Source: Heptranchias perlo (taxonomy: Eukaryota). From it: 64,000 bases of DNA. The notes under the pieces were generated by a model, which was given only the letters and a program-made list of their open reading frames with translations, did not search any database and was not told the origin of the DNA. Shown here piece after piece: positions 1-64,000 of this stretch. Location of the stretch: positions 5,952,001 through 6,016,000 of the forward strand of contig NC_090340.1 of assembly GCF_035084215.1 (NCBI RefSeq), read 5' to 3'. How positions within the stretch are numbered: the stretch's first letter is position 1; each line of letters begins with the position of its first letter. Position numbers and translations under genes: made by a program.

Positions 1-3000
1 CCCTCAACGAAGGGAAAAAGCTCCTTAGTATCCATCCTATCTATGCCCCTCATAATTTTGTACACCTCAATCATGTCCCCCCTCAGCCTCCTCTGCTCCA
101 AGGAAAACAAACCCAATCTTCCCAGTCTCTCTTCATAGCTGAAGCGCTCCAGCCCTGGTAACATCCTGGTGAATCTCCTCTGCACCCTCTCCAAAGCGAT
201 CGCATCCTTCCTGTAGTGCGGCGACCATAACTGCACACAGTACTCCAGCTGTGGCCTAACCAGTGTTTTATACAGCTCCATCATAACCTCCTTGCTCTCA
301 TATTCTATGCCTCGGCTAATAAAGGCAAGTATCCCATATGCCTTCTTTACCACCTTATCTACCTGTTCCGCCGCCTTCAGGGATCTGTGAACTTGCACAC
401 CAAGATCCCTCTGACCCTCTGTCTTGCCTAGGGTCTTCCCATTCATTGTGTATTCCTTTGCCTTGTTAGTCCCTCCAAAGTGCATCACCTCGCACTTTTC
501 CGGGTTAAATTCCATTTGCCACTGTTCCGCCCATCTGACCAACCCATCTATATCGTCCTGCAGACTGAGGCTATCCTCCTCGCTATTTACCACCCTACCA
601 ATTTTTGTATCGTCAGCGAACTTACTGATCATACCTTTTACATTCATATCCAAGTCGTTAAGTTAGACCAGAAACAGCAAGGGACCCAGCACCGATCCCT
701 GTGGTACCCCACTGGCCACAGGCTTCCAGTCACAAAAACAACCTTCGACCATCACCCTCTGCCTTCTGCCACTAAGCCAGTTTTGTATCCAAAGTGCCAA
801 GGCACCCTGGACTCCATGGGCTCGTACCTTCTTGACCAGTCTCCTGTGCGGGACTTTATCGAAGGCCTTACTGAAATCCATGTATACCACATCCACTGCG
901 TTACCCTCATCCACACGCCTAGTCACCCCCTCAAAAAATTCAATCAAATTAGTCAGACATGATCTTCCCTTGACAAAGCCATGTTGACTATCCCTGATTA
1001 ATCCTTGCTTCTCCAAGTGGAGACTAATTTTGTCCTTCAGAATTTTTTCCAATAATTTTCCTACCACTGATGTTAGGCTCACTGGCCTGCAGTTCCCCGG
1101 TTTTTCCCTACTCCCCTTCTTGAATAATGGTACTACATTAGCGGTTCTCCAGTCCTCTGGCACATCCCCTGTGGCCAGAGAGGTTCTGAATATATGTGTT
1201 AGAGCCCCCGCAATCTCCTCCTTTGCCTCACACAGTAGCCTGGGATACATTTCGTCCGGGCCTGGGGATTTATCCATTTTTAAGCCTGCTAAAACCGCCA
1301 ATACCTCCTCCCGCTCGATGTTAATATGTTCGAGTATATCACAGTCCCCCTGTCGTATTTCTATGTCTACGTCGTCCTTCTCCATAGTGAAAACATATGC
1401 AAAAAACTCATTTAGAACCCCTCCTACATCTTCCGGCTCCACACACAGATTGCCAATTTTGTCCCTAATGGGCCCTTTTTTCCCAAGTTATCCTCTTACC
1501 CTTAATATACTTATGAAACATCTTAGGATTTTCCTTTATTTTGCTCACCAGTGTTTTTTCATGGCCCCTCCTTGATCTCCTAATTTCCTTTTTAAATATC
1601 CCCCTGCACTTTTTGTACTCCTCTAGGGCTTCCTCCGTCCTTAGCCTTTTGTATCTGCCAAAAGCCCTCCTTTTTTTCCAAATCCATTCTCGTATATCCC
1701 CTGACATCCAAGGTTCCCTGGAGTTCTTGGAACCGCCCTTGACCTTTACGGGAACATGTTGCCATTGTATGGTCTCAATCTCCCTTCTGAAAGACGCCCA
1801 TTGCTCCGATGCGGATTTTCCTACAAGCAGCTGATCCCAGTCCATTTTGGCCAGATCCTGCCTTATCCTATTAAAATCGGCCTTCCCCCAAGTTAGAACC
1901 TTTATTTCCGGCCCCTCCCTGTCCTTTTCCATGACCACCTTAAATCTCACTGAATTATGGTCACTGTCACCAAAGTGCTCACCTACCAGCACTTCTTCCA
2001 CTTGGACGGCCACATTCCCTAGAATTAGGTCCAGTACCGCCCCCTCTCTTGTTTGACTTTCTACATGCTGGCTCAAAAAGCTCTCCTGGATGCACGTTAA
2101 GAATTTTGTACCATCTAAGCCTTTTACACTCTGAGTATCCCAGTTAATATTGGGGAAGTTGAAATCTCCCACTATTATTACCCTATTATTTGCACAATTT
2201 TCTGAGATTTGCCTACATATCTGTTCCTCTATCTCCCCCTGACTGTTTGGGGGTCTATAGTACACTCCCATCAAAGTGCTTGCCCCCTTTTTGTTTTTAA
2301 GCTCCACCCATATGGCCTCATTTGAGGAACCTGCTAATATATCATCCCTCCTTATGGCAGTAATTGATTCTTTAATTAATATTGCGACCCCCCCTCCTCT
2401 TATACCTCCCCCTCTGTCTCGCCTGAAGATTCTGTACCCCGGAATATTGAGCTGCCAGTCTTGCCCCTCCCTCAACCATGTCTCTGTGACAGCAACAATA
2501 TCATACTCCCATGTGTTTATCAACACCTTCAGTTCATCCTCCTTATTCGCAGGACTCCTTGCATTAAAATAGATGCCATCCAGCCTTGCTCTTACATATT
2601 TGCCCTGTCTTCCAAGCTGACTTGTTTTTTTCTCAATATTTGGCTGCACATCACCCCCTATTGTAGCTCCACTCTGTATCCCATCCCCCTGCCAAGTTAG
2701 TTTAACCCCCTCCCCCCGCCCGCCCCCCAACAGTGCTAGCAAACCTCCCCACAAGGATATTTGTCCCGCTCTGGTTCAGATGCAACCCGTCCGACTTGTA
2801 CAAGTCCCACCTTCCCCAGAAGCAGGCCCAGTGATCCAGGAAACTGAAACCCTCCCTCCTGCACCAACTCTTTAGCCACGCATTCATCTGTTCTATCCTC
2901 CTATTTCTATACTCACTAGCCCGTGGCACTGGGAGAAATCCAGAGATTACAACCTTTGAGGTCCTGCTCTTTAATCTGCTACCTAGCTCCCTAAATTCTT

Positions 3001-3900
3001 GATGCAGGACCTCATCTCCCTTCCTACCTATGTCGTTGGTCCCAATGTGGACCACGACCTCTGCCTGCTCACCCTCCCCCTTGAGAATGCCCTGAAGCCG
3101 CTCAGTGACATCCATGACCCTGGCACCAGGGAGGCAACAAACCATCCTGGAGTCACGTTTGCGGCCACAGAAACGCCTGTCTGTTCCCCTTACGATAGAA
3201 TCCCCTACCACTATAGCTCTTCCACTCTTTTTCCTCCCAGCCTGTGCAGCAGAGCTACCCCTGGTGCCAGGAAGTTGGCTGCTGCTGCCTTCCCCTGATA
3301 AGTCATCCCCCTCAACAATATCCAAAGCGGTATATTTGTTTGAGAGGGGGACGGCCACAGAGGACCCCTGCACTGCCTGCCTGCTCCTCTTACTCTACCT
3401 GGTGGTCACCCACTTACTTCCTGCCTGTACAACCTTTACCTGCGGTGTGACCATCTCACTAAACGTGCTATCCACGACGTTTTCAGCATCGCGAATGCTC
3501 CATAATGAATCCATCCGCAGCTCCAGTGCCGCAATGCGGTTTGTCAGTAGCTGCAGCTGGATACATTTCCCGCACACATGGTCGTCAGGGACACCGGAAG
3601 GGTCCCTGATTTCCCACATAGAGCAGGAAGAGCATAACACGAGGCTGGGCTGTCCTGACATGACTTACCCTTAAACTAATTAATTCAAATTAAATGAATC
3701 CCACCAATTTCACTTCAATTAAAAGGTATACTCAAGGGCCCTTGCTGAACAGCAGTCCCCCACTACACAACAGAGACCCTGGAATCCACAAACTCTAACC
3801 TTAGACAAATTCAGCAGGCAAATACTCACCAACTAATCACTTACCTCTTCCTTGGTGACGTCCCACTTTGGATTACTTTTTGCTTCTTATTTATCTTAGG
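1..3900 (-). mobile_element. Near full-length CR1-clade LINE (5'UTR, ORF1, ORF2 APE-RT; 3' end outside window)
   Basis: ORF1 3661-2702 has CxxC..CxxC, a leucine zipper and SGNH esterase motifs GDSIVRG/GTNDI/DGLHLN. ORF2 has endonuclease motifs YFNARS/VTETW/GDFN/SDH and RT motifs [26 protein letters not shown]; few lesions. Confidence 0.95.
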
Positions 3901-4329
3901 TCCAGGACTCAGGGATGTTGCAATATCGGCAATAGAACTGTTCAAATTACAGTGAATGGAAGAGATCGATTTATAGCGGCTCAATAATCAGAAGATAGTG
4001 GGTTTGATTCGGTTCGCATTTAAGAGCAGAAGGACATTATTTACAGATTGACACTTACCACACGCAGCATAACTGTGCATCGTCCCACACGGAGCTGCAC
4101 CCATTCCTTACCGTCAATTAACTTTGGAGCCGCATTTGGGGATGTTTGTGTCCACCAGGGATAATATGGTCATGAGGGGAAGGGGACATGTACACACCAG
4201 ACAGTGGAGGCAACCCCGCCCGTTAGATAAAAGGAAACTCGCTGTTTCGGAAATGATACTGTCGAGTGTTTGCAGGTTTTGTATGGCGGTGGGAAAGTTC
4301 AGTGTCCTTTCACATTTGGGATCTGAGTA

Positions 4330-6360
4330 TGCATTTTGCCATGTCTGCGGATGGGTGGTTTAGCCATTCATCGCCAGATCTTGCTATCGGGTCCTGTTCT
4401 CCTCTGCAAAAACGGCTCACCATTCCAGGATCATCCAGGAATGCAAAGATAACCAGTGGCTTCTCTTCCCCACTGCAAACCGTTTTCTTAAACCCCTCTC
4501 CCCTGCCTCCTGGCACCCTCACCTCCAACCACAAGTGCGAGGAGCTCATCGATTACTTTGTCACTAAGATTGAGACCATCCATTCAGCTGCTCTGCCAAT
4601 TCCTTCCCTTCCACTAACCCACCAAGCCAGACTTCTCGTACGGTTCCCTCCTGCCCTAAGCCCAGGACTTGCATTTTCTCTAGTTTCTCTCCTATTTCCC
4701 CTCATGCCTCTCCGAGTTCATCTTGACCATGACGCCAACTTCCTGCTCCCACGATCCTATTCCCACCAAACTGATGAGCCAACTTCCCTTCCTGGCCCCC
4801 ATGTTAGTTAAAATTGCAAATGGTTCGATCTCCCCAGGTACTGTCCCCTTCCCCTACAAATCTGCTGTCATAACACCCTCCCCCAAAAAACCCACCCTTG
4901 GTCCCTCTGTCCTTGCAAACTACCGCCTCATCTCCATCTTCCCTTTACTCTCCAAAGTCCTCGAACGTGTTACCAGCTCCCAGATCAGTGCCCATCGTTC
5001 TTGCAACTCCAGGTTTGGATCCCTCCAATCAGGTTTCCGCTCCGGCACAGTACTGAAACAGCTCTCATCAAAGTCACAAATGACATCCTATGTGACTGTG
5101 ACCATGGTAAACTATTCCTCCTCATCCTTCTCGAGCTGTCTGCAGCCTTTGACATGGTTGACCATCCCATCCTCCTCCAACATCTCTCCTCCAGTATCCA
5201 GCTGCTTGGGACTGCGCTCGCCTAGTTCCATTCTTATTTATCCAATTGTAGCCAGAAAATCACCTGCAATGACTTCTCTTCCCGCTCCCGCACAGTTACC
5301 TCTGGAGTGCCCAAGGATCTATCCCTGCCCCCTCCTATTTCTCAAATTTCTGCTGCACCTCGGTGACATCATCCGAAAACAGAGCTTCAGACATTAACGC
5401 TGATGACACCCAGCTCCACCTCATCACCAACTCCGTCCACCACTCCAATCTTTGTGATTTGTTACACAGCTTGCCCGACATCCAGTACTAGATGAGCAAA
5501 AATTTCCTCCAACTAAATATTGGGAAGTCCGAACACATTGTCTTCGGTCCCCACCACAAACTCTGTTCCCTGACCACCGACTCCATCATTCTCCCAGACC
5601 ACTGTCTGAGGCTGAACCAAACAATTGGAAACTGTGGCATCCTACTTGACCCTGAGATGAGCTTCTAACCATATATCTACTCCATCACCAAGTCCGCCTA
5701 ATTCCACCTCCGGAACATCACCCGTCTCCATCACTACCTCAGCTCATCTGCTGCAGAAACCCTCATCCATGCCTTTATTCATTCTGGACTTGACTATTCC
5801 AATGTCCTGGCCAGCCTCCCATCTTCCACCCTCCATAAACTTGAGCTTATCCAAAACTCTGCTGCCGTATCCTAACTCGATCCAAGTCCCGTTCTCCCAT
5901 CATCCCTGTGCTCATTGATCGACATTGGCTCCCGGTCCAGGAACAACTCGATTTTAAAATTCTCCTCCATGTTTTCAAATCCTTCCATGGCCTCGGCCCT
6001 CCCTATCTCATTAACCTCATCCCGTCCTACAACCCTCCGAGATCTCTGCGCTCCTCCAATTGTCGCCTCTTGAGCATCCCAGATTTTAATCACTCCACCA
6101 TTTGTGGCCGCGCCTTTCAGCTGCCTAGACCCTAAGCTCTGGAATTCCCTCCCTGAACCTCTCCGCTGTCCTACATTTCGCTCCTCCTTTAAGACGCTCC
6201 ACAAAACTTATATTTTTGACCAAGCTTTTGGTCACCTGTCCTAATATCTCCTTATGTGGATCAGTGTCAAATTTTGTCTGATAATCGCTCCTGTGAAGCG
6301 CCCTGAGAAATTTTACGACGTTAAAGGCGCTATATAAATGCAGGTTGTTTTTGTTGTCGT
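4330..6360 (+). mobile_element. L2-clade LINE, 5'-truncated and degenerate
   Basis: QSGFR..HSTETALIKVTNDIL..LSAAFDMVDH; HWLPV..FKILL; 3' tail AAAGGCGCTATATAAATGCAGGTTGTT. Confidence 0.9.
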
Positions 6361-7814
6361 TCAGTCTCCTCTTTGCGCACAATAGACATTTTAAACCGGA
6401 TGAAAGGGGACAATTGCAACCTCGTAACCATCCGATGGAGTTCCTGATTTAGTAATGGGGGGGGGGGCGGATACGGATGGGCAGTTTCTATTGTGACGTC
6501 CAAAATCTCCTTGTGGTTCGATAGGGAATATGGGAATAGTCATGGGAAAATAGGCGGAGAGGGGACGGGGGCTCGGAGTGAAAGAAATATGGGAATAGGA
6601 TGGGGTGCCCTAATTAGAAGGTGCAATTGCTGAAAAATTGAGAAGTAATTACATTTCAAAAAAATAAGAACCAAAAGGAAATAGGGTGGAGTCAACTAAG
6701 GAACTGGAACAATGGCACTGGACACAACTGATGAGATTTACTGATCAAACGATTAAATATACAGTACAGGACCGGCTGTTCAACTACAGATGTAGGACAG
6801 GATATAATATAACAGGAAAATCGTTTAACAATAGAGAAGTCAGTTTTAATTATTTGTATTGTGGGAACGTGTTCTGTGTGATAGAGGCTAACACAAGGTT
6901 TAGATTAGGTCGGTAGAATTACCTAGGGGAATACCAAGTGAGCAGGAGGTGTCAGGATAACGCAATTTAAGAAGCATCACAGGATTCGTGGAAGAATTAC
7001 AGCTAGATTTGTGTCAACATGTCGAGAAACCAGTTTTTAAAGTGTCATGTTTCGAACCATTCAAAATTGTCTTATCGTCTACATGAAATAAACAAATATC
7101 CGAGCGAGAATGGAGTGTATCTGGTGCGACATTACTGCATGGTGTAGTAGCGTATGACAGTTATAGTCACATGACAATAATCTCAGAATTGATACGTTTA
7201 GAGCAAGTCATCTGACATTGTCCATCTCGGGGTTCAAATAGTCTCATTTGCAGAAGTTCGTTGGTATTCTTGGCTGAGTAAACGCCTGGATTGGCTCGTA
7301 CTTCGCAGACCGCGACGGAGATCCTTCTACAGTAATTGTATAGACGTAGAACATTCTTGAACATTCTTTCGATATTAATAAAAGCAACAAGTTAATTTAT
7401 CTCTGGCGTCCAAACCTATTCAATTTGGATTAATCTACTCGGTTAATCTAATAACAGATCCCTTCATAAAACTGCTCATTTCATTGGAAGGATTGCAGGT
7501 AGTATCAGTCACAGTGAGTGACGGGATCCCTCACACCATTAATGATTAGGGACCGGTAACTGGAGTGTGTGGAGTGGATATCAGACCAAAGGGCGCTCCT
7601 CCTCCTCAGTCGGAGTGTTTTCCCTCTTCAGTCCCAGTCACTTCCTCCCCTACTGATGGTATCGTGTTCAGTACAAGTTGACCTGAGTTTTTAAGGACAG
7701 ACTGTCGCTGTTCTGCACACACGGGAACCTGTGAATATTTTTACAGACCGGCTCCGATGAACTGTGAGCGCAGAGATCAGTTCCCATCTCAGAATTGTCC
7801 CTGTTTTCCAGCTA

Positions 7815-9990
7815 AGGGCCCCATCACCCTGTATGATTGATATGGACCCCATCACCCTGCATTATTGATATGGACACCATCACCCTGCATTATTGATATG
7901 GACACCATCACCCTGCATTATTGATATGGGGCCCCATCAACCTGCACTCTTGACATAGGCCACATAACACTACATTCCTTAAATGGGCCACGACACCGTA
8001 CAGTCCTGATATGGGTCGCCATCACTCTGCGTTCCTCATATTGGCCACCATCAACCTACATTCCTTATATTGGCCCCATAACCCTACATTCGTGATATTG
8101 GTCCTATCACCCTACATACAAATGGGGGAAATTATAATGGGGAACAAATAAATGGCAGAACAATTAAACACATACTTTGGTTCTGTCTTCACAAAGGAGG
8201 ACACAAATAACCTCCCGGAAATGTTAGGGAATCAAGGGTCTAGTGAGAGGGAGGAACTGAAGGAAATCAGTAATATTAAAACAAATAGTGCTAGGGAAAT
8301 TAATGGGGCGAAAGGCTGACAAATCCCCAGGGCCTGATAATCTACATCCCAGAGTACTAAAGGAAGTGGCCCTGGAAATAGTGGATGCATTGGTGGTCAT
8401 CTTCCAAAATTCTATAGACTCTGGGACAGTTCCTACAGATTGGAGGGGGGCAAATGTAACCCCACTATTTAAAAAAGGAGGGAGAGACAAAAACAGTGAA
8501 TTACAGACCAGTTAGCCCAACATCAGTAATGGGGAAAATGCTGGCGTCAATTATAAAAGATGTGATAACAGAATACTTGGAAGGCATTAACGGGATTGGA
8601 CAATGTCAGTATGGGTTTATGAAAGAGAAATCATGCTTAACAAATCTACTGGAGCTTTTTGAGGATGTAACTAGTAGAATAGATTGGGGCGAACATGTGG
8701 ATGTGGTGTACTTGGATTTTCAGAAGGCTTTTGATAACGTCCCACACAAGAGGTTAGTGTGCAAAATTAAAGCACGTGGGATTGGGGGGAATATAATTGC
8801 ATGGATTGAGAATTGGTTGACAAACAGGAAGCAGAGAGTAGGAATGAACGGGTCTTTCTCTGGGTGGCAGGCGGTGCCTAGTGGGGTACCGCAGGGATCA
8901 GTGCTTGGGCCCCAGCTATTCACAAAATATATCAATGATATGGATGAGGGAACTGAATGTAACATTTCCAAGTTTGGGGTGCAATGTGAGCTGTGAGGAG
9001 GACGCAAAGAGGCTCCAATGTGACTTGGACAAGTTGGGTGAGTGGGCAAGAACATGGCAGATGCAGTATAACGTGGATAAATGTGAGGTTATCCAATTTG
9101 ATTGTAAAAACAGAAAGGCGGATTATTATCTGAATGGTGATAGATTGGGAAAAGGGGAGGTGCAACGAGACCTGGATGTCCTTGTACACCAGTCGCTGAA
9201 AGTGAACATTCAGGTGCAGCAAGCAGTTTGGAAGGCGAATGGCATGTTGGTGTTCATTTCAAGAGGATTTGAGTACAGGAGCAGGGATGTCTTACTGCAG
9301 TTGTACAGGGCCTTGGTGAGACCACATCTGGAGTAGTGTGTGCAGTTATGTTCTCATTATCTGAGGAAGGATGTCCTTGCCATGGAGGGAGTGCAACGAA
9401 GGTTTACCAGACTGATTCCTGGGATGGCAGGACTGATGTATGAGGAGAGATTGGGTTGACTAGGCCTATATTCACTAGAGTTTAGACGAATGAGAGGTGA
9501 TCTCATCAAAACGCATAAAATTCTAATAGGACTGGATAGATTAGATGCAGGGAGGATGTTCCCGATGGCAGGGGAATCCACAACCAGGGGTCACAGTCTC
9601 AGGATACGGGTAATGCCATTTAGAATCGAGATGAGGAGAAATTTCTTCACTCAGAGGGTGGTGAACCTATGGAATTCTCTAACACATAAGGCAGTGGAGG
9701 CCAAGTCATTAAATATATTGAAGAAGGAGATAGATATATTTCTTAATGCTAAAGGGATCAAGGGATATGGGGAAAAAGAGGGAACAGGGTACTGAGTTAG
9801 ACGATCAGCAATGATCATTTTTATTGGCGGAGCAGGCCCGAAGGGCCGAATGGCCTACTCTTGCTCCTATTTTCTATGATTTTACGATTCGATGACTCCT
9901 GATATGGGCCCCAACACCCTACATTCCTGATAAGGGCCGCATCGCCCTACATTGTTGATATGGCCGCCCACCCTGCATTCCTGATGCTGC
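7815..9990. repeat. About 28-bp degenerate minisatellite (GGGCCCCATCACCCTGCATTATTGATAT-like), split by a CR1 insertion
   Basis: Units at 7815-8118 and again at 9895-9990. Confidence 0.85.
8119..9890 (+). mobile_element. CR1 LINE, 5'-truncated
   Basis: [45 protein letters not shown] and a typical 3'UTR. Confidence 0.95.
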
Positions 9991-10194
9991 TTTGTGAATC
10001 AAACCCTGAACATAAGCGATGTCAGTCGTGTTTTTCGCATGTACTGTGGCACATTCCCATAAAAGTGACCACATTAATTTGGCCTGACCTTCACACAATA
10101 GCTACAAATACAACAACTGGCAGCCTGCTCCGTCAGAGACTGGAAATGGAGACAAAGGAAGAAACACAACATATCGGCGCGTTGGAGAGGGAAC

Positions 10195-10525
10195 TGAACC
10201 ATAATGGCAGGCAGGTCGCAGGTTGTATTTCTGTTTTGCTGATTTGTCTGATCTCAACCGGAACAGCGCCAAGGGTTCTACAATTGGTCTTGGAGTCCCT
10301 GAGATTAGCAAGGACAACGATCAGCCGGCGTCCCTGGTCCTGATTGTGTCTGCTGATAAGCGTATATGGTTCAATATGGGTGAGGTCAGGGTTCGCTCAG
10401 CTGTGATATCTAAAGAGTCCGTGATACAGTGACCCTCTCTGTATATACTCACCCATAAATGACGGCCATTTGGTAAAGTACTCGAGCATTGCCAGCGCCT
10501 GTTTTACCGAACTTCAGCAAGAGGT
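10195..10525 (+). mobile_element. Degenerate SINE-like interspersed repeat (partial second copy at 25245-25345)
   Basis: CCATAATGGCAGG..GCTGAT..GATCTCA.CCGG..CTACAATTGG head resembles a common shark SINE; family not assigned. Confidence 0.5.
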
Positions 10526-11263
10526 AGCAGAAAGCACACACAGATACAAACTTTCTCTCTCACACACACGCACAAACACACACACACACACGCACACACA
10601 CTACACAGTAATGTCTGTTCGACATTATTTAATCTGTTCTTAAACAGAAAAAAGTAAGCACTTTACAAGACTAATTCTTCCTTACAGTTAAATCAGCATA
10701 CAGACACTTCAAACAGAATAAGGTGGCTCCGGGTCCCCTGGTATCTGTCCTGTGGGTGACTGCACAAGTTGGATGACTATATTCAGAAAGGTAAACTATT
10801 GATTCTATAAACTCTGAAATTAGATTGTATCCTGAAAATTTGCACAGTCGTCCAGTAATTCCTCGGTATATGAGAGATGGACGTGTGTGTAAAATACTTA
10901 GCGCAAGATAGTTTGTCTGTAGCACTGAGTGGAAGATGGCTGTGGGTGTGTAACGGTTAGTGAGAGATGGGTGTGTCTGTAACACTGAATGGAAATGGTT
11001 GTGGGTGCACAACAGTTGAATGTGGGCGTGTAACAGGGAGTGACATTTTCACACTCTGATAGTTTTATTTTGTTGCTGTGAATACCTCGATGGATAAGAA
11101 AGTGGAGGAGGAGCAGCCAATGTCTAAGGAAACAATCCGTCCAGACATCTAAAGTCACAAAAGAAGGTTTCGATCTGAGATGGAAAGTCTCCTCATTTTG
11201 CTTTTTTTTCTCAACTATTATATTTCTGCGTCGATGTCCTGACTCAAGAAATGAATGTCTTAC

Positions 11264-11346
11264 CCATAAAATGAGTCTGATTTCAAATGGTCCACAATGA
11301 GGGTGTTCCCCATCAGAATCACCGCTAAACCCAACAGGAAACGACA
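11264..11346 (-). pseudogene. Decayed mirror copy of the TM exon
   Basis: Reads CRFLLGLAVILMGNTLIVDHLKSDSFY then GG|gtaag. Clearly homologous to 23239-23321, but the original acceptor AG is mutated and about 23 bp of the exon 5' end is deleted. Confidence 0.8.
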
Positions 11347-11784
11347 CTGATGGAGCGAGGTGGGGAGCAATAGGATAGAAATTTAAACGAGCATGATGAA
11401 AAAATGCAGAGAGAGAGCGAGTGGTAGACAGAGAGTTAACTGAAGATCATAAATGTGTTGGATACAAGGGCTGTGTGTTTAAAGGTTTATTTCGAAGGAG
11501 CTTCAGTTTCAGTGAGATTAGATCACAGGCATTAACGGACCACCGAAACTGATCTACAAACAAACAGATTCAACACCGTGACCGCTCAGTTCTTTGCTAA
11601 GAGCACCCAGCCTTTCTGCAAATTAAACGCTCCGGAAACCATCAACTAGTCTGAGAACACGTAACGGCATCACCTCTATGCGGTGTCCTGATAGTAAACC
11701 ATTTTAGCCCGTCTATCCCAGAACAACCAATATCCTTATAGCCATCATCACTGATATCACCTCCTGTCTGCCTTTAACGTGTCA

Positions 11785-14150
11785 TACGAACACATGAATT
11801 AAGAGAACCGCTAGGCCATTCGACCCCCCGAGCCTGCTCTGCCGCTTGGTAAGATCATGGCTGATCTGATTATGACCTCAAACCGACTTTCCCGTCTATG
11901 TACTATAACCTTTGAATCCCTTGTTAATCAGGAATCTATCTCACTCAGCCTTAAAAATATTCAATGATCCTGCCTCCACCGCTGTCTGGAGAAGGGAGTT
12001 CCACAGATTCACGACCCTCTGAGAGAAAAAAAAATCTCCTCATCTCCATCTTAAATGGGAGACCCCTTATTTTTAAACGGTGTCCCCTCGTACCAGTCTC
12101 TCCCATAAGGGGAAACATCCTCTCAGCATCTACCCCTTCAAGTCCCCTCAGGATCTTATATTTTCAATAAGATCACCTCTCATTCTTCTAAACTCCAATA
12201 TATACAATCCCAACTCGTCCAACCTTTCCTCGTAAGTTAACCCTCTCAAGCCAGGAATCAGTTGAGAGAACCTTCTCTGAACCGCCTCCAAAGCAATTAT
12301 GTCCTTTCTTAAATAAGGAGAACAAAACTGCACACAGTATTCCAGATGTGGTCTCACCAATGTCCTGTACAACTGTAACAAAACATATCTACTTTTATAT
12401 TCCATTTCCCTTGCAATAAATGAAAACATTCCATTTGCCTTCCTAATCGCTTGCTGTACCTGCATACTAACTGTTTGTGATTCATGTACTCGGACACCCA
12501 AAACCCTATGTACCTCAGAATTCTACAATCTCTCTCCATTTAAGCAATATACTGCTTTTCTATTCCTCCTGCCAAAGTGGACACGTTCACATTTTCCCAC
12601 ATTATACTCCATCTGCCAATGTTTTGCCCACTCACTTAACCTATCCATATCCCTTTGCAGACTCCTTATGTCCTCTTCACAACCTACTTTCCTTCCTACC
12701 TTTGCGTCATCAGCAAATTTAGCAACCATACATTCGGTCCCTTCATCCAAGTCATTGATATAGATTGCAAATAGTTGAGTCCCAGCACTGATCCCTGTGG
12801 CACTCCACTCGTTACATCTTGCGAACCTGAAAATGACCCATTTATGCCTACTCTCTGCTTCCTGTTCGCTAACCAATCCTTTATCCATGCTAATATGTTA
12901 CCCCCTACACCATGAGCTCATATTTTGTGTTGTAGCCTTTGATGTGGCACCTTGTCAAATGCCTTTTGGAAATCCAACTATAACAAACCCCGAGGATCCC
13001 CTTTATCCACGTTGCTTGTTAATTCCTCAAAGAACTCTAATAAATTAATCAAACACGATTTCCCTTTGACAAAGCCGTGTTGACTCTGCCTGATTGCATT
13101 GAGATTTTCTAAGTGCCCTACTATAACCTCCTTAATAATAGATTCTAGCATTTCCCTGTGACAGATGTTAAGCTAACTGGCCTGCAGTTTCCTGCTTTCT
13201 GTCTCCCTCCTTCGTTGAATAGAGGAGTTACATTCGCTATTTTCCAATCTGATGGGACCTTTCCAGAATCGAGGGAATTTTGGAAAATTAATACCAATGC
13301 ATCTACTATCTCTGCAGCCATTTCTTTTAAGACCCTCCCTCCATTTCACCTCTTGATTCACAATTATTTCTGGCATGTTATTTGCATCCTCTACAGTGAA
13401 GATGGACGCAAAATATCTGTTCAATTCATCTGCCATTTCCTTGTTCTCCATTATTAATTCCCCAGACTCACTCTCTAGAGGACCAACTCTCACTTTACTT
13501 ACTCGTTTCCATTTTAAATACCTGTAGAAACTCTTACTATCCGTCTTTATATTTCGAGATAGCTTTATCTTGTACTCTAATTTCTCCCTCCTTATTATTC
13601 TTTCAGTCATTCTTTGCTGGTTTTTTTATTTCCTGACCAATCCTGACCAATCTTCTTATCTGCCAATAATCTTCTTGGAGTTGGATGCTTTTTCTTTCAA
13701 TTTGATACTATCTTTAACTTTCTTTATTAACCACGGATGGTACATCCTTCCCCGGAGCCTTTCTTTCTCACTGGCATGTATCTTTTCTGAGTGTTATAAA
13801 ATATCTCATTAAATGTCTGCCACTTCGTCTCTACTGACCTATCCCTTAACATAATTTCCCAGTTCACTTCAGCCAGCTCTGTCTTCATGCCCTCATAATT
13901 GTCCTTATTTAAGTTTAAAATACTAGTCTTGGACCTACTCTTCTCTCCCTCAAACTGAATGTGAAATTCAATCATATTGTGATCACTGCTACCAAGAGGC
14001 TCCTTTACAATTAGGTCATTAATTAATCCTGTCTCATTACACATTACCAGATATAGAATAGCCTGCTCTCTGGTCGGTTCTAGAACGTGCTGCTCTAAGA
14101 AACAGTCCAAAAGCATTCTCCAAACTCATCTTCCAGGCTACCTTTGCCAA
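11785..14150 (-). mobile_element. CR1 LINE fragment
   Basis: EPLGSSDHNMIEF, KFADD, RTLVRPHLEYCVQF; 3' tail near 11790. Confidence 0.93.
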
Positions 14151-14159
14151 TCAGCTGTC

Positions 14160-15330
14160 ATGCTTTGTTCCACCCCTCTCACCTTTCCTTTAAAACTTTC
14201 CTTCTCTACCAATCACCCAAGACTTACCTCGAGTTTCACACTGAAGTATCCTCCCTCCTTACCTCCCTCGCCGTCTGCACTGAGCGACTGCTCTTCCTGC
14301 TGATTTCAAACTCCATCTAAACTCACCTTGCCCTCTATCCTATGACTTCACTGCCCTCCTATCCTCTCTTAAACTCTCCCTCCATAAACTGTCCTATGCG
14401 TATTCACGGCCATCCCCTCGACTTTGCCATTTCACGAGGCCTCCTTAGTCCCAATGTCTCAAGGAAATACAAGGCAATTTCTGATCATCTCCTTATATCC
14501 CTCACCACTCGTCCGCTACAACCCGAACCCCACTTCCTTCTGTATCTATCTGCGTAAAAAAACTCTCCCCAAGTCACTTACAACAGCACATTCAAATTCC
14601 AACTGCCGAGCCTTTGGTCCTCCATTTGCCACGATACCTCTGCTGCTGTCGATGTTCTCAATCACCCACACAGCTCCGTCTATGACGCCTTTGTCCCCAA
14701 TGGAACCCTTACTCTTTTACATCCTGTTAGTTCCCCCTGGTGCGGCCCCCATCTTCGCTACCTCAAGCCAAAAGGGTTTGACTTCAACGTTTCTGGTGAA
14801 CAATTAGTTTAGCCATTCATCATCAGATCTGGCTGGAAAACAACAAGCACTATTGGGCACTGCTCTCCTGTGCCAAAGCTGCTCACTACTTCTAGATCAT
14901 CCTAGAATGGAAATATAACCCCCGCTTCTCTTCTCCACTACCGGCCATCTCCGAGAAACAATCTCCCCTGCCCCTCAAACACCTTCGTTTCCAACAAGTG
15001 TCAGGAACTCATGGACTTTTTGGTCAGTGAGATTTAGACTGTCCATTTAGCTGCCTCTGATGCATAACTACCTTCCCAGAACTCACCAAGTCAACTTTCC
15101 CACAAGTTTCCCCCTACCCTAGCCCTGAACCAACGTCTTTCTCTAGTTTATATCCTATCTCCCGTCATGACATCTCCAAGCTCATCTTATCTATGAGACC
15201 CACCTTCTGCTCTCTCGACCTTATTCCCATTAAACAGCTGACCATCCAACTTCCTTTCCTGAGCTTCATGCGAGATGACATTGTATATTGATCACTTTTC
15301 TGTGGTACTGTGCGCCCTCGCTTTCAAAAC
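14160..15330 (+). mobile_element. L2 LINE fragment (endonuclease/linker region)
   Basis: HGHPLDFAISRG..ISDHLLIS; nucleotide similarity to the 4330-4870 part of the other L2. Confidence 0.8.
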
Positions 15331-16201
15331 TGCATTCAGTCTGAATTGTTCCAATTTACCGAGGTATCTATGATTTTATGGTGTCCTGGGTGTCCTGACT
15401 ATCTTCTCACCTCCTGACAAACTCTGAATCCAGTCATCAGCGCCAAGAAGTCGAACCTTCGAAAAAGTTAACAAATGGGGACTAAATCTTGAGAACCATT
15501 TTTTATCATTACTGTTTAGACTGAATTTCATAACTTCTATGAATGCGGCTGGTGTCCAGAGAGCCCATCAATTTCAACAACCAAGTTCTGTTGAATGTCA
15601 GGAGTATTTTCTCCAGTCGGTGTGTACCTGCATCGGTACAAAGGGATTCGTGTAATCAAAAATGCAATTTTCTGCCGATTTTCCGCTCCATAACGCCGGG
15701 ATTTTGGGTCAATTGTAGCGAACGATCCAAGCTCAGGTCAGCCAACTCAGAACAGAGTCGGGTTCGAACCTGCGAACTTCAGCTCTGTGTGGTTCAGTGC
15801 TTCACCACGCGATAAATGGGGACGGAGCGAAAGAGCCAGATACAGACCGCATTCACGACACCTGCACATACGTATGTGCAACAGGTTTGTCTGCGATCTG
15901 TTCAGTGAAGAGCTGTTGCAATTAGATACTTTTCACGTAATGCAAAATAGTTCCATTTTCCCGTGGTCACCAATGAGATCTGGGTCATTGTAACTTTCAG
16001 TGTGTTGTCATATCTACGTGCACATATCTGCCATAAAAGTGAACCAGTTCATTGAAGCTATTGCCTCAGATAACTTGTGGAGCGCCTGACTGTAACACTC
16101 AGTCCCAGATTATCTTCACCATCTCTCGATGTCCTGCACCCTTCAGTGTTTCCCGCTGACTTACAGCAAGCAAGTGATCGACTTCATCGCTGTTGCTCAG
16201 A

Positions 16202-16256
16202 ATGTCTATACGTGATGTTTTGCGATACCTCTCAGCTGTGGCCATTATTTGCACAG
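16202..16256 (+). CDS. Exon 1 (signal peptide) of VJ-C1-TM Ig-superfamily receptor
   Basis: ATG at 16202 reads MSIRDVLRYLSAVAIICT then G|gtttat (phase-1 donor, somewhat weak); lies 191 nt upstream of the V exon and splices in frame. Confidence 0.7.
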
Positions 16257-16447
16257 GTTTATTTATGTATACCTATCTGTTAAGTGGGAAAATGTGAATA
16301 AAAAGTCCATTAGCAGTATGGTGGCAGCTTCTGCTCAATGTTTATTGCAATTTTCTCATTTCCTTTCGTTCTACTTCTGTCACATTATTTCCTCCCTTTT
16401 GATCCCCACGATCACTATCCCTGACTATAACCTGTGTTTGTGTTTAG

Positions 16448-16777
16448 TTCTGACAGTTATTAATGGGACCGCTCTCACAGTGACTCAGCTCCCTGCCCGC
16501 CTGACTCCGGTGAAAGGCACAAATGTCTCCATGTATTGCTCTGTGCCCCGCTTCGATCACAACGCAATGGTGGATGTTTACTGGCGGAGATCCGGCCAGG
16601 ACGGGATTTTGGATTCGAGTGCAGACAAAAGGAAAACATTTAAACCATTGAAGAAAGGATCTGCCGAGTTTCACCTGCTGAATGTAGGTTTCCAGGACTC
16701 TGGAATCTATTATTGCAGCATGAGAGATTGGAGAGGAAAGATTTCCAACGGGAATGGGACTGAGCTTATTGTACATG
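16448..16777 (+). CDS. Exon 2: V-set Ig domain with germline-joined J-like strand
   Basis: Acceptor tttag| (an in-frame alternative gacag| gives 16457). Reads LTVTQ..NVSMYC..VYWRR..FHLLNVGFQDSGIYYC..GNGTELIVH; donor G|gtgagt, phase 1. Confidence 0.92.
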
Positions 16778-17284
16778 GTGAGTATCGCTGAGGGTTAATG
16801 AACCTTCGTAAAATTCTATGAGTGTAGATTAGGGAATATTTAACAAAGATCAGCAATGATGCGTTTTCTGACAGGACTTTTGATGTTTCTCTCAGTTCGG
16901 TTCGGTGCGGCTCCTTTCCCCCTATTTGCAGTGAATCCTGTCAGTTTACACAGAGCAGCACCTCTTACCCTGCACGAGGCAGTGGAATTCAGATTGTCTC
17001 ACTTCAGTCAATCGTTGTTCCCTTATCCCCTTTTACCGACATTCCGGAGTCCATGGACTTTTCCCGAGGGCCTGGTGATTCAAACCTGGGATACAAGAGT
17101 GACATTGTCAGTAACTGTTAGTAAATAGATACAAGTATCACACAGAGACAGGGGAATAGGAATGAGGGGAGCAGAGCAAATCCAGGAGCGAACCATGAAA
17201 TAATCAACCGGACAGAGAGGAGTGACAGGGTAACGCTGAATAAAATTGTACTGCATAAAATTCTAGATTGTACGTCCACTAACG

Positions 17285-17510
17285 TTAGATTATATTTACA
17301 CCTATAGATGAATTTACACGCATAGATTTATTTACACTGATTATAAATTTCACTTACACGGATAGATTTATTTACACAGATTATAGAATACAGTTACACT
17401 GAAATGCATTTACACTGATTATAGGTTTCACTTACACGGATAGTTTTATTTACACTGATTATGGAATTCAGTTACACTGATAGATTTATTTATAGTGATT
17501 ATAGATTTTA
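17285..17510. repeat. AT-rich degenerate minisatellite (ATAGATTTATTTACACTGATT-like) in the V-C1 intron
   Basis: About ten 21-22 bp units visible. Confidence 0.8.
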
Positions 17511-18226
17511 CTCCGGGAATGTAATCCTGTAATCATGTAGGACTAGGCTGGACTTCTGATGTCCACTTGAGGCACTTTATCCAAACTGTGGATTTGTTCC
17601 AAATACAATAGAGCTGGTTAGTAAAAAGCTCCACCTTTAAAATTGATAATTTTGAAATCGACACCAGAGGGTAAGAGGCGAGATTATAATTGAGAATCTG
17701 AAGAAGGGAGAATGGGGTTTTCAAACATTGGATAAGGAACATTTCCATAAAATAGATGTAAATCCATACCGCGCGGCCCATGCATGGATCATCTCCTGTC
17801 CCAATTCAGTCTGTGTCTCGAGTAGTATCTCGGCGGGAAAGCCGAGTGTATTTCCCATGGATCCCAGTGTCAGTGTGGGAATCATGTTTGAAATGAGGGA
17901 TGGAGCAGGTGGTTCGGAGGACAAGTTCGTGACACGAGATCACCTAAGGAAAAGGAGTTAACAAACGCGAGTAACCATCTGAGATGAGAGGGGTCTGCAA
18001 TTAAAAGATGGAAATATCTTCCGCTCCCTTTGATGTGGGGGGTGGGGTGTTTACTGGAAAATACCAGTTGCTGGGATGCTGTTTATCATGTAGTTGGATT
18101 GGAATGACCAAAAAAACTAAAGTTCTCACAAGCGGTCTATGGTCTGGGGGTCATTCTCAAAATGTAAAACTCCTCAATTAAAAGAGAGAAGAAAATGTCA
18201 AAGGGAATAAAAAGAGACAAAAGGCA

Positions 18227-18360
18227 GATCTTGACTTTGTGCGATTGTGTAAAACGGTTGATGGCGAGTCGGCCGCCATGGAAATCAAAATGGGGAGAGG
18301 TGTAAAGCGGGCTGCCGATTCGCTATCACCACTTTCAGACTATGGCACAAAGTCAAGATC
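18227..18360. mobile_element. MITE-like palindromic element (relatives near 19471-19616, 20480-20630, 55914-55990, 57410-57491)
   Basis: Perfect 16-bp terminal inverted repeat GATCTTGACTTTGTGC / GCACAAAGTCAAGATC with extended imperfect pairing. Confidence 0.75.
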
Positions 18361-20038
18361 AACCTCAAGAAGCGGGTCTGTGGGAGGATTGGGATGAGCA
18401 ATATCTGATACGGTTACATGCGGTGGACCCTGATCCGTCCCACAGGGGTCTGTACTGGACCAGTAGACCCAGTAGAAATACACTTTAATTCTGATCATTT
18501 ATTATTCAAACAGCCTCCACAGGAGACGAGCCTATTGGGATAATGGAATTCAGAGTGGGGTTGCATTATAATTTTCCCATTAACAAACCGTTGACTAGCC
18601 CACAGCCGAGGAGTCAGTGTCAGTGTGAGTGTTCCTTTAGAGAAAGACCATTAATTCTAAGGAGAAAATGCAAAGCGAATTCAGTGACATGATCCGAGGG
18701 ATGAGAGAAGATGATTATCCACTGATCTGTTTAGGAGAAACAATGGGTCATAAAATTAGAATCAGATCTAGAAACAGAAAGGTGAAGGGAGAAGATTCAT
18801 CTTCACTCCACGGTTGATTAGAGTATGGAATTGATCGGCGCACGAGGCTACCGAAGAGAATCAAAGACAAGGTTTCGGGGAGAATTCGACCAACAGTTGA
18901 AGAAAAATGCATGGAGAAAGGCAAGGGAAAGGATTGGGGTAGGGGGCTGGGAGCTGGACTGTGGCGGCCCGGGCACGTTGCCTCCAACTGTGCTTAACTT
19001 TCTATGAATTCACTCGAAAACAAGGAGGATAAACGAGACAGGCAATCCGAGCGAGGCGGGGCTTCGGGGGTACCCAGCTTATCCCGATCAAGATATGGGT
19101 TAAACATAGGCCATTTCACAGGGTCAGATTTCTGCCCACAATCCCGCCCCTCAAGGCTCCCAGTCGGGAGCGCAGTCTCCCTGAATTGACTTGTTCCCAA
19201 AGATGTCATTGAAACGGATCTCTGTTAGAGCAGAATCGCCGCCTTATCCGTCATATTTGTGAGCTGGTTATTTTGATATGATTTGGCCGCCACATCGATC
19301 TGCACATTGTACCTGAACAAGAGCGAAGTGTTGAAGTCATTCATGCAGATCGACTGCCGGCGTCAGGACCTGATTATCTCGGAAATGAACCGAGTGGGTG
19401 AGCTCTGGTATCGGACAGCCTCACCGCTGTTAGACACTGACAACAATTCCAAGACTGGAACGGAGACAATGGGTGATAGCGAATCGGCAGCCTGTTTTAC
19501 ATCTCTTCCGATTTTTATTTGCATTGAAGTCAGTGGAATGAAAAATCGGGAAATTTAAACGGGAAGTGGATTCGCTATCACCCGTTTTACACAATCACAC
19601 GGTCAAAATCTACTCCAATTACTTTTCGTATTGTTCGATTCAGTTAACACGCAGTCTGTGAACCTATATTAGTGAAGGTAATGTCTCCCTGTTAGTGACT
19701 CTGAAACCTATTTAAAACCGAATGTGTAAGTCACAGTGAATCACCTGCAGAAATAGGCACGGGTTCTGTTCAACTTGGACATTAACTTTCAATGCCCAGA
19801 CATGGGGGCCTTCCCGTTGACCGAGTCCTGGATCAAGACAAGAACGAATTAAATATCACTATTCACTGTTTTGATCAAAACAGCCGTTCGTTATGCATTC
19901 TAATATGGCGGTGTAATTTCCCTCTAAAAGGGACTCTGCAGATGCTCCATGCTCTCCCTTCTCGCCCTCTGTTCTTTCCTTTCTCTAATATAATATACGA
20001 GTAGTGATTTCAACTCAATTCCTTTAACTCCTTTCCAG

Positions 20039-20320
20039 TGCCGCCAACTCCTGTGAAGATTACCCGCCTGCTCTCTCCGTCTCTCACACTCCTCTGTACA
20101 ACGGCTGCTTTTTTCCCCGAGGAGTTTAACCTCACTTGGTATCAAAATGGCTCCGAAATTAAATCTGGGATAAACACGGTGCAGACACGGAGCGAAGAGG
20201 GATTGTATCAAGTTTTCAGCTCCCTCATCTCTGTGCAGAGTGGGACGGTTTATATCTGCCGGGTGTCCCATGCCTCTCTCCCGGCTCCAGCTGACGACAG
20301 CTACACGGTTCGTGATCCGG
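20039..20320 (+). CDS. Exon 3: C1-set Ig constant domain
   Basis: Polypyrimidine tract plus ttccag| acceptor. Reads PPTPVKI..LTLLCTTAAFFPEEFNLTWYQNG..GLYQVFSSL..YICRVSHASL (CxxxxFFP, W, YxCxVxH); donor G|gtaag, phase 1. Confidence 0.92.
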
Positions 20321-22611
20321 GTAAGAGACCCACATTCTCAGCACTGGAATAAACTGTATCTGTGTTACATATAGGAGCCATTCAGGGACTTTCTGTCACC
20401 ACTAATCCACGCCTGAACATTCTCAATGCAGTCAGTGTGTATGGGGTGACTGTGCTCATTGCAATTTCAAAAAGCTTTCGATCTTGACTTTGGAGATATG
20501 TAACCGACGTCTGAATCCATATCGCCCCATTTATACTATCACCCAAGGTCAAAATTAGCCCCGGTCAGTCTGCCGAAAATCGGGTATAACAGGCGGCAGA
20601 TGCGCTACCGCCCAAAATTGAATTTGACCCCATTATCTCCTCTGTACTTTCCTGCTCAAAGCCTGGTCTGGCTCTCCACCCGACCATTGCTACAGCCGGC
20701 CCCTGGCGAGCCCTCGTTCCGCTGCTCATAGCCCTAGTCTAGCTGTCCATTAACCCTTCCCCCTTCGGGCATCTGTCTGGTCTCCACCTCTCGTGGCTAG
20801 TGGCCTGCACTTTCTCTCTGCCCCCATTTCCTCACTGCCCTCTCTCCCTACCCATTCCTCTCCACTTCCTCCCCAGTTCATCTTAATGCCCTCTTGGTCC
20901 CGTCAAATATCACCTGCTTCCCTTTCTAAGCCGCCCCCCACCCCCGCACACACACACTCCTTCTCCTCCTCCTCCGCATCTCTTCTCTCTCTCCTCGGCC
21001 CAACATCTTCCATCCATTATTCCCACCCTTCATTCCGGTAGTCTATCCCAGTTCTACCTCCCCTCTTCCCACTCCGCCGTCCCCTTTGGCTTCCTCTGGA
21101 CTCCATGGTCGCCGCCTTCCCTCACCTCGGCCCAGTTACCACCTGCTATATATTTCAGTTCAACGGAGGACTACATTTAGTTTTCACTCCCCCTGTGAAA
21201 CACCAGGAGATTGCGACTAGTACTAATATAGTGGGTAGCATTTCCACGGGTCTCCCGATATTCGGCGGAAGATCCGCAAAACCCTGGAGATAGGGCGTGA
21301 GCAGCTTTAATTATATCGCTCAGAATCAATAAGCATTTATTTGTTATGTAAAAAGAAACTTAAAAATGTATGGCGTACAGAATAACTGAACAATATCTTG
21401 GTCGAATCATTTCCTGCTAAAAACCTTACTTCACCCGAAGTGCGGGATTTGGGGGGGTGGGGGGGACTTTGAGGGGTTTCTTCCCATTGACGTTGGATCA
21501 GCGAAACAGCAGTTCGGTAACTCGAGAAAAAAAGGCATAAATGCCGTTTACTCCCTTTCCAGTGTTTCTGAAGCGTTTCCGCTAAAGTTACGGCGAACTT
21601 ACGGGAGAAGCTCGCGTGGAAATTCACCCCCTCGGTCTTTACTTCATCGCGCAAAGCCATCGGATATTATCCACTAATATTATATCAATAACGATCCGTC
21701 CTGGGACCAAAGGCCCGAAATCACTGTTGACGATACCATCAGTCAAAAGCTAAACGCCTTTACATCATGTTTTGGCCGCTAGTTAGTGGGAGTGTTCATC
21801 CGTTTATAATAAACCCCTCAACAGCTGTATTAAAACAGTGAGGAACATCGGACAGACACAATGAGACATCGGAATTGTCTATATTTATATATTCACCAAT
21901 AGTAACGTTGAAGCAAAACATGTCCAGTGACAGAAGAGAGAAGTTGAAATAAGTTTCAAGAAATAAGAATATTATTTGGCTGATACATGATCAGAAGGTT
22001 CATGATTGGCATCCGAATTGTTTTCTGCTCAGCTCACTGTGGTACAATCCCTCGTGTGAAGTAATGAAGAAAGCAAAATATGTTCAGACATCAATAAAAT
22101 CGACTCCAGAATGCAAGTAATAAAAATCAACAAATGAAATTTTCCGTTGAAGCAAATATCAGACACACTGGCCCAGAAAATAAATACCCTGCACCGGGTA
22201 CAGTCCACCCGGATTGTCACGACAGCACTGACTCTAAGGTTTCAGAGCGTGCGAGCAGGTATGGAGATCGTCAGTCCCAATATTCAGGACTAAATCAATC
22301 ATAGCGCCGTCATAAATTGGATCAATTCCAACTGAATGGACAGCAGGCAGACAGGAAGTGATGTCAGTGGAGTGATGTAGCGAAAACTAGTTGTTGACCC
22401 CGCTCTCCGACAGTGTAATCTGCAGAGGGGATGGGGGCTCAGAGAGAAGACCCGAGAAGTCACTTGTGCTGCGGACATTAAAGCTGTTTGTCTGTACATC
22501 GATTTCAGTGTTTGGTATATGCCTGTGATATAATCTCACTGGGGCTCAGGTACTGCAGTAAATCCTCAAAAACACAGTCCTTGAAACGAACACACCCACT
22601 GTCATCAGTGA

Positions 22612-23150
22612 GCACTCTCTCTCTCTCCCTCTCCCTCTTTCTCTCTCTGCTTCGCTNNNNNNNNNNNNNNNNNNNNNNNNNNNNNNNNNNNNNNNNNNNN
22701 NNNNNNNNNNNNNNNNNNNNNNNNNNNNNNNNNNNNNNNNNNNNNNNNNNNNNNNNNNNNNNNNNNNNNNNNNNNNNNNNNNNNNNNNNNNNNNNNNNNN
22801 NNNNNNNNNNNNNNNNNNNNNNNNNNCTTTTTGCATCTCAGTCGCTCTCTCTCTCTCTCATTCTCTATGTATGTATATATATATATACATGTCTCTCTAC
22901 CCGTGTCTGTCTCTTTGTCTCTATCTATCTATTATCCCTGTCCCTCTCACTGTCCATCTCTCTCTCTCTGACTGTCTGTCGCTCTCTGTCTGTTTCTATT
23001 TATCTATTTCTCCCTCTCTCTCTCTCTCTGTCTGTCCGTCTGTGTGTCTGACTCTATCTATCCATTTTCCCTCTCTCTCTGTTAATCTATTTATCTCTCT
23101 CTCTCTCTATCTATTTATCTATTTCTCCCTCTCGGTCTCTTTCTTTTTAA
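22612..23150. repeat. CT-rich simple repeat containing a 170-N assembly gap (22657-22826)
   Basis: Directly visible. Confidence 0.95.
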
Positions 23151-23206
23151 CTCTACTGTTTTTTCACTAAACTCCTTTAATTGTCCTTTCTGTATCTGCC
23201 CACCAG

Positions 23207-23319
23207 CCTCCACAGACCGATTCCCAACCTTGAACTTCTGCCGTTTCCTGTTGGGGTTAATGGTGATTCTACTGGGAACCACCATCATTGTCGACCATTT
23301 GAAATCAGTCCCCTTTTAA
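23207..23319 (+). CDS. Exon 4: stalk, Arg-containing transmembrane helix and short tail, ending in stop
   Basis: Acceptor ccag|, phase 1, reads ASTDRFPTLNFCRFLLGLMVILLGTTIIVDHLKSVPF*. The four exons total 780 nt = 259 aa plus stop with no frameshift. Confidence 0.8.
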
Positions 23320-23539
23320 AGGTAAGATATTGATTTCTTGATTCAGATAATTTCCGTGGAATTATAGTAATCAAACACAGGAAACAAAATAATAGAATCC
23401 TTATTTTGCGACTTTAGATGTCTGGGTCGATTGTTTGCCTGGACATTGGCTGCCATTCATTCATCTTCACTTTCTTATCTATCCGAGTGTTCACAGCAAG
23501 AAAGGTAAACCATTTTACAGGGTGTAAAAGTGCCACTCA

Positions 23540-25022
23540 GAGTTATACATACACCCATCTCTCACTCACTCTTACTTTACACCGCCATCTCTCACTCATT
23601 ATTACTTCACACACACATATTTCACTCACTGTTACTTACACAACCATCGCTCACTCACTGCTACTCACATAGATCCCTCGCTCAATTGGTACTCACACAC
23701 CTATCTCTCATTCACTGTTACTCGCACACCCATTACTCACTAAATTGTTGCTCACACATCAATCTCTCACTCACACACATCTACATAAGAACATAAGAAA
23801 TCGGAGCAGGTGTAGGCCATACGGCCCCTCGAGCCTGCTCCATCATTCAATCAAATCATGGCTGATCTTCGACCTCAACTCCACTTTCCCGCCCAATCCC
23901 CATATCCATTGATTCCCCTAGAGTCCAGAAATCTATCCATCTCAGCCTTCAATGACTCAGCATCCACAGCCTTCTGGGGTAAAGAATTCCAAAGATTCAC
24001 AACCCTCTGAGTGAAGAAATTCCTCCTCATCTCAATCTTGGATGGCTGCCCCTTTATCCTGCGACAATGCCCCATCATAATCATACACGCATCTCGTACT
24101 CACTGTTACTCACATACCCTTCTCTCACTCTCTGTGACTCACACACTCATCTCTCAATCACTGCTACTCACACAGGCATCTCTCACTCACTGTTACTCAC
24201 ACAGACATCTATCTCTGACAGTTACTCACACGTCCATTTCTCACTCAGTGTTACTCACACATCTATCTCTCACTCACACACCCATTTCTCACTCATTGTT
24301 ACTCACACACATCTCTCACCCACTGTTAATCACACACATCTCTCACTCAGTTGTTACTCACACACCCATTGCTCACTCACTGTTACTCACTAACCGATCT
24401 CTCACTCACTGTTACTTGCAGACACATCCCTCACTCACCGTCACACACCCATTGCTCACTCACTGTTACTCACTAACCGATCTCTCACTCACTGTTACTT
24501 GCAGACACATCCCTCACTCACCGTCACACACCAATTGCTCACTCACTGTTACACACATCTCTCACTCACTGTTACACACACACATCTCTCACTCAATTGT
24601 TACTCATACACATTTCTCACTCAATTTTACTCACACACCCAATGCCCACTCACTGTTACTCACCAAACTATCTGTCATTCACACACCCATCTCTCACTCA
24701 CCGTTACTCACACATCCATTGCTCACTCACTGTTACTCATACACCTATCTCTCACTCACTGTTAATTTACAAAGATATATCTCATTCACTGTTACTTTGC
24801 ACACACATTTTGCACTCACTGTTACTCATACAACCATCACTCACTCACTGGAACTCATATACATTTCTCACTCAATTCTTACTCACACCCTATCTCCCAG
24901 TTACACATTCATCTCTCACTCACTGTCACTCGCACACCCATCTCTCACTCATTGTTACTCACACAGGCATCTCTCTCTCACTGTTACAAACACAGTCACC
25001 TTTCACTGGCAGTTACACACAC
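23540..25022. repeat. Degenerate ~30-bp tandem array (CACCCATCTCTCACTCACTGTTACTCACA-like)
   Basis: Directly visible; source of the His/Thr/Ser/Leu-rich spurious ORFs. Confidence 0.92.
23784..24075 (-). mobile_element. CR1 3' fragment inserted in the tandem array
   Basis: CATAAGAACATAAGAA tail; RRNFFTQRVVNLWNSLPQKAV. Confidence 0.92.
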
Positions 25023-27096
25023 ACCCAGGAAACTCAAAATATATTAGCTCCTCGTTCTATCCAATGCAGAAATGGGCGTGTGAGTAACAGTGAGTGAGAG
25101 ATGGATGTGTGAGTAACAGTGAGTGAGAGTTTGGTGTGTGAGAACCAAGAGCCTGCTGCACCAGAGGCTGGAAATGGAGATAATGGAGCAAGAGTCCTGA
25201 AGCAGAGGAATAGACCTGTATTTCAGCAGGGCGCTGTTTGTACTGCACCATAATGGCAGGGAGGTCCCAGGTTGCATTGCTGGTCTGCTGATTTAGCTGA
25301 TCTCAGCCGGGGCAGTGTCAATTCGACTTGATGTCCCTGGGCTATTGAAGGACAGCGGTTTGCAAACGTTTCCAGCCTCTGGTGCAGCAGGCTCTTGGTT
25401 CTCGTATTTGGAGCTGTTGTATCAAGTTCAGACCCATTCAATGTGATCACTTCTTGAGGGATTATCACATTGCATGAGGGGGATAATCACACATCATATG
25501 GCGCCTCTTTTGTAACCCCGGCTTAATTCACAAAGCAATATCCTGGCACCGTGAGTCTCGGTAGAAGATCAATTAAAACTAACCGGTGATTCTGATCTCG
25601 GATTTGGTGCTCACTTTGTTTCAGCATCAACTGTTTCCGGTTCATTCTGAAATCAACTTTCTTTTTAACAGCAACACACCTGATGACAAACTGGCAGCAG
25701 CTGCTCCTGATTTCACCGACTCCAGGAAAGCATCGAATTAATGTCAATGAATCAATGCAGGGTCTGAGCTGACGGGGATTATAAAGTGGAAAGTCGATTT
25801 GAAGGGGTTCATTCTGCATTGGATAGAACGAGGAGCCAATATATTTGGAGTTTCCTGGGTAAAAGGCGCCGTTCACCCATTTGTAATTGTCTAACACACG
25901 ATCCGTGCCATTAATGGGGCAGAAAGTCAGTTTGAGGATAATCAAATCCTTCAATGTGATGGGTAGGTTAGAGTAAAGATTTTCCCGCGCCCAGAATCCA
26001 CCGGAAATCATCATAAATGAATTGTGCCAGCTTCGCGTCAGTTTCAATTGTTTTCCTCGATTTCGAGGCAGTTTCTTTGACAAAATGTAAATTATCCGTT
26101 ATTGGAGGCTGAGTAATTTCTGTTCCTACATTTGTTGAATATGAGAATGGTTTATATCAGGAATAAATGGTGCTGGGGGGCCCATGTCAGGAATGCAGAG
26201 TATTGGAGGCGTTCGGCAATGAACGTGTCTCTGCTTCTCAATATCAAACTATTTGCCCTGTATTCAAGCGCTATTTCTAAACATGGGCCCCGAACCCTGA
26301 CAGTCATTGACAGGCCTTTAAAGACTGTAACACGTGAGCGTTCGCTGCCGGTAATAAAAGGGATTAAATGAACACAGCAAATTACACTTTTATTTTCTCT
26401 TACTTTTAATTCAGGAAAAAACTGTTTTAACAAATCCCCGCATCAGACGAATAGCAATAAAATTAATGCTCATCGAAATATTAACAATACGGGGGGAATG
26501 TGAGCATGCGATGACAGCAGAATGATTCTGAGAGCATGGACAGGAGTGGAGTCCCTGCCCAGATACAGTGAGGGGCTGGAGAAATAAAGTGAGCACTGGA
26601 ATTGAACTGGCTCTGTCAGCGTGGATATACACATTTCCTGGGATAGAACTACCCGAGTTCGGCCCCACTCACATCATCAGCTGGGGACTAGTACACAGAG
26701 AACATTCTCAGTCTCCAAATGTGTGAACGGTTTTTACACTGGGAGCAATCGTGGACTGTGTTAAACAGGGACAGTTACCAAATTGGAACTGATCTCTGCG
26801 CTCACAGTTAATCGGAGGTGCTCTACATAAATATTCATAGGATCCCGTGTGTGCAGGGCATCGACACTCTGCCCTTGTAAAGTCAGCTGAACTTGGACTG
26901 AACACGGTATGATCAGTGGGGGAGAGGTCACTGTGATTGAAGAGGGAAAACACTAAGATTGAGGAGTCGAGCCGCCCTTTAGACTGATATTTACTCCACA
27001 CACTCCAGTTACCGTCCTCTAATCATTAATGGACTCATGAGTCTCGTCACTCAGGAGTTTCTGACTGATGCTTCCTGTTACCCATCTAACGAATAG

Positions 27097-28611
27097 CACA
27101 TTGCGGATGCCCTAATTATAATCTTTCAAAGTTCTCTAGATTCAAGAACTGTCCCTCTAAATAGGAAAATTGCAAAGATAACTCCGCTTTTTAAGAAGGG
27201 AGAGAGAGGGAAACCAGGGAATTATCGACCAGTTAGCCTAACATCTGTTGTGGGGAAAATGCTGGAGTCCATAATTAACGATAGGGTGACTGAACACCTC
27301 GAGAATTTTCAGTTAATCAGAGAGAGCCAGCATGGATTTGTGAAAGGTAGGTCGTGCCTGACAAACCTGATTGAATTTTTTGAAGAGTTGACTAAATTAG
27401 TGGACAGGGGAATGTCAATGGATGTTATTTATATGCACTTCCAGAAGGCATTTGACAAGGTCCCACATAAGAGACTGTTAGCTAAGATAGAAGCCCATGG
27501 AATCGAGGGAAAAGCACGGACTTGGTTAGGAAGTTGGCTGAGCGAAAGGAGACAGAGAGTAGGGATAATAGGGAGGGACTCACATTGGCAGGAAGTGACT
27601 AGTGGAGTCCCGCAGGGATCTGTCTTGGGGCCTCAATTATTCACAATATTTATTAACGACTTAGATGAAGGCATAGAAAGTCTCATATCTAAGTTTGCCG
27701 ATGACAGAAAGATTGGTGGCACTGTAAGCAGTGTAGATGAAAACATAAAATTACAAAGCGATATTGATAGATTAGGTGAATGGGCAAAACTGTGGCAAAT
27801 GGAATTCAATGTCGACAAATGTGAGGTCATCCACTTTGGATCAAAAAAGGATAGAACAGAGTACTTTCGTAATGGTAAAATGTTAAAAACAGTGGCTGTC
27901 CACAGGGACTTAGGGGTTCAGGTTCATAGATCATTGAAGTGTCATGAACAGGTGCAGAAAATAATCAATAAGGCGAACGGAATGCTGGCCTTTATATCTG
28001 GAGGAATAGAGTACAAGGGGGCAGAAGTTATGCTGCAGCTATACAAAACCCTGGTGAGACCGCACCTGGAGTATTGTGAGCAGTTCTGGGCACCACAACT
28101 TCGGAAGGACATATTGGCCTTGGAGGGAGTGCAGCGTAGGTTTATTAGAATGATACCCGGACTTCAAGGGTTAAGTTTCGAGGAGAGATTACACAAATTG
28201 GGGTTGTATTATCTGGAGTTTCGAAGGTTAAGGGGTGATCTGATCGAAGTTTATAAGATATTAAGGGGAACAGATAGGGTGGATAGAGAGAAACTATTTC
28301 CGCTGGTTGGGGATTCTAGGAGTAAGGGGCACAGTCTAAAAATTAGAGCCAGACCTTTCAGGAGCGAGATTAGAAAACATTTCTACACACAAAGGGTTGT
28401 AGAAGTTTGGAACTCTCTTCCGCAAACGGCAATTGATACCAGCTCAATTGCTAAATTTAAATCTGCGATAGATCGCTTTTTGTCAACCAAAGGTATTAAG
28501 GGATATGGGCCAAAGGCAGGTACATGGAGTTCGATTATAGATCAGCCATGATCTTATCAAATGGCGGAGCAGGCACGAGGGGCAGAATGGCCGACTCAGG
28601 TTCCTATATTC
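27097..28611 (+). mobile_element. Young 5'-truncated CR1 with open RT frame and 7-bp TSD CGAATAG
   Basis: 433-aa uninterrupted RT C-terminal ORF; CGAATAG at 27090-27096 and 28612-28618; the empty site is seen in the left arm near 7470-7490. Confidence 0.96.
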
Positions 28612-28934
28612 CGAATAGAGCAGTTTTATTAAGGGACTTGGAACTTCACAGCCGGTCCTGCGTTGTACCTTAAACCGTTTGATCAATTGAAGCTAATCAT
28701 TTGTATGCAGTTACATTGGCCCAGGGACTTATTTCCGTGTTTCCATTGAAAGTTTCTTTGCTTCCCAATTTTCCGCTGATATTTCCTTTAACGAAGACAT
28801 CTGCCCTCCCTTTTCTTCGCTCGTAGTCACTGCCCGTTCCCTATCTGGTCGCCCGTGACCGATTGCCATGTCCCATTCAGCTATAAAGGATCTCCATCCC
28901 ACAATTCCCAATTTTATATCAGGAAATAAACCAG

Positions 28935-29170
28935 CAACAGCAATTTGCATTTATATAGCGCCTTTAACGTAGTAAAACCTCCCAAAGAGCTTCACGGAAA
29001 CGTTATCAGGCAAAACTGATACCGGACCACATCAAGAGATATTAGCATATATGGACACAAGCTTGGTCAAAGAGCGACTTAAAGGAGGAGAGAGAGGTCG
29101 AGAGGCGGAGCGTTTCAGGGGGATATTCCAAAGCTGAGGGCCGAGGCAGCTGAAGGCACGGCTACCGAAA
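28935..29170 (-). mobile_element. L2 3' tail fragment
   Basis: TTGCATTTATATAGCGCCTTTAACGTAGTAAAAC tail. Confidence 0.85.
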
Positions 29171-30197
29171 GGACTTCAATAAATGCAAATAGCTGCTTGG
29201 TAACATGCCCATTAATAAATAATAAACGTAAATAAACTAAAAATTAATCTCTGCGGTCAAAGGTCACCGACTGTGCGTTCTGGTTCTTTTCTCTTTGATG
29301 TATAATTTTCTTTTTTTGCAATCAATGTGTGTTTGTACAGGTATTTTTCACCGGGCACTACTGTGTGATGTAATTCCGGGTCTTCAGTGAGCCATTCCCT
29401 CTTCCAATGATCTCCACACACTCTCATGCTTCCTACAATAGAAATCTGCACCCTTGTGTTTGTCTGACTCCCTGGAGACCCAGTACCCCTGGGACTAACA
29501 CAATCCTCGGTTGTTTTTACCAAGGAAGGTAAATGGAGTTCAGATACAATCAGTCATGATCTAATTGAATGGTGCAAGATGCTCGAGGAGCTGAATGGCC
29601 TCCTCCTCTTCCCATGTTCCGATGCCTCCTACATTTTTTCTCTCCAAAATATTTAAGGTGGGCTCAGATTCTGAATTAAATACTGGATTGATTTACAAAC
29701 ATTCAGTCAGCAGGAAACATGCAGAAAACCTTAAGATTGTATACAACGACAAAAGTCGGCCTTTTAAAGCTGCTTTCTGCTTTTGACAGCAGTGAGTGTG
29801 GGAAGTCTTTTGACCACAGTTTATAAAAAGCCCCCGCACTCACTTTCAGTTCATTTCAACAAAGACCACTTTGGTTTCCATGCTTTTGCGCTTCAGTAGT
29901 TCCCTCTCTCTTGTCTCTGCGATTAAATGCATAAATGTTTAATGTAGTCTTTGAATTGCCTGGAATGCATTGCAGATTCAGGTTGACATGGAATAATCCA
30001 TGTTGATGTTGCAAGCATGAGTGTATGTGGCCAGCTCCGACCACTTCCTTGTATTCAACACCATCCACATCCCCCTATACCCGTCAAACTCAAATTACCC
30101 CCAACGATTACACTTACACCCTTCTCTTCCATATCTACAAGATGTCCGTTGGCAACACCATCCACTGACATGAGGACAGCTTCCACGTGGACGCTGA

Positions 30198-31790
30198 CAA
30201 CAACAAAAAATTGCATTTATATGGCGCCTTTAACACGGTAAAACGTCCCAAGGCGCTTCAAATGAGCGGTATCAAACAAAATTTGACACTGAACCACATA
30301 AGGAGGTATTAGATCAGGAGACCAAAGCTTGGTCAAACAGATAGGATTTAAGGAGCATCTTCAAGGAGGAGAGAAAGGTAGAGTGGGGAGAGCTTTAGGG
30401 AGGGAATTCCAGATTTTAGGACCGAGGCAGTTGAATTGCTGCCAATTGTGGAGCGATGAAAAACGGAGATGTGCAAGAGGCCAGAATTGGAGGAGTGCAG
30501 AGATCTCGGAGGGTTGTAGGGCTGGAGGAGGTTACAGAGATAGGGAGGGGCAAGGCCATGAAAGGATTTGAAAATGAGAATTTTGAAATCGAGGTGTTCC
30601 CAGACGGGGAAACAATGCAGGTCAGCGAGCTAAGGCTGATGAGTGAACGGGGCTTGGGGTGAGTTAGAATATGGACAGCAGAGTTTTGGATCAGTTCAAG
30701 TCTATGGAGGGTGCAAGGTCGGAAGCCAGCCAGGAAATCATTGAAATCGTCGAGTCTGGAGGTGACAAACAAGAACAACAACAACTTGCATTTATATAGC
30801 GACCTTAAATTAGTAAAACGTCTAAAGGTTCTTTAGGAGGCTTATCAAACAAACATTGACACTGAGCCACGTAAGGATATATTAGGACAGGTGACCAAAA
30901 GCTTGGTCAAAGGGGTAGGTTTTAAGGAGCTTCTTAAAGGAGGGAGAGAGACAGAGAGTTGATGAAGTTTAGGCAGGGAATTCCAGAGCTTAGGCATGGA
31001 TGAGCGTTTCAGCAGCAGATGAAATGAGGCAGGGGCAGAGACCGGTCACATTATGGAGGTGGAAGTAGGTGGTCTTGGTGGTGGAGAGGGTATCGGGTCA
31101 GAAGCTCAGTTGAGGATGAAATAGGACGCCAAGTTGTGAACAGGTCGGTTCAGCCTCAAGTAGTGGAGAGGGAAAGGGATCGAGTTGGTGGCTAAGGAAT
31201 GGAGTTTGTAGCAGGGACGTCTTCTCAATATTTAATTGGTGGAAGTTTCTGCTGATCCAGTACTGGACGTCGGTCAAGCAGTGTGACAAATCAGAGGCAG
31301 TGGAAGAGTCAAGAGAGGTGGTGGTGAGGTAGAGCTGGGTGTCCTCAATTTACATGTTTCTGGATACTGCCAGCAAGGGGCAGCATGTAGATTAGAAATA
31401 GGAGGGGGCCAAGGATAGATCGTTGGGAGACACCAGAGGTAATGGTGCGGGAACGGGAAGAGAAGTCATTGCAGGTGATTCTCTGGCTACGACTGGATAG
31501 ATAGGAATGGAACCAGGCGAGCGCAGTCCCACCCAGCTGGACAATGGAGGAGAGGCATTGGACAAAGATGGTGCGGTCAACCATGTCAAAGGCCGCAAAC
31601 AGTTCGAGGAGGATGAGGAGGGATAGTTTACCACGGTCACAGCCACAAAGTACTTCATTTGACTTTGATAAGGGCTGTTTCACTTTTGTGGCAGGGCGTA
31701 AACCTGATTGGAGGGATTTAAACATAATTTTGTGGGAAAGATGGGCATGGATTTGGGAGGTGATAATACGTTTAAGGACTTTTGAGGGGA
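30198..31790 (-). mobile_element. L2 LINE with a second L2 3' fragment nested at about 30769-30993
   Basis: SLQSGLRP, LELFAAFDMVD, LELIQNSAVHIL; two L2 tails at 30198 and 30770. Confidence 0.88.
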
Positions 31791-32081
31791 AATGGACGAT
31801 TCCCAACTCTGCTTGTCCACCCAGTCTCTCCCGCCCTCCACTGCCAGTATGATGTAATATTGCTTGTTCCCAACATCCAGTCTAAGATGAGACGTAATTT
31901 CCTTGAACTAAAGACCAATGCACATTTTGCGCTACTGGCACAGATTAATTTGACCTCAGTCTCCTCCAACCTGAGACTATCACAGTACGATCACTTAGTG
32001 ATATTGGTCTTGGGTCCTAACACAAATGGGTGATCGGAAATTTGCAGACCATTTTACATGCAACCATATTTTGTTTCCCAT

Positions 32082-33182
32082 TTGGCTGGATTTTGCTCTA
32101 AATATAACGGTAAGGCTAAGTTCGTTCACCATTATTTCAGTGCAAATCAGACAGCAGCTTACGGCGACCGCACATGATCAATGAAACACTGAATTCCGGA
32201 AGTTACTATACCAGTTGCCTGCTCATCTACCAGCTTCGCGGGAAGGAGATCTCAGTGCAAGACTCATTATTTAAATGACTGCAACAGTGTGAGGTTTCTC
32301 GACTGCCCTGATAGAAATGAACTAATCCCGCCAGAAAAAGGTATGTCAAGTTTTTTTAAGACTAAGCAAGATTTAAATGGCGTGGTAAGTCTGAATGATT
32401 ATCAAACAACCACTCTGGCACTGAAAATTTACTTTTACACATGTGGAGTCTCATTCCATCACATTTTAATTGTTTTTGGACTTTTAAAAATACATATTTT
32501 TATTTATATTACTTTATCTTTCTGTCTCTTTTATCTCTGCCTTTTATTTCAATATTTCTTACTTCTCTTTATTTTGGTTTCTGTAACTGATTTTACTTTG
32601 CATTTACTGATCTAACTGACATTTCCTGCTCCTGTGTCTGCAGTGCTAATTAACATGCTTCAATCTGATTGGTTAAGGGGATACACAGCAGCTTGCCGGT
32701 TCACACAGGTTCCAGATGCCGGGGAGAGGACACCACGCTGGATTGAGGAACAAATAAGAACATAAGAACTAGGAGCAGGAGTAGGCCAATCGGCCCCTCG
32801 AGCCTGCTCCACCATTCAATAAGATCATGGCTGATCTGATCCTAACCTCAAATCTAAATTCATGTCCAATTTCCTGCCCGCTCCCAGTAACCCCTAATTC
32901 CCCTTACTTCTAGGAAACTGTCTATTTCTGTTTTAAGTTTATTTCATGATGTAGCTTCCACAGCTTCCTGGGGCAGCAAATTCCATAGACCTACCACCCT
33001 CTGAGTGAAGAAGTTTCTCCTCATCTCAGTTTTGAAAGAGCAGCCCCTTATTCTAAGATTATGCCCCCTAGTTCTAGTTTCACCCAGTGTGAGGAACTTG
33101 CAGTGCAGAAGCCCATGAAAAGTCTAATAGCACGTCCAAGACTAACCAGCGGCTGGTTCGCTGCTCAGAGCAAAATCCAAGT
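32082..33182 (+). mobile_element. Non-autonomous DNA-transposon-like element, interrupted by a CR1 3' fragment (32755-33085, - strand)
   Basis: Termini GGATTTTGCT / AGCAAAATCC; homologous over its length to 53862-54641 in reverse orientation. Confidence 0.7.
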
Positions 33183-34319
33183 AGTAGACCACATGGGGGT
33201 AGATTTTCTTCTTCACTGCCTTGACGGTAATGTGGTAAAAGGCCAATCATATGAACTTTATAGAACTGGCCTAATGTTTATTCCAATGATTTCAGTGGAA
33301 TGAATATCAGACTGGTTCTATAAAGATTGAAATCCTGCAGATTTTGCTCTGCGCTGGTCCTCCCAGCGACACTTAACATCCGATTGGTAAAGGCCAAAAC
33401 AAGCCCCATTTACTTTACCTGTTGCTAAGGAAAAGTGAATATATGGTGGGCGCTCCCACCATAAGGATATGGACATGTTGATGAACTCAGGTAAAGAAAA
33501 CTGGCCGAATGTCTCTGCAGCGCTGTGATTGAACGATGTATGAATATCAACAATGATCAAATATATAGGGAAGTGCGATTCCAACAATCGTTAAGAAATG
33601 AAAATATCTGAGAACAAGTCTTCATAACGGAAGTTGTAATTTTGGATTGGTGTTCTGGAGATTTTGCTTCATTATTTGCGGGTGTTCAGGAGAGATTTCA
33701 AATTTCGTTCTTCTTAAATGTTTTACGTGTGGTTACGCCCCATCTTTCCACGCCTCCCCCGCGGGATATTAACTAAAGGGAGAAAGTTTGCAGTGTGGCA
33801 TATTGCACACTGTGGTAATCGAACAAGTGAACTTGACGAATCAAATAGTCTTTGACTGCTCTCATTTTCCTCTGTTTGTGAGTGCAGGAATATTAATCAA
33901 TTATTGTGGAAACCACAGACTGTGATATTTACAATACAATTTTAATAAACAATAAAGTCGACATTTTCTGGTAATATAATCACGGTAGTAGTTTCCTTAA
34001 TTTAAAATGGAGAAACTTGAGTTGAAAACCGAATCTGGTGCAATGAAATGCTTAAATTTGACGGTAGAGACCAATTGAACAGGTGGGTTAACCACAAACC
34101 TGATCCCAGCGAGTCAGGAAGCTACTCTTCTTGTTAATTAACTGCAACTGGAATATGTAATAAAACGGGTTTGCTGACAACACCAATATCTGGATAATTT
34201 ACATCAGCTTTCGTTTCCAATTGAAAACACCTTAGTTTCAATAAGCCTTTGAATTTCTTGATTTTTATTGGTGTAATTCAGTAACAAGATTGGATTACAG
34301 GTAAATGACAGAAAGATGC

Positions 34320-36810
34320 AAGAACTATAGAGTAGTTATAATGGAGTCTTTAATTACCCCAATATAGACAGAGACAATGAAAATGTAAAGGGCAAAGAGG
34401 GGGAGGAATTCCTAAAATGTGTTCATGAGAACTTCCTGGAACAGAGTGTTTCCAGTGCAACCAGGAAAGAAGCGGTGCTGGATCGAGTTCTGGAGAATGA
34501 TGTGGGGCAGGTGGAGCATGTTTCAGTGGGGGAGCATTTGGGAAACAGTGAACATAATATCATTAGGTTTAGAATAGTTATGGAAAGGGACAAGGAACAA
34601 TCAGATGTGAAAATGCTTAACTCAAGGAGGGCAAATTTCAGTGAATTAAATAGGGATTTTATCCAGGTAGATTGGAATCAAATATTGGTCGGCAAAACAG
34701 TAAATTAACAATGTGACGCCTTCAAGGAGGAGTTGGTTGAGATTCAGGGTAGACACATCCCTACGAGGGGGAAAGGAAGGGAATACAAACCTGGAGCTCC
34801 CTGGATGACTAAAGATATAGAGATTAATATGAAACAGAAAAAGAAGGCTTATGTCGAATGTAAGGTTCATAATATAGTAGAAAACCAGGCTGACTACAGA
34901 ATGTACAGAGGAGACCTAAAAAAGGGAATAAGGGGGGCAAAGAGAGAGTATGAGAATAGATTGGCAGCTAACATAAAAGGGAACCCGAAAGTCTTTTATA
35001 AACATATAAATAGTAAAAGGGTAGACAAAGGAGGCATGAGACCGATTTCGGACAAAAAAATAGATCTTCTTATGGAGGCAGAGGGCACGGCTGAAGCACT
35101 AAATGAATACTTCATAAGTCTTCACTAGAGAAGAGGATGCTGTAATTGTAGCCATAAAGGAGGGGGTAGTTGCGATATTGGATAGGATAAAAATAGATAA
35201 AGAGGAGGTACTTAAAAGATTGGCAGTACTCAAAGTAGAAAAGTCATCCGGTCCAGATGGTTTGCATCCGAGGTTACTGAGGGAAGTAAGGGTGGAAATT
35301 GCGGAGGCTCTGGCCACAATCTTCCAATCCTCCTTAGATATGGAGATGTTGCCAGAGGACTGGAGGATTGCAAACGTTACAACCGTGTTCAAAAAAGGGG
35401 AGATGAATAAACCCGGCAATTACAGGCCAATCAGCCTAACGTCGGTGGTGGGGAAACTTTCAGAGGCAATAATCCGGGACAAAATTAATTGGCACTTGAA
35501 AAAGTTTAGGTTAATAAATGGAAATCAGCACGGATTTGTTAAAGGAAAATCGCGTTTGACTAACTCGATTATGTTCTTTGATGAAGTAACGTTGAGGGTT
35601 GATGAGAGTATTGTGGTTCATGTTATGTATATGGACTTTCCAAAGACATTTGATGAAGTACCCCATAATAGACTTGTTAGAAAAATTAAAGCCCATGGGA
35701 TTAAACGGACAGTGGCAACATGGATACAAAATTGGCTAGGGGATAGAAAGCAGAGAGTAGTGATGAACATTTGTTTTTCAGACTGGAGGGAAGTATACTG
35801 TGGTGTACCCGAGGGGTCAGTATTAGGACCACTACTCTTTTTGATATATATTAATGGCCTGGACTTGGGTATAGAGGGTATATTTTCCAAGTTTTCAGAT
35901 GACACGAAACTTGGAAAATGTAGTAAACAATGTGGAGGATAGCAACAGACTTCAGGAGGACATAGGTAGACTGGTGAAATGGGCAGACACATGGCAGATG
36001 ACATTTAATGCAGAGAAGTGTGAAGTGATGAATTTTGGTGGGAAGAATGAGGAGAGGCAATATAAACTAAATGGTACAATTTTCAAGGGAGTGCAGGAAC
36101 AGAGAGACCTGGGGGTCACATACATAAATCTTTGAAAGTAGCAGGACAAATTGAGGAGGCTGTTAAAAAAGTATACGGGATCCTGGGTTTATTAATAGAG
36201 ACATAGATTACAAAAGCAAGGAAATTTTACTAAACCTTTTTAAAACACTGGTTAGGCCTCAACTGGAGTATTGTGTTCAATTCTGGGCACCAGACTTTAG
36301 GAAGGATGTCAAGGCCTTAGAGAGGGTGCAGAAGTGATTTACTAGAATGGTACCAGACATGAGGGGCTTCAGTTATGTGGAGAGATTGGAGAAACTGGGT
36401 TGTTATCCTAAGAACAGAGATGATTAAGGGCAGATTTGATCGAGGTGTTCAAAATCATGACGGTTTTGACAGAATGAATAAGGAAAAACTGTTTCCAGTG
36501 GCAGAAGTGTCGGTAACCAGAGGACACAGATTTAAGGTGATCGGCAAAAGAGCCAGAGGTGACATGAGGAAATATTTCCTTATGCAGCGAGTTGTGATGA
36601 TCTGGAATGCACTGTTTGAAAGGGTGGTGGAAGCAGATTCAATCGTAACTTTCACAAGGCTATTGGATAAATACTCAAAGGGGAAAAAGTACAGGGCTAT
36701 GGGGAAAGAGCAGAGGAATTAGACTAATTGGATAGCTCTTTCCAAGTGCCAGCAGAGGCACAATGGGCCTAATGGTCTCCTCCTGTGCTGTACCTACTCT
36801 GATACTATCA
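34320..36810 (+). mobile_element. CR1 LINE, degenerate, endonuclease C-terminus to 3' tail
   Basis: GEHLGNSEHNIIRF, NYRPISLTSVVGK, GVPEGSVLGP, KFSDDTK. Confidence 0.94.
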
Positions 36811-37239
36811 TACTATGAAGACATGGAAGAATATTTTTCGCACAACGGTAGACAAAACGTCAATGCTGGACAACAATTATAAAGATTGTGAATGTATTCC
36901 CGGAAAATATTTAACGTGTTAGCCTTTTCCTTATCTTTACTCCGAAGATCTTGCTACAAATTAAAATACAAGAATAACTTGTGGTAAAATTTCAGAATGG
37001 AACTTGAGAAGTTTGGAATGACTCTCTTCGTTCCAGTGTCCGCAGCCGGGGAGCGGATGTGGAGATGTTGCATCAACAGGTACAAATTGTGTGGCGCCTT
37101 TCAGCTACCTTCTACACGGAGTGTCATTTTTAAAAACACTGATACAGGAAAATGCAAAAAATAAAATAGTTCTCTATTTCCCGAGATAGAAGCTCTCATT
37201 GATCAGCGACTTGAACAGAAGTAAATTCTATTTGCTTTT

Positions 37240-38233
37240 TTATTTTGTGATATGGGTTCCCAACACACTGTCCGGGTCCTTGAGCTCAACCTGCCCGTAC
37301 ACTGTGGTCTCCTCCTGCCCATACACTATGGTCTCCTCCTGCCCGTACACTATGGTCTCCCCCTGCCCGTACACTGTGGTCTCCTCCTGCCCGCACACTA
37401 TGGTCTCCTCCTGCCCATACAATATGGTCTCCTCCTGCCCATACACTATGGTCTCCTCCTGCCCATACAATATGGTCTCCTCCTGCCCATACACTATGGT
37501 CTCCTCCTGCCCGCACACTATGGTCTCCCCCTGCCCGTACACTGTGGTCTCCTCCTGCCCGTACACTATGGTCTCCTCCTGCCCGTACACTATGGTCTCC
37601 TTCTGCCCGTACACTATGGTCTCCTCCTGCCCATACACTATGGTCTCCTCCTGCCCGTACACTATGGTCTCCTCCTGCCCATACACTATGGTCTCCTCCT
37701 GCCCGTACACTATGGTCTCCTCCTGCCCGTACACTATGGTCTCCTCCTGCCCGTACACTATGGTCTCCTCCTGCCCATACACTATGGTCTCCTCCTGCCC
37801 GTACACTATGGTCTCCTCCTGCCCGTACACTATGGTCTCCTCCTGCCCATACACTATGGTCTCCTCCTGCCCTTACACTATGGTCTCCTCCTGCCCGTAC
37901 ACTATGGTCTCCTCCTGCCCGTACACTATGGTCTCCTCCTGCCCATACACTATGGTCTCCTCCTGCCCTTACACTATGGTCTCCTCCTGCCCGTACACTA
38001 TGGTCTCCTCCTGCCCTTACACTATGGTCTCCTCCTGCCCGTACACTATGGTCTCCTCCTGCCCATACACTATGGTCTCCTCCTGCCCGTACACTATGGT
38101 CTCCTCCTGCCCGTACACTATGGTCTCCTCCTGCCCGTACACTATGGTCTCCTTCTGCCCGTACATATTCCTTCTGACCGACGAAATCTAGAGCACGGTA
38201 TATCACTTTTTCTTCAGCTCCCATTTGCGGAAT
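37240..38233 (-). pseudogene. Cytoplasmic ITIM/ITSM exon of the inhibitory-type paralog, interrupted by a minisatellite
   Basis: ctactacag|IPQMGAEEKVIYRALDF (ITIM VIYRAL at 38189-38206). The far end reads EETTVYGQVELKDPDSVLGTHITK* in a frame shifted by 1 nt. Lies 3.3 kb downstream of the TM exon on the same strand. Confidence 0.62.
37291..38166. repeat. 24-bp minisatellite, about 36 copies (GTACACTATGGTCTCCTCCTGCCC)
   Basis: Directly visible and highly homogeneous; explains the four overlapping repetitive ORFs. Confidence 0.98.
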
Positions 38234-38597
38234 CTGTAGTAGTGTTCAGAAATAATGTTAATATTCTGTCTTCACCAGTAAGTAGATTGCTAAATCACAC
38301 AATCTTGAATAGATCGGCAGAGGAAGAGGCAGCTGCGAACTGTGAGTACCGACCAGACCTTCTTTCACCCGCCTGCATACACTCGGTACACCTCAATTCT
38401 GAGCCATGCTGCCGCTTTCATCATGGTGTTCTGCCAATTTTCCAACGAAATTAAAATGAGAGACTGGAAGATTCCCATGAAATTTCACAGCCCATCTGTC
38501 CATGGTGAGTTTCAGTAAAATATTGTGGGGCTTTTTTCCCCAGAAACCTAATTGGCCCGCTGCACAGATTTTCTGATTTACAGAAGAGTCGACAATT

Positions 38598-41348
38598 CAT
38601 ACAATCATAGAATCATAGAAGTTTACAACATGGAAACAGGCCCTTCGGCCCAACATGTCCATGTCGCCCAGTTTATACCACTCAGCTTGTCCCAATTTCC
38701 TGCACTTGGCCCATATCCCTCTATACCCATCTTACCCATGTAACTGTCCAAATGCTTTTTAAAAGACAAAATTGTACCCGCCTCTACTACTGCCTCTGGC
38801 AGCTCGTTCCAGACACTCACCACCCTTTGAGTGAAAAAATTGCCCCTCTGGACCCTTTTGTATCTCTCCCCTCTCACCTTAAATCTATGCCCCCTCGTTA
38901 TAGACTCCCCTACCTTTGGGAAAAGATTTTGACTATCTACCTTATCTATGCCCTTCATTATTTTATAGACTTCTATAAGATCACCCCTTAACCTCCTACT
39001 CTCCAGGGAAAAAAGTCTCAGTCCATCCAACCTCTCCCTATAAGTCAAACCATCAAGTCCCGGTAGCATCCTAGTAAATCTTTTCTGCACTCTTTCTAGT
39101 TTAATAATATCCTTTCTATAACAGGGTGACCAGAACTGTACACAGTATTCCAAGTGTGGCCATACTAATGTCTTGTACAACTTCAACAAGACATCCCAAC
39201 TCCTGTATTCAATGTTCTGACCAATGAAACCAAGCATGCTGAATGCCTTCTTCACCATCCTATCCACCTGTGACTCCACTTTCAAGGAGCTATGAACCTG
39301 TACTCCTAGATCTCTTTGTTCTATAACTCTCCCCAACGCCCTACCATTAACGGAGTAGGTCCTGGCCCGATTCGATCAACCAAAATGCATCACCTCACAT
39401 TTATCTAAATTAAACTCTATCTGCCATTCATCGGCCCACTGGCCCAATTTATCAAGATCCGGTTGCAATCCTAGATAACATTTTTCACTGTCCACAATGC
39501 CACCAATCTTGGTGTCATCTGCAAACTTACTAACCATGCCTCCTAAATTCTCATCCAAATCATTAATATCAATAACAAATAACAGCGGACCCAGCACCGA
39601 TCCCTGAGGCACACCGCTGGTCACATGCCTCCAGTTTGAAAAACAACCCTCTACAACCACCCTCTGTCTTCTGTCGTCAATACAATTTTGTATCCAATTG
39701 GCTACCTCACCTTGGATCCCGTGGGATTTAACCTTATGTAACAACCTACCATGCGGTACCTTGTCAAAGGCTTTGCTAAAGTCCATGTAGACCACGTCTA
39801 CTGCACAGCCCTCATCTATCTTCTTGGTTACCCCTTCAAAAAACTCAATCAAATTCGTGAGACATGATTTTCCACTCACAAAACCATGCTGGCTGTACCT
39901 AATCAGTCCCTGCCTCTCCAAATGCCTGTAGATCCAGTCTCTCAGAATACCCTCTAACAACTTACCCACCACAGATGTCAGGCTCACCGGTCTGTAGTTC
40001 CCAGGCTTTTCCCTGCCGCCCTTCTTAAACAAAGGCACAACATTTGCTACCCTCCAATCTTCAGGCACCTCACCTGTAGCTGTCGATGATTCAAGTATCT
40101 CTGCGAGGGGACCCGCAATTTCCTCCCTAACCTCCCATAACGTCCTGGGATACATTTCATCAGGTCCCGGAGATTTATCTACCTTGATGCGCTTTAAGAC
40201 TTCCAGCACCTCCCTCTCTGTAATATGTACACTCCTCAAGACATCACTATTTATTTCCCCAAGTTCCCTAACATCCATGCCTTTCTCAACCGTAAATACC
40301 AATGTGAAATATTCATTTAGGATCTCACCCATCTCTTGTGGTTCCGCACATAGATGACCTTGTTGATCCTTAAGAGGCCCTACTCTCTCCCTGGTTACTC
40401 TTTTGCCCTTTATGTATTTGTAGAAGCTCTTTGGATTCTCCTTTGCCTTATCTGCCAAAGCAATCTCATGTCCCCTTTTTGCCCTCCTGATTTCTCTCTT
40501 AACTCTACTCCGGCAATCTCCATACTCTTCAAGGGATCCACTTGATCCCAGCTGCCTATGCATGTCATATGCCTCCTTCTTTTTTTTGACTAGGGCCACA
40601 ATCTCCCGAGTCATCCAAGGTTCCCTACTTCTACCAGCCTTTCCCTTCACTTTATAAGGAATGTGCTTACCCTGAACCCTGGTTAACACACTTTTGAAAG
40701 CCTCCCACTTACCAGACGTCCCTTTGCCTGCCAACAGACTCTCCCAATCAACTTCTGAAAGTTCCTGTCTAATACCATCAAAATTGGCCTTTCCCCAATT
40801 TAGAATTTTAACTTTTGGGCCAGACCTATCCTTCTCCATAGCTATCTTAAAACTAATGGAATTATGATCACTGGTCCCAAAGTGATCCCTCACTAACACT
40901 TCTGTCACCTGCCCTTCCTTATTTCCCAAGAGGAGGTCAAGTTTTGCCCCCTCTCTAGTCGGGCCATCCACATACTGAATGAGAAATTCCTCCTGAATAC
41001 ACTCAACAAATTTCTCTCCATCCAAGCCCCTAATGCTATGGCTGTCCCAGTCAATGTTGGGAAAGTTAAAGTCCCCTACTATTACCACCCTATTTTTCTT
41101 GCAGCTGTCTGTAATCTCCTTACATATTTGCTCCTCAATTTCCCGTTGACTATTTGGGGGTCTGTAGTACAATCCTATCAAAATGATCTATCCCTTCTTA
41201 TTTTTCAGTTCTACCCATATAGACTCAGTGGGCGAACCCTCGGATATATCCCCTCTCACTACTGCCGTGATGTTCTCCCTAATCAAGAACGCAACTCCCC
41301 CTCCTCTCTTACCTCCTGCTCTATCTTTCCTATAGCATCTGTACCCTG
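38598..41348 (-). mobile_element. Young CR1 LINE with 7-bp TSD GACAATT, inside the inhibitory-type paralog
   Basis: 601-aa plus 237-aa ORF2 pieces; CATAGAAT tail repeats; GACAATT at 38591-38597 and 41349-41355. Confidence 0.96.
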
Positions 41349-41491
41349 GACAATTGTTCGTAGGTCTGATCGAATCTGTTTATCTCGATTGGTAAAATTA
41401 TTATATTTTTCTTTTTTACAGTAATATTTTAGAGTAATATTTTGAAACGTGAAAACCAACACAAATAAACTAGAGAAAAGGGGGTGCTTAC

Positions 41492-41605
41492 CTTTGAATC
41501 TATGCAATTTCGGTAGTTTCACTGTGGTGTTCACCAGTACCAGAATTAACAGTCCAAACCCGAAACAGAGATACATCAACACGAGTGGAAAACCGCGATC
41601 GGTAT
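41492..41605 (-). CDS. Transmembrane exon of a paralogous inhibitory-type receptor (possibly pseudogenic)
   Basis: tattttgcag| ... G|gtaagc, 114 nt, phase 1-1. Reads DTDRGFPLVLMYLCFGFGLLILVLVNTTVKLPKLHRFK. Shares the TDR-FP start and ttYaaag|gtaag end with the 23207 exon, but has no charged TM residue. Confidence 0.72.
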
Positions 41606-42584
41606 CTGCAAAATACATAGAACTGATACTTAAAATTCCAATTGATCAGTAACAGGGATTCTGTTAGAAGTCTGAGACAGTGAATAATCTCGTTCTGATA
41701 GGGAAGGAAATGTAAGATTATAACGGAATAAAAGATATAAGCTCTGAAATTCCGCAGGGGCTGTTCCGGGGTTTCGCCACAACTTCGGCAGGAGATCAGC
41801 GGAACCCCCAGTGAAATGACATAGGCCCTAAAATTGTATAGCACCATTAATGGTCTCCCTATATAACTTCGGCAAGACATCGACAGCAGCCCCAAAGAAA
41901 TAATTTAGATGGCCATGTTTAGTTTTTGCTTCTCTGGTGTTTCCGCTAGTCTCCCGTCCGAATTCTGCCGCTGGTACAGTGGCACCTCATGCAATTTCAG
42001 GCCTATGGAACCTCCCTCACCTGTGATATTAAAGATTCTCTCTCCGTCTCCCCTCTTCTACTTCTGTCTCCTTCTCTTTCCCCTTTTGCTCTCTGTCCCT
42101 AAGTTCTGTTGGCTTCTCTCTCAACCATCTTCTGCTTTCTTCTCGGCATATATATTCTATCCTTGGAGGTCGGAGGTAGTGAGTGGCACACAGTGTTGTG
42201 AAAGATGAAAGAGTAACTAATGGCTCTAAGCTGTCGTATGGGAGGGGATACGGGGAAACTCTGGCCCTCAGTAGATTCATTATCTTCCTCTTCCCAATTA
42301 TTCATGATCACCCACCCACTCATTGCTCTAATGTTCCTATCTCTTCACCTTTCTACTGTCACCTTCCCTTCATATCACTCTTTACCCCGATCAATGTCCT
42401 ACCTCTTCCTTATTGAACTCTCCTCTCATGCTCTACATACTCCTGTCCACTTGCTCCCCTGTCAACCCCCTTAACTGTAATCCGCTATCCTCTTCGCCAG
42501 TTCTGCTCTCCCAATTATACATCTATTGTCTGTGTTCAGGATCTAAGGCATCCTTGCCCTTTGCCGGTTTCTCACTCTCTCGTA

Positions 42585-44145
42585 TCGGAATTCAAAGTAG
42601 GCAAATGTGACGTCATCTACTTTGGATCAAAAAAGGATAGGACAGGGTACTTTCGAAATGGTAAAAAGTTAAAAACAGTGGATGTCCAAAGGGACCTAGG
42701 GATTCAGGTACATAGATCATTGAAGTGTTGACCGGAAGTCACCGGTTAACGGTTTTGGCTTAGTACACAGAGGAAGAGTCAATTCTCTCTTAATTCTCAA
42801 TTCGCTTTATTAACGTTATTAGATCATGTACATACCGCTTATACATCTAGTTAGATATAGGCATGCAGTTTACAGCAGGTTATACAGTTTTATACTCAAA
42901 CTAGGATTTAAACGCACACACACTAGGTTTTTCTGACGAACACCCCCCCCAAGTGGTCACAGAATAGAAAGGATATTATATTACCCGAAAAGGAGAGATA
43001 CTGCTGGCCAGGCAATTCTCTTTCTCACTCCTTACGTCGTCTCTATGTCCCTGATGTAGTCCCTACGTCGGGTTCCCACTTCCACGATGGTTAGTCTCCG
43101 GAGTCTCCCTCAAAAACACACTGGGACCAAGCCAGCAATTCTTCAGTTTTATTCCCAAGTCTGTCTTTTCGAATGATGCTGTCTTCTCTGGTTGGCTTAA
43201 TGTTGCTGGAGTGATCGATGTCATCCCCTGATTGGCTCTGTTCCAAGGGCCTAGGGAGCATCACCTCAGACCCCTTTTCTAAATAAGGACTGGTGTCCCA
43301 TCACAGTTCCTTTGTCCCTGTAAGAAGCGGAACGAATTCAAACCGGTTCTGGCCAGTTCAGACCAGTGACTGAACTCCAGGTCACCTCAGTTCGAAAGGT
43401 CAGTGTCTTTGTTAGCAATTCGAATTAACCTCATTAGGTTTCTGCAGCCTCTGGCCAACAGAAGTGTCATGAACAGGTGCAGAAAATAATCAAGAAGGCT
43501 AATGGAATGCTGGCCTTTATATCTCGAGGACTAGAGTACAAGGTGGCAGAAGTTATGCTGCAGCTATACAAAACCCTGGTTAGACCGCACCTGGAGTACT
43601 GTGAGCAGTTCTGGGCACCGCACCTTCGGAAGGACATATTGGCCTTGGAGGGAGTGCAGCATAGGTTTACTAGAATGATACCCGGACTTCAAGGGTTAAG
43701 TTACGAGGAGAGATTACACAAATTGGGGTTGTATTCTCTGGAGTTTCGAAGGTTAAGGGGTGATCTGATCGAAGTTTATAAGATATTAAGGGGAACGGAT
43801 AGGGTGGATAGAGAGAAACTATTTCCACTGGTTGGGGATTCTAGGAGTAGGGGGCACAGTCTAAAAATTAGAGCCAGACCTTTCAGGAGCGAGATTAGAA
43901 AACATTTCTACACACAAAGGGTGGTAGAAGTTTAGAACTCTCTTCCGCAAACGGCAATTGATACTAGCTCAATTGCTAAATTTAAATCTGAGATCAATAG
44001 CTTTTTGGCAACCAAAGGTATTAAGGGATATGGGCCAAAGGCAGGTATATGGAGTTAGATCACAGATCAGCCATGATCTTATCAAATGGCGGAGCAGGCA
44101 CGAGGGGTTGAATGGCCTACTCCTGTTCCTATGTTCCTATATTCC
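42585..44145 (+). mobile_element. CR1 3' portion (same young subfamily as 27097-28611), split by a solo LTR
   Basis: Near-identical to 27800-28610 on both sides of the insertion. Confidence 0.95.
42726..43460 (-). mobile_element. Solo LTR, 735 bp, 4-bp TSD GAAG
   Basis: TGTTGACC...GGCCAACA termini, GAAG at 42722-42725 and 43461-43464, and AATAAA on the - strand near 42808; removing it restores the CR1 sequence. Confidence 0.9.
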
Positions 44146-46444
44146 TATGCAGTCCCTTCCTCTTACTTTCCTTGGTAGAATATGCGTTTGGTTTGAAAAG
44201 TGAACTTTTGATGTTGAAAGAAATCAAATTAGAATGAGAAAAGTCATTGGTTGTCTGCATCTCTCTCTCTCTCTCTCTGTCTCTGGCAATAATTTTAACT
44301 TTTATTTCTGGGCAAAAAATGAATGATCGTGAATCGGCAGCCCGTTTTTCACCTCGTCCAATTTTCTGCCACTTTGCTCTTTTTTGACAGGTGATGAAGG
44401 TTATTCTGCGCACCTGGGACTCACTTGTGTTCGCAAGTAGAATTTCTGTCTTGCCTCTGTGAGAAATTAGCACTTACTTTTATGCCTGTCAAGAAAACAT
44501 AAGCCACAGATAAGACAATTAGATGACTCAAAATTGAACTCGGTATTTTTTTTGAAGAAGATTGAATTAATATTAACCTGAAGACTGAATATAACTCTGT
44601 CTTTTGTCCTTCCCCTATCTCTCGCTGCCTCGTTTGCCTTTTCTCTCTCAATCTCTGACATAAGTCTTCCACTCTCACTATCTGTTCCTCAGCTTAATAT
44701 ACTTTCTAAACTTTATGGAAGACGAAACAAAAACTATTACCGGTGTGCAATCATACGACTTGTGTAATATTCTCTCTCACACAGTCACATACACACAAAA
44801 CAGGTCAGATTTTTCTTCAGCACTGAATATAACCTTTTTCAGAGAAAATATTGTAACATTTAGCCTTTTTTGAGGATTAATCAACTGTTGACTAAATGAT
44901 ACTGACACACTGCAGGTGCTCAGACTGCATAACCCAAGTTCAGCTCAGAAAGTGACAGCGTTGGGAAAATTATCAGGTCCATGTTTAGACTTTTGAGGGA
45001 GGCTGAAGCATTTAAGTAATATCTTAATGAAAGAAATCAAAGTTAGAAAGGACAATTCAATGGATGAATTTATCATGCTATTAAATATATAAACATTTGA
45101 ATGTTCGATCTTCTATACTCTCTTATTTTGCACATTAGTTATTTCAACTGCTGCATAAAAAATTGTAGATCAAAAGTCTTCCGCTGAAACATGTTGACAA
45201 ATACATTTGAGTGGATGCTGTGGAAAATTATTTGGTGACCAGCCTGCTATTACGGGCTCATGTTTACATCGGGAAAACCCTAGTTTCCGCGGCCCATCCC
45301 CAGAAATTATGGCGGACGAGCGGGCGAAGTCCGTGTAAATTAATCTCATTGCAATTCTAGATATAGGAACAGGTAGTGCTGAAGAGTTGACAAAAAATGT
45401 GACAAAATATGGCAACAGCAAGTAAGGCTTTTATTTGACAGGAAGTACACAAGACATGATAGTCGTGAATTTCTTTTGGTGCTGCCCCCATCTACTGCTG
45501 TAACTTCGGCGGGAAATCAGCAGAACCGGGGAGACGGTCAAAAACAGCCCTTGTCAGCCCTTTTCATCCACTTTTCTCCAAATGTTCCACCAATCTCCCA
45601 TCGATGTTTGAGCACCAGACCGGGCCAAATCCCTCAGAAATCCATGGCCAACATTTTAATCAAGAAACGGAATAAAAGGCTGAAGTCACTGAATAGTTAA
45701 ACGATTAACAATTGATTACAATAACTGTTATTCATACCTTCTCATTAAGTGAAGTGTTTCATTTGTATTGTTTCGATTTGTACCAGTGATGGTGAAAGAT
45801 TTCACTCTTTCTGGCGGTGTATTCCCGGGGTGTATTCCTGCAACTTTAATTAAATTTATAACAGAAGTGCCTATCAACAGGCAAATTTAAGACTGCGTTT
45901 ATCAATAATGTTGGTAAAACTTCTAGTGCGAATAATTCAGCCATGCTACAAAAATTGGGCGCGAATAATATACACACCGCCAAAATCATTTTGTTATATA
46001 TGCTGTAATTCTGGAACATGGTTAAATTACAGTTAAGGAAATGTTTCTATGCAACTGAAACGTTTCCCTCATTTGCACAGTAATGAAAATAAAATAAATA
46101 AATAAATCTGTTACCAGCCTTCACGAACGATGCCAGCGTCCTGAAGGGTTTAAACAATAATCCCAGTTTCCAGGATGGCCTGGTCGTTAAACGCATCGTC
46201 CCGCAAAGCGCTGAATACAAAAGGGCAGCATTGTCGTGCTAGGTTGTCCCGCTCATCCGCTTGAACTTTGGCGAACAATTCCGGAATCCTCGAACAAACG
46301 GCCTAAACTGCCGCGGAAGTTGTAGGCCATAGGACCTAAATTAGCGGGGAAGAGGAAGGGGGGACTCCGTCCAGAGATTCGTAAAATCGCCGCGCAATTT
46401 AAGAACCAAACAGGTCAAAAATTCAAAGGTTAGTGGATTTCCCG

Positions 46445-46850
46445 TATGTGGGATATGGACGTCAATGGCAAAGCCCGGCATTTACTGCCCATTCCTAGTT
46501 GCCCTTGCGAATGTGGTTGTAGGCCGCCTTTGTAACAGTTTGATAAAACAGAATGGCTTTCGAAGCCGCTTCAGCGGCAGTTAAGAGTCAATCACGTTTG
46601 TGTGGGACTGGAGTCGCATATAGGCCAGACTGGGGAAGGACAATTGGTTTCCTTCCATACAGGACAGTAGTTACCAGTTCAGTTTTCAGGACAACCAGAC
46701 AGCTTCATGTTCGCTTTTACTGATACCAGTTTTTTATTTAATATTTTTTAAAGTAAACTCAATTCGCAAACTACCGCGGTGGTATCTGAACTCTCGTTCT
46801 CTGCATTATTAGTCCAGGTCTCTGGATTACTGGACCAGTATCATAGTCAC
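46445..46850 (-). mobile_element. Old non-LTR-derived repeat related to the element at 62158-62840
   Basis: Shared terminus GCATTTA.TGCCCATTCCTAGTTGCCCTTG. Confidence 0.6.
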
Positions 46851-47214
46851 TGCACTGCAATCGCTGGTGTATTTGATTTCATTCCTCCTCCTAAAAGGCA
46901 TTACCCCATATAACTCCTAATTATAATGAGGTCCTGCGGTTAAATCCTGCAGGACCTCCGCGTCCTCGGCCTTACTGGGTTTCCCCGCACTAATGTGATC
47001 CCCCACAACCTCTTCACCTCCCCATAAATACCGGGGCCGAGAACTGTACGGTGGACATTCCATTTCTATATCCTGGAATCTGCTCGCAGTTGAACGGTAC
47101 ATTGCCAGCCCAAGCTTAAGCTCGTAAGAGCGGTGCATCTGCTTAAGTGAGGACAAGCAAACACTGTTGGGAAAAGCGTGAACTATAACCTTTATTGATC
47201 TGCTTTTTGATCAT

Positions 47215-47675
47215 AGACTCATAGATTCCTAGAATCATAAAATGATACCTCACGGAAGGAGGCCATTCGGCCCGTTGTGCCTCTGCTGGCTCTTTGAAAG
47301 AGCTGTCATATTTTTCCCCATAACCCTGCAAATTAATCCTCTTCAACTACATGTCCAATTGCCGTTTGAAAGTTCTTATAGAATTTGCTTCCACCACCCT
47401 TTCAGGTAGTGCCTTCCAGGTCTTAACAACCTTATGTGTGAAAAAAAAATTGTGCTCATTTCCCCTCTCGTTCTTTTGCCAGTTATTTTAAATCTATGAC
47501 CTCTGGTTACTGACCCACTTGCCAGAGGAAACAGTTTCTCCCTATTTGCTCCATCGAAACCCCTCATTATTTTCAATACCACTGTTAGGTCTCCCCTTAA
47601 CCTTCTCTGCTCTAAGCCAAAAAATCGCAGCTTCTCCAGATAACTGAAGTCGCCCATCCTTAGTATCATCCTGGT
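47215..47675 (-). mobile_element. CR1 3' fragment
   Basis: LEQRRLRGDL..TRGHRFK; CATAGA tail. Confidence 0.9.
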
Positions 47676-49050
47676 CTGTTAGCCTGACATCAGTAGTATG
47701 GAAAATGCTAGAATCTATTATTAAGGATGTAGTAACAGGGCACTTAGAAAATCATAAAATGACTTGGAGGAGTCAACACGGTTTTATGAAAAGGAAGTCG
47801 TGTTTGACAAAACATTAGAGTTTTTTGAAGGTGTAACTAGCAGGGTAGATAAAAGGGAACCAGTGGATGTAGTATATTTGGATTTTCTAAAGGCATTCGA
47901 TAAGATGCCACACAAGAGATTGTTACACAATATTAGGGCTCATGGGCTTGGGGGTAATATATTAGCATGTATTGAGGATTGATTAATGGATAAAAAACAG
48001 AGAGTAGGGATAAATGGGTCATTTTCGGGTTGGCAGGTTGTAACTAGTGGGGTGCCACAAGGATCAGTGCTTCGGCCTCAGCTGTTTACAATATACATCT
48101 TAGATAAGGGGACCGAGAGTAATGTATCCAAGTTTGCTGATGATACAAAACTAGGTGGGAAAGTAAGCTATGAGGAGGACACAAAGAGGCTGCAAAGGGA
48201 TATGGACAGGTTAAGTGAATGGGCGCGAAGGTGACAGATGGAATATAATGTGGGGAAATGTGAAATTATCCAATTTGGTAGGAAGAATAGAAAAGTAGAA
48301 TATTTTTTAAAAGGTGAGAGATTAAGAAATGTTGGTGTTCAGACGGATTTGGATGTCTTTGTGCACGGAACACAGAAAGTTAACATGTCGGTACAGCAAG
48401 CAATTAGGAAGGCAAATGGTATGTTAGCAAAGGAGTTGAAGTATAAGACTAAGGAGGTCTTGCTGCAATTATCAAGGGCTCTGATGAGACCACACCTGGA
48501 GTACTGTGTACAGTTTTGGTCTAATTATCTAAGGAAGGATATAATTGCCTTAGAAGGGGGTGCAACGAAGATTCACTATATTAATTCCTGGAATGAGAGG
48601 ATTGTCCTATGAAGAGAGGTTGAGTAGAATGGGCCTATATTCTCTGGAGTTCAGAAAAATGAGAGGTGATCTCATTGCAACGTATAAAATTCTGAGAGGG
48701 CTTGACAGAGTACATGCCGAGAGGCTGTTTCCCCTGGCAGGAGGGTCTAGAACTAGAGGGCATAGTCTAAGGATAAGGGGTCGGCCATTTAGGACTGAAA
48801 TGAGGAGGAATTTCTCACTCAGAGGGTTGTGAATATTTGGAATTCTCTACCCCAGAGGGCTGTAGATGCTGAGTCATTGAGTACATTCAAGGTTGAGATC
48901 GATAGATTTTTGGACTCTAAGGGAATCAAGGGACATGGGAACTGGGCGAGAAAGTGGAGTTGGGGTCGAAGATCAGCCATGAAATTATTGAATGGAGGAG
49001 CAGGCTCGAGGGGTCATATAGCCTACTGCTGCTCCTATTTCTTATATTCT
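47676..49050 (+). mobile_element. CR1 RT and 3' region
   Basis: [34 protein letters not shown]. Confidence 0.93.
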
Positions 49051-49429
49051 TAAGATCTTAAAGGTGTTCAAGGAATCCCATTGACCGATTCAACAAACAC
49101 AAGCTGTGTAGAAATTTTGGAGCAAGCTTTTTTCCGTAAATCCTCATGAAAAGTTGAAGAGTGATATGCCAGTCAATGGATGGTCATGTCAAATAAAAGG
49201 CAATGAACAGCTGGTCTTTATTAAAATGATAAGGAATTTACTGAAGAGCTATCAACCTTTAAAGTACTGCAAAGGGGGACTTGAGATTTTCATTGAGTAT
49301 CACGGTTACTCCAGGAGCAAGAATTCAGCGTCACAAGGATGATGCCCATATCACCGGAGGCCATTCTTGCAACGGTGGGACATAGGAAGTGGCTGATGGC
49401 CAAAATCAGGGAAGAAAAACAACTCCGTT

Positions 49430-51360
49430 TGGATATCTTAAGCTCATAAAAAACTCTGCTGCCCATATCTTTACTCAGACCAAGTCCCATTCACACATCA
49501 TCCTTGTGCTCACTGACCTACGTTGGCTCCCGGACCAGCATCACCACAAATTTAAAATTCCCATCCTTATGTTCAAATTCCCACATGGCCTCTTCCTTCC
49601 CTATCTCAGTCACCTCCTCCAGTCCTACAACCCTTCAAGATCTCTGCATTCCTCCAATTCTGGCCTCTTCTGCATTCCTGATTGGTGTCCGTGCCTTCAG
49701 CTGTCTAGGCCCTAAGATTTGGAAATCCCCCCCTAAACCTCTCCACCTCACTCTCCTCCTTGGATTTGCACATTTCCAGTGTCACTTCACTATTTAAGAA
49801 GGGTAAACGAGGTAAATTAGGAAATTGCAGGCCTATTAGGCTATGGTCAGTTACCAGAACCTGTTATTAAGGACAAAGTGACTGAGCATTAGGGCAAACA
49901 TTAGATGATCAGAGAGAGCAGCATGGATTTGTAAAGGGTAAGTCATGTCTAAACAACCTAGTTGAAATTTTTGAGGAGGTAACTAGCGTGGTAGGTAAGT
50001 GAGTGTCTATGGATGTTATTTATATGTTCTTCCAGAAGGCATTTGATAAGGTTCCACCTAAGAGACTGTTAACAAAAAGGGAATGCTTACAATTAGAGAC
50101 AACTTATTGACTTGGATAGCGAATTATTTAGGAGTTAGGAGACAGAGAGTAGGGGTAATAGGTATGTACTCAGCGTGACAGGATGTGACTTGTGGTGCCC
50201 CTCAGGGATCTGTACCAGGGCCCCAGCTTTTCACTATTTTTATCAATGACTTAAAAGAAGGAATAGAGAGCCGTAGATCTAAGTTTACTGATGACACTAT
50301 GTTAGGAGGCACAGCAAATAGTGAAGATGGGAGCAGAAAGTTGCAAAGGGACATTGATAGATTAGGTGAGTGGGCAAAACTGTGGCAGATGGAGTTCAAT
50401 GTGGGAAAGTGTGAGGTCATCCACTTTGGACCTAAGAAAGATAAATCAGAGTATTTTCTAAATGGAGAAAACCCAGGAAATGTGGATGAGCAGAGAGATT
50501 TAGGAGTCCAAGTGCAGAAATCATTAAAGCAAGTGGACAGGTACAAAAAAAATAAAAAGGCAAATTGAATGTTGACCTTTATCTCGAGGGCTGGAATACA
50601 AAGAGGTTGAAGTTATGCTATAGCTGTACAGAGCTCTGGTTAGACCCCATCTGGAGAACTGCATTCAGTTCTGGGCACCGCACCTCAGGAATGATATGTT
50701 GGTCTTGCAGGGGGTGCAGCGCAGATTCAGCAGAATGATACCGGGTCTAAAGGGGTTCAATTATGAGAACAGGTTACATCGACTCGGCTTGTATTCCCTT
50801 CAAAATAGAAAATTAAAGGGTGATCTAATTGAGGTGTTTGTGTTAACTAAATAATTTGATAGGGCAGAGAGAAATTATTTCCTCTGGTGGAGGAATCCAG
50901 AACAAGGGGGCTTAATCTTAAAGTTTGAGCTAGGCTGTTCAGTGGTGATGTCAGGAAGCAGTTCTTCACACAAAGGGCAGTGGAAATCTGGAACTCTCTG
51001 CTCCAAAACTCTGTTGAGGCTGCATCAATTAAAAATTTCAAACATGAAATTGATAGATTTTTGTTAGGCTGGGGTATTATGGGTTACAGAACCAAGGCAG
51101 GTGGTGAATTTAAGGTACAGATCAGCCATGATCTAATTGAATGGCGGAACAGGCTCGAGGGGCTGGACAGTCTATTCCTGTTCCTATGTTTCTATGTTTA
51201 AGACGCTCCTTAAAACCTACCTCTTTGACCAAGCTAGTGGTCACCTGTCTGAATATCTGCTTATGTGGCTCGGTGTCAAATTGTGTCCGGTAATCGCTTC
51301 TGTGAAGTGCCTTGGGACCTTTTATTACGTTAAAGGCGCTATGTTAATGCAAGTTGTTGT
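49430..51360 (+). mobile_element. L2 3' fragment (49430-49760 and 51197-51360) with a nested CR1 (49770-51196)
   Basis: LKLIKNSAAHIFT..DLRWLP; the L2 tail resumes after the CR1 tail; CR1 has GAPQGSVPGP, KFTDDT. Confidence 0.88.
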
Positions 51361-53109
51361 ATCACTGTATTGTCCATCAATCCGTTAGTGAATTTCATTT
51401 GCTGTAAATTACCTCTCCACATCAGCAAGTCAAGGTATTCCCAAATGAAGTTCCTTGCCAAGTATCATAACCTTTTGTGTTACTTGTGATGTCAGATGGT
51501 TAAATAAAGGGCGTTGCCTGAGTCCTATGGACAATAAGGAAAGAAGTCTTGCAATATCTCAACAGCTTTGATGACGAGGAAATAAGAAACATTGCAGATT
51601 TCTTGAAGGAATATGAGCAGTCTGACTCTTATCTTCTTATCAGGCATTTTTTCCACCTTTAACAATTCAGTATGGACCCCCGGTGACGTCAAATAATCCT
51701 ACCAAAACTGAGCCTCAGTGTGCAAGCTTTCAAAAATAAGCCTTGACTGTTTCAGTGTGATGTCCCGTCAAGAGAGATTCTCCACTTCCCAAGATTAACA
51801 CAGCGGGTGTTAGCAATGGAGAACCGTATAATGCAGTTTTTTCTTGTGTTTTCTACTACACATCCTGTCCAACAGATTTCAAGTGAGGCTTTGAGAATTT
51901 TTTACATCAATGAGCCTGCACTGCTTGCCTTCACCCTTTCTCATTGGAGCCTAATGACAACTGTAACTAAAAAGTAAAAGCAATTCTTTGTTTGAAGAGA
52001 GTCAAAGTTCAACTGGAACTTATTCACCAGTGAGCCAGTTGTTTTTTTGTGAAATGACATAACTGACACCACCCATCCGGCTTTCCTGCATATCGTCCAC
52101 AAAACATTCAATGGACAATGGGAGAACCTCCATGGCAATTCAACCCATAATATCCAACTCCCAAATATCTTGCAATTGCTAGGGATACACTGTTTAACTT
52201 CACCTGTCCCCACAGTGTATAGAACAAGTCCAAGTGACTGAGTGGGCAGTTCACCTCTTGAGCTATTGTTTTGCTGTTGAACTTGGACTGGCAGACTGGG
52301 AGACTCTGAGGCCATGGGGTTCTGCATGTGACTCAGGTTGGCTCTGTTTAATCACTACTGCTTTAGCTAACCTGAACTCTCCATCTTCATAACCCACAAT
52401 CCAACATATCTCCATACGGGGGCGGGGGAGGGTGGATTTTCCTCAAGGGTTGGATTGCCACCAGAAGTGTGTCAAGACCTCAAACAGACTGGTATGACCC
52501 TGCTGCAACTCGGTATAATTTTCCTGGGTCATAGTCAGTTAAGTATGCAGGGCGAACTGCCAGTGGTATTTCTGCTCTTCGGTAAATTCACCACTGAGGA
52601 AAAGAGAGATATGTTTTTGCTGTAGTGGGGCGCTCACTACAGCAGCTGAAATGCGTGGGCGTCAATGTTAAAGGGGGCAGAAATGTGCTGGCAGAACATT
52701 TCTAATCGACTCTAAATAAGCACAGCCACAAAATAACCAGCAGTTTGAGGGATCAGGAAAAGGATCAGCGGGAAGAACCATTGCCAACTCTCTCCACTGC
52801 CTCCTTACTACTGGCCTTCTTCTCCATCAATATAAGGAAAGTGAGAAATGAGGGAAAATTCCCACCGAGTACAAAGCCCTGTCCCTTCCCCATTATTCAT
52901 ATACAGTAGGGTGGGCAATGAGCGCTTTCATCAGTAGCAGTGAGATGCTGCAGGAAAATCTCAGTCCCCAATTTCAGGGAAGGGATTAAATGTGAATCTT
53001 CCCTACCCCATTTTCCTCAATGATCTGCCCAAAGACCACCAACTATTGGGCGGAAATACAGATGAAATTGGATGATATCACACACCATAGTAACCAGCAC
53101 TGTTCAGTA

Positions 53110-55790
53110 ATCATAGAATGATACAGCACAGAAGGAAGCCATTCGGCCCATCGTGCCTGTGCCAGCTCTTTGAAAGAGCTAGCCAATTATTATTTTCTCC
53201 ATCAAGTGTTTATTCAATTCTCTTTTGAAATTTATTATTGAATTTGCTTCAAACACCTTTTAACACAGTTCATTCCAGATTATAATAACTCGCTGCCAAA
53301 GAAAAATTCTTTCCTCATCTCGCCTCTGGTTATTTTGCCAATTTTCTTCAATCTGTGTACTTCGGTTACTGACCCTTTTGCAAGCAGAAACAATTTCTCC
53401 CCACCATAAATCTGTGACCTCTGGTTACTGACCCTCCTGCCAGTGGAAACAATTGCTCCCTCTGTACTCTATCAATAGCTCTCATAATTTTGAGCATTTC
53501 TATTAAATCTCCCCCTTACATTCTCTGCTCTAAGGAGAACAACCCCTGCTTATCAAGTCGTTCCACCTCACTCGCTGTTTACTGTTTTATAGCCAGCTTG
53601 CTATCCATTCTGCCACCTGTCCCCTGACTCCACATGCTCTGACCTTAGTCATGAATCTACTGTGCGGTACCTTATCGAAGGCCTTTGGAAAATCCAAATA
53701 TGTTACATCTACTGCATTACCCTTATCAACTCTATTACTTCTTCAATGAATTCAATAAAATTGGTCAAGCATGACCTTCCCTTTTGAAATCCGTGCTGAC
53801 TACACTTGTATATTGGGTTTCTAGATATTTTTCTGTTAAATCTTTGAGTAAAAATTTCATTGGGTGGGATTTTGCTGAGAGTGGCAAACGAACGGTGCCC
53901 ACCGTTTGCTGGACTTGCACTTGCCCGTAGATTTTATATGAGCCGTTGCATGACAACTTCCTCTAAATTAGAGAACCAAGAAGCGTGGCGCCCTCTACAG
54001 GTCATCTGGAACCTGTGTGAACATGGCCAGCAGCGGTGTGTCTCCGAACGATTCAGATTCAAGCATAGTTAATAAGCTGCACAGAGACTGAACCAGGAAG
54101 TGTAAGTTAGAATAGTGAATTCAATGTCAAATCAGGTACAGAACGCGAAATAAAGACAGGGTAATAAAGAATGAATTATGAGGCAGAGATAAAAGAGACA
54201 AAAAAAGTATAAAATTAAAAATCTATTTAATTTTTTTAATGTCCATCAACAATTAAAATTTGAAGGAATGAGACTCCACACGTGTAAAAAAATCATGTTC
54301 ATTGCCAGAGAGTTTGTTTGACAGTAATTACGACTTACCCGCCGTTAAAACTGTATTTATATCAAATTGGACAAGCCCTAACTTTTTTCTGGCGAGATTA
54401 GTTCATATATACGATGTTAGTGCAGGAACTTCACGCTGTTCCACTCATTTGAATGGGGAGCCAGACAGCGAGATGCCATTTTCGTGGAGCTCAGAGGGGA
54501 GGATTGCATCTTGGACATCAACTTCCGGATTTCCATGTTTAACTGCGCATGTGTGCTCGCCGGAAGTTGCTGTATGATTTGCACTGAAATAATGGTGAGC
54601 GCTGTAAGCCTCACCGTTACATTTACAGCAAAATATGGTCCAATATCTTTCCTATCACCAACATTAAGATAAATGGTCTATAGTTCCCTGGAATTCTTCT
54701 ATCTCTCTTTTAAATAAAGGAATAACATTAGCTGTCCGCCAGTCCTCTGGAACTATTCCCTTTTCTAATGAACTTTTAGATAGATGTAATAGTGCCTTTG
54801 TGATCTCTTCCCTAACTTCTTTTAATATGCACGGATGCAATCCATCCGGACCAGGGGTTTTATCCTCTCTAAGTTTGATTAGTTTCTCAATTATCTCCTC
54901 CTTTCTGCCTTAAATTTCTTTATACATGTTTGATCTCTTCTTCTAATTTCATGTCCAACTTATTAGTCTCCCTGGTAAATACTGAGGCAAAGTAACTATT
55001 CAATATTTCTGCCATTTCGCTGTCATTACCTGTGAGTTTATCTTGTGCATCCCCTAGTGGCCCTATCCCTATCCTGATATTTATTTTGTTATTTAAGTAT
55101 CTCCAGAACACTTTGTTATTTCTTTGTATAATCCTTGGTAATTTAATTTCACAGTTCCTCTTTGCTTTCCTAATTGCTTTATTGATTTCTTTCCTAAACT
55201 TTTCGTATTCCCTTTTGTCATCCTCTCCTTTATTGTCTGTGTATTTAATGTATGAGTTTTTCTTTAGATTCAATTGTACCCTCATCTCTTTATTCATCCT
55301 TGGTGTTTCCTTATTGGCTAGTTTTTTCTTGTTTGTTTAGCGAAATATATTTTCCTAAACTCCATTGATCAGCTTTTTAAATAAATCCTACTCCTGTTCT
55401 ATCTCTTTATCAAAAATAATTCCCAGTTTACTTTCCCTTGTTCCATTCTCATCCCCTCAAAATTAGCTTCCCCCCCCCCCAATCTATTACTTTGGTCTTT
55501 GTCTTGGTTATGTCTTTCCAAATATTTTTCTTAAACATTATGTTGTGATCTCTATTGCCTAGACGTTTCCCTACACTTCACTTATCTGCTCTGGTTCACT
55601 TCCCATTACTAGATCCAACGTTGATTCTTCTCTTGTTGGGCCTCTTACACACTGGGTAAGAAAGGAGTCCTGAACATACTGTAAAGACTCCATTCCATTT
55701 TCCCCTTATGGCACTTCTTACCAATTTATTTGGGAGTAGTTGAAATCTCCCATGATTATTATTCTATGCCTTTTCCGAATTTCATAGATT
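53110..55790 (-). mobile_element. Degenerate CR1 fragments
   Basis: CATAGAAT tail at 53110; EILNSYFASVFT and RT remnants. Confidence 0.85.
53862..54641 (-). mobile_element. Second copy of the non-autonomous DNA-transposon-like element, inserted in a CR1
   Basis: Homology to 32082-33182; GGATTTTGCT / AGCAAAAT termini; CR1 sequence is contiguous across it. Confidence 0.7.
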
Positions 55791-55819
55791 TACCAAGAAA
55801 TGCAAAGCAAGATGTAAAA

Positions 55820-56335
55820 TTTGGGGTGCTCTTATTGAAAATGAGAAGATTAAAGAATGATTTGAAAATGTTTAACTCAATGAAGGGATTGAACAGACTA
55901 TGTAGATACAAAGGGGGTGAAATTGGTCTTGGGCCTTAGTGCAGAATGGGTGATCGTGACTTGGCAGCCCATTTAAACCCTGTCCCATTGGCTTTTCTGT
56001 TGACATCAAACGTTTTGCGCTCCTATGCAAGAATAATTTCATCCACAACTCATTCTAGTGATTGAGGGGGTCTAAAACAAAGGGACGTGGAAATTATATT
56101 AGATGCAAGAGATTTAGGACACAGTGCAGGAGAAACCTTTATACACAAGAAGGTTGCAATGCTGGAGTTAGTGATTTAAGCAGAGGCTAGCTATGTGGTT
56201 GAAGGGTGGGGGGGTAAATGAATATGGGAATAGGACAGGCATTTGCTCATGCTCATGTGGAATATAAACGCCAACATGGACTGGATGGGCCGATTGGCCT
56301 GTGTCTGCGTTGTAATTTCTATGTAACTCTATGTT
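55820..56335 (+). mobile_element. Old CR1 3' fragment
   Basis: RRLKNDL remnant and CR1-like 3'UTR ending TTCTATGTAACTCTATG. Confidence 0.65.
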
Positions 56336-56969
56336 GTAGGGCCTTTTCACAGAAAAGATTTTCTTTTGAACAGTTTAATATACCAAACAGACTAAGATTT
56401 TGTTTGCAAGGTTATTTTCTAAAATGGAATAAAGAGAAAAGGCACTTCTCAAGACTGATTTGCAATGTTGGATGCTGTACATTGGTGTGATAATCATTGT
56501 GTTGCTGTGCTTTTTAAACAAGGAACCCATCCACAATTCGCTCTTTGTCTTTGCTTCCCTCAGACAGGGTCCTTACTAGGCCAAGGCATCAGGCAATGGT
56601 TCTGTTTTGTCGAAAATCCATCAGTGACTGACTACGTTTCCAGTCATCGGCCTGTCTTGAAATGACTCGTCCTTTCGACCTCCAGTAGGAGGCATCAATG
56701 TTTTTGGTTTGAAAGTAAAAGTTGGATTGCACCTCCCTTCGGTTTTTGCAACAGATTCTCATATTGATTTATTCAATCTCTGATCCTCAGGCATCACGTA
56801 CATTGGCAGCAGCTCATTTGATCTCATTGTTATCCGTAGATCTTCTGTTACAGCTTCAGGTCCAAATCAGGAATCCCTCTCTTGAATTTCAGTTGATGAG
56901 CGGATGTGGAATGGTCCAATTATAGCTCTTAAGAAAAGGCTTTCCATGGTCAGTATGGAATCTTTAATG

Positions 56970-57144
56970 GGGGTAGATTTTCAGTTTGGTGCCCGGGCGT
57001 AAAACTGGTATTGCGGATTGGGCGTCTGTTACAGAAACTGACTATTTTCCATTGAGCTCAATGGAACTGAGAATTGGGCAGTTTCTACAATTGGCAGTTC
57101 CATAACACCAAATTTACAGAGGTGGCAAGCTGAAAATTTACCCC
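56970..57144. mobile_element. MITE with 3-bp TSD ATG (relative at 58491-58660)
   Basis: TIR GGGGTAGATTTTCAG / CTGAAAATTTACCCC; ATG at 56967-56969 and 57145-57147. Confidence 0.75.
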
Positions 57145-58674
57145 ATGGTCTCTGGGAGTCAATGACATCAAATGGGACCAATTTGTCGTCTCGCGTCAGC
57201 ATCAACTCGTTGGACTTATATCATCGTCTTTATTGAGTATCTTTCATCGATGGACAAGCGCCATAGTGCAAGGAACCTCATAGGTTAAAGGTCGCAGAAG
57301 AGAAGACCAAATAATTTCGGATGAAATGTTTGATAACAACAGGCTGTAAGTCTGTTGGGAAAGGGGCCTGAGGTAAGGAAATCAACAGGAAATATATTTC
57401 ATTTTCCATTGAAAATTGGGCAGTGTATAATAGCAACTGTTGATTCGCTATCGCCCGTTTTGCACTGGTGACCAAGCCGAATTTCACCCCCAACGTGTAG
57501 GACAAGACATTTGAAGCTTAGGGACAAGGCTGGAAAGTTCAGAGAAACATTAGCCACGTTAGTATTAGACACAAAGCAAGAGTGATTGGAAAAGAGTGAG
57601 TAAACTCAAGATAGAAGTAATCAGCCAACAAACCGATTGTGTTCTGTACAAGGGTGTGGGAGAGGTGTTCGAGCTTCCGATTGGAGCAGCATTCGCGTCT
57701 TGAACAGGCTTAGGCTATTTAGTAAGATCACAGTTGTTGAGCGGAAAGGTGCGTGCTCTGCTTGAACTGGTCTCCTTTTATGCTCACAAACTACTTCAGC
57801 TGCTTAATCAACCCAATTACAGAGCCAATGACTGCTGCTCACCTTCTAAGTATTAAGGGCAATTCACTACAATTGTACAAATTTAAATTTAAAGTTCAAT
57901 TAAAGAAATTAACTGAACAAAACACAAGAAATTCTGAGCTGCTTGCCCAATACTCACCTCTGCTCACCACTGAATTCCCACTCTAACCCTTCTTAAAAGT
58001 TCTGATTTTCACTCTGTTCCTACCGCACTTCATTACCAGCTCATGCCATAGAATTTTACAGCACAGAAGGAGGCCATTTGGCCCATCGTGCCTGCGGCGG
58101 CTCTTTGAAAGAGCTATCCAATTAGTCCCACTGCCCTGCTCTTTTCCAAACAGAGCATTGGCAGAACTGTCAATTTACTTTTATCGAGCAGTAAGAGGGA
58201 TCACGTGACCACTCTAGGGGAGGAGGGGCCAGAGGAATCATGACGTTCCGTGGGGGAGGAGCTAATGTGCAGGAAATCAGTGACGGCCCGAGGATGGATT
58301 GTCTGAGTGTTATGACATCACCCGTGGACCAAGTATGACACGCAGTGGGAATCCTGTGCTTCATCTTCAGTGTAATGTGCAGCTGAATTTTCATTAACAG
58401 CGTTATTAGGCATTTTCAGTTAATACCTCATTCCACTGATTCAGGCAAGAGAGGTGTTCATCCATTAAAAAACATTCAGCAGTACTTCGTGGAGTGGATG
58501 TTCAACTTGCGCCTGGACGTAAATCTGGTGTTGCGGATCAGCCGCCCATTATAGGAACCGCTCGATTTTCATTTCAATTCAACTCAACGGAAATTAAAGT
58601 CTGGCGGTTTCTACAATGGGCGTCCCATCCGCAACGCCAGTTTTACGCCCAGGCAGCACATTAAAAGAAGGTTA

Positions 58675-59015
58675 AATAGTGATCTGATCGAAGTTTATAA
58701 GATATTAAGGGGAACGGATAGGGTGGATAGAGAGAAACTATTTCCGCTGGTTGGGGATTCTAGGACTAGGGGGCACAGTCTAAAAATTAGAGCCAGACCT
58801 TTCAGGAGTGAGATTAGAAAACATTTCTACACAAATGGCAATTGATACTAGCTCATTGCTAATTTTAAATCTGAGATAGATAGCTTTTTGTCGACCAAAG
58901 GTATTAAGGGATATGGGCCAAAGGCAGGTATATGGAGTTAGATCACAGATCAGCCATGATCTTATCAAATGGCAGAGCAGGCTGGAGGGGCTGAATGGCC
59001 TACTCCTGTTCCTAT
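58675..59015 (+). mobile_element. CR1 3' end, young subfamily, small internal deletion
   Basis: Near-identical to 28236-28605 and 43760-44135. Confidence 0.93.
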
Positions 59016-61225
59016 GTACCCTGCTGTCACAACGTCTCTTTCCTTTTCAACATTCGGTGCCCTTCCCCTGAGCTGCACCGATGCTGAGCAGAGGCTGTGG
59101 ATACTGCCAGCAAGCGAGGGAAGGAAAGCAGAGGAGAGACTTCACCATTTGTGGTCTCTCCTGCCTCCTGGTGCCTACAGGATGTATAGCGGACAGGCTC
59201 TGTACTCAGCATCTCCACTGCATCAAGGCAGGTGAATCAAGATGAAATGGGTCAGATTAAACAAACACGCGGACAAATAAAATAAACATCAAAACAAGAC
59301 TTATGATACTTGTTTTACTACACTGACCCAATTGCTAGGACTGAATAAGATAGATGATAAATATGTATTTAATGATTTTTAAAAGCCACGAACATTGATG
59401 ATTTCAAAAAGACAAAATCCGCTTTCTAAACGCGAATTTCTCTGTTCAGTGGGTCAGTGTGGGTCAGTCCCTTCAATATAGAGCAGAGGGTCCCATCCTT
59501 CAGCCCCCAGTCTGTGCTTAGGTAGTTGATTTCACCCAGGTTATTTGTTGGTAAAACATACAGTTCCTGAAATACAAAAGTATGGGTGGCGTGGTGGACT
59601 AAGATGAATATAAAGATCAGCTGAGGGGGTTAAAGAAGTGTTTGGAGAGTTAAAATAGGAAATGAAGTTCGGATAGCAGGGAGATTAATACAAGGTCAGC
59701 AATTTCTAGAAATGTATCCGCAGCAAACAAAAACTAAACGACGGGAGTATCGGAAAATCCCAAAGATGGCAGGATAATTAACTGAAAATAGAAGAAAGAA
59801 AAGATGCAAATACCAGAAATCCGAAACACAATGAGAAAATGCTGGCAGGGCAGGTGAGTCAAAATCTGTAAAAAGAAAAAGACAAGTGAAAGTTTTCAGG
59901 TGTAGATTCTTTGTCAGAACTGGAAACTGAAAGTGGAGCGAGTATTTTAGTAGGGCTGGAAAAAAAGACAAGGGAGGAAGAAATTAAAGGTACTGTACAA
60001 AATGTGGCCTCAAAAGTGGTCTTTTAAAGCCCGCTGATGAATTTTGGGTAAACCAAAATGGTTAATACAGATCAACACAAACGCGTGAAGGGTGTTCTAG
60101 GCCAAAGAAGTGTTTCGAGTGAAATTTGGAAGGTGAAGGGGGCCAATTTCCCCAGGGATTCTGTCGATCAGCCGCCTTAACATCAGCAGAAGATCAGCGG
60201 AAGTGCCGATCACCTTTGTGCGATGGTGAATCGAGCGACCACGATGAAATCCCCGGATTAATTGTTTAACATGACAGCAGTAAACTTGTAAAGTACATCA
60301 CACTGTTATGAAATGGTGCACATGTCTGACAGCACAGCGAGAAAGGCGACTGTTTATACAGAGAGATAATGTACATACAACGTTAGCTGAGCTCTGACGA
60401 GAAGAAGGCGACCAAAGAAAGAAGACCATGATCCGAGGTGAAGATTCTCTGCAGGAGTTTCTTGAGGTGAAGATCAGCAACCTTGAAATAGTTAAATATC
60501 TGATGCTATAACAGCCAATCACCCAGATGTAAACTACTGTCCATCCTAACCCATTGGAGGAGTAGCATGGATGATCTGGCATTAAATACACAGGTAACTT
60601 GATAAACGCATGGTAATCCTTGGCACTGGACATTAAGTACCCCTCCGCTCATATTGTTTACATATTCTACAGATTTAATTTCCCAGCCTTATTACAATAC
60701 TCACGTCTTCAGGTATCTCAACTAATGTGCAGCCCATGAACGACTGTTGACACAGGTTGCTGTCCATTCTGTCCCATTCTATCAGAGCTGCAGTCTCTGC
60801 TTCCATGGAGGAAAAGGCACAGACTGGTCCCTGGCCGCTTCTGAGGATTGGGGGTTTGCTGTTGTTTCCAGTGAGCCGTCCACATGCTCCATTGATGCCT
60901 GCAATGAAGAGAAAGCTTCTCAGATGTTGGGGTAAATTGGATCTCTAGACTCAATGCCTGCCAGTTGCCGCATATGCTCCAATACTGACCTCAGAGCCCG
61001 CAAATACTTGTGATGTTCCTCAAACATCCTTCTTTTCAGGTGAGTACCCACGTGTGTGGGACCCCAACTCCAAATTCATGGGCAGCCTTCTTCTTTCTCT
61101 CCACTGGGAAGCTGGCACCTCCTCATCCTTTCCCCGCTCCTCCAGTTCCTTGGTGATCCATCAATTAGCCAATGCCACATCTTCACTAACACAAATTCTC
61201 CCGAGATGAAAGTACCTAAACTTAC

Positions 61226-61665
61226 CATGGCTCAGTTGGTAGCGCTCTCAGCTCTGTGTCACAGCTCTCTGTCCCACTCCTGAGGCTAGAACACAAAATC
61301 TAGGCTGACACTCCAGTGCAGTACTGAGGGAGTGCTGCACTGTCGGAGGTCCCGACTTTCAGCTGAGACTTTAAACCGAGACCCCATCTGCCCTCTCAGG
61401 TGGAGGTAAAATATCCTATGGCACTATTTCAAAGAACAGGGGAGTTCTTCCCGTGTACTGACCAATATTTATGCCTCAATCAATACCTAAAACGGATTAT
61501 CAAGTCATTATCACATTGCTGTTTATGGGATCTTGCTGTGTGCAAATTAGCTCCCGTATTTTCTACATTGCAACAGTGAGTACACCTCAAAAGTACCTCA
61601 TTGGCTTTCAAGCGCTTTTGGACGTGCTGAAGTTGTGAAAGGGGCTATATGAATGGAAGTCTTTC
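61226..61665 (+). mobile_element. tRNA-headed Deu-domain SINE (SacSINE1/AmnSINE-like)
   Basis: TGGCTCAGTTGGTAGC head, GCTGACACTCCAGTGCAGTACTGAGGGAGTGCTGCACTGTCGGAGGT core, and an L2-like tail GTGAAAGGGGCTATATGAATG. Confidence 0.85.
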
Positions 61666-61974
61666 ATCCGTGTGAGTGAAAAAGCAAGTGATGCAGTGAG
61701 TGAGATGAAGAGGGATTGTGGTAGATGAGCACAAGGTACAACCTTCGTCCACAAACCCATGGGTGAGCTTGACCTTTACCTCACCCACTTCATCATCATC
61801 CTCTTCGCCTCTGTCATGCTTATCATCAAGGATGCCACTGTGACTCTATGTCTATGTTGCTATGCAACAACAACAACTTGCATTTGTATAGCGCCTTTAA
61901 TGTAGTAAAACATTCCAATATGCTTCACAGGAGCATTATCAGACAGAATTTGACACCAAGCTATATAAAATCCT

Positions 61975-63240
61975 AGAATCATAGAATGGTTACAGCACAG
62001 AAGGAGGCCATTCGGCCCATTGAACCTGTGATGGCTCTTTGTAAGAGCAATCCAGTTAGTCCCAAACCCCCGCTCTTTCCCTGTAGCCCTGCATTTTTTT
62101 TCCCTTCAAATATTTAACCAATCCCTTTTTGAAAGCCATGGTTGAATCTGCTTCCTCTTTTGTTATTCATTCATGGGATGTGGGCATCGCTGGCAAGGCC
62201 AGCATTTATTGCCCATTCCTAGTTGCCCTTGAGAAGGTGGTGCTGAGCCGCCTTCTTGAACTGCTGCAGTCCGTGTGGTGAAGGTTCTCCCACAGTGCTT
62301 TTAGGTAGGGAGTTCCAGGATTTTGACCCATCAACGATGTCGGGATGGTGTGTGACTTGGAGGGGAACGTGCAGGTGGTGTTGTTCCCATGTGCCTGCTG
62401 CCCTTGTCCTTCTAGGTGGTAGAGGTCACGGATTAGGGAGGTGCTGTCGAAGAAGCCTTGGTGAGTTGCTGCAGTGCATTCTAGTACTCACTGCAGCCAC
62501 GGTGCACCGGTGGTGAAGGGAGTGACTGTTTGGGGTGGTGGATGGGGTGCCAATCAAACGGGCTGCTTTGTCCTGGATGGTGTCGAGCTTCTTGAGTGTT
62601 GTTGGAGCTGCACTCATCCAGGCAAGTGGAGAGTATTCCATCACACTCCTGACTTGTGCCTTGTAGATGGTGGAAAGGCTTTGGGGAGTGAGGAGATGAG
62701 TCACTCACCCCAGAATACCCAGCCTCTGACCTGCTCTTGTAGCTACAGTATTTATGTGGCTGGTCCAGTTAAGTTTCTGGTCAATGGTGACCCCCAGGAT
62801 GTTGATGGTGGGGGATTTGGCGATGGTAATGCCATTGAATGTACCGCCACTCTTTCTGGCAGTGTATTCCAGATCGTAACAACTGGCTGCGTAAAAAAGA
62901 TTTTCCACAAACCGCCTTTGGTTCTTTTGCCAGTCACTTTAAATCTGTGTCCTCTGGTTCTCAACCCTTCCACCAATGGGAACTCTTTCTCTCTATTAAC
63001 TCTATCTAAATCCTTCATGATTTTGAACAGTTCTATCAAATCTCCTCTTAACCTCCTCTGCTCTAAGGAGAACAACCCCAGCTTCTCCAGTCTATCCACG
63101 TAACTGAAGTCCCTCATCCCTGGAACCATTCTGGTAAATCTTTTCTGCACCCTCTCAAAGCCTTCACATCCTTCCTAAACTGCCGTGCCCAGAATTGGAC
63201 ACAATACTCCAGTTGTGGCCAAACCAGTGTTTTATAAATA
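61975..63240 (-). mobile_element. CR1 3' fragment with a nested non-LTR element of another CR1-group family (62158-62840)
   Basis: The host has QKRFTRMVPG..RRLRGDL; the insert has TIYKAQVRSVMEYSPLAWMSAAPTTLKKLDTIQ. Confidence 0.85.
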
Positions 63241-63339
63241 GAGGCATGGAGTACCTCTACCTCGAACTCCTCCTTTGAGATGCTCCTTTAAACCTATCTC
63301 TTCGACCAATCTTTTGGTCACCTGTCCTAACATCTCCTT

Positions 63340-64000
63340 ATAACATAAAAGGGAATCCAGAAGTCTTCTATAGGCATATAAATAGTAAATGGGTAGTAAA
63401 ATGAAGGGTGGGACAAATTAGGGACCAAAAAGGAGATCTACACAAGGAGGCAGAGGGCCTAGCTGAGGTACTGAATGAGCACTTTGCATCTGTCTTTACC
63501 AAGGAAGAAGACGCTGCCAAAGTCACAGTAAAAGAGGGGGTAGGTGAGATACTGTCCTGCCACTTTCAAAGATTTGTGCACATATACCCCCAGATCTCTC
63601 TGTTCCTGCACCCCCTTTAGAATTGTACCATCTAGTTTATATTGCCTCTCCTTGCTCTTCCTGCCAAAATGTATCACTTTGCACTTCTCTGCATTAAATT
63701 TCATCTGCTATGTGTCCATCCATTCCACCAGCCTGTCTATATCCTCTTGAAATTTATTACTATCCTCCTCACTGTTTACTACACTTCCAAGTTTTGTGTC
63801 ATCTGCAAATTTTGAAATTGTGCCCAGTACACCCAAGTCCAATTCATTAATATATATCAAGAAAAGCAGTGGTCCTCATACTGACCCCTGGGGAACACCA
63901 CTGTATACCTCGCTCCAGTCCGAAAAACAACCGTTCACCACTACTCTCTGTTTCCTGTCACTTAGCCAATTTCGTATCCATGCTGCCACTGCCCCTTTTA
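63340..64000. mobile_element. CR1 fragments in opposite orientations (+ 63340-63551; - 63552-64000)
   Basis: EVLNEHFASVFTKE on +; KFNAEKCKVIHFG and GVPQGS on -. Confidence 0.88.

What the first reader, a model, noticed from the sequence alone, without database searches (positions are those of the whole stretch)
16202..23319. Intact non-rearranging antigen-receptor-like gene: germline-joined VJ + C1 + TM-arginine (activating type)
Seen: four exons with GT-AG phase-1 junctions splice into an open 259-aa protein. The V exon ends in GNGTELIV (GxGTxLxV, the J-segment signature) inside the same exon, with no RSS, followed by a C1 domain and the TM segment LNFCRFLLGLMVILLGTTIIV with an 8-aa tail. 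Established: V(J)+C1+TM is the layout of a rearranged TCR chain; NKp30 has a similar germline GNGT J-like strand; an N-terminal TM Arg (as in NKp46, GPVI, LILRA) recruits FcR-gamma/CD3-zeta. Inference: this is an NK-like activating receptor of the non-rearranging VJ-C1 class discussed as resembling the pre-RAG ancestor of antigen receptors.
Basis: partly seen in the sequence, partly recalled or inferred. Interest (0 to 1): 0.8.

Follow-up and report, generated by a model that had tools for sequence, protein, structure and literature searches.

The report
Shark activating paired immune receptor
This spliced shark gene encodes a never-rearranged, antibody-chain-shaped surface protein whose recognition domain is almost identical to that of a neighbouring gene with 'off-switch' motifs, so it is likely the 'on-switch' half of an innate receptor pair rather than a close relative of the ancestor of antibodies.

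Summary
In detail: four GT-AG phase-1 exons give the 259-aa RefSeq protein P0001 (sevengill shark, auto-named MHC-like), all three junctions appear in probable RNA contigs of one sample, and no RSS lies nearby. The gene is not alone. It ends a cluster of about 90 VJ-C1 genes on contig C18; of 55 intact genes examined, 36 have an uncharged membrane anchor (ITIM tails where read) and 15 an activating-type anchor, 14 with an Arg at one fixed position, also seen in six other sharks and rays. Its V exon matches an ITIM-tailed neighbour at 327/330 bases while its promoter and introns follow another activating gene: V-exon gene conversion, the mark of paired receptors, repeated in bamboo shark and devil ray. 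The anchor's NxxR motif is the known FcR-gamma-binding type. The ancestor reading is weak: no F/W before GxG, a short V domain, V and C1 outside Ig/TCR/UrIg in best trees (AU tests cannot exclude deep kinship), and no MHC gene found on C18. Ligand, cell type and adaptor are untested. The scan found this family before elsewhere in this genome.

The parts
16202..16256 (+). Exon 1 coding part: split leader (18 codons + 1 nt); transcript begins upstream (contig from 16090)
   Evidence: X1 record 1, 0 differences over 16090-16254 and 16446-16777
16448..16777 (+). Exon 2: rest of leader and compact VJ-type domain (Cys49-Cys108, 59 apart; G-strand NGNGTELIV); alternative acceptor at 16457
16430..17030 (+). 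Approximate gene-conversion tract shared with the ITIM-tailed gene at G000:C18:5904687 (bounds inferred from informative sites)
   Evidence: V exon 327/330 to that gene against 311/330 to activating paralogue 4014491; upstream 65 of 72 informative sites follow the activating paralogue, in the exon 17 of 18 follow the inhibitory gene (Fisher p 6e-12)
20039..20320 (+). Exon 3: single C1-set domain (Cys148-Cys202)
23207..23321 (+). Exon 4: short stalk, TM with NxxR (Asn229/Arg232 region, N-F-C-R), 8-aa tail, stop at 23317-23319, donor GT at 23322
25070..25600 (+). Probable non-coding exon 5 (3' UTR); end not determined, first poly(A) signal at 25572
   Evidence: inferred (joint 23321>25071, contigs of 795-892 nt)
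11269..11358 (-). Decayed inverted copy of an activating-type TM exon without V or C1; part of an old inverted duplication (68-79% identity) flanking the gene

Best explanation
The gene is a spliced, non-rearranging VJ-C1 membrane receptor that likely signals activation through an ITAM adaptor (FcR-gamma type) and is likely paired with the ITIM-tailed neighbour whose V domain it shares almost letter for letter. Shown: exon layout, splicing, short tail, conserved TM Arg, a large family with two anchor types, and a mosaic gene in which the V exon follows the inhibitory neighbour while promoter, most introns and TM exon follow the activating lineage. Inferred: both receptors bind the same ligand through the V domain; the inhibitory one would recruit SHP-type phosphatases via its ITIM, this one would pair its Arg with the adaptor's Asp; conversion (probably inhibitory to activating) keeps the activating receptor as a decoy against pathogens that exploit the inhibitory one, as argued for CEACAM pairs. 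Ligand, cell type and adaptor are unknown.
For: Family: 94 V hits at E<=0.001, 93 on C18 (lower bound). Census of 71 loci: 55 with stop-free V and C1; 36 uncharged TM, 15 activating-type, 4 with no TM in the fetched stretch. Arg exactly 18 residues before a conserved (D/N/E)H in 14 of those 15 and in 6 of 6 activating-type proteins of other sharks and rays. 29 of 36 family proteins over 300 aa carry an ITIM in their last 100 aa. Partner 5904687 has open TM and tail exons with LTYASL and three further Tyr motifs; the joint between its last two tail exons is in X2-X4 contigs, which may also come from paralogues. Conversion; further near-identical pairs 5843651/5771767 (V 296/297 nt), 14836494/15437459 (303/306), 4014512/5936480 (299/306). 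Across species the activating V is closest to a same-species inhibitory-type V (99, 91, 96%) and only 43-59% to activating V of other species; one clade of activating V domains is rejected, p-AU 1e-4. NxxR TMs associate with FcR-gamma in Xenopus XFL transfection (PMC2413239 passages). A zeta-family TM exon is in the genome.
Against: No functional test. The Pfam zeta-family search gave one clear hit (zeta-like by recall) and one decayed one; a separate FcR-gamma gene was not seen (lower bound). Only 4 of 15 activating anchors have full NxxR, one has Gln for Arg; only 8 of 15 have an inhibitory gene as closest V. pN/pS among close V exons is mixed (0.15-5.5, few sites), so pathogen-driven selection is not shown. 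RNA evidence is one sample, contigs only, tissue unknown. The 3.5-4.0 and 4.3-4.9 Mb blocks are near 100% identical and could be an assembly duplicate, which would lower gene counts. One of the 55 (4829883) has a frameshifted V stretch.
Confidence: 0.8

Rival explanations
1. The family is a surviving close relative of the two-domain VJ-C1 gene that the RAG transposon invaded.
For: Layout equals the posited two-domain precursor (PMC12227049 Fig. 2 legend); split leader; whole-ectodomain model matches Ig light chains best in Foldseek (TM 0.34-0.39); AU tests do not reject family + AgR/UrIg for V (p 0.27), family + TCR/IgL V (p 0.089) or family + IgL/TCR C1 (p 0.13); present in chimaera, sharks and rays.
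Against: Best trees place SIRP, not this family, next to AgR V (98/90) and exclude the family from the Ig/TCR/UrIg C1 clade (98/87). Cys-Cys spacing 54-59 against 69-73 in TCR/IgL V; no C'/C'' strands in the model. [FW]GxG in only 2 of 55 genes. No MHC I, II or proteasome hit on C18. UrIg/UrIg2-like genes exist elsewhere in this genome and are the published candidates.
Confidence: 0.1
2. The family is the cartilaginous-fish branch of the SIRP family (V + C1, ITIM and charged-TM forms), with one C1 lost or not yet duplicated.
For: Many members are auto-named SIRP-like; SIRPs are among the profile's non-shark hits; ITIM tails resemble SIRP-alpha's; Atlas feature hit 'SIRBL' 0.96; AU p 0.29; no clearer SIRP V orthologue found in the genome (best E 4.5e-5).
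Against: SIRP V and C1 form their own clades apart from the family in best trees; one C1 instead of two; N-terminal Arg instead of the central Lys seen in SIRP-beta P0190; family V profile scores SIRP V at 19-25 bits against 40-61 for the best domains of reptile multi-V receptors and 54.5 for coelacanth P0154.
Confidence: 0.2
3. A germline-joined or processed IgL/TCR gene.
For: V+C1 layout; germline-joined IgL genes exist in this genome (L108, L109).
Against: TM exon with Arg; ITIM-tailed paralogues; about 20-25% identity to Ig/TCR structures; IgL and TCR loci lie on other contigs; outside AgR clades in best trees.
Confidence: 0.02
4. An inversion switch: flipping the leader-V-C1 block between inverted TM exons would swap anchor types.
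For: Inverted activating-type TM exons lie 5-13 kb upstream of seven V exons of this subfamily; colinear inverted homology flanks the gene.
Against: Arms are only 68-79% alike; the inverted exons are decayed (window copy lacks a proper acceptor; three of four others read have His for Arg). Simpler: remains of an old head-to-head partner gene that lost V and C1.
Confidence: 0.03

Closest known systems
SIRP family (SIRP-alpha / SIRP-beta)
   Same: Single-exon VJ-like domain plus C1; paired ITIM and charged-TM forms with near-identical V (bat P0162/P0190)
   Different: One C1, not two; N-terminal NxxR Arg, not central Lys; about 90 genes; separate clades in best trees, kinship not excluded
LRC-type activating receptors (LILRA2, PIR-A, NKp46, GPVI, OSCAR, Fc-alpha-R) and Xenopus XFL TM1
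   Same: NxxR motif at the start of the TM, short tail, paired with ITIM forms (PMC2413239 passages)
   Different: Their ectodomains are C2-type; this one is VJ + C1
NITR (ray-finned fish)
   Same: J-like motif in the V exon, large clusters, ITIM and charged-TM forms (bioRxiv 2021.06.11.448072 passages)
   Different: Second domain is C1, not I; NITR sequences were not in my trees
PRARP / tetrapod VJ-C1 genes
   Same: Non-rearranging VJ-C1 membrane proteins (named in PMC10751288 and PMC11599192; architecture recalled from Fu et al. 2019, not read)
   Different: Recalled as a gene pair, not a large paired family; orthology not tested
NKp30 (NCR3)
   Same: Single-exon VJ with a GxGT strand and charged TM; fold among top Foldseek matches
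   Different: NKp30 has no C1; this genome has its own NKp30-like genes on C42 (E 5e-11 to NKp30) with Lys anchors
UrIg / UrIg2
   Same: Elasmobranch non-rearranging VJ-C1 genes with split leader (PMC12227049)
   Different: Three or more C1 domains, MHC- or AgR-complex-linked, inside the AgR clades in my trees; no paired ITIM/Arg forms reported in the parts read
CEACAM paired receptors
   Same: Ligand-binding domains of opposite-signal pairs matched by gene conversion (PMC5112662 abstract)
   Different: Unrelated ectodomain layout; activating CEACAMs carry their own ITAM-like motif

Membership tests
Rearranging or germline-joined Ig/TCR | RSS flanking V or J | tested here: not met
Rearranging or germline-joined Ig/TCR | J motif [FW]GxG | tested here: not met
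   NGNG here; 2 of 55 family genes have it
Rearranging or germline-joined Ig/TCR | Full V domain with C'/C'' (Cys-Cys about 69-73) | tested here: not met
   59; no such strands in model
Rearranging or germline-joined Ig/TCR | Phylogenetic placement with Ig/TCR | tested here: inconclusive
   outside in best trees; AU p 0.089 and 0.13
UrIg/UrIg2 | VJ followed by three or more C1 domains | tested here: not met
   one C1; spliced C1>TM joint
UrIg/UrIg2 | Linkage to MHC or AgR complex | tested here: inconclusive
   no class I, II or proteasome hit on C18, but class I/II are on unplaced scaffolds
NCR3/NKp30 | Single V domain, no C1 | tested here: not met
   C1 exon spliced in; a V>TM skip form exists in X1
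NCR3/NKp30 | V orthology to NKp30 | tested here: inconclusive
   NKp30 not among the 60 shown of 61 hits for this V while L110 hits it at 5e-11; AU p 0.30
SIRP | V-C1-C1 ectodomain | tested here: not met
   one C1
SIRP | Paired ITIM and charged-TM forms | tested here: met
SIRP | V/C1 orthology | tested here: inconclusive
   separate clades; AU p 0.29
SIRP | CD47 binding | not testable with these tools
   needs binding assay
NITR | V plus I domain | tested here: not met
   second domain C1-set 48.3 bits, I-set 13.5
NITR | V orthology | not tested
PRARP | Non-rearranging VJ-C1 membrane protein | tested here: met
   architecture only; PRARP definition partly recalled
PRARP | Orthology and synteny | not tested
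   no PRARP sequence or paper text available (not held)
Paired activating receptor (functional class) | Short tail and charged TM residue | tested here: met
Paired activating receptor (functional class) | Inhibitory sibling with near-identical ligand domain | tested here: met
Paired activating receptor (functional class) | Adaptor association and signalling | not testable with these tools
   complex prediction unavailable; needs transfection

The most novel reading that the evidence does not exclude
An undescribed, roughly 90-gene VJ-C1 paired-receptor lineage older than the shark/bony-fish split (weakly joined by coelacanth VJ-C1 proteins and reptile multi-V ITIM receptors) that couples an antigen-receptor-shaped ectodomain to an LRC-type NxxR anchor, and that descends from the same two-domain VJ-C1 gene as Ig/TCR: a living innate version of the pre-RAG receptor.
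Probability: 0.15. Interest if true: 0.85.

Novelty: new variant of a known kind. Interest (0 to 1): 0.5.

Why it matters
Cartilaginous fish are the oldest lineage with Ig, TCR and MHC, and I found no description of a large paired VJ-C1 receptor family in them (searches below; key subscription papers unread). The family gives concrete candidates for shark NK or myeloid self/non-self sensing. Independent V matching of on/off pairs in sevengill shark, bamboo shark and devil ray makes the pathogen-decoy model testable at the base of jawed vertebrates, and one amino-acid difference separates this pair's V domains. The principle itself is known from mammals and frogs, and RefSeq already holds the gene under a misleading name.

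Tried and rejected
PDB search with the family V profile was swamped by multi-domain I-set proteins. Fold searches tie NCAM I-set, CD79b, VNAR and TCR V (Z 14.2-15.0, rmsd 1.5-2.1, 92-99 aligned; Foldseek) and do not pick a family; SIRP was not among the rows listed. Four deep AU tests on V and one on C1 were all inconclusive (about 100 columns). Pfam scan of 132 of 142 window ORFs of 85 aa or more found only LINE-type domains and repeat artefacts. No run on record as RNA was listed; the four laid are guessed RNA. Literature: nine answered searches (less general ones) showed no paper on this family; Ohta 2019, Dornburg and Yoder 2022 and Flajnik 2023 were not held; no supplements were read. Look-ups by sequence and relatives in earlier findings were blank. 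Left out of the census: most V hits in the near-identical 4.28-4.86 and 14.98-15.12 Mb blocks; seven further loci were read but not counted.
Full report
Observation. The 23207 acceptor gives the 259-aa protein that NCBI holds as P0001 from Heptranchias perlo under the automatic name 'H-2 class I histocompatibility antigen, alpha chain-like'. Pfam confirms V-set and C1-set. No RSS lies in the gene. Contigs from one sample, guessed to be RNA, carry all three joints. X1 record 1 matches the 5' end and V exon with no difference and X3 record 17 matches the C1 end and TM exon with none, so this copy, not only a paralogue, is represented; the V>C1 joint with this gene's own letters rests on one contig with a 29-letter short side.

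Family. The V exon finds 94 matches in the genome, 93 on C18, in clusters at 2.70-5.97 and 14.5-15.6 Mb plus one at 19.0 Mb; most have a C1 exon downstream. The window gene is the last of the first cluster. I fetched 10-kb stretches and classed 71 loci: 55 with stop-free V and C1, of which 36 have an uncharged TM, 15 an activating-type TM and 4 none within reach. One of the 55 has a frameshifted V stretch, and blocks at 3.5-4.0 and 4.3-4.9 Mb are near-identical, so counts may be inflated. Relatives occur in sharks, rays and chimaera under names such as SIRP-like, tapasin-related-like and NCR3LG1-like.

Anchor. In 14 of the 15 activating-type genes, and in 6 of 6 such proteins from other species, an Arg sits exactly 18 residues before a conserved (D/N/E)H (one ray protein ends NY). 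Here the context is N-F-C-R. [quoted passage not shown] Adaptor binding here is therefore inferred, not shown; the genome search gave one zeta-family TM exon and one decayed hit.

Pairing. The V exon is 327/330 nt identical to that of the gene 64 kb upstream (C18:5904687), one amino acid apart, but 311/330 to activating paralogue 4014491; yet the 5' flank is 151/152 to the activating gene and 94/131 to the neighbour, and introns around C1 are 96-97.5% against 86-87%. Informative sites switch from 65 of 72 'activating' upstream to 17 of 18 'inhibitory' in the exon (p 6e-12). The neighbour has an uncharged TM and open tail exons with an ITIM (LTYASL) and three more Tyr motifs. The start of intron 2 is inhibitory-like, which suggests transfer from inhibitory to activating gene (inference). 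Three more pairs have 98-99.7% V identity. In bamboo shark and devil ray the activating V also sits with a same-species inhibitory-type V (P0013 is a partial model without tail); a single clade of activating V domains is rejected, p-AU 1e-4. PMC5112662 (abstract) reports the same pattern for Xenopus CEACAM pairs and reads it as a response to pathogens. Against: only 8 of 15 activating genes have an inhibitory gene as nearest V, and pN/pS is uninformative.

Kinship. The V domain is compact: Cys-Cys 59, against 69-73 in this genome's TCR and IgL V, 69-70 in NKp30-like and 60-66 in SIRP; the model (pLDDT 88) has no C'/C'' strands and ties with NCAM, CD79b, VNAR and TCR V. In the V tree (69 rows, 112 columns) the family is one clade (93/97) outside a SIRP+AgR+UrIg clade (98/90), weakly beside reptile multi-V ITIM receptors and coelacanth P0193. 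In the C1 tree (68 rows) it is one clade (98/87) beside coelacanth P0193 and P0154, outside Ig/TCR/UrIg (98/87). Outgroup labels for own-genome rows are mostly recalled from sequence features; NCR3-like is backed. AU tests reject none of the deep alternatives, so origin is open. PMC11599192 (passages) lists CD79, NITR, SIRP, CD8, NKp30 and PRARP as joined-VJ genes, so a J-like strand alone says little. PMC12227049 (abstract, introduction, most results) names UrIg2 as the candidate precursor relative. MHC class I and II hits lie on unplaced scaffolds, NKp30-like genes and an Ig-like three-C1 group on C42, none on C18; linkage is not shown and not strictly excluded.

Literature and earlier notes. 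Searches returned no description of this family; I also saw passages of PMC10751288, PMC6795676, PMC8455134 and bioRxiv 2021.06.11.448072, and listings only. Several key subscription papers were not held. After forming my reading I found four earlier scan reports on other members of the same family in this genome that reach the same view; they are not independent evidence.

Verdict. A real, expressed, activating-type member of an apparently undescribed cartilaginous-fish paired receptor family; works like SIRP-beta/LILRA-type receptors (inferred), is a member of none of the tested families by defining architecture, and is only weakly a candidate relic of the antigen-receptor ancestor. Interest 0.5; new variant of a known kind.

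Noticed in passing
window 41490-41600 (-) and 37200-38300 (-): Orphan uncharged-TM exon and tail exons of an inhibitory-type family gene, with a 24-nt repeat array in a Tyr-motif exon; no V or C1 exon found for it in the window.
   Followed up: partly
window 4936-11628 versus 22413-31800: Colinear inverted homology of 68-79% around the gene, including a decayed TM exon; similar inverted TM exons precede six other V exons of this subfamily.
   Followed up: partly
L114 (G000:C47:3427055-3427767, -): Single-exon VJ with a canonical FGNGT J motif and a C1 exon about 80 nt away; groups with Ig/TCR in both trees. A better antigen-receptor-like non-rearranging candidate than the gene studied.
   Followed up: partly
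L163 (G000:C11:48.14 Mb) and L115 (G000:C11:54.37 Mb): Two more single-exon VJ + C1 genes on the contig that carries the zeta-like gene; L115 has an EIPPP loop like CD28H. Possibly PRARP-related (guess).
   Followed up: no
L155 (G000:C14:59.91 Mb), L131 (C42:3.89 Mb), L160/P0076 (C1841): Three UrIg-like loci rather than two; the C14 V groups with P0076 V (100/99).
   Followed up: no
L105-L107 (G000:C8:1.2-1.9 Mb): Cluster of single-exon VJ genes that fall in the antigen-receptor clade of the V tree.
   Followed up: no
L110, L132, L133, L121 (G000:C42:5.83-6.50 Mb): NKp30-like genes; candidate TM exons of two carry Lys rather than Arg.
   Followed up: partly
P0141, P0071, P0093, P0095, P0166, P0174: Reptile receptors with 3-6 compact VJ domains and Tyr-motif tails, auto-named pIgR-like or titin-like; weakly nearest to this family's V.
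   Followed up: partly
G000:C18:3.49-4.02 versus 4.28-4.86 Mb; 14.68-14.79 versus 14.98-15.12 Mb: Near-identical duplicated blocks: very recent duplication or assembly duplicate.
   Followed up: no
window 1-3400, 8400-9900, 27100-28600, 35100-36500, 38600-41400: LINE-type retrotransposon remains (RT, endonuclease, GDSL-type ORF1).
   Followed up: no

Follow-up and report, generated by a model that had tools for sequence, protein, structure and literature searches.

A truncated inhibitory-type remnant at the end of a shark V-C1 gene cluster with predicted activating and inhibitory members

Introduction

Does a minus-strand piece of the shark Heptranchias perlo genome, with a transmembrane (TM) exon and tyrosine motifs, encode the inhibitory partner of a nearby activating-type receptor gene? 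The original prediction, made from the window (the whole 64,000-nucleotide stretch of contig C18, 5952001-6016000, that was analyzed), held that the VJ-C1 receptors here form a paired family arranged tail-to-tail. We find that the flagged segment is very probably what remains of an inhibitory-type V-C1 gene, truncated, frameshifted and likely a pseudogene, and that it closes a cluster of some 90 shark genes that likely work as paired activating/inhibitory receptors. Debris of this sort is usual in gene families. The interest lies in the family: little is known of innate-type receptors, inhibitory or activating, in sharks, and non-rearranging VJ-C1 genes are of the kind proposed as precursors of antibodies and T-cell receptors.

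Exons of the remnant

The predicted minus-strand TM exon was recovered as described: it is flanked by AG and GT, runs from phase 1 to phase 1, encodes the expected peptide and is the sole strong TM-exon candidate on that strand in a scan of the window (Table 1). Its proposed likeness to the TM exon of the plus-strand gene beats shuffled sequences (protein 66/5000; DNA 2/2000) but is a likeness at the level of the family only, ranking 10th among 32 family TM exons. Four additional copies of the exon are found on contig C18. In the TM tree it clusters with two complete paralogs (support 100/99), not with the Arg-TM gene of the window.

The acceptor, VIYRAL and TVYGQV are also all present, but the two motifs lie in different frames with a 24-bp array between them, which the original prediction had missed, and hence do not form the single ITIM+ITSM tail that had been proposed. 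Read in the tyrosine frame, the array has three TAA stops in 36 units; the VIYRAL frame reads (RAGGDHSV)n. A direct splice from the TM exon to the tail terminates after 6 residues because the tail exon begins in phase 0. The ITIM pattern by itself is frequent, with 138 matches in the six frames of the window, and the tail exon can be taken as genuine by homology, not by motif.

Table 1. Features of the window, in window positions
Feature	Position	Strand	Details
Second orphan, degenerate Arg-type TM exon	11269..11367	-	without V/C1; altered acceptor
Leader exon, activating-type gene (P0001)	16202..16256	+	
V exon with joined J-like end, activating-type gene	16448..16777	+	
C1-set exon, activating-type gene	20039..20320	+	
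Arg-containing TM exon, activating-type gene, with D-H motif and stop codon	23207..23321	+	
Last tail exon	37240..38233	-	phase-0 acceptor at 38233; ancestral stop 37242-37240; broken by frameshift and array
TVYGQV, ITSM pattern	37288..37305	-	out of frame with VIYRAL, behind stops
Tandem array	37290..38165	-	24 bp x 36.5, grown from second-tyrosine motif
Frameshift	38161..38170	-	at array start; 8 nt shorter than in-frame sister copy
VIYRAL, ITIM pattern	38189..38206	-	homologous to LSYCAV/LNYCAV of complete paralogs
LINE, 5'-truncated	38597..41349	-	2753 nt, in TM-tail intron; 7-bp target-site duplication; absent from sister copies
Orphan TM exon, inhibitory type	41492..41605	-	114 nt; uncharged core; polar changes N/T/T/P
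Remnant intron	41606..46929	-	colinear up to about 46450 with the C1-TM intron of the complete paralogs; beyond this, match to their V-C1 intron

Complete paralogs and sister copies

Paralogs joining this TM exon to V, C1 and tail exons had been anticipated, and two complete ones lie on the plus strand of C18 at 3.156-3.179 and 3.205-3.244 Mb. Both carry V and C1 exons and this TM exon, followed by a middle exon (LTYATL) and a last exon in which two ITIM patterns occur. The V of these parents is about 33% identical to that of the plus-strand gene in the window, which places them in a separate subfamily; their own Arg-type relative is found at 3.079 Mb. The flagged piece belongs to this other subfamily, is truncated and frameshifted, and is not the partner of the plus-strand gene. 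One parent has a GT-to-CT change in its TM donor, both are without the 44-nt exon of inhibitory-type genes and the acceptor of the middle exon is weak; both may themselves be decaying. A weak match to the 44-nt exon in one parent was discarded, its donor being missing in the other. A protein search with the parent tail gave no match, and the parent V had no close relative among the best 150 of 294 matches to cluster representatives; the exon chain of the parents is therefore without annotation or RNA support. The V domains of this subfamily (L017:4725-5039, L012:5661-5975 and L070:267-581) lack the first conserved Cys and carry a Cys in the J-like motif (DGCG), and their disulfide may differ.

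Two sister remnants, at 4.04 and 4.87 Mb, have neither the frameshift nor the LINE, which we take to be CR1-like, but their array, of about 13 units, contains a TAG. The 514-nt intron of the sister matches separate blocks of the parent's 23-kb TM-tail region, with the middle ITIM exon skipped, and is a collapsed form of that region. The 44-nt exon was not found in the sister intron, though its profile gave 30 matches in the DNA examined, 27 of them at E<0.05. From the window remnant, the middle tail exon, V and C1 are all absent. A reading of the conserved intron block 38597-38456 as a middle exon was rejected.

The segment is probably a pseudogene remnant older than the block duplications. 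The blocks at about 3.46-4.04 and 4.26-4.87 Mb are near-identical, and represent either a very recent duplication or one haplotype assembled twice. That the lesions or the duplicated blocks are assembly artefacts is very unlikely. Errors are common in tandem arrays, and the copies at 4.04 and 4.87 Mb, with 1 difference in 1.4 kb at the remnant, may be haplotypes; but neither the 8-nt indel, nor the two missing exons, nor a LINE bounded by a target-site duplication would be a typical error, and the missing exons are common to the copies examined.

Between the window and sister remnants, silent to replacement changes number 0:3 in the TM exon and 0:4 at the tail end, which are small numbers. The 5' tail of the remnant diverges from the sister copy more than the intron does (98.1% identity in the intron) and has residues in common with another orphan tail at 5.717 Mb. 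This divergence, and the retention in all three duplicated blocks of the remnant and its intact TM splice sites, would suit continued transcription of the remnant, whether into a non-coding or antisense RNA that converges on the activating gene or into the message for a short TM peptide, or else a role as gene-conversion donor. We give this little credence, since no promoter or leader was identified for the remnant, its changes are mostly replacements and the recent block duplication explains the retention. When contigs of four runs were aligned to the sister remnant, its TM and tail exons were left uncovered, although such contigs cannot show absence. The orphan tail at 5.717 Mb (L009:1577-1738; C18 5717152-5717316, plus strand) is of the same subfamily; this last-tail exon contains two TAA stops, and a search upstream of it gave no TM exon.

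The missing ectodomain

The failure to find V and C1 exons on the minus strand at 41.6-64 kb was confirmed, and profile searches found none on that strand in the whole window or in the 40 kb beyond it. A profile search of 39 kb upstream of the 4.87 Mb copy likewise gave no minus-strand V or C1, and genome searches gave no V between 5.97 and 14.5 Mb on C18. Truncation and a very long intron had both been offered as explanations; truncation stands, but a long intron does not, as the nearest minus-strand V found upstream is at 14.5 Mb, more than 8 Mb away. A deletion of the C1 exon is suggested at the junction near 46.45 kb, where the match to the paralogs changes introns, but the 46.45-46.86 kb part of that match is a repeat, which leaves the junction no more than suggestive.

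It is extremely improbable that the segment is a working convergent inhibitory gene whose tail combines ITIM and ITSM and whose V and C1 lie far upstream. The remnant TM exon retains good splice sites, and in the complete paralogs this TM is part of V-C1-tail genes; against this, the motifs are out of frame, stops are present, the frame-converting exon is missing, no minus-strand V was found at 5.99-14.5 Mb and homology to the parental introns is lost about 5 kb upstream of the TM exon, short of C1. The evidence points instead to a truncated remnant.

The V-C1 gene cluster

About 90 V-C1 genes lie on C18, which holds 93 of 94 V matches and 103 of 114 C1 matches (lower bounds; a few matches are split pieces), mostly at 2.7-6.0 and 14.5-15.6 Mb. 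The window remnant sits at the end of the cluster. A single divergent V-C1 gene (L091, C18 19.02-19.03 Mb) is located outside both clusters. Among the 44 intact V exons classified, of about 93 and from targeted stretches, 20 are followed by tails, 9 by an uncharged TM only and 9 by an Arg TM, with 6 left unassigned; the tree excludes V exons that have stops or fall below 90 residues.

Intact inhibitory-type genes are built of leader, V, C1, uncharged TM, a phase-converting 44-nt exon and two tyrosine-motif exons, whereas activating-type genes terminate in an Arg TM exon with a short tail. In several genes the motifs of the first tail exon match the ITIM pattern only loosely (for example PSYAAI in P0003). 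The family genes have one C1 each, their second domain matching C1-set best in Pfam.

The activating-type gene of the window encodes a protein identical to P0001 (259 aa). Just past its TM stop, at window positions 23316-23327 on the plus strand, a splice donor is retained where inhibitory TM exons splice to the tail. In the 4.85 Mb copy of the activating TM exon (L026:6548-6662) the stop codon is lost and the frame reads on to the donor. The second orphan TM exon of the window, of Arg type, has copies at C18 3.944 and 4.781 Mb.

Splicing of the V-C1 genes

Alignment to the 5.904 Mb gene gave joints between all successive exons from V onward (V-C1, C1-TM, TM-44nt, 44nt-tail1 and tail1-tail2) in 4/4 runs, as assembled contigs from one sample of one study, the runs being presumed to be RNA. 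The V-C1, TM-44nt, 44nt-tail1 and tail1-tail2 joints are GT-AG, and exon-skipping joints fit spliced RNA. Variant letters place the TM-tail contigs with the 5.936 Mb gene (P0003), and one V-C1 contig fits the plus-strand gene of the window, with 6 of 7 C1 differences explained. As judged by gene anatomy and splicing, the paired V-C1 system is real.

Proposed exchange of ectodomains between the two types

That the VJ-C1 receptors form an activating/inhibitory family was borne out by the cluster itself, by the presence of both TM/tail types and by near-identical ectodomains. The tail-to-tail arrangement was not: the partners of the Arg-TM gene are in tandem, head-to-tail, 32 and 64 kb upstream (V 93.5% and 99.0% identical, respectively). 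At the DNA level, the plus-strand gene and the inhibitory gene at 5.904 Mb are 99.0% identical in V, against 84.2% in the stretch before V and 73.6% after C1. This ITIM gene, which lies 64 kb upstream, and its ITIM neighbor are 91.9% identical after C1, yet only 93.5% in V. Three of the six cross-type pairs compared have V identities of 99.0%, 99.7% and 99.0%, the other three 88-93.5%. Such a mosaic of identity would fit gene conversion or crossing-over.

To account for the activating label, the V tree requires 9 changes across 9 genes, whose V domains are scattered among the inhibitory-type ones. The TM tree requires 1 change (support 97/95; 0/500 shuffles), although the labels rest partly on TM profiles and the TM clade is therefore partly circular. 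All 11 Arg-TM exons examined are in one clade and all 11 carry the Arg and the D/N-H motif. The nine separate positions in the V tree are as would be expected from repeated ectodomain exchange.

Comparison with known receptor families

In bony fish, the NITR genes encode V-domain receptors of both inhibitory and activating form and make up a large cluster. Their second domain is I-type; that of the shark genes is C1-set by Pfam. KIR, LILR, CD300A/C and Xenopus CEACAM resemble the shark family in forming gene clusters with near-identical ectodomains on ITIM tails or charged TMs. Unlike in these receptors, the shark ectodomain consists of one V with a joined J-like end and one C1-set domain, as in antigen receptors. 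Gene conversion and pseudogenes have been reported for CD300A/C (PMC12447643), and a 2014 survey did not find LRC-type C2 receptors in sharks (PMC4016189).

SIRP is like the shark family in having V and C1-set domains and both ITIM and activating forms. Several relatives bear automatic 'SIRP-like' names, and P0003 matches SIRP-alpha (E 2.6e-13); Ig heavy chains and UrIg2 score as well as SIRP-alpha, and SIRP is absent from the 55 matches of V alone. SIRP has a V plus two C1 domains, its activating form carries a TM Lys and the locus is linked to NSFL1C. The shark genes differ in having one C1, and an Arg near the outer end of the TM instead of Lys. SEP-domain matches, candidates for NSFL1C, were found on C22 and C3 and none on C18. 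The TM Lys of SIRP pairs with DAP12. A SIRP link to DAP12 appears in PMC12975943.

NCR3/NKp30 shares with the shark family a non-rearranging VJ-type domain and a TM Arg, which in NKp30 is described as binding the Asp of CD3-zeta or FcR-gamma (PMC6514059). According to the same source, mammalian NKp30 is a single V domain with no C1 (PMC6514059), whereas the shark family has a C1. NKp30 was not among the V matches. MHC class I gave 0 of 43 matches on C18, all being on high-numbered contigs. The family may overlap with the shark NCR3 subtypes.

PRARP has ITIM/ITSM tails, and P0003 is like it in joining VJ-C1 to an ITIM/ITSM tail; PRARP comprises a few genes and is not known to have an Arg-type partner. 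UrIg2 has nine C1 domains. A non-rearranging VJ-C1 build is described for tetrapod VJ-C1 genes and for shark UrIg/UrIg2 (PMC10751288, PMC12227049). PDB searches with the V sequences singled out no single family. A literature search returned no paper describing the shark family, although supplements of genome papers, or papers on shark NCR3, the primordial immune complex, B7H6, PRARP or UrIg, may name it.

Proposed mechanism and distribution

ITIMs recruit SHP-1/2, and the inhibitory members would do so through theirs. In the activating members, the TM Arg would engage the Asp of an adaptor of CD3-zeta type. CD3-zeta is the likely adaptor because FcR-gamma was not found in sharks according to the 2014 survey (PMC4016189) and the genome has a zeta-type TM with Asp (one strong exon, plus one weak match). 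Through gene conversion or unequal crossing-over, ectodomains would be re-matched again and again between the two types, and remnants like the flagged one would be by-products of this same turnover by birth and death of genes. Pairs with V 99% alike open direct tests of ligand, cell type and signalling.

When 7998 candidates were scored with the family profile, 33/33 matches came from cartilaginous fishes. Mobula has an Arg form (P0023) and ITIM forms (P0014 and P0015), Chiloscyllium an Arg form (P0028) and a partial uncharged-TM form (P0013), and the chimaera Callorhinchus ITIM forms (P0030-P0032). We tentatively suggest, as a reading that falls somewhat short of an even chance, that cartilaginous fishes possess a large undescribed family of VJ-C1 paired receptors, a counterpart of KIR/LILR, in which one old Arg-TM module signalling through CD3-zeta has repeatedly been re-matched to the ectodomains of ITIM partners, and that the family dates from the shark-chimaera ancestor. 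In other sharks, the annotated relatives P0007 and P0020 have two V-C1-TM units or a duplicated TM-tail, and represent fused gene models or exon duplications.

What the first reader, a model, noticed from the sequence alone, without database searches (positions are those of the whole stretch)
37286..38233. Minisatellite born inside a phosphotyrosine-motif exon: about 36 copies of EETIVYGQ between ITIM and ITSM
Seen: on the - strand the 24-bp array starts right after VIYRALDFVGQK and its last unit runs into EETTVYGQVELK...*. The unit is therefore the ITSM-coding stretch itself, and TGTACGGGCAG is present at both ends of the array, a plausible slippage seed. The Tyr frame is offset by 1 nt from the ITIM frame and has TAA in three units (37873, 37969, 38017). 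The ITIM frame stays open throughout as (VRAGGDHS)n to 37286. Established: acidic-x-I/V-Y-G resembles the preferred Src-family substrate context. Inference: either a VNTR that tunes or once tuned tyrosine-motif copy number in a receptor tail, or an expansion that accompanied pseudogenisation.
Basis: partly seen in the sequence, partly recalled or inferred. Interest (0 to 1): 0.82.

Follow-up and report, generated by a model that had tools for sequence, protein, structure and literature searches.

The report
Minisatellite in broken shark receptor gene
A 24-base piece of a shark immune-receptor gene was copied 36 times in a row, but the gene is broken upstream of the copies, so this is most likely an ordinary DNA repeat and not a dial for immune signalling.

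Summary
The array is real: 36 exact-length 24-nt units at 38154-37291 (- strand), three with TAA, 1 nt off the ITIM frame. The unit does derive from the last tyrosine motif of a shark V-C1 (SIRP-like) inhibitory receptor. A horn shark protein (P0081, XP_067905014.1) is the best match to the TM exon, the ITIM part and the ITSM part, and has one unit behind an 8-residue linker. The window has a 16-nt stub in place of that 24-nt linker, which causes the frameshift. The gene is broken independently of the array. The 39-residue segment with the first ITIM is missing, so the direct TM-to-last-exon splice stops after 6 residues. No V or C1 exon lies within 22 kb upstream. The unit cuts the motif at Y+2: of 31 tyrosines, 1 meets ITSM and none meets ITIM. 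The open ITIM frame carries no weight: 4 of 6 frames are open, 4.6 expected. Verdict: a neutral minisatellite in the orphaned last exon of a decayed or tail-less receptor gene. Copy-number variation and expression were not shown.

The parts
41492..41605 (-). Transmembrane exon, 114 nt, phase 1 to phase 1, open
   Evidence: AG/GT ends, acceptor score 4.6, donor score 7.1; 23 of 38 residues identical to P0081
38598..41348 (-). 5'-truncated CR1-type LINE in the intron, nearly intact ORF2 frame
   Evidence: 7-bp target-site duplication at 38591-38597 and 41349-41355; 2 internal stops in the ORF frame; contig arithmetic points to an empty site in sample S1
38234..41491 (-). Intron between TM exon and last exon (500 nt without the LINE); holds no trace of the relative's 39-residue segment with the first ITIM
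   Evidence: frameshift-aware alignment score 26, shuffled median 23, p=0.34; positive controls 76 and 60;
38171..38233 (-). Start of the last exon (phase 0), with ITIM VIYRAL at 38206-38189
   Evidence: 15 of 21 residues identical to P0081; weak acceptor, score 0.9
38155..38170 (-). 16-nt stub in place of the relative's 8-residue (24-nt) linker; site of the frameshift; its last 11 nt equal the end of a unit
37291..38154 (-). Minisatellite, 36 x 24 nt, 9 variants; TAA in units 6, 8, 12; Cys in units 27, 32; other variants mostly in units 24-36
37288..37305 (-). The only ITSM (TVYGQV), made of the last unit plus the first codon after the array
   Evidence: consensus TxYxx(V/I) from PMC12151841
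37239..37290 (-). Ancestral C-terminal coding stretch, stop at 37242-37240, overlapping AATAAA at 37244-37239
   Evidence: 11 of 20 residues identical to P0081 from the last unit on

Best explanation
The array is a neutral minisatellite born inside the last exon of a shark V-C1-TM inhibitory receptor gene that can no longer put that exon's motifs into its protein. Step 1 (shown by comparison): the ancestral exon held an ITIM and a second tyrosine motif 23 residues apart. Step 2 (inferred): a 24-nt tandem duplication of the E-E-T-T-V-Y-G-Q codons, between short microhomologies, began the array; slippage or unequal exchange expanded it and spread variant units. Step 3 (offset shown, order inferred): a deletion at the 5' edge left a 16-nt stub and shifted the frame. 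Step 4 (shown): the segment between the TM exon and this exon is gone, so the direct splice joins phase 1 to phase 0 and stops after 6 residues. Any transcript would encode a tail-less protein and carry the array as 3' UTR. More likely the locus is a pseudogene (inferred).
For: P0081 is the top match among 160 fetched proteins for each of three separate window pieces. Overall 49 of 79 residues are identical (62%), like the 57-58% of an intact sevengill/horn shark pair. The 39-residue middle segment is not found in six frames of the window or in the 500-nt empty-site intron (p=0.34). The direct splice stops after 6 residues. The best-scoring phase-correcting cryptic exons in non-LINE intron DNA (38463-38369, 38430-38369) are weak and contain a TGA. 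A 69-protein family HMM finds no V or C1 exon on the - strand anywhere in the window. Of the 7 distinct unit mutations, 1 is synonymous, 5 missense and 1 nonsense in the Tyr frame, as expected without selection. The nonsense variant sits in 3 units, two of them within the repeated block 'bdcbb' (4-unit block repeats p=0.027, 5-unit p=0.14). Of 31 Tyr, 0 meet ITIM and 1 meets ITSM. 4 of 6 frames are open, against 4.6 for shuffled units. In sample S1, listed contig pieces (X2) tile 38253-38590 and 41349-41800 with no extra exon, so the loss is not peculiar to this assembly.
Against: The TM exon and both motif-coding flanks are still open and no more diverged than an intact pair, so loss of function is recent or partial. 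In the ITIM frame 4 of 7 unit mutations are synonymous (P=0.08-0.12), a weak lean towards conservation. V and C1 exons could lie beyond the window edge, 22 kb upstream. That 38233 is a natural exon start is inferred from where homology begins and from module boundaries in P0085, not from a transcript. Orthology rests on one horn shark gene model; a search with its TM and tail returned only itself (1 of 25 candidates). S1 contigs could be a paralog rather than an allele.
Confidence: 0.8

Rival explanations
1. The gene is expressed through a weak alternative acceptor or an unrecognised exon, and its tail is the ITIM followed by 36 copies of a Gly-rich octapeptide in the shifted frame.
For: The frame is open for 315 codons and 4 of 7 unit mutations are synonymous in it. 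AG sites at 38217, 38211, 38205 and 38187 would be in frame with the TM exon by my arithmetic on their positions.
Against: Those AG sites score -10.7, -10.3, -13.5 and -1.4, against 0.9 for 38233; the best of them skips the ITIM tyrosine. Open frames are expected here. A search with the TM exon found no protein (0 of 16 candidates at E<=10; weak evidence by the tool's own note).
Confidence: 0.07
2. The array is, or was, a functional coding VNTR that sets the number of phosphotyrosine sites, and the window holds a null allele.
For: The unit comes from the tyrosine motif. Unit 1 starts with the same AAG codon as the Lys of GQK, which fits an earlier in-frame fusion of ITIM and array. The family does vary its module number: P0085 has repeated modules and 10 tail tyrosines.
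Against: Internal units lack a hydrophobic Y+3 (27 E, 2 G, 1 K), the position SH2 domains commonly prefer (PMC12151841). They also lack the acidic P-2 of the Src-optimal peptide. There is no sign of selection in the Tyr frame. The family adds whole 23-residue modules, not 8-mers. The diverged S1 sequence shows no middle exon either.
Confidence: 0.05
3. The frameshift, the TAA units or the copy number are assembly errors in an otherwise in-frame array.
For: Tandem arrays are hard to assemble (general knowledge). No listed contig piece was shown spanning 38155-38172 (table 8 is cut).
Against: All 36 units are exactly 24 nt and the variants recur in ordered blocks. The indel table for the laid runs, which is not marked as cut, has no row at the stub although that bin is covered. 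Even a repaired frame would not be reached, because the upstream splice stops first.
Confidence: 0.08

Closest known systems
Minisatellite origin by duplication between short flanking repeats (Haber and Louis 1998, as described in PMC6947457; passages seen)
   Same: A unit taken from local single-copy sequence, an 11-nt repeat at both ends, then expansion with recurring variant units.
   Different: The 5' 11-mer does not match the relative's protein at that place, so it looks like a leftover of a unit rather than a pre-existing seed. The substrate is a signalling-motif exon.
SIRP-alpha / SIRP paired receptors (PMC8281132 passage)
   Same: V-set plus C1-set ectodomain, four-tyrosine inhibitory tails in paralogs (P0003, P0004, P0006), short-tailed neighbours. 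NCBI names many family members 'tyrosine-protein phosphatase non-receptor type substrate 1-like'.
   Different: The shark neighbours have one C1, not two. This locus shows no ectodomain exon in the window and no usable tail. Ligand and synteny are untested.
XP_067905014.1, Heterodontus francisci (P0081)
   Same: TM, ITIM part and C-terminal part match in order (61%, 71%, 55%).
   Different: It has a 39-residue segment with a first ITIM, an 8-residue linker, a single motif unit and an open frame.
PD-1 ITIM + ITSM tail (PMC12151841 passages)
   Same: An ITIM followed by an ITSM about two dozen residues later.
   Different: PD-1's own consensus (I/V)(D/E)YG(E/V)L(D/E)F and (T/V)EYATIx(F/Y) is not met, and the family carries a C1 domain.
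Bacterial tyrosine-repeat effectors such as H. pylori CagA EPIYA and Chlamydia Tarp repeats (recalled; mentions only that CagA binds SHP-2)
   Same: What the array would work like if read in the Tyr frame: tandem acidic tyrosine sites whose number varies.
   Different: Those repeats are in frame and translated. This one is out of frame, holds stops and is not reached by the splice.

Membership tests
Minisatellite (VNTR) | Head-to-tail array of a unit of tens of bases | tested here: met
   36 x 24 nt, 95% matches
Minisatellite (VNTR) | Copy number varies between individuals | not testable with these tools
   Only short-word contigs of one sample are served; they give no copy number
Minisatellite (VNTR) | Born between pre-existing 5-10 bp flanking repeats | tested here: inconclusive
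Transposon-derived or dispersed satellite | Unit lies in a TE or at many loci | tested here: not met
   No other copy in the window; unit aligns to receptor tails; depth at the array edge 68/182 against about 10^6 on the LINE (a rough measure); no genome-wide search possible
ITIM | (S/I/V/L)xYxx(I/V/L) | tested here: met
   VIYRAL at 38206-38189 meets it; 0 of 31 array tyrosines do
ITSM | TxYxx(V/I) | tested here: met
   Only the last unit: 1 of 31 tyrosines
Src-optimal substrate | Acidic residue at P-2 (peptide EEEIYGEF) | tested here: not met
   P-2 is Ile or Thr in the units
SIRP family | One V-set plus two C1-set domains | tested here: not met
   Neighbour and paralogs have V plus one C1; this locus shows none in the window
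SIRP family | Tail with four tyrosines in two ITIM pairs | tested here: not met
   Met by paralogs P0003, P0004, P0006; P0081 has three; this locus keeps one pair, out of frame
SIRP family | CD47 binding and conserved synteny | not testable with these tools
   No genome held; no binding test run
Shark V-C1-TM paired receptor family (P0003-P0081 group) | TM exon followed by tyrosine modules with 23-residue spacing | tested here: met
   Three separate pieces best match P0081; spacing 23 in 36 of 40 matched modules
PD-1 | PD-1-specific motif consensus and a single V ectodomain | tested here: not met
Pseudogene | Disabling lesions relative to an intact relative | tested here: met
   Missing segment, phase clash with stop, frameshift, 3 TAA
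Pseudogene | No functional protein made | not testable with these tools
   A tail-less protein remains possible if V/C1 exons lie beyond the window

The most novel reading that the evidence does not exclude
The array arose in frame in a living receptor (GQK fused straight to the first unit), giving a vertebrate receptor tail with a variable run of up to about 30 acidic tyrosine sites between its ITIM and ITSM. Some haplotypes or sister species still carry that form, a host counterpart of bacterial EPIYA-type repeats.
Probability: 0.05. Interest if true: 0.75.

Novelty: new member of a known kind. Interest (0 to 1): 0.27.

Why it matters
As it stands this is a clear example of a minisatellite whose single-unit ancestor can be read from a relative, and a warning that motif-like repeats in an exon need a splice and frame check. 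The host family may matter more than the array: an expanded shark V-C1 paired-receptor cluster with a fixed 23-residue tyrosine spacing, which four literature searches (listings, plus passages of PMC10751288 and PMC12227049) did not show described. If an in-frame allele existed, it would allow a direct test of how tyrosine-site number changes inhibitory signalling.

Tried and rejected
Genome-wide search for the unit: no genome is held for this window. RNA evidence: no RNA holder listed; the two RNA-guess runs laid (X5, X6) gave no cover on the TM exon or the ITIM part; neither is used as evidence. A DQTYEQLS match next to the LINE as a relic of the missing exon: rejected, p=0.34. Pfam hits of the shifted frame to T4 gp5 C-terminal repeats and DUF2345 (59 and 50 bits, above their cut-offs): rejected as an 8-residue periodicity match, since the unit's origin is shown by the relative. 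Linking the - strand TM and tail to the + strand V-C1 exons: rejected, that gene has its own TM exon at about 23208-23316. PD-1 and UrIg identity: rejected on motifs and domain count. More orthologs: none beyond P0081; no protein holding the window's TM exon. Earlier findings of the scan: none. Literature on tyrosine-motif coding VNTRs in receptor tails: 3 and 1 listings, none on point; on this species' immune receptors: 2 listings, none on point. No structure or complex prediction was run, as neither would bear on splice or frame. No supplements were read; those of PMC12227049 and PMC11599192 may list members of this family.

Full report
Observation. The array is as described. TRF reports period 24, 36.5 copies, 95% matches and no indels. 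It splits into 36 units of exactly 24 nt at 38154-37291 on the - strand, in 9 variants, with a 16-nt stub at 38170-38155 whose last 11 nt equal a unit's end. TAA sits in units 6, 8 and 12; Cys replaces Tyr in units 27 and 32; 31 units keep Tyr. The ITIM frame runs 315 codons to a stop at 37288-37286. The unit occurs nowhere else in the window at up to 5 mismatches.

Setting. The window is shark DNA. A + strand gene at 16.2-23.3 kb has a V-set and a C1-set exon and is identical to proteins that NCBI names from Heptranchias perlo. Its paralogs have a TM segment and a four-tyrosine tail. A profile of 6 such proteins found 1637 relatives at E<=0.001, of which the best 150 were returned. I looked up names for 17 of the 150; the shark, ray and chimaera ones carry mixed automatic names, most often SIRP-alpha-like.

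The relative. One of them, P0081 (XP_067905014.1, Heterodontus francisci), is the best match among 160 held proteins to three separate pieces: a TM exon at 41605-41492, the ITIM part at 38233-38171 and the stretch from the last unit to the stop. Identities are 23 of 38, 15 of 21 and 11 of 20. The total, 62%, is like the 57-58% of an intact sevengill/horn shark pair. P0081 has one motif unit behind an 8-residue linker, which puts its two tyrosines 23 residues apart. That spacing holds in 36 of 40 modules caught by a pattern that allowed 22-29; these include isoforms and near-duplicates, and 2 of the 4 exceptions come from a bird SIRP-alpha-like protein. The window's 16-nt stub against the 24-nt linker explains the offset.

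The gene is broken apart from the array. P0081 has 39 residues, with a first ITIM, between TM and the ITIM part. They are not found in any frame of the window. A CR1-type LINE fills most of the intron, with a 7-bp target-site duplication. Without it the intron is 500 nt, and a frameshift-aware alignment finds nothing there (score 26, shuffled median 23, p=0.34; controls 76 and 60). The TM exon ends in phase 1 and the last exon starts in phase 0, so the direct splice stops after 6 residues. The best phase-correcting cryptic exons in the non-LINE part are weak and hold a TGA. In-frame AG sites inside the exon score far lower or skip the ITIM tyrosine (my own rough weight matrix). A 69-protein family HMM finds no V or C1 exon on the - strand; they may lie beyond the window, 22 kb from the TM exon.

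Another sample. Four DNA runs of one coded sample, S1, hold about half of the words of 36850-38590. Two of them and two RNA-guess runs were laid on 38131-41800. Around the TM exon the only contig differs by 19 letters and 3 gaps over 431-455 nt, so it is not the window's haplotype; it may be an allele or a paralog. One X2 contig ends on the window at 38590 with 54 letters left, exactly the length of 41349-41402, and the next listed contig starts at 41373. I infer an empty LINE site; the joint itself is not among the rows shown. The listed pieces leave no room for the middle exon, so its loss is older than the LINE. The three TM-exon differences shown are all missense (48 rows are hidden). No indel row appears at the stub, but no listed piece spans it, so the frameshift is not independently confirmed.

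No sign that the array is read. The unit ends at Y+2. Y+3 is E in 27, G in 2, K in 1 and V in 1 of 31 tyrosines, so none meets ITIM and only the last meets ITSM (consensus from PMC12151841 passages). The Src-optimal peptide has an acidic P-2 that matters for affinity (PMC4300553 passages); the units have Ile or Thr there. Of 7 distinct unit mutations, 1 is synonymous, 5 missense and 1 nonsense in the Tyr frame (expected synonymous share 0.21-0.24). In the ITIM frame 4 of 7 are synonymous (P=0.08-0.12), which leans slightly the other way. Four of six frames are open across the array and shuffled units give 4.6, so the open ITIM frame is uninformative.

How it arose. [quoted passage not shown] Variant units recur in blocks (4-unit repeats p=0.027, 5-unit p=0.14), and apart from the TAC/TAT/TAA position the variants lie in unit 1 and units 24-36. 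The 5' 11-mer is probably not the original seed, since P0081 reads Thr-Arg-His where it reads Tyr-Gly-Gln. Two histories fit the stub (inference): one deletion removing most of the linker and half a unit, or an in-frame fusion of the GQK codons with a unit followed by loss of 5 nt. Unit 1 starting with AAG favours the second. In both the frameshift follows the first duplication, which leaves room for an in-frame stage; whether the gene was alive then is unknown.

Comparison and verdict. It works like any locally born minisatellite and sits in a shark V-C1 paired-receptor family that resembles SIRPs but fails the V-C1-C1 criterion (PMC8281132 passage). I found no description of this array or family (listings; passages read for PMC10751288 and PMC12227049); the library lacks most subscription journals. 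Best explanation 0.80, novel case 0.05, interest 0.27.

Noticed in passing
window 16202-23316 (+): Intact V-C1-TM gene with an Arg at the start of its TM segment and a very short tail: a likely activating or tail-less partner in the cluster.
   Followed up: partly
window 25673-25740 (+): Decayed relic of a tyrosine-module exon downstream of the + strand gene; the ITIM tyrosine is gone. Suggests that gene lost an inhibitory tail.
   Followed up: partly
window 10870-11628 (-): Old inverted duplicate (68% identity) of the + gene's TM region at 22413-23711, with no AG at the matching acceptor position and no V or C1 exon on its strand: a second orphan TM exon.
   Followed up: partly
window 38598-41348 (-): Young 5'-truncated CR1-type LINE with a nearly open ORF2 and a 7-bp target-site duplication; probably absent at this site in sample S1. 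The element family is abundant in all four laid runs.
   Followed up: partly
window 38371-38372: Run X2 has 12 more letters here, between short direct repeats; the window looks like the deleted form.
   Followed up: no
proteins P0085, P0050: Family members with duplicated tyrosine modules (10 and 6 tail tyrosines): this family changes motif number by whole modules.
   Followed up: no
window 23551-25142, 7816-8117, 17314-17512: Other, more diverged tandem arrays (periods 28-30, 40, 57-58); short inverted copies flank the 24-25 kb array.
   Followed up: no
window 22657-22826: A 170-N assembly gap lies between the C1 and TM exons of the + strand gene.
   Followed up: no
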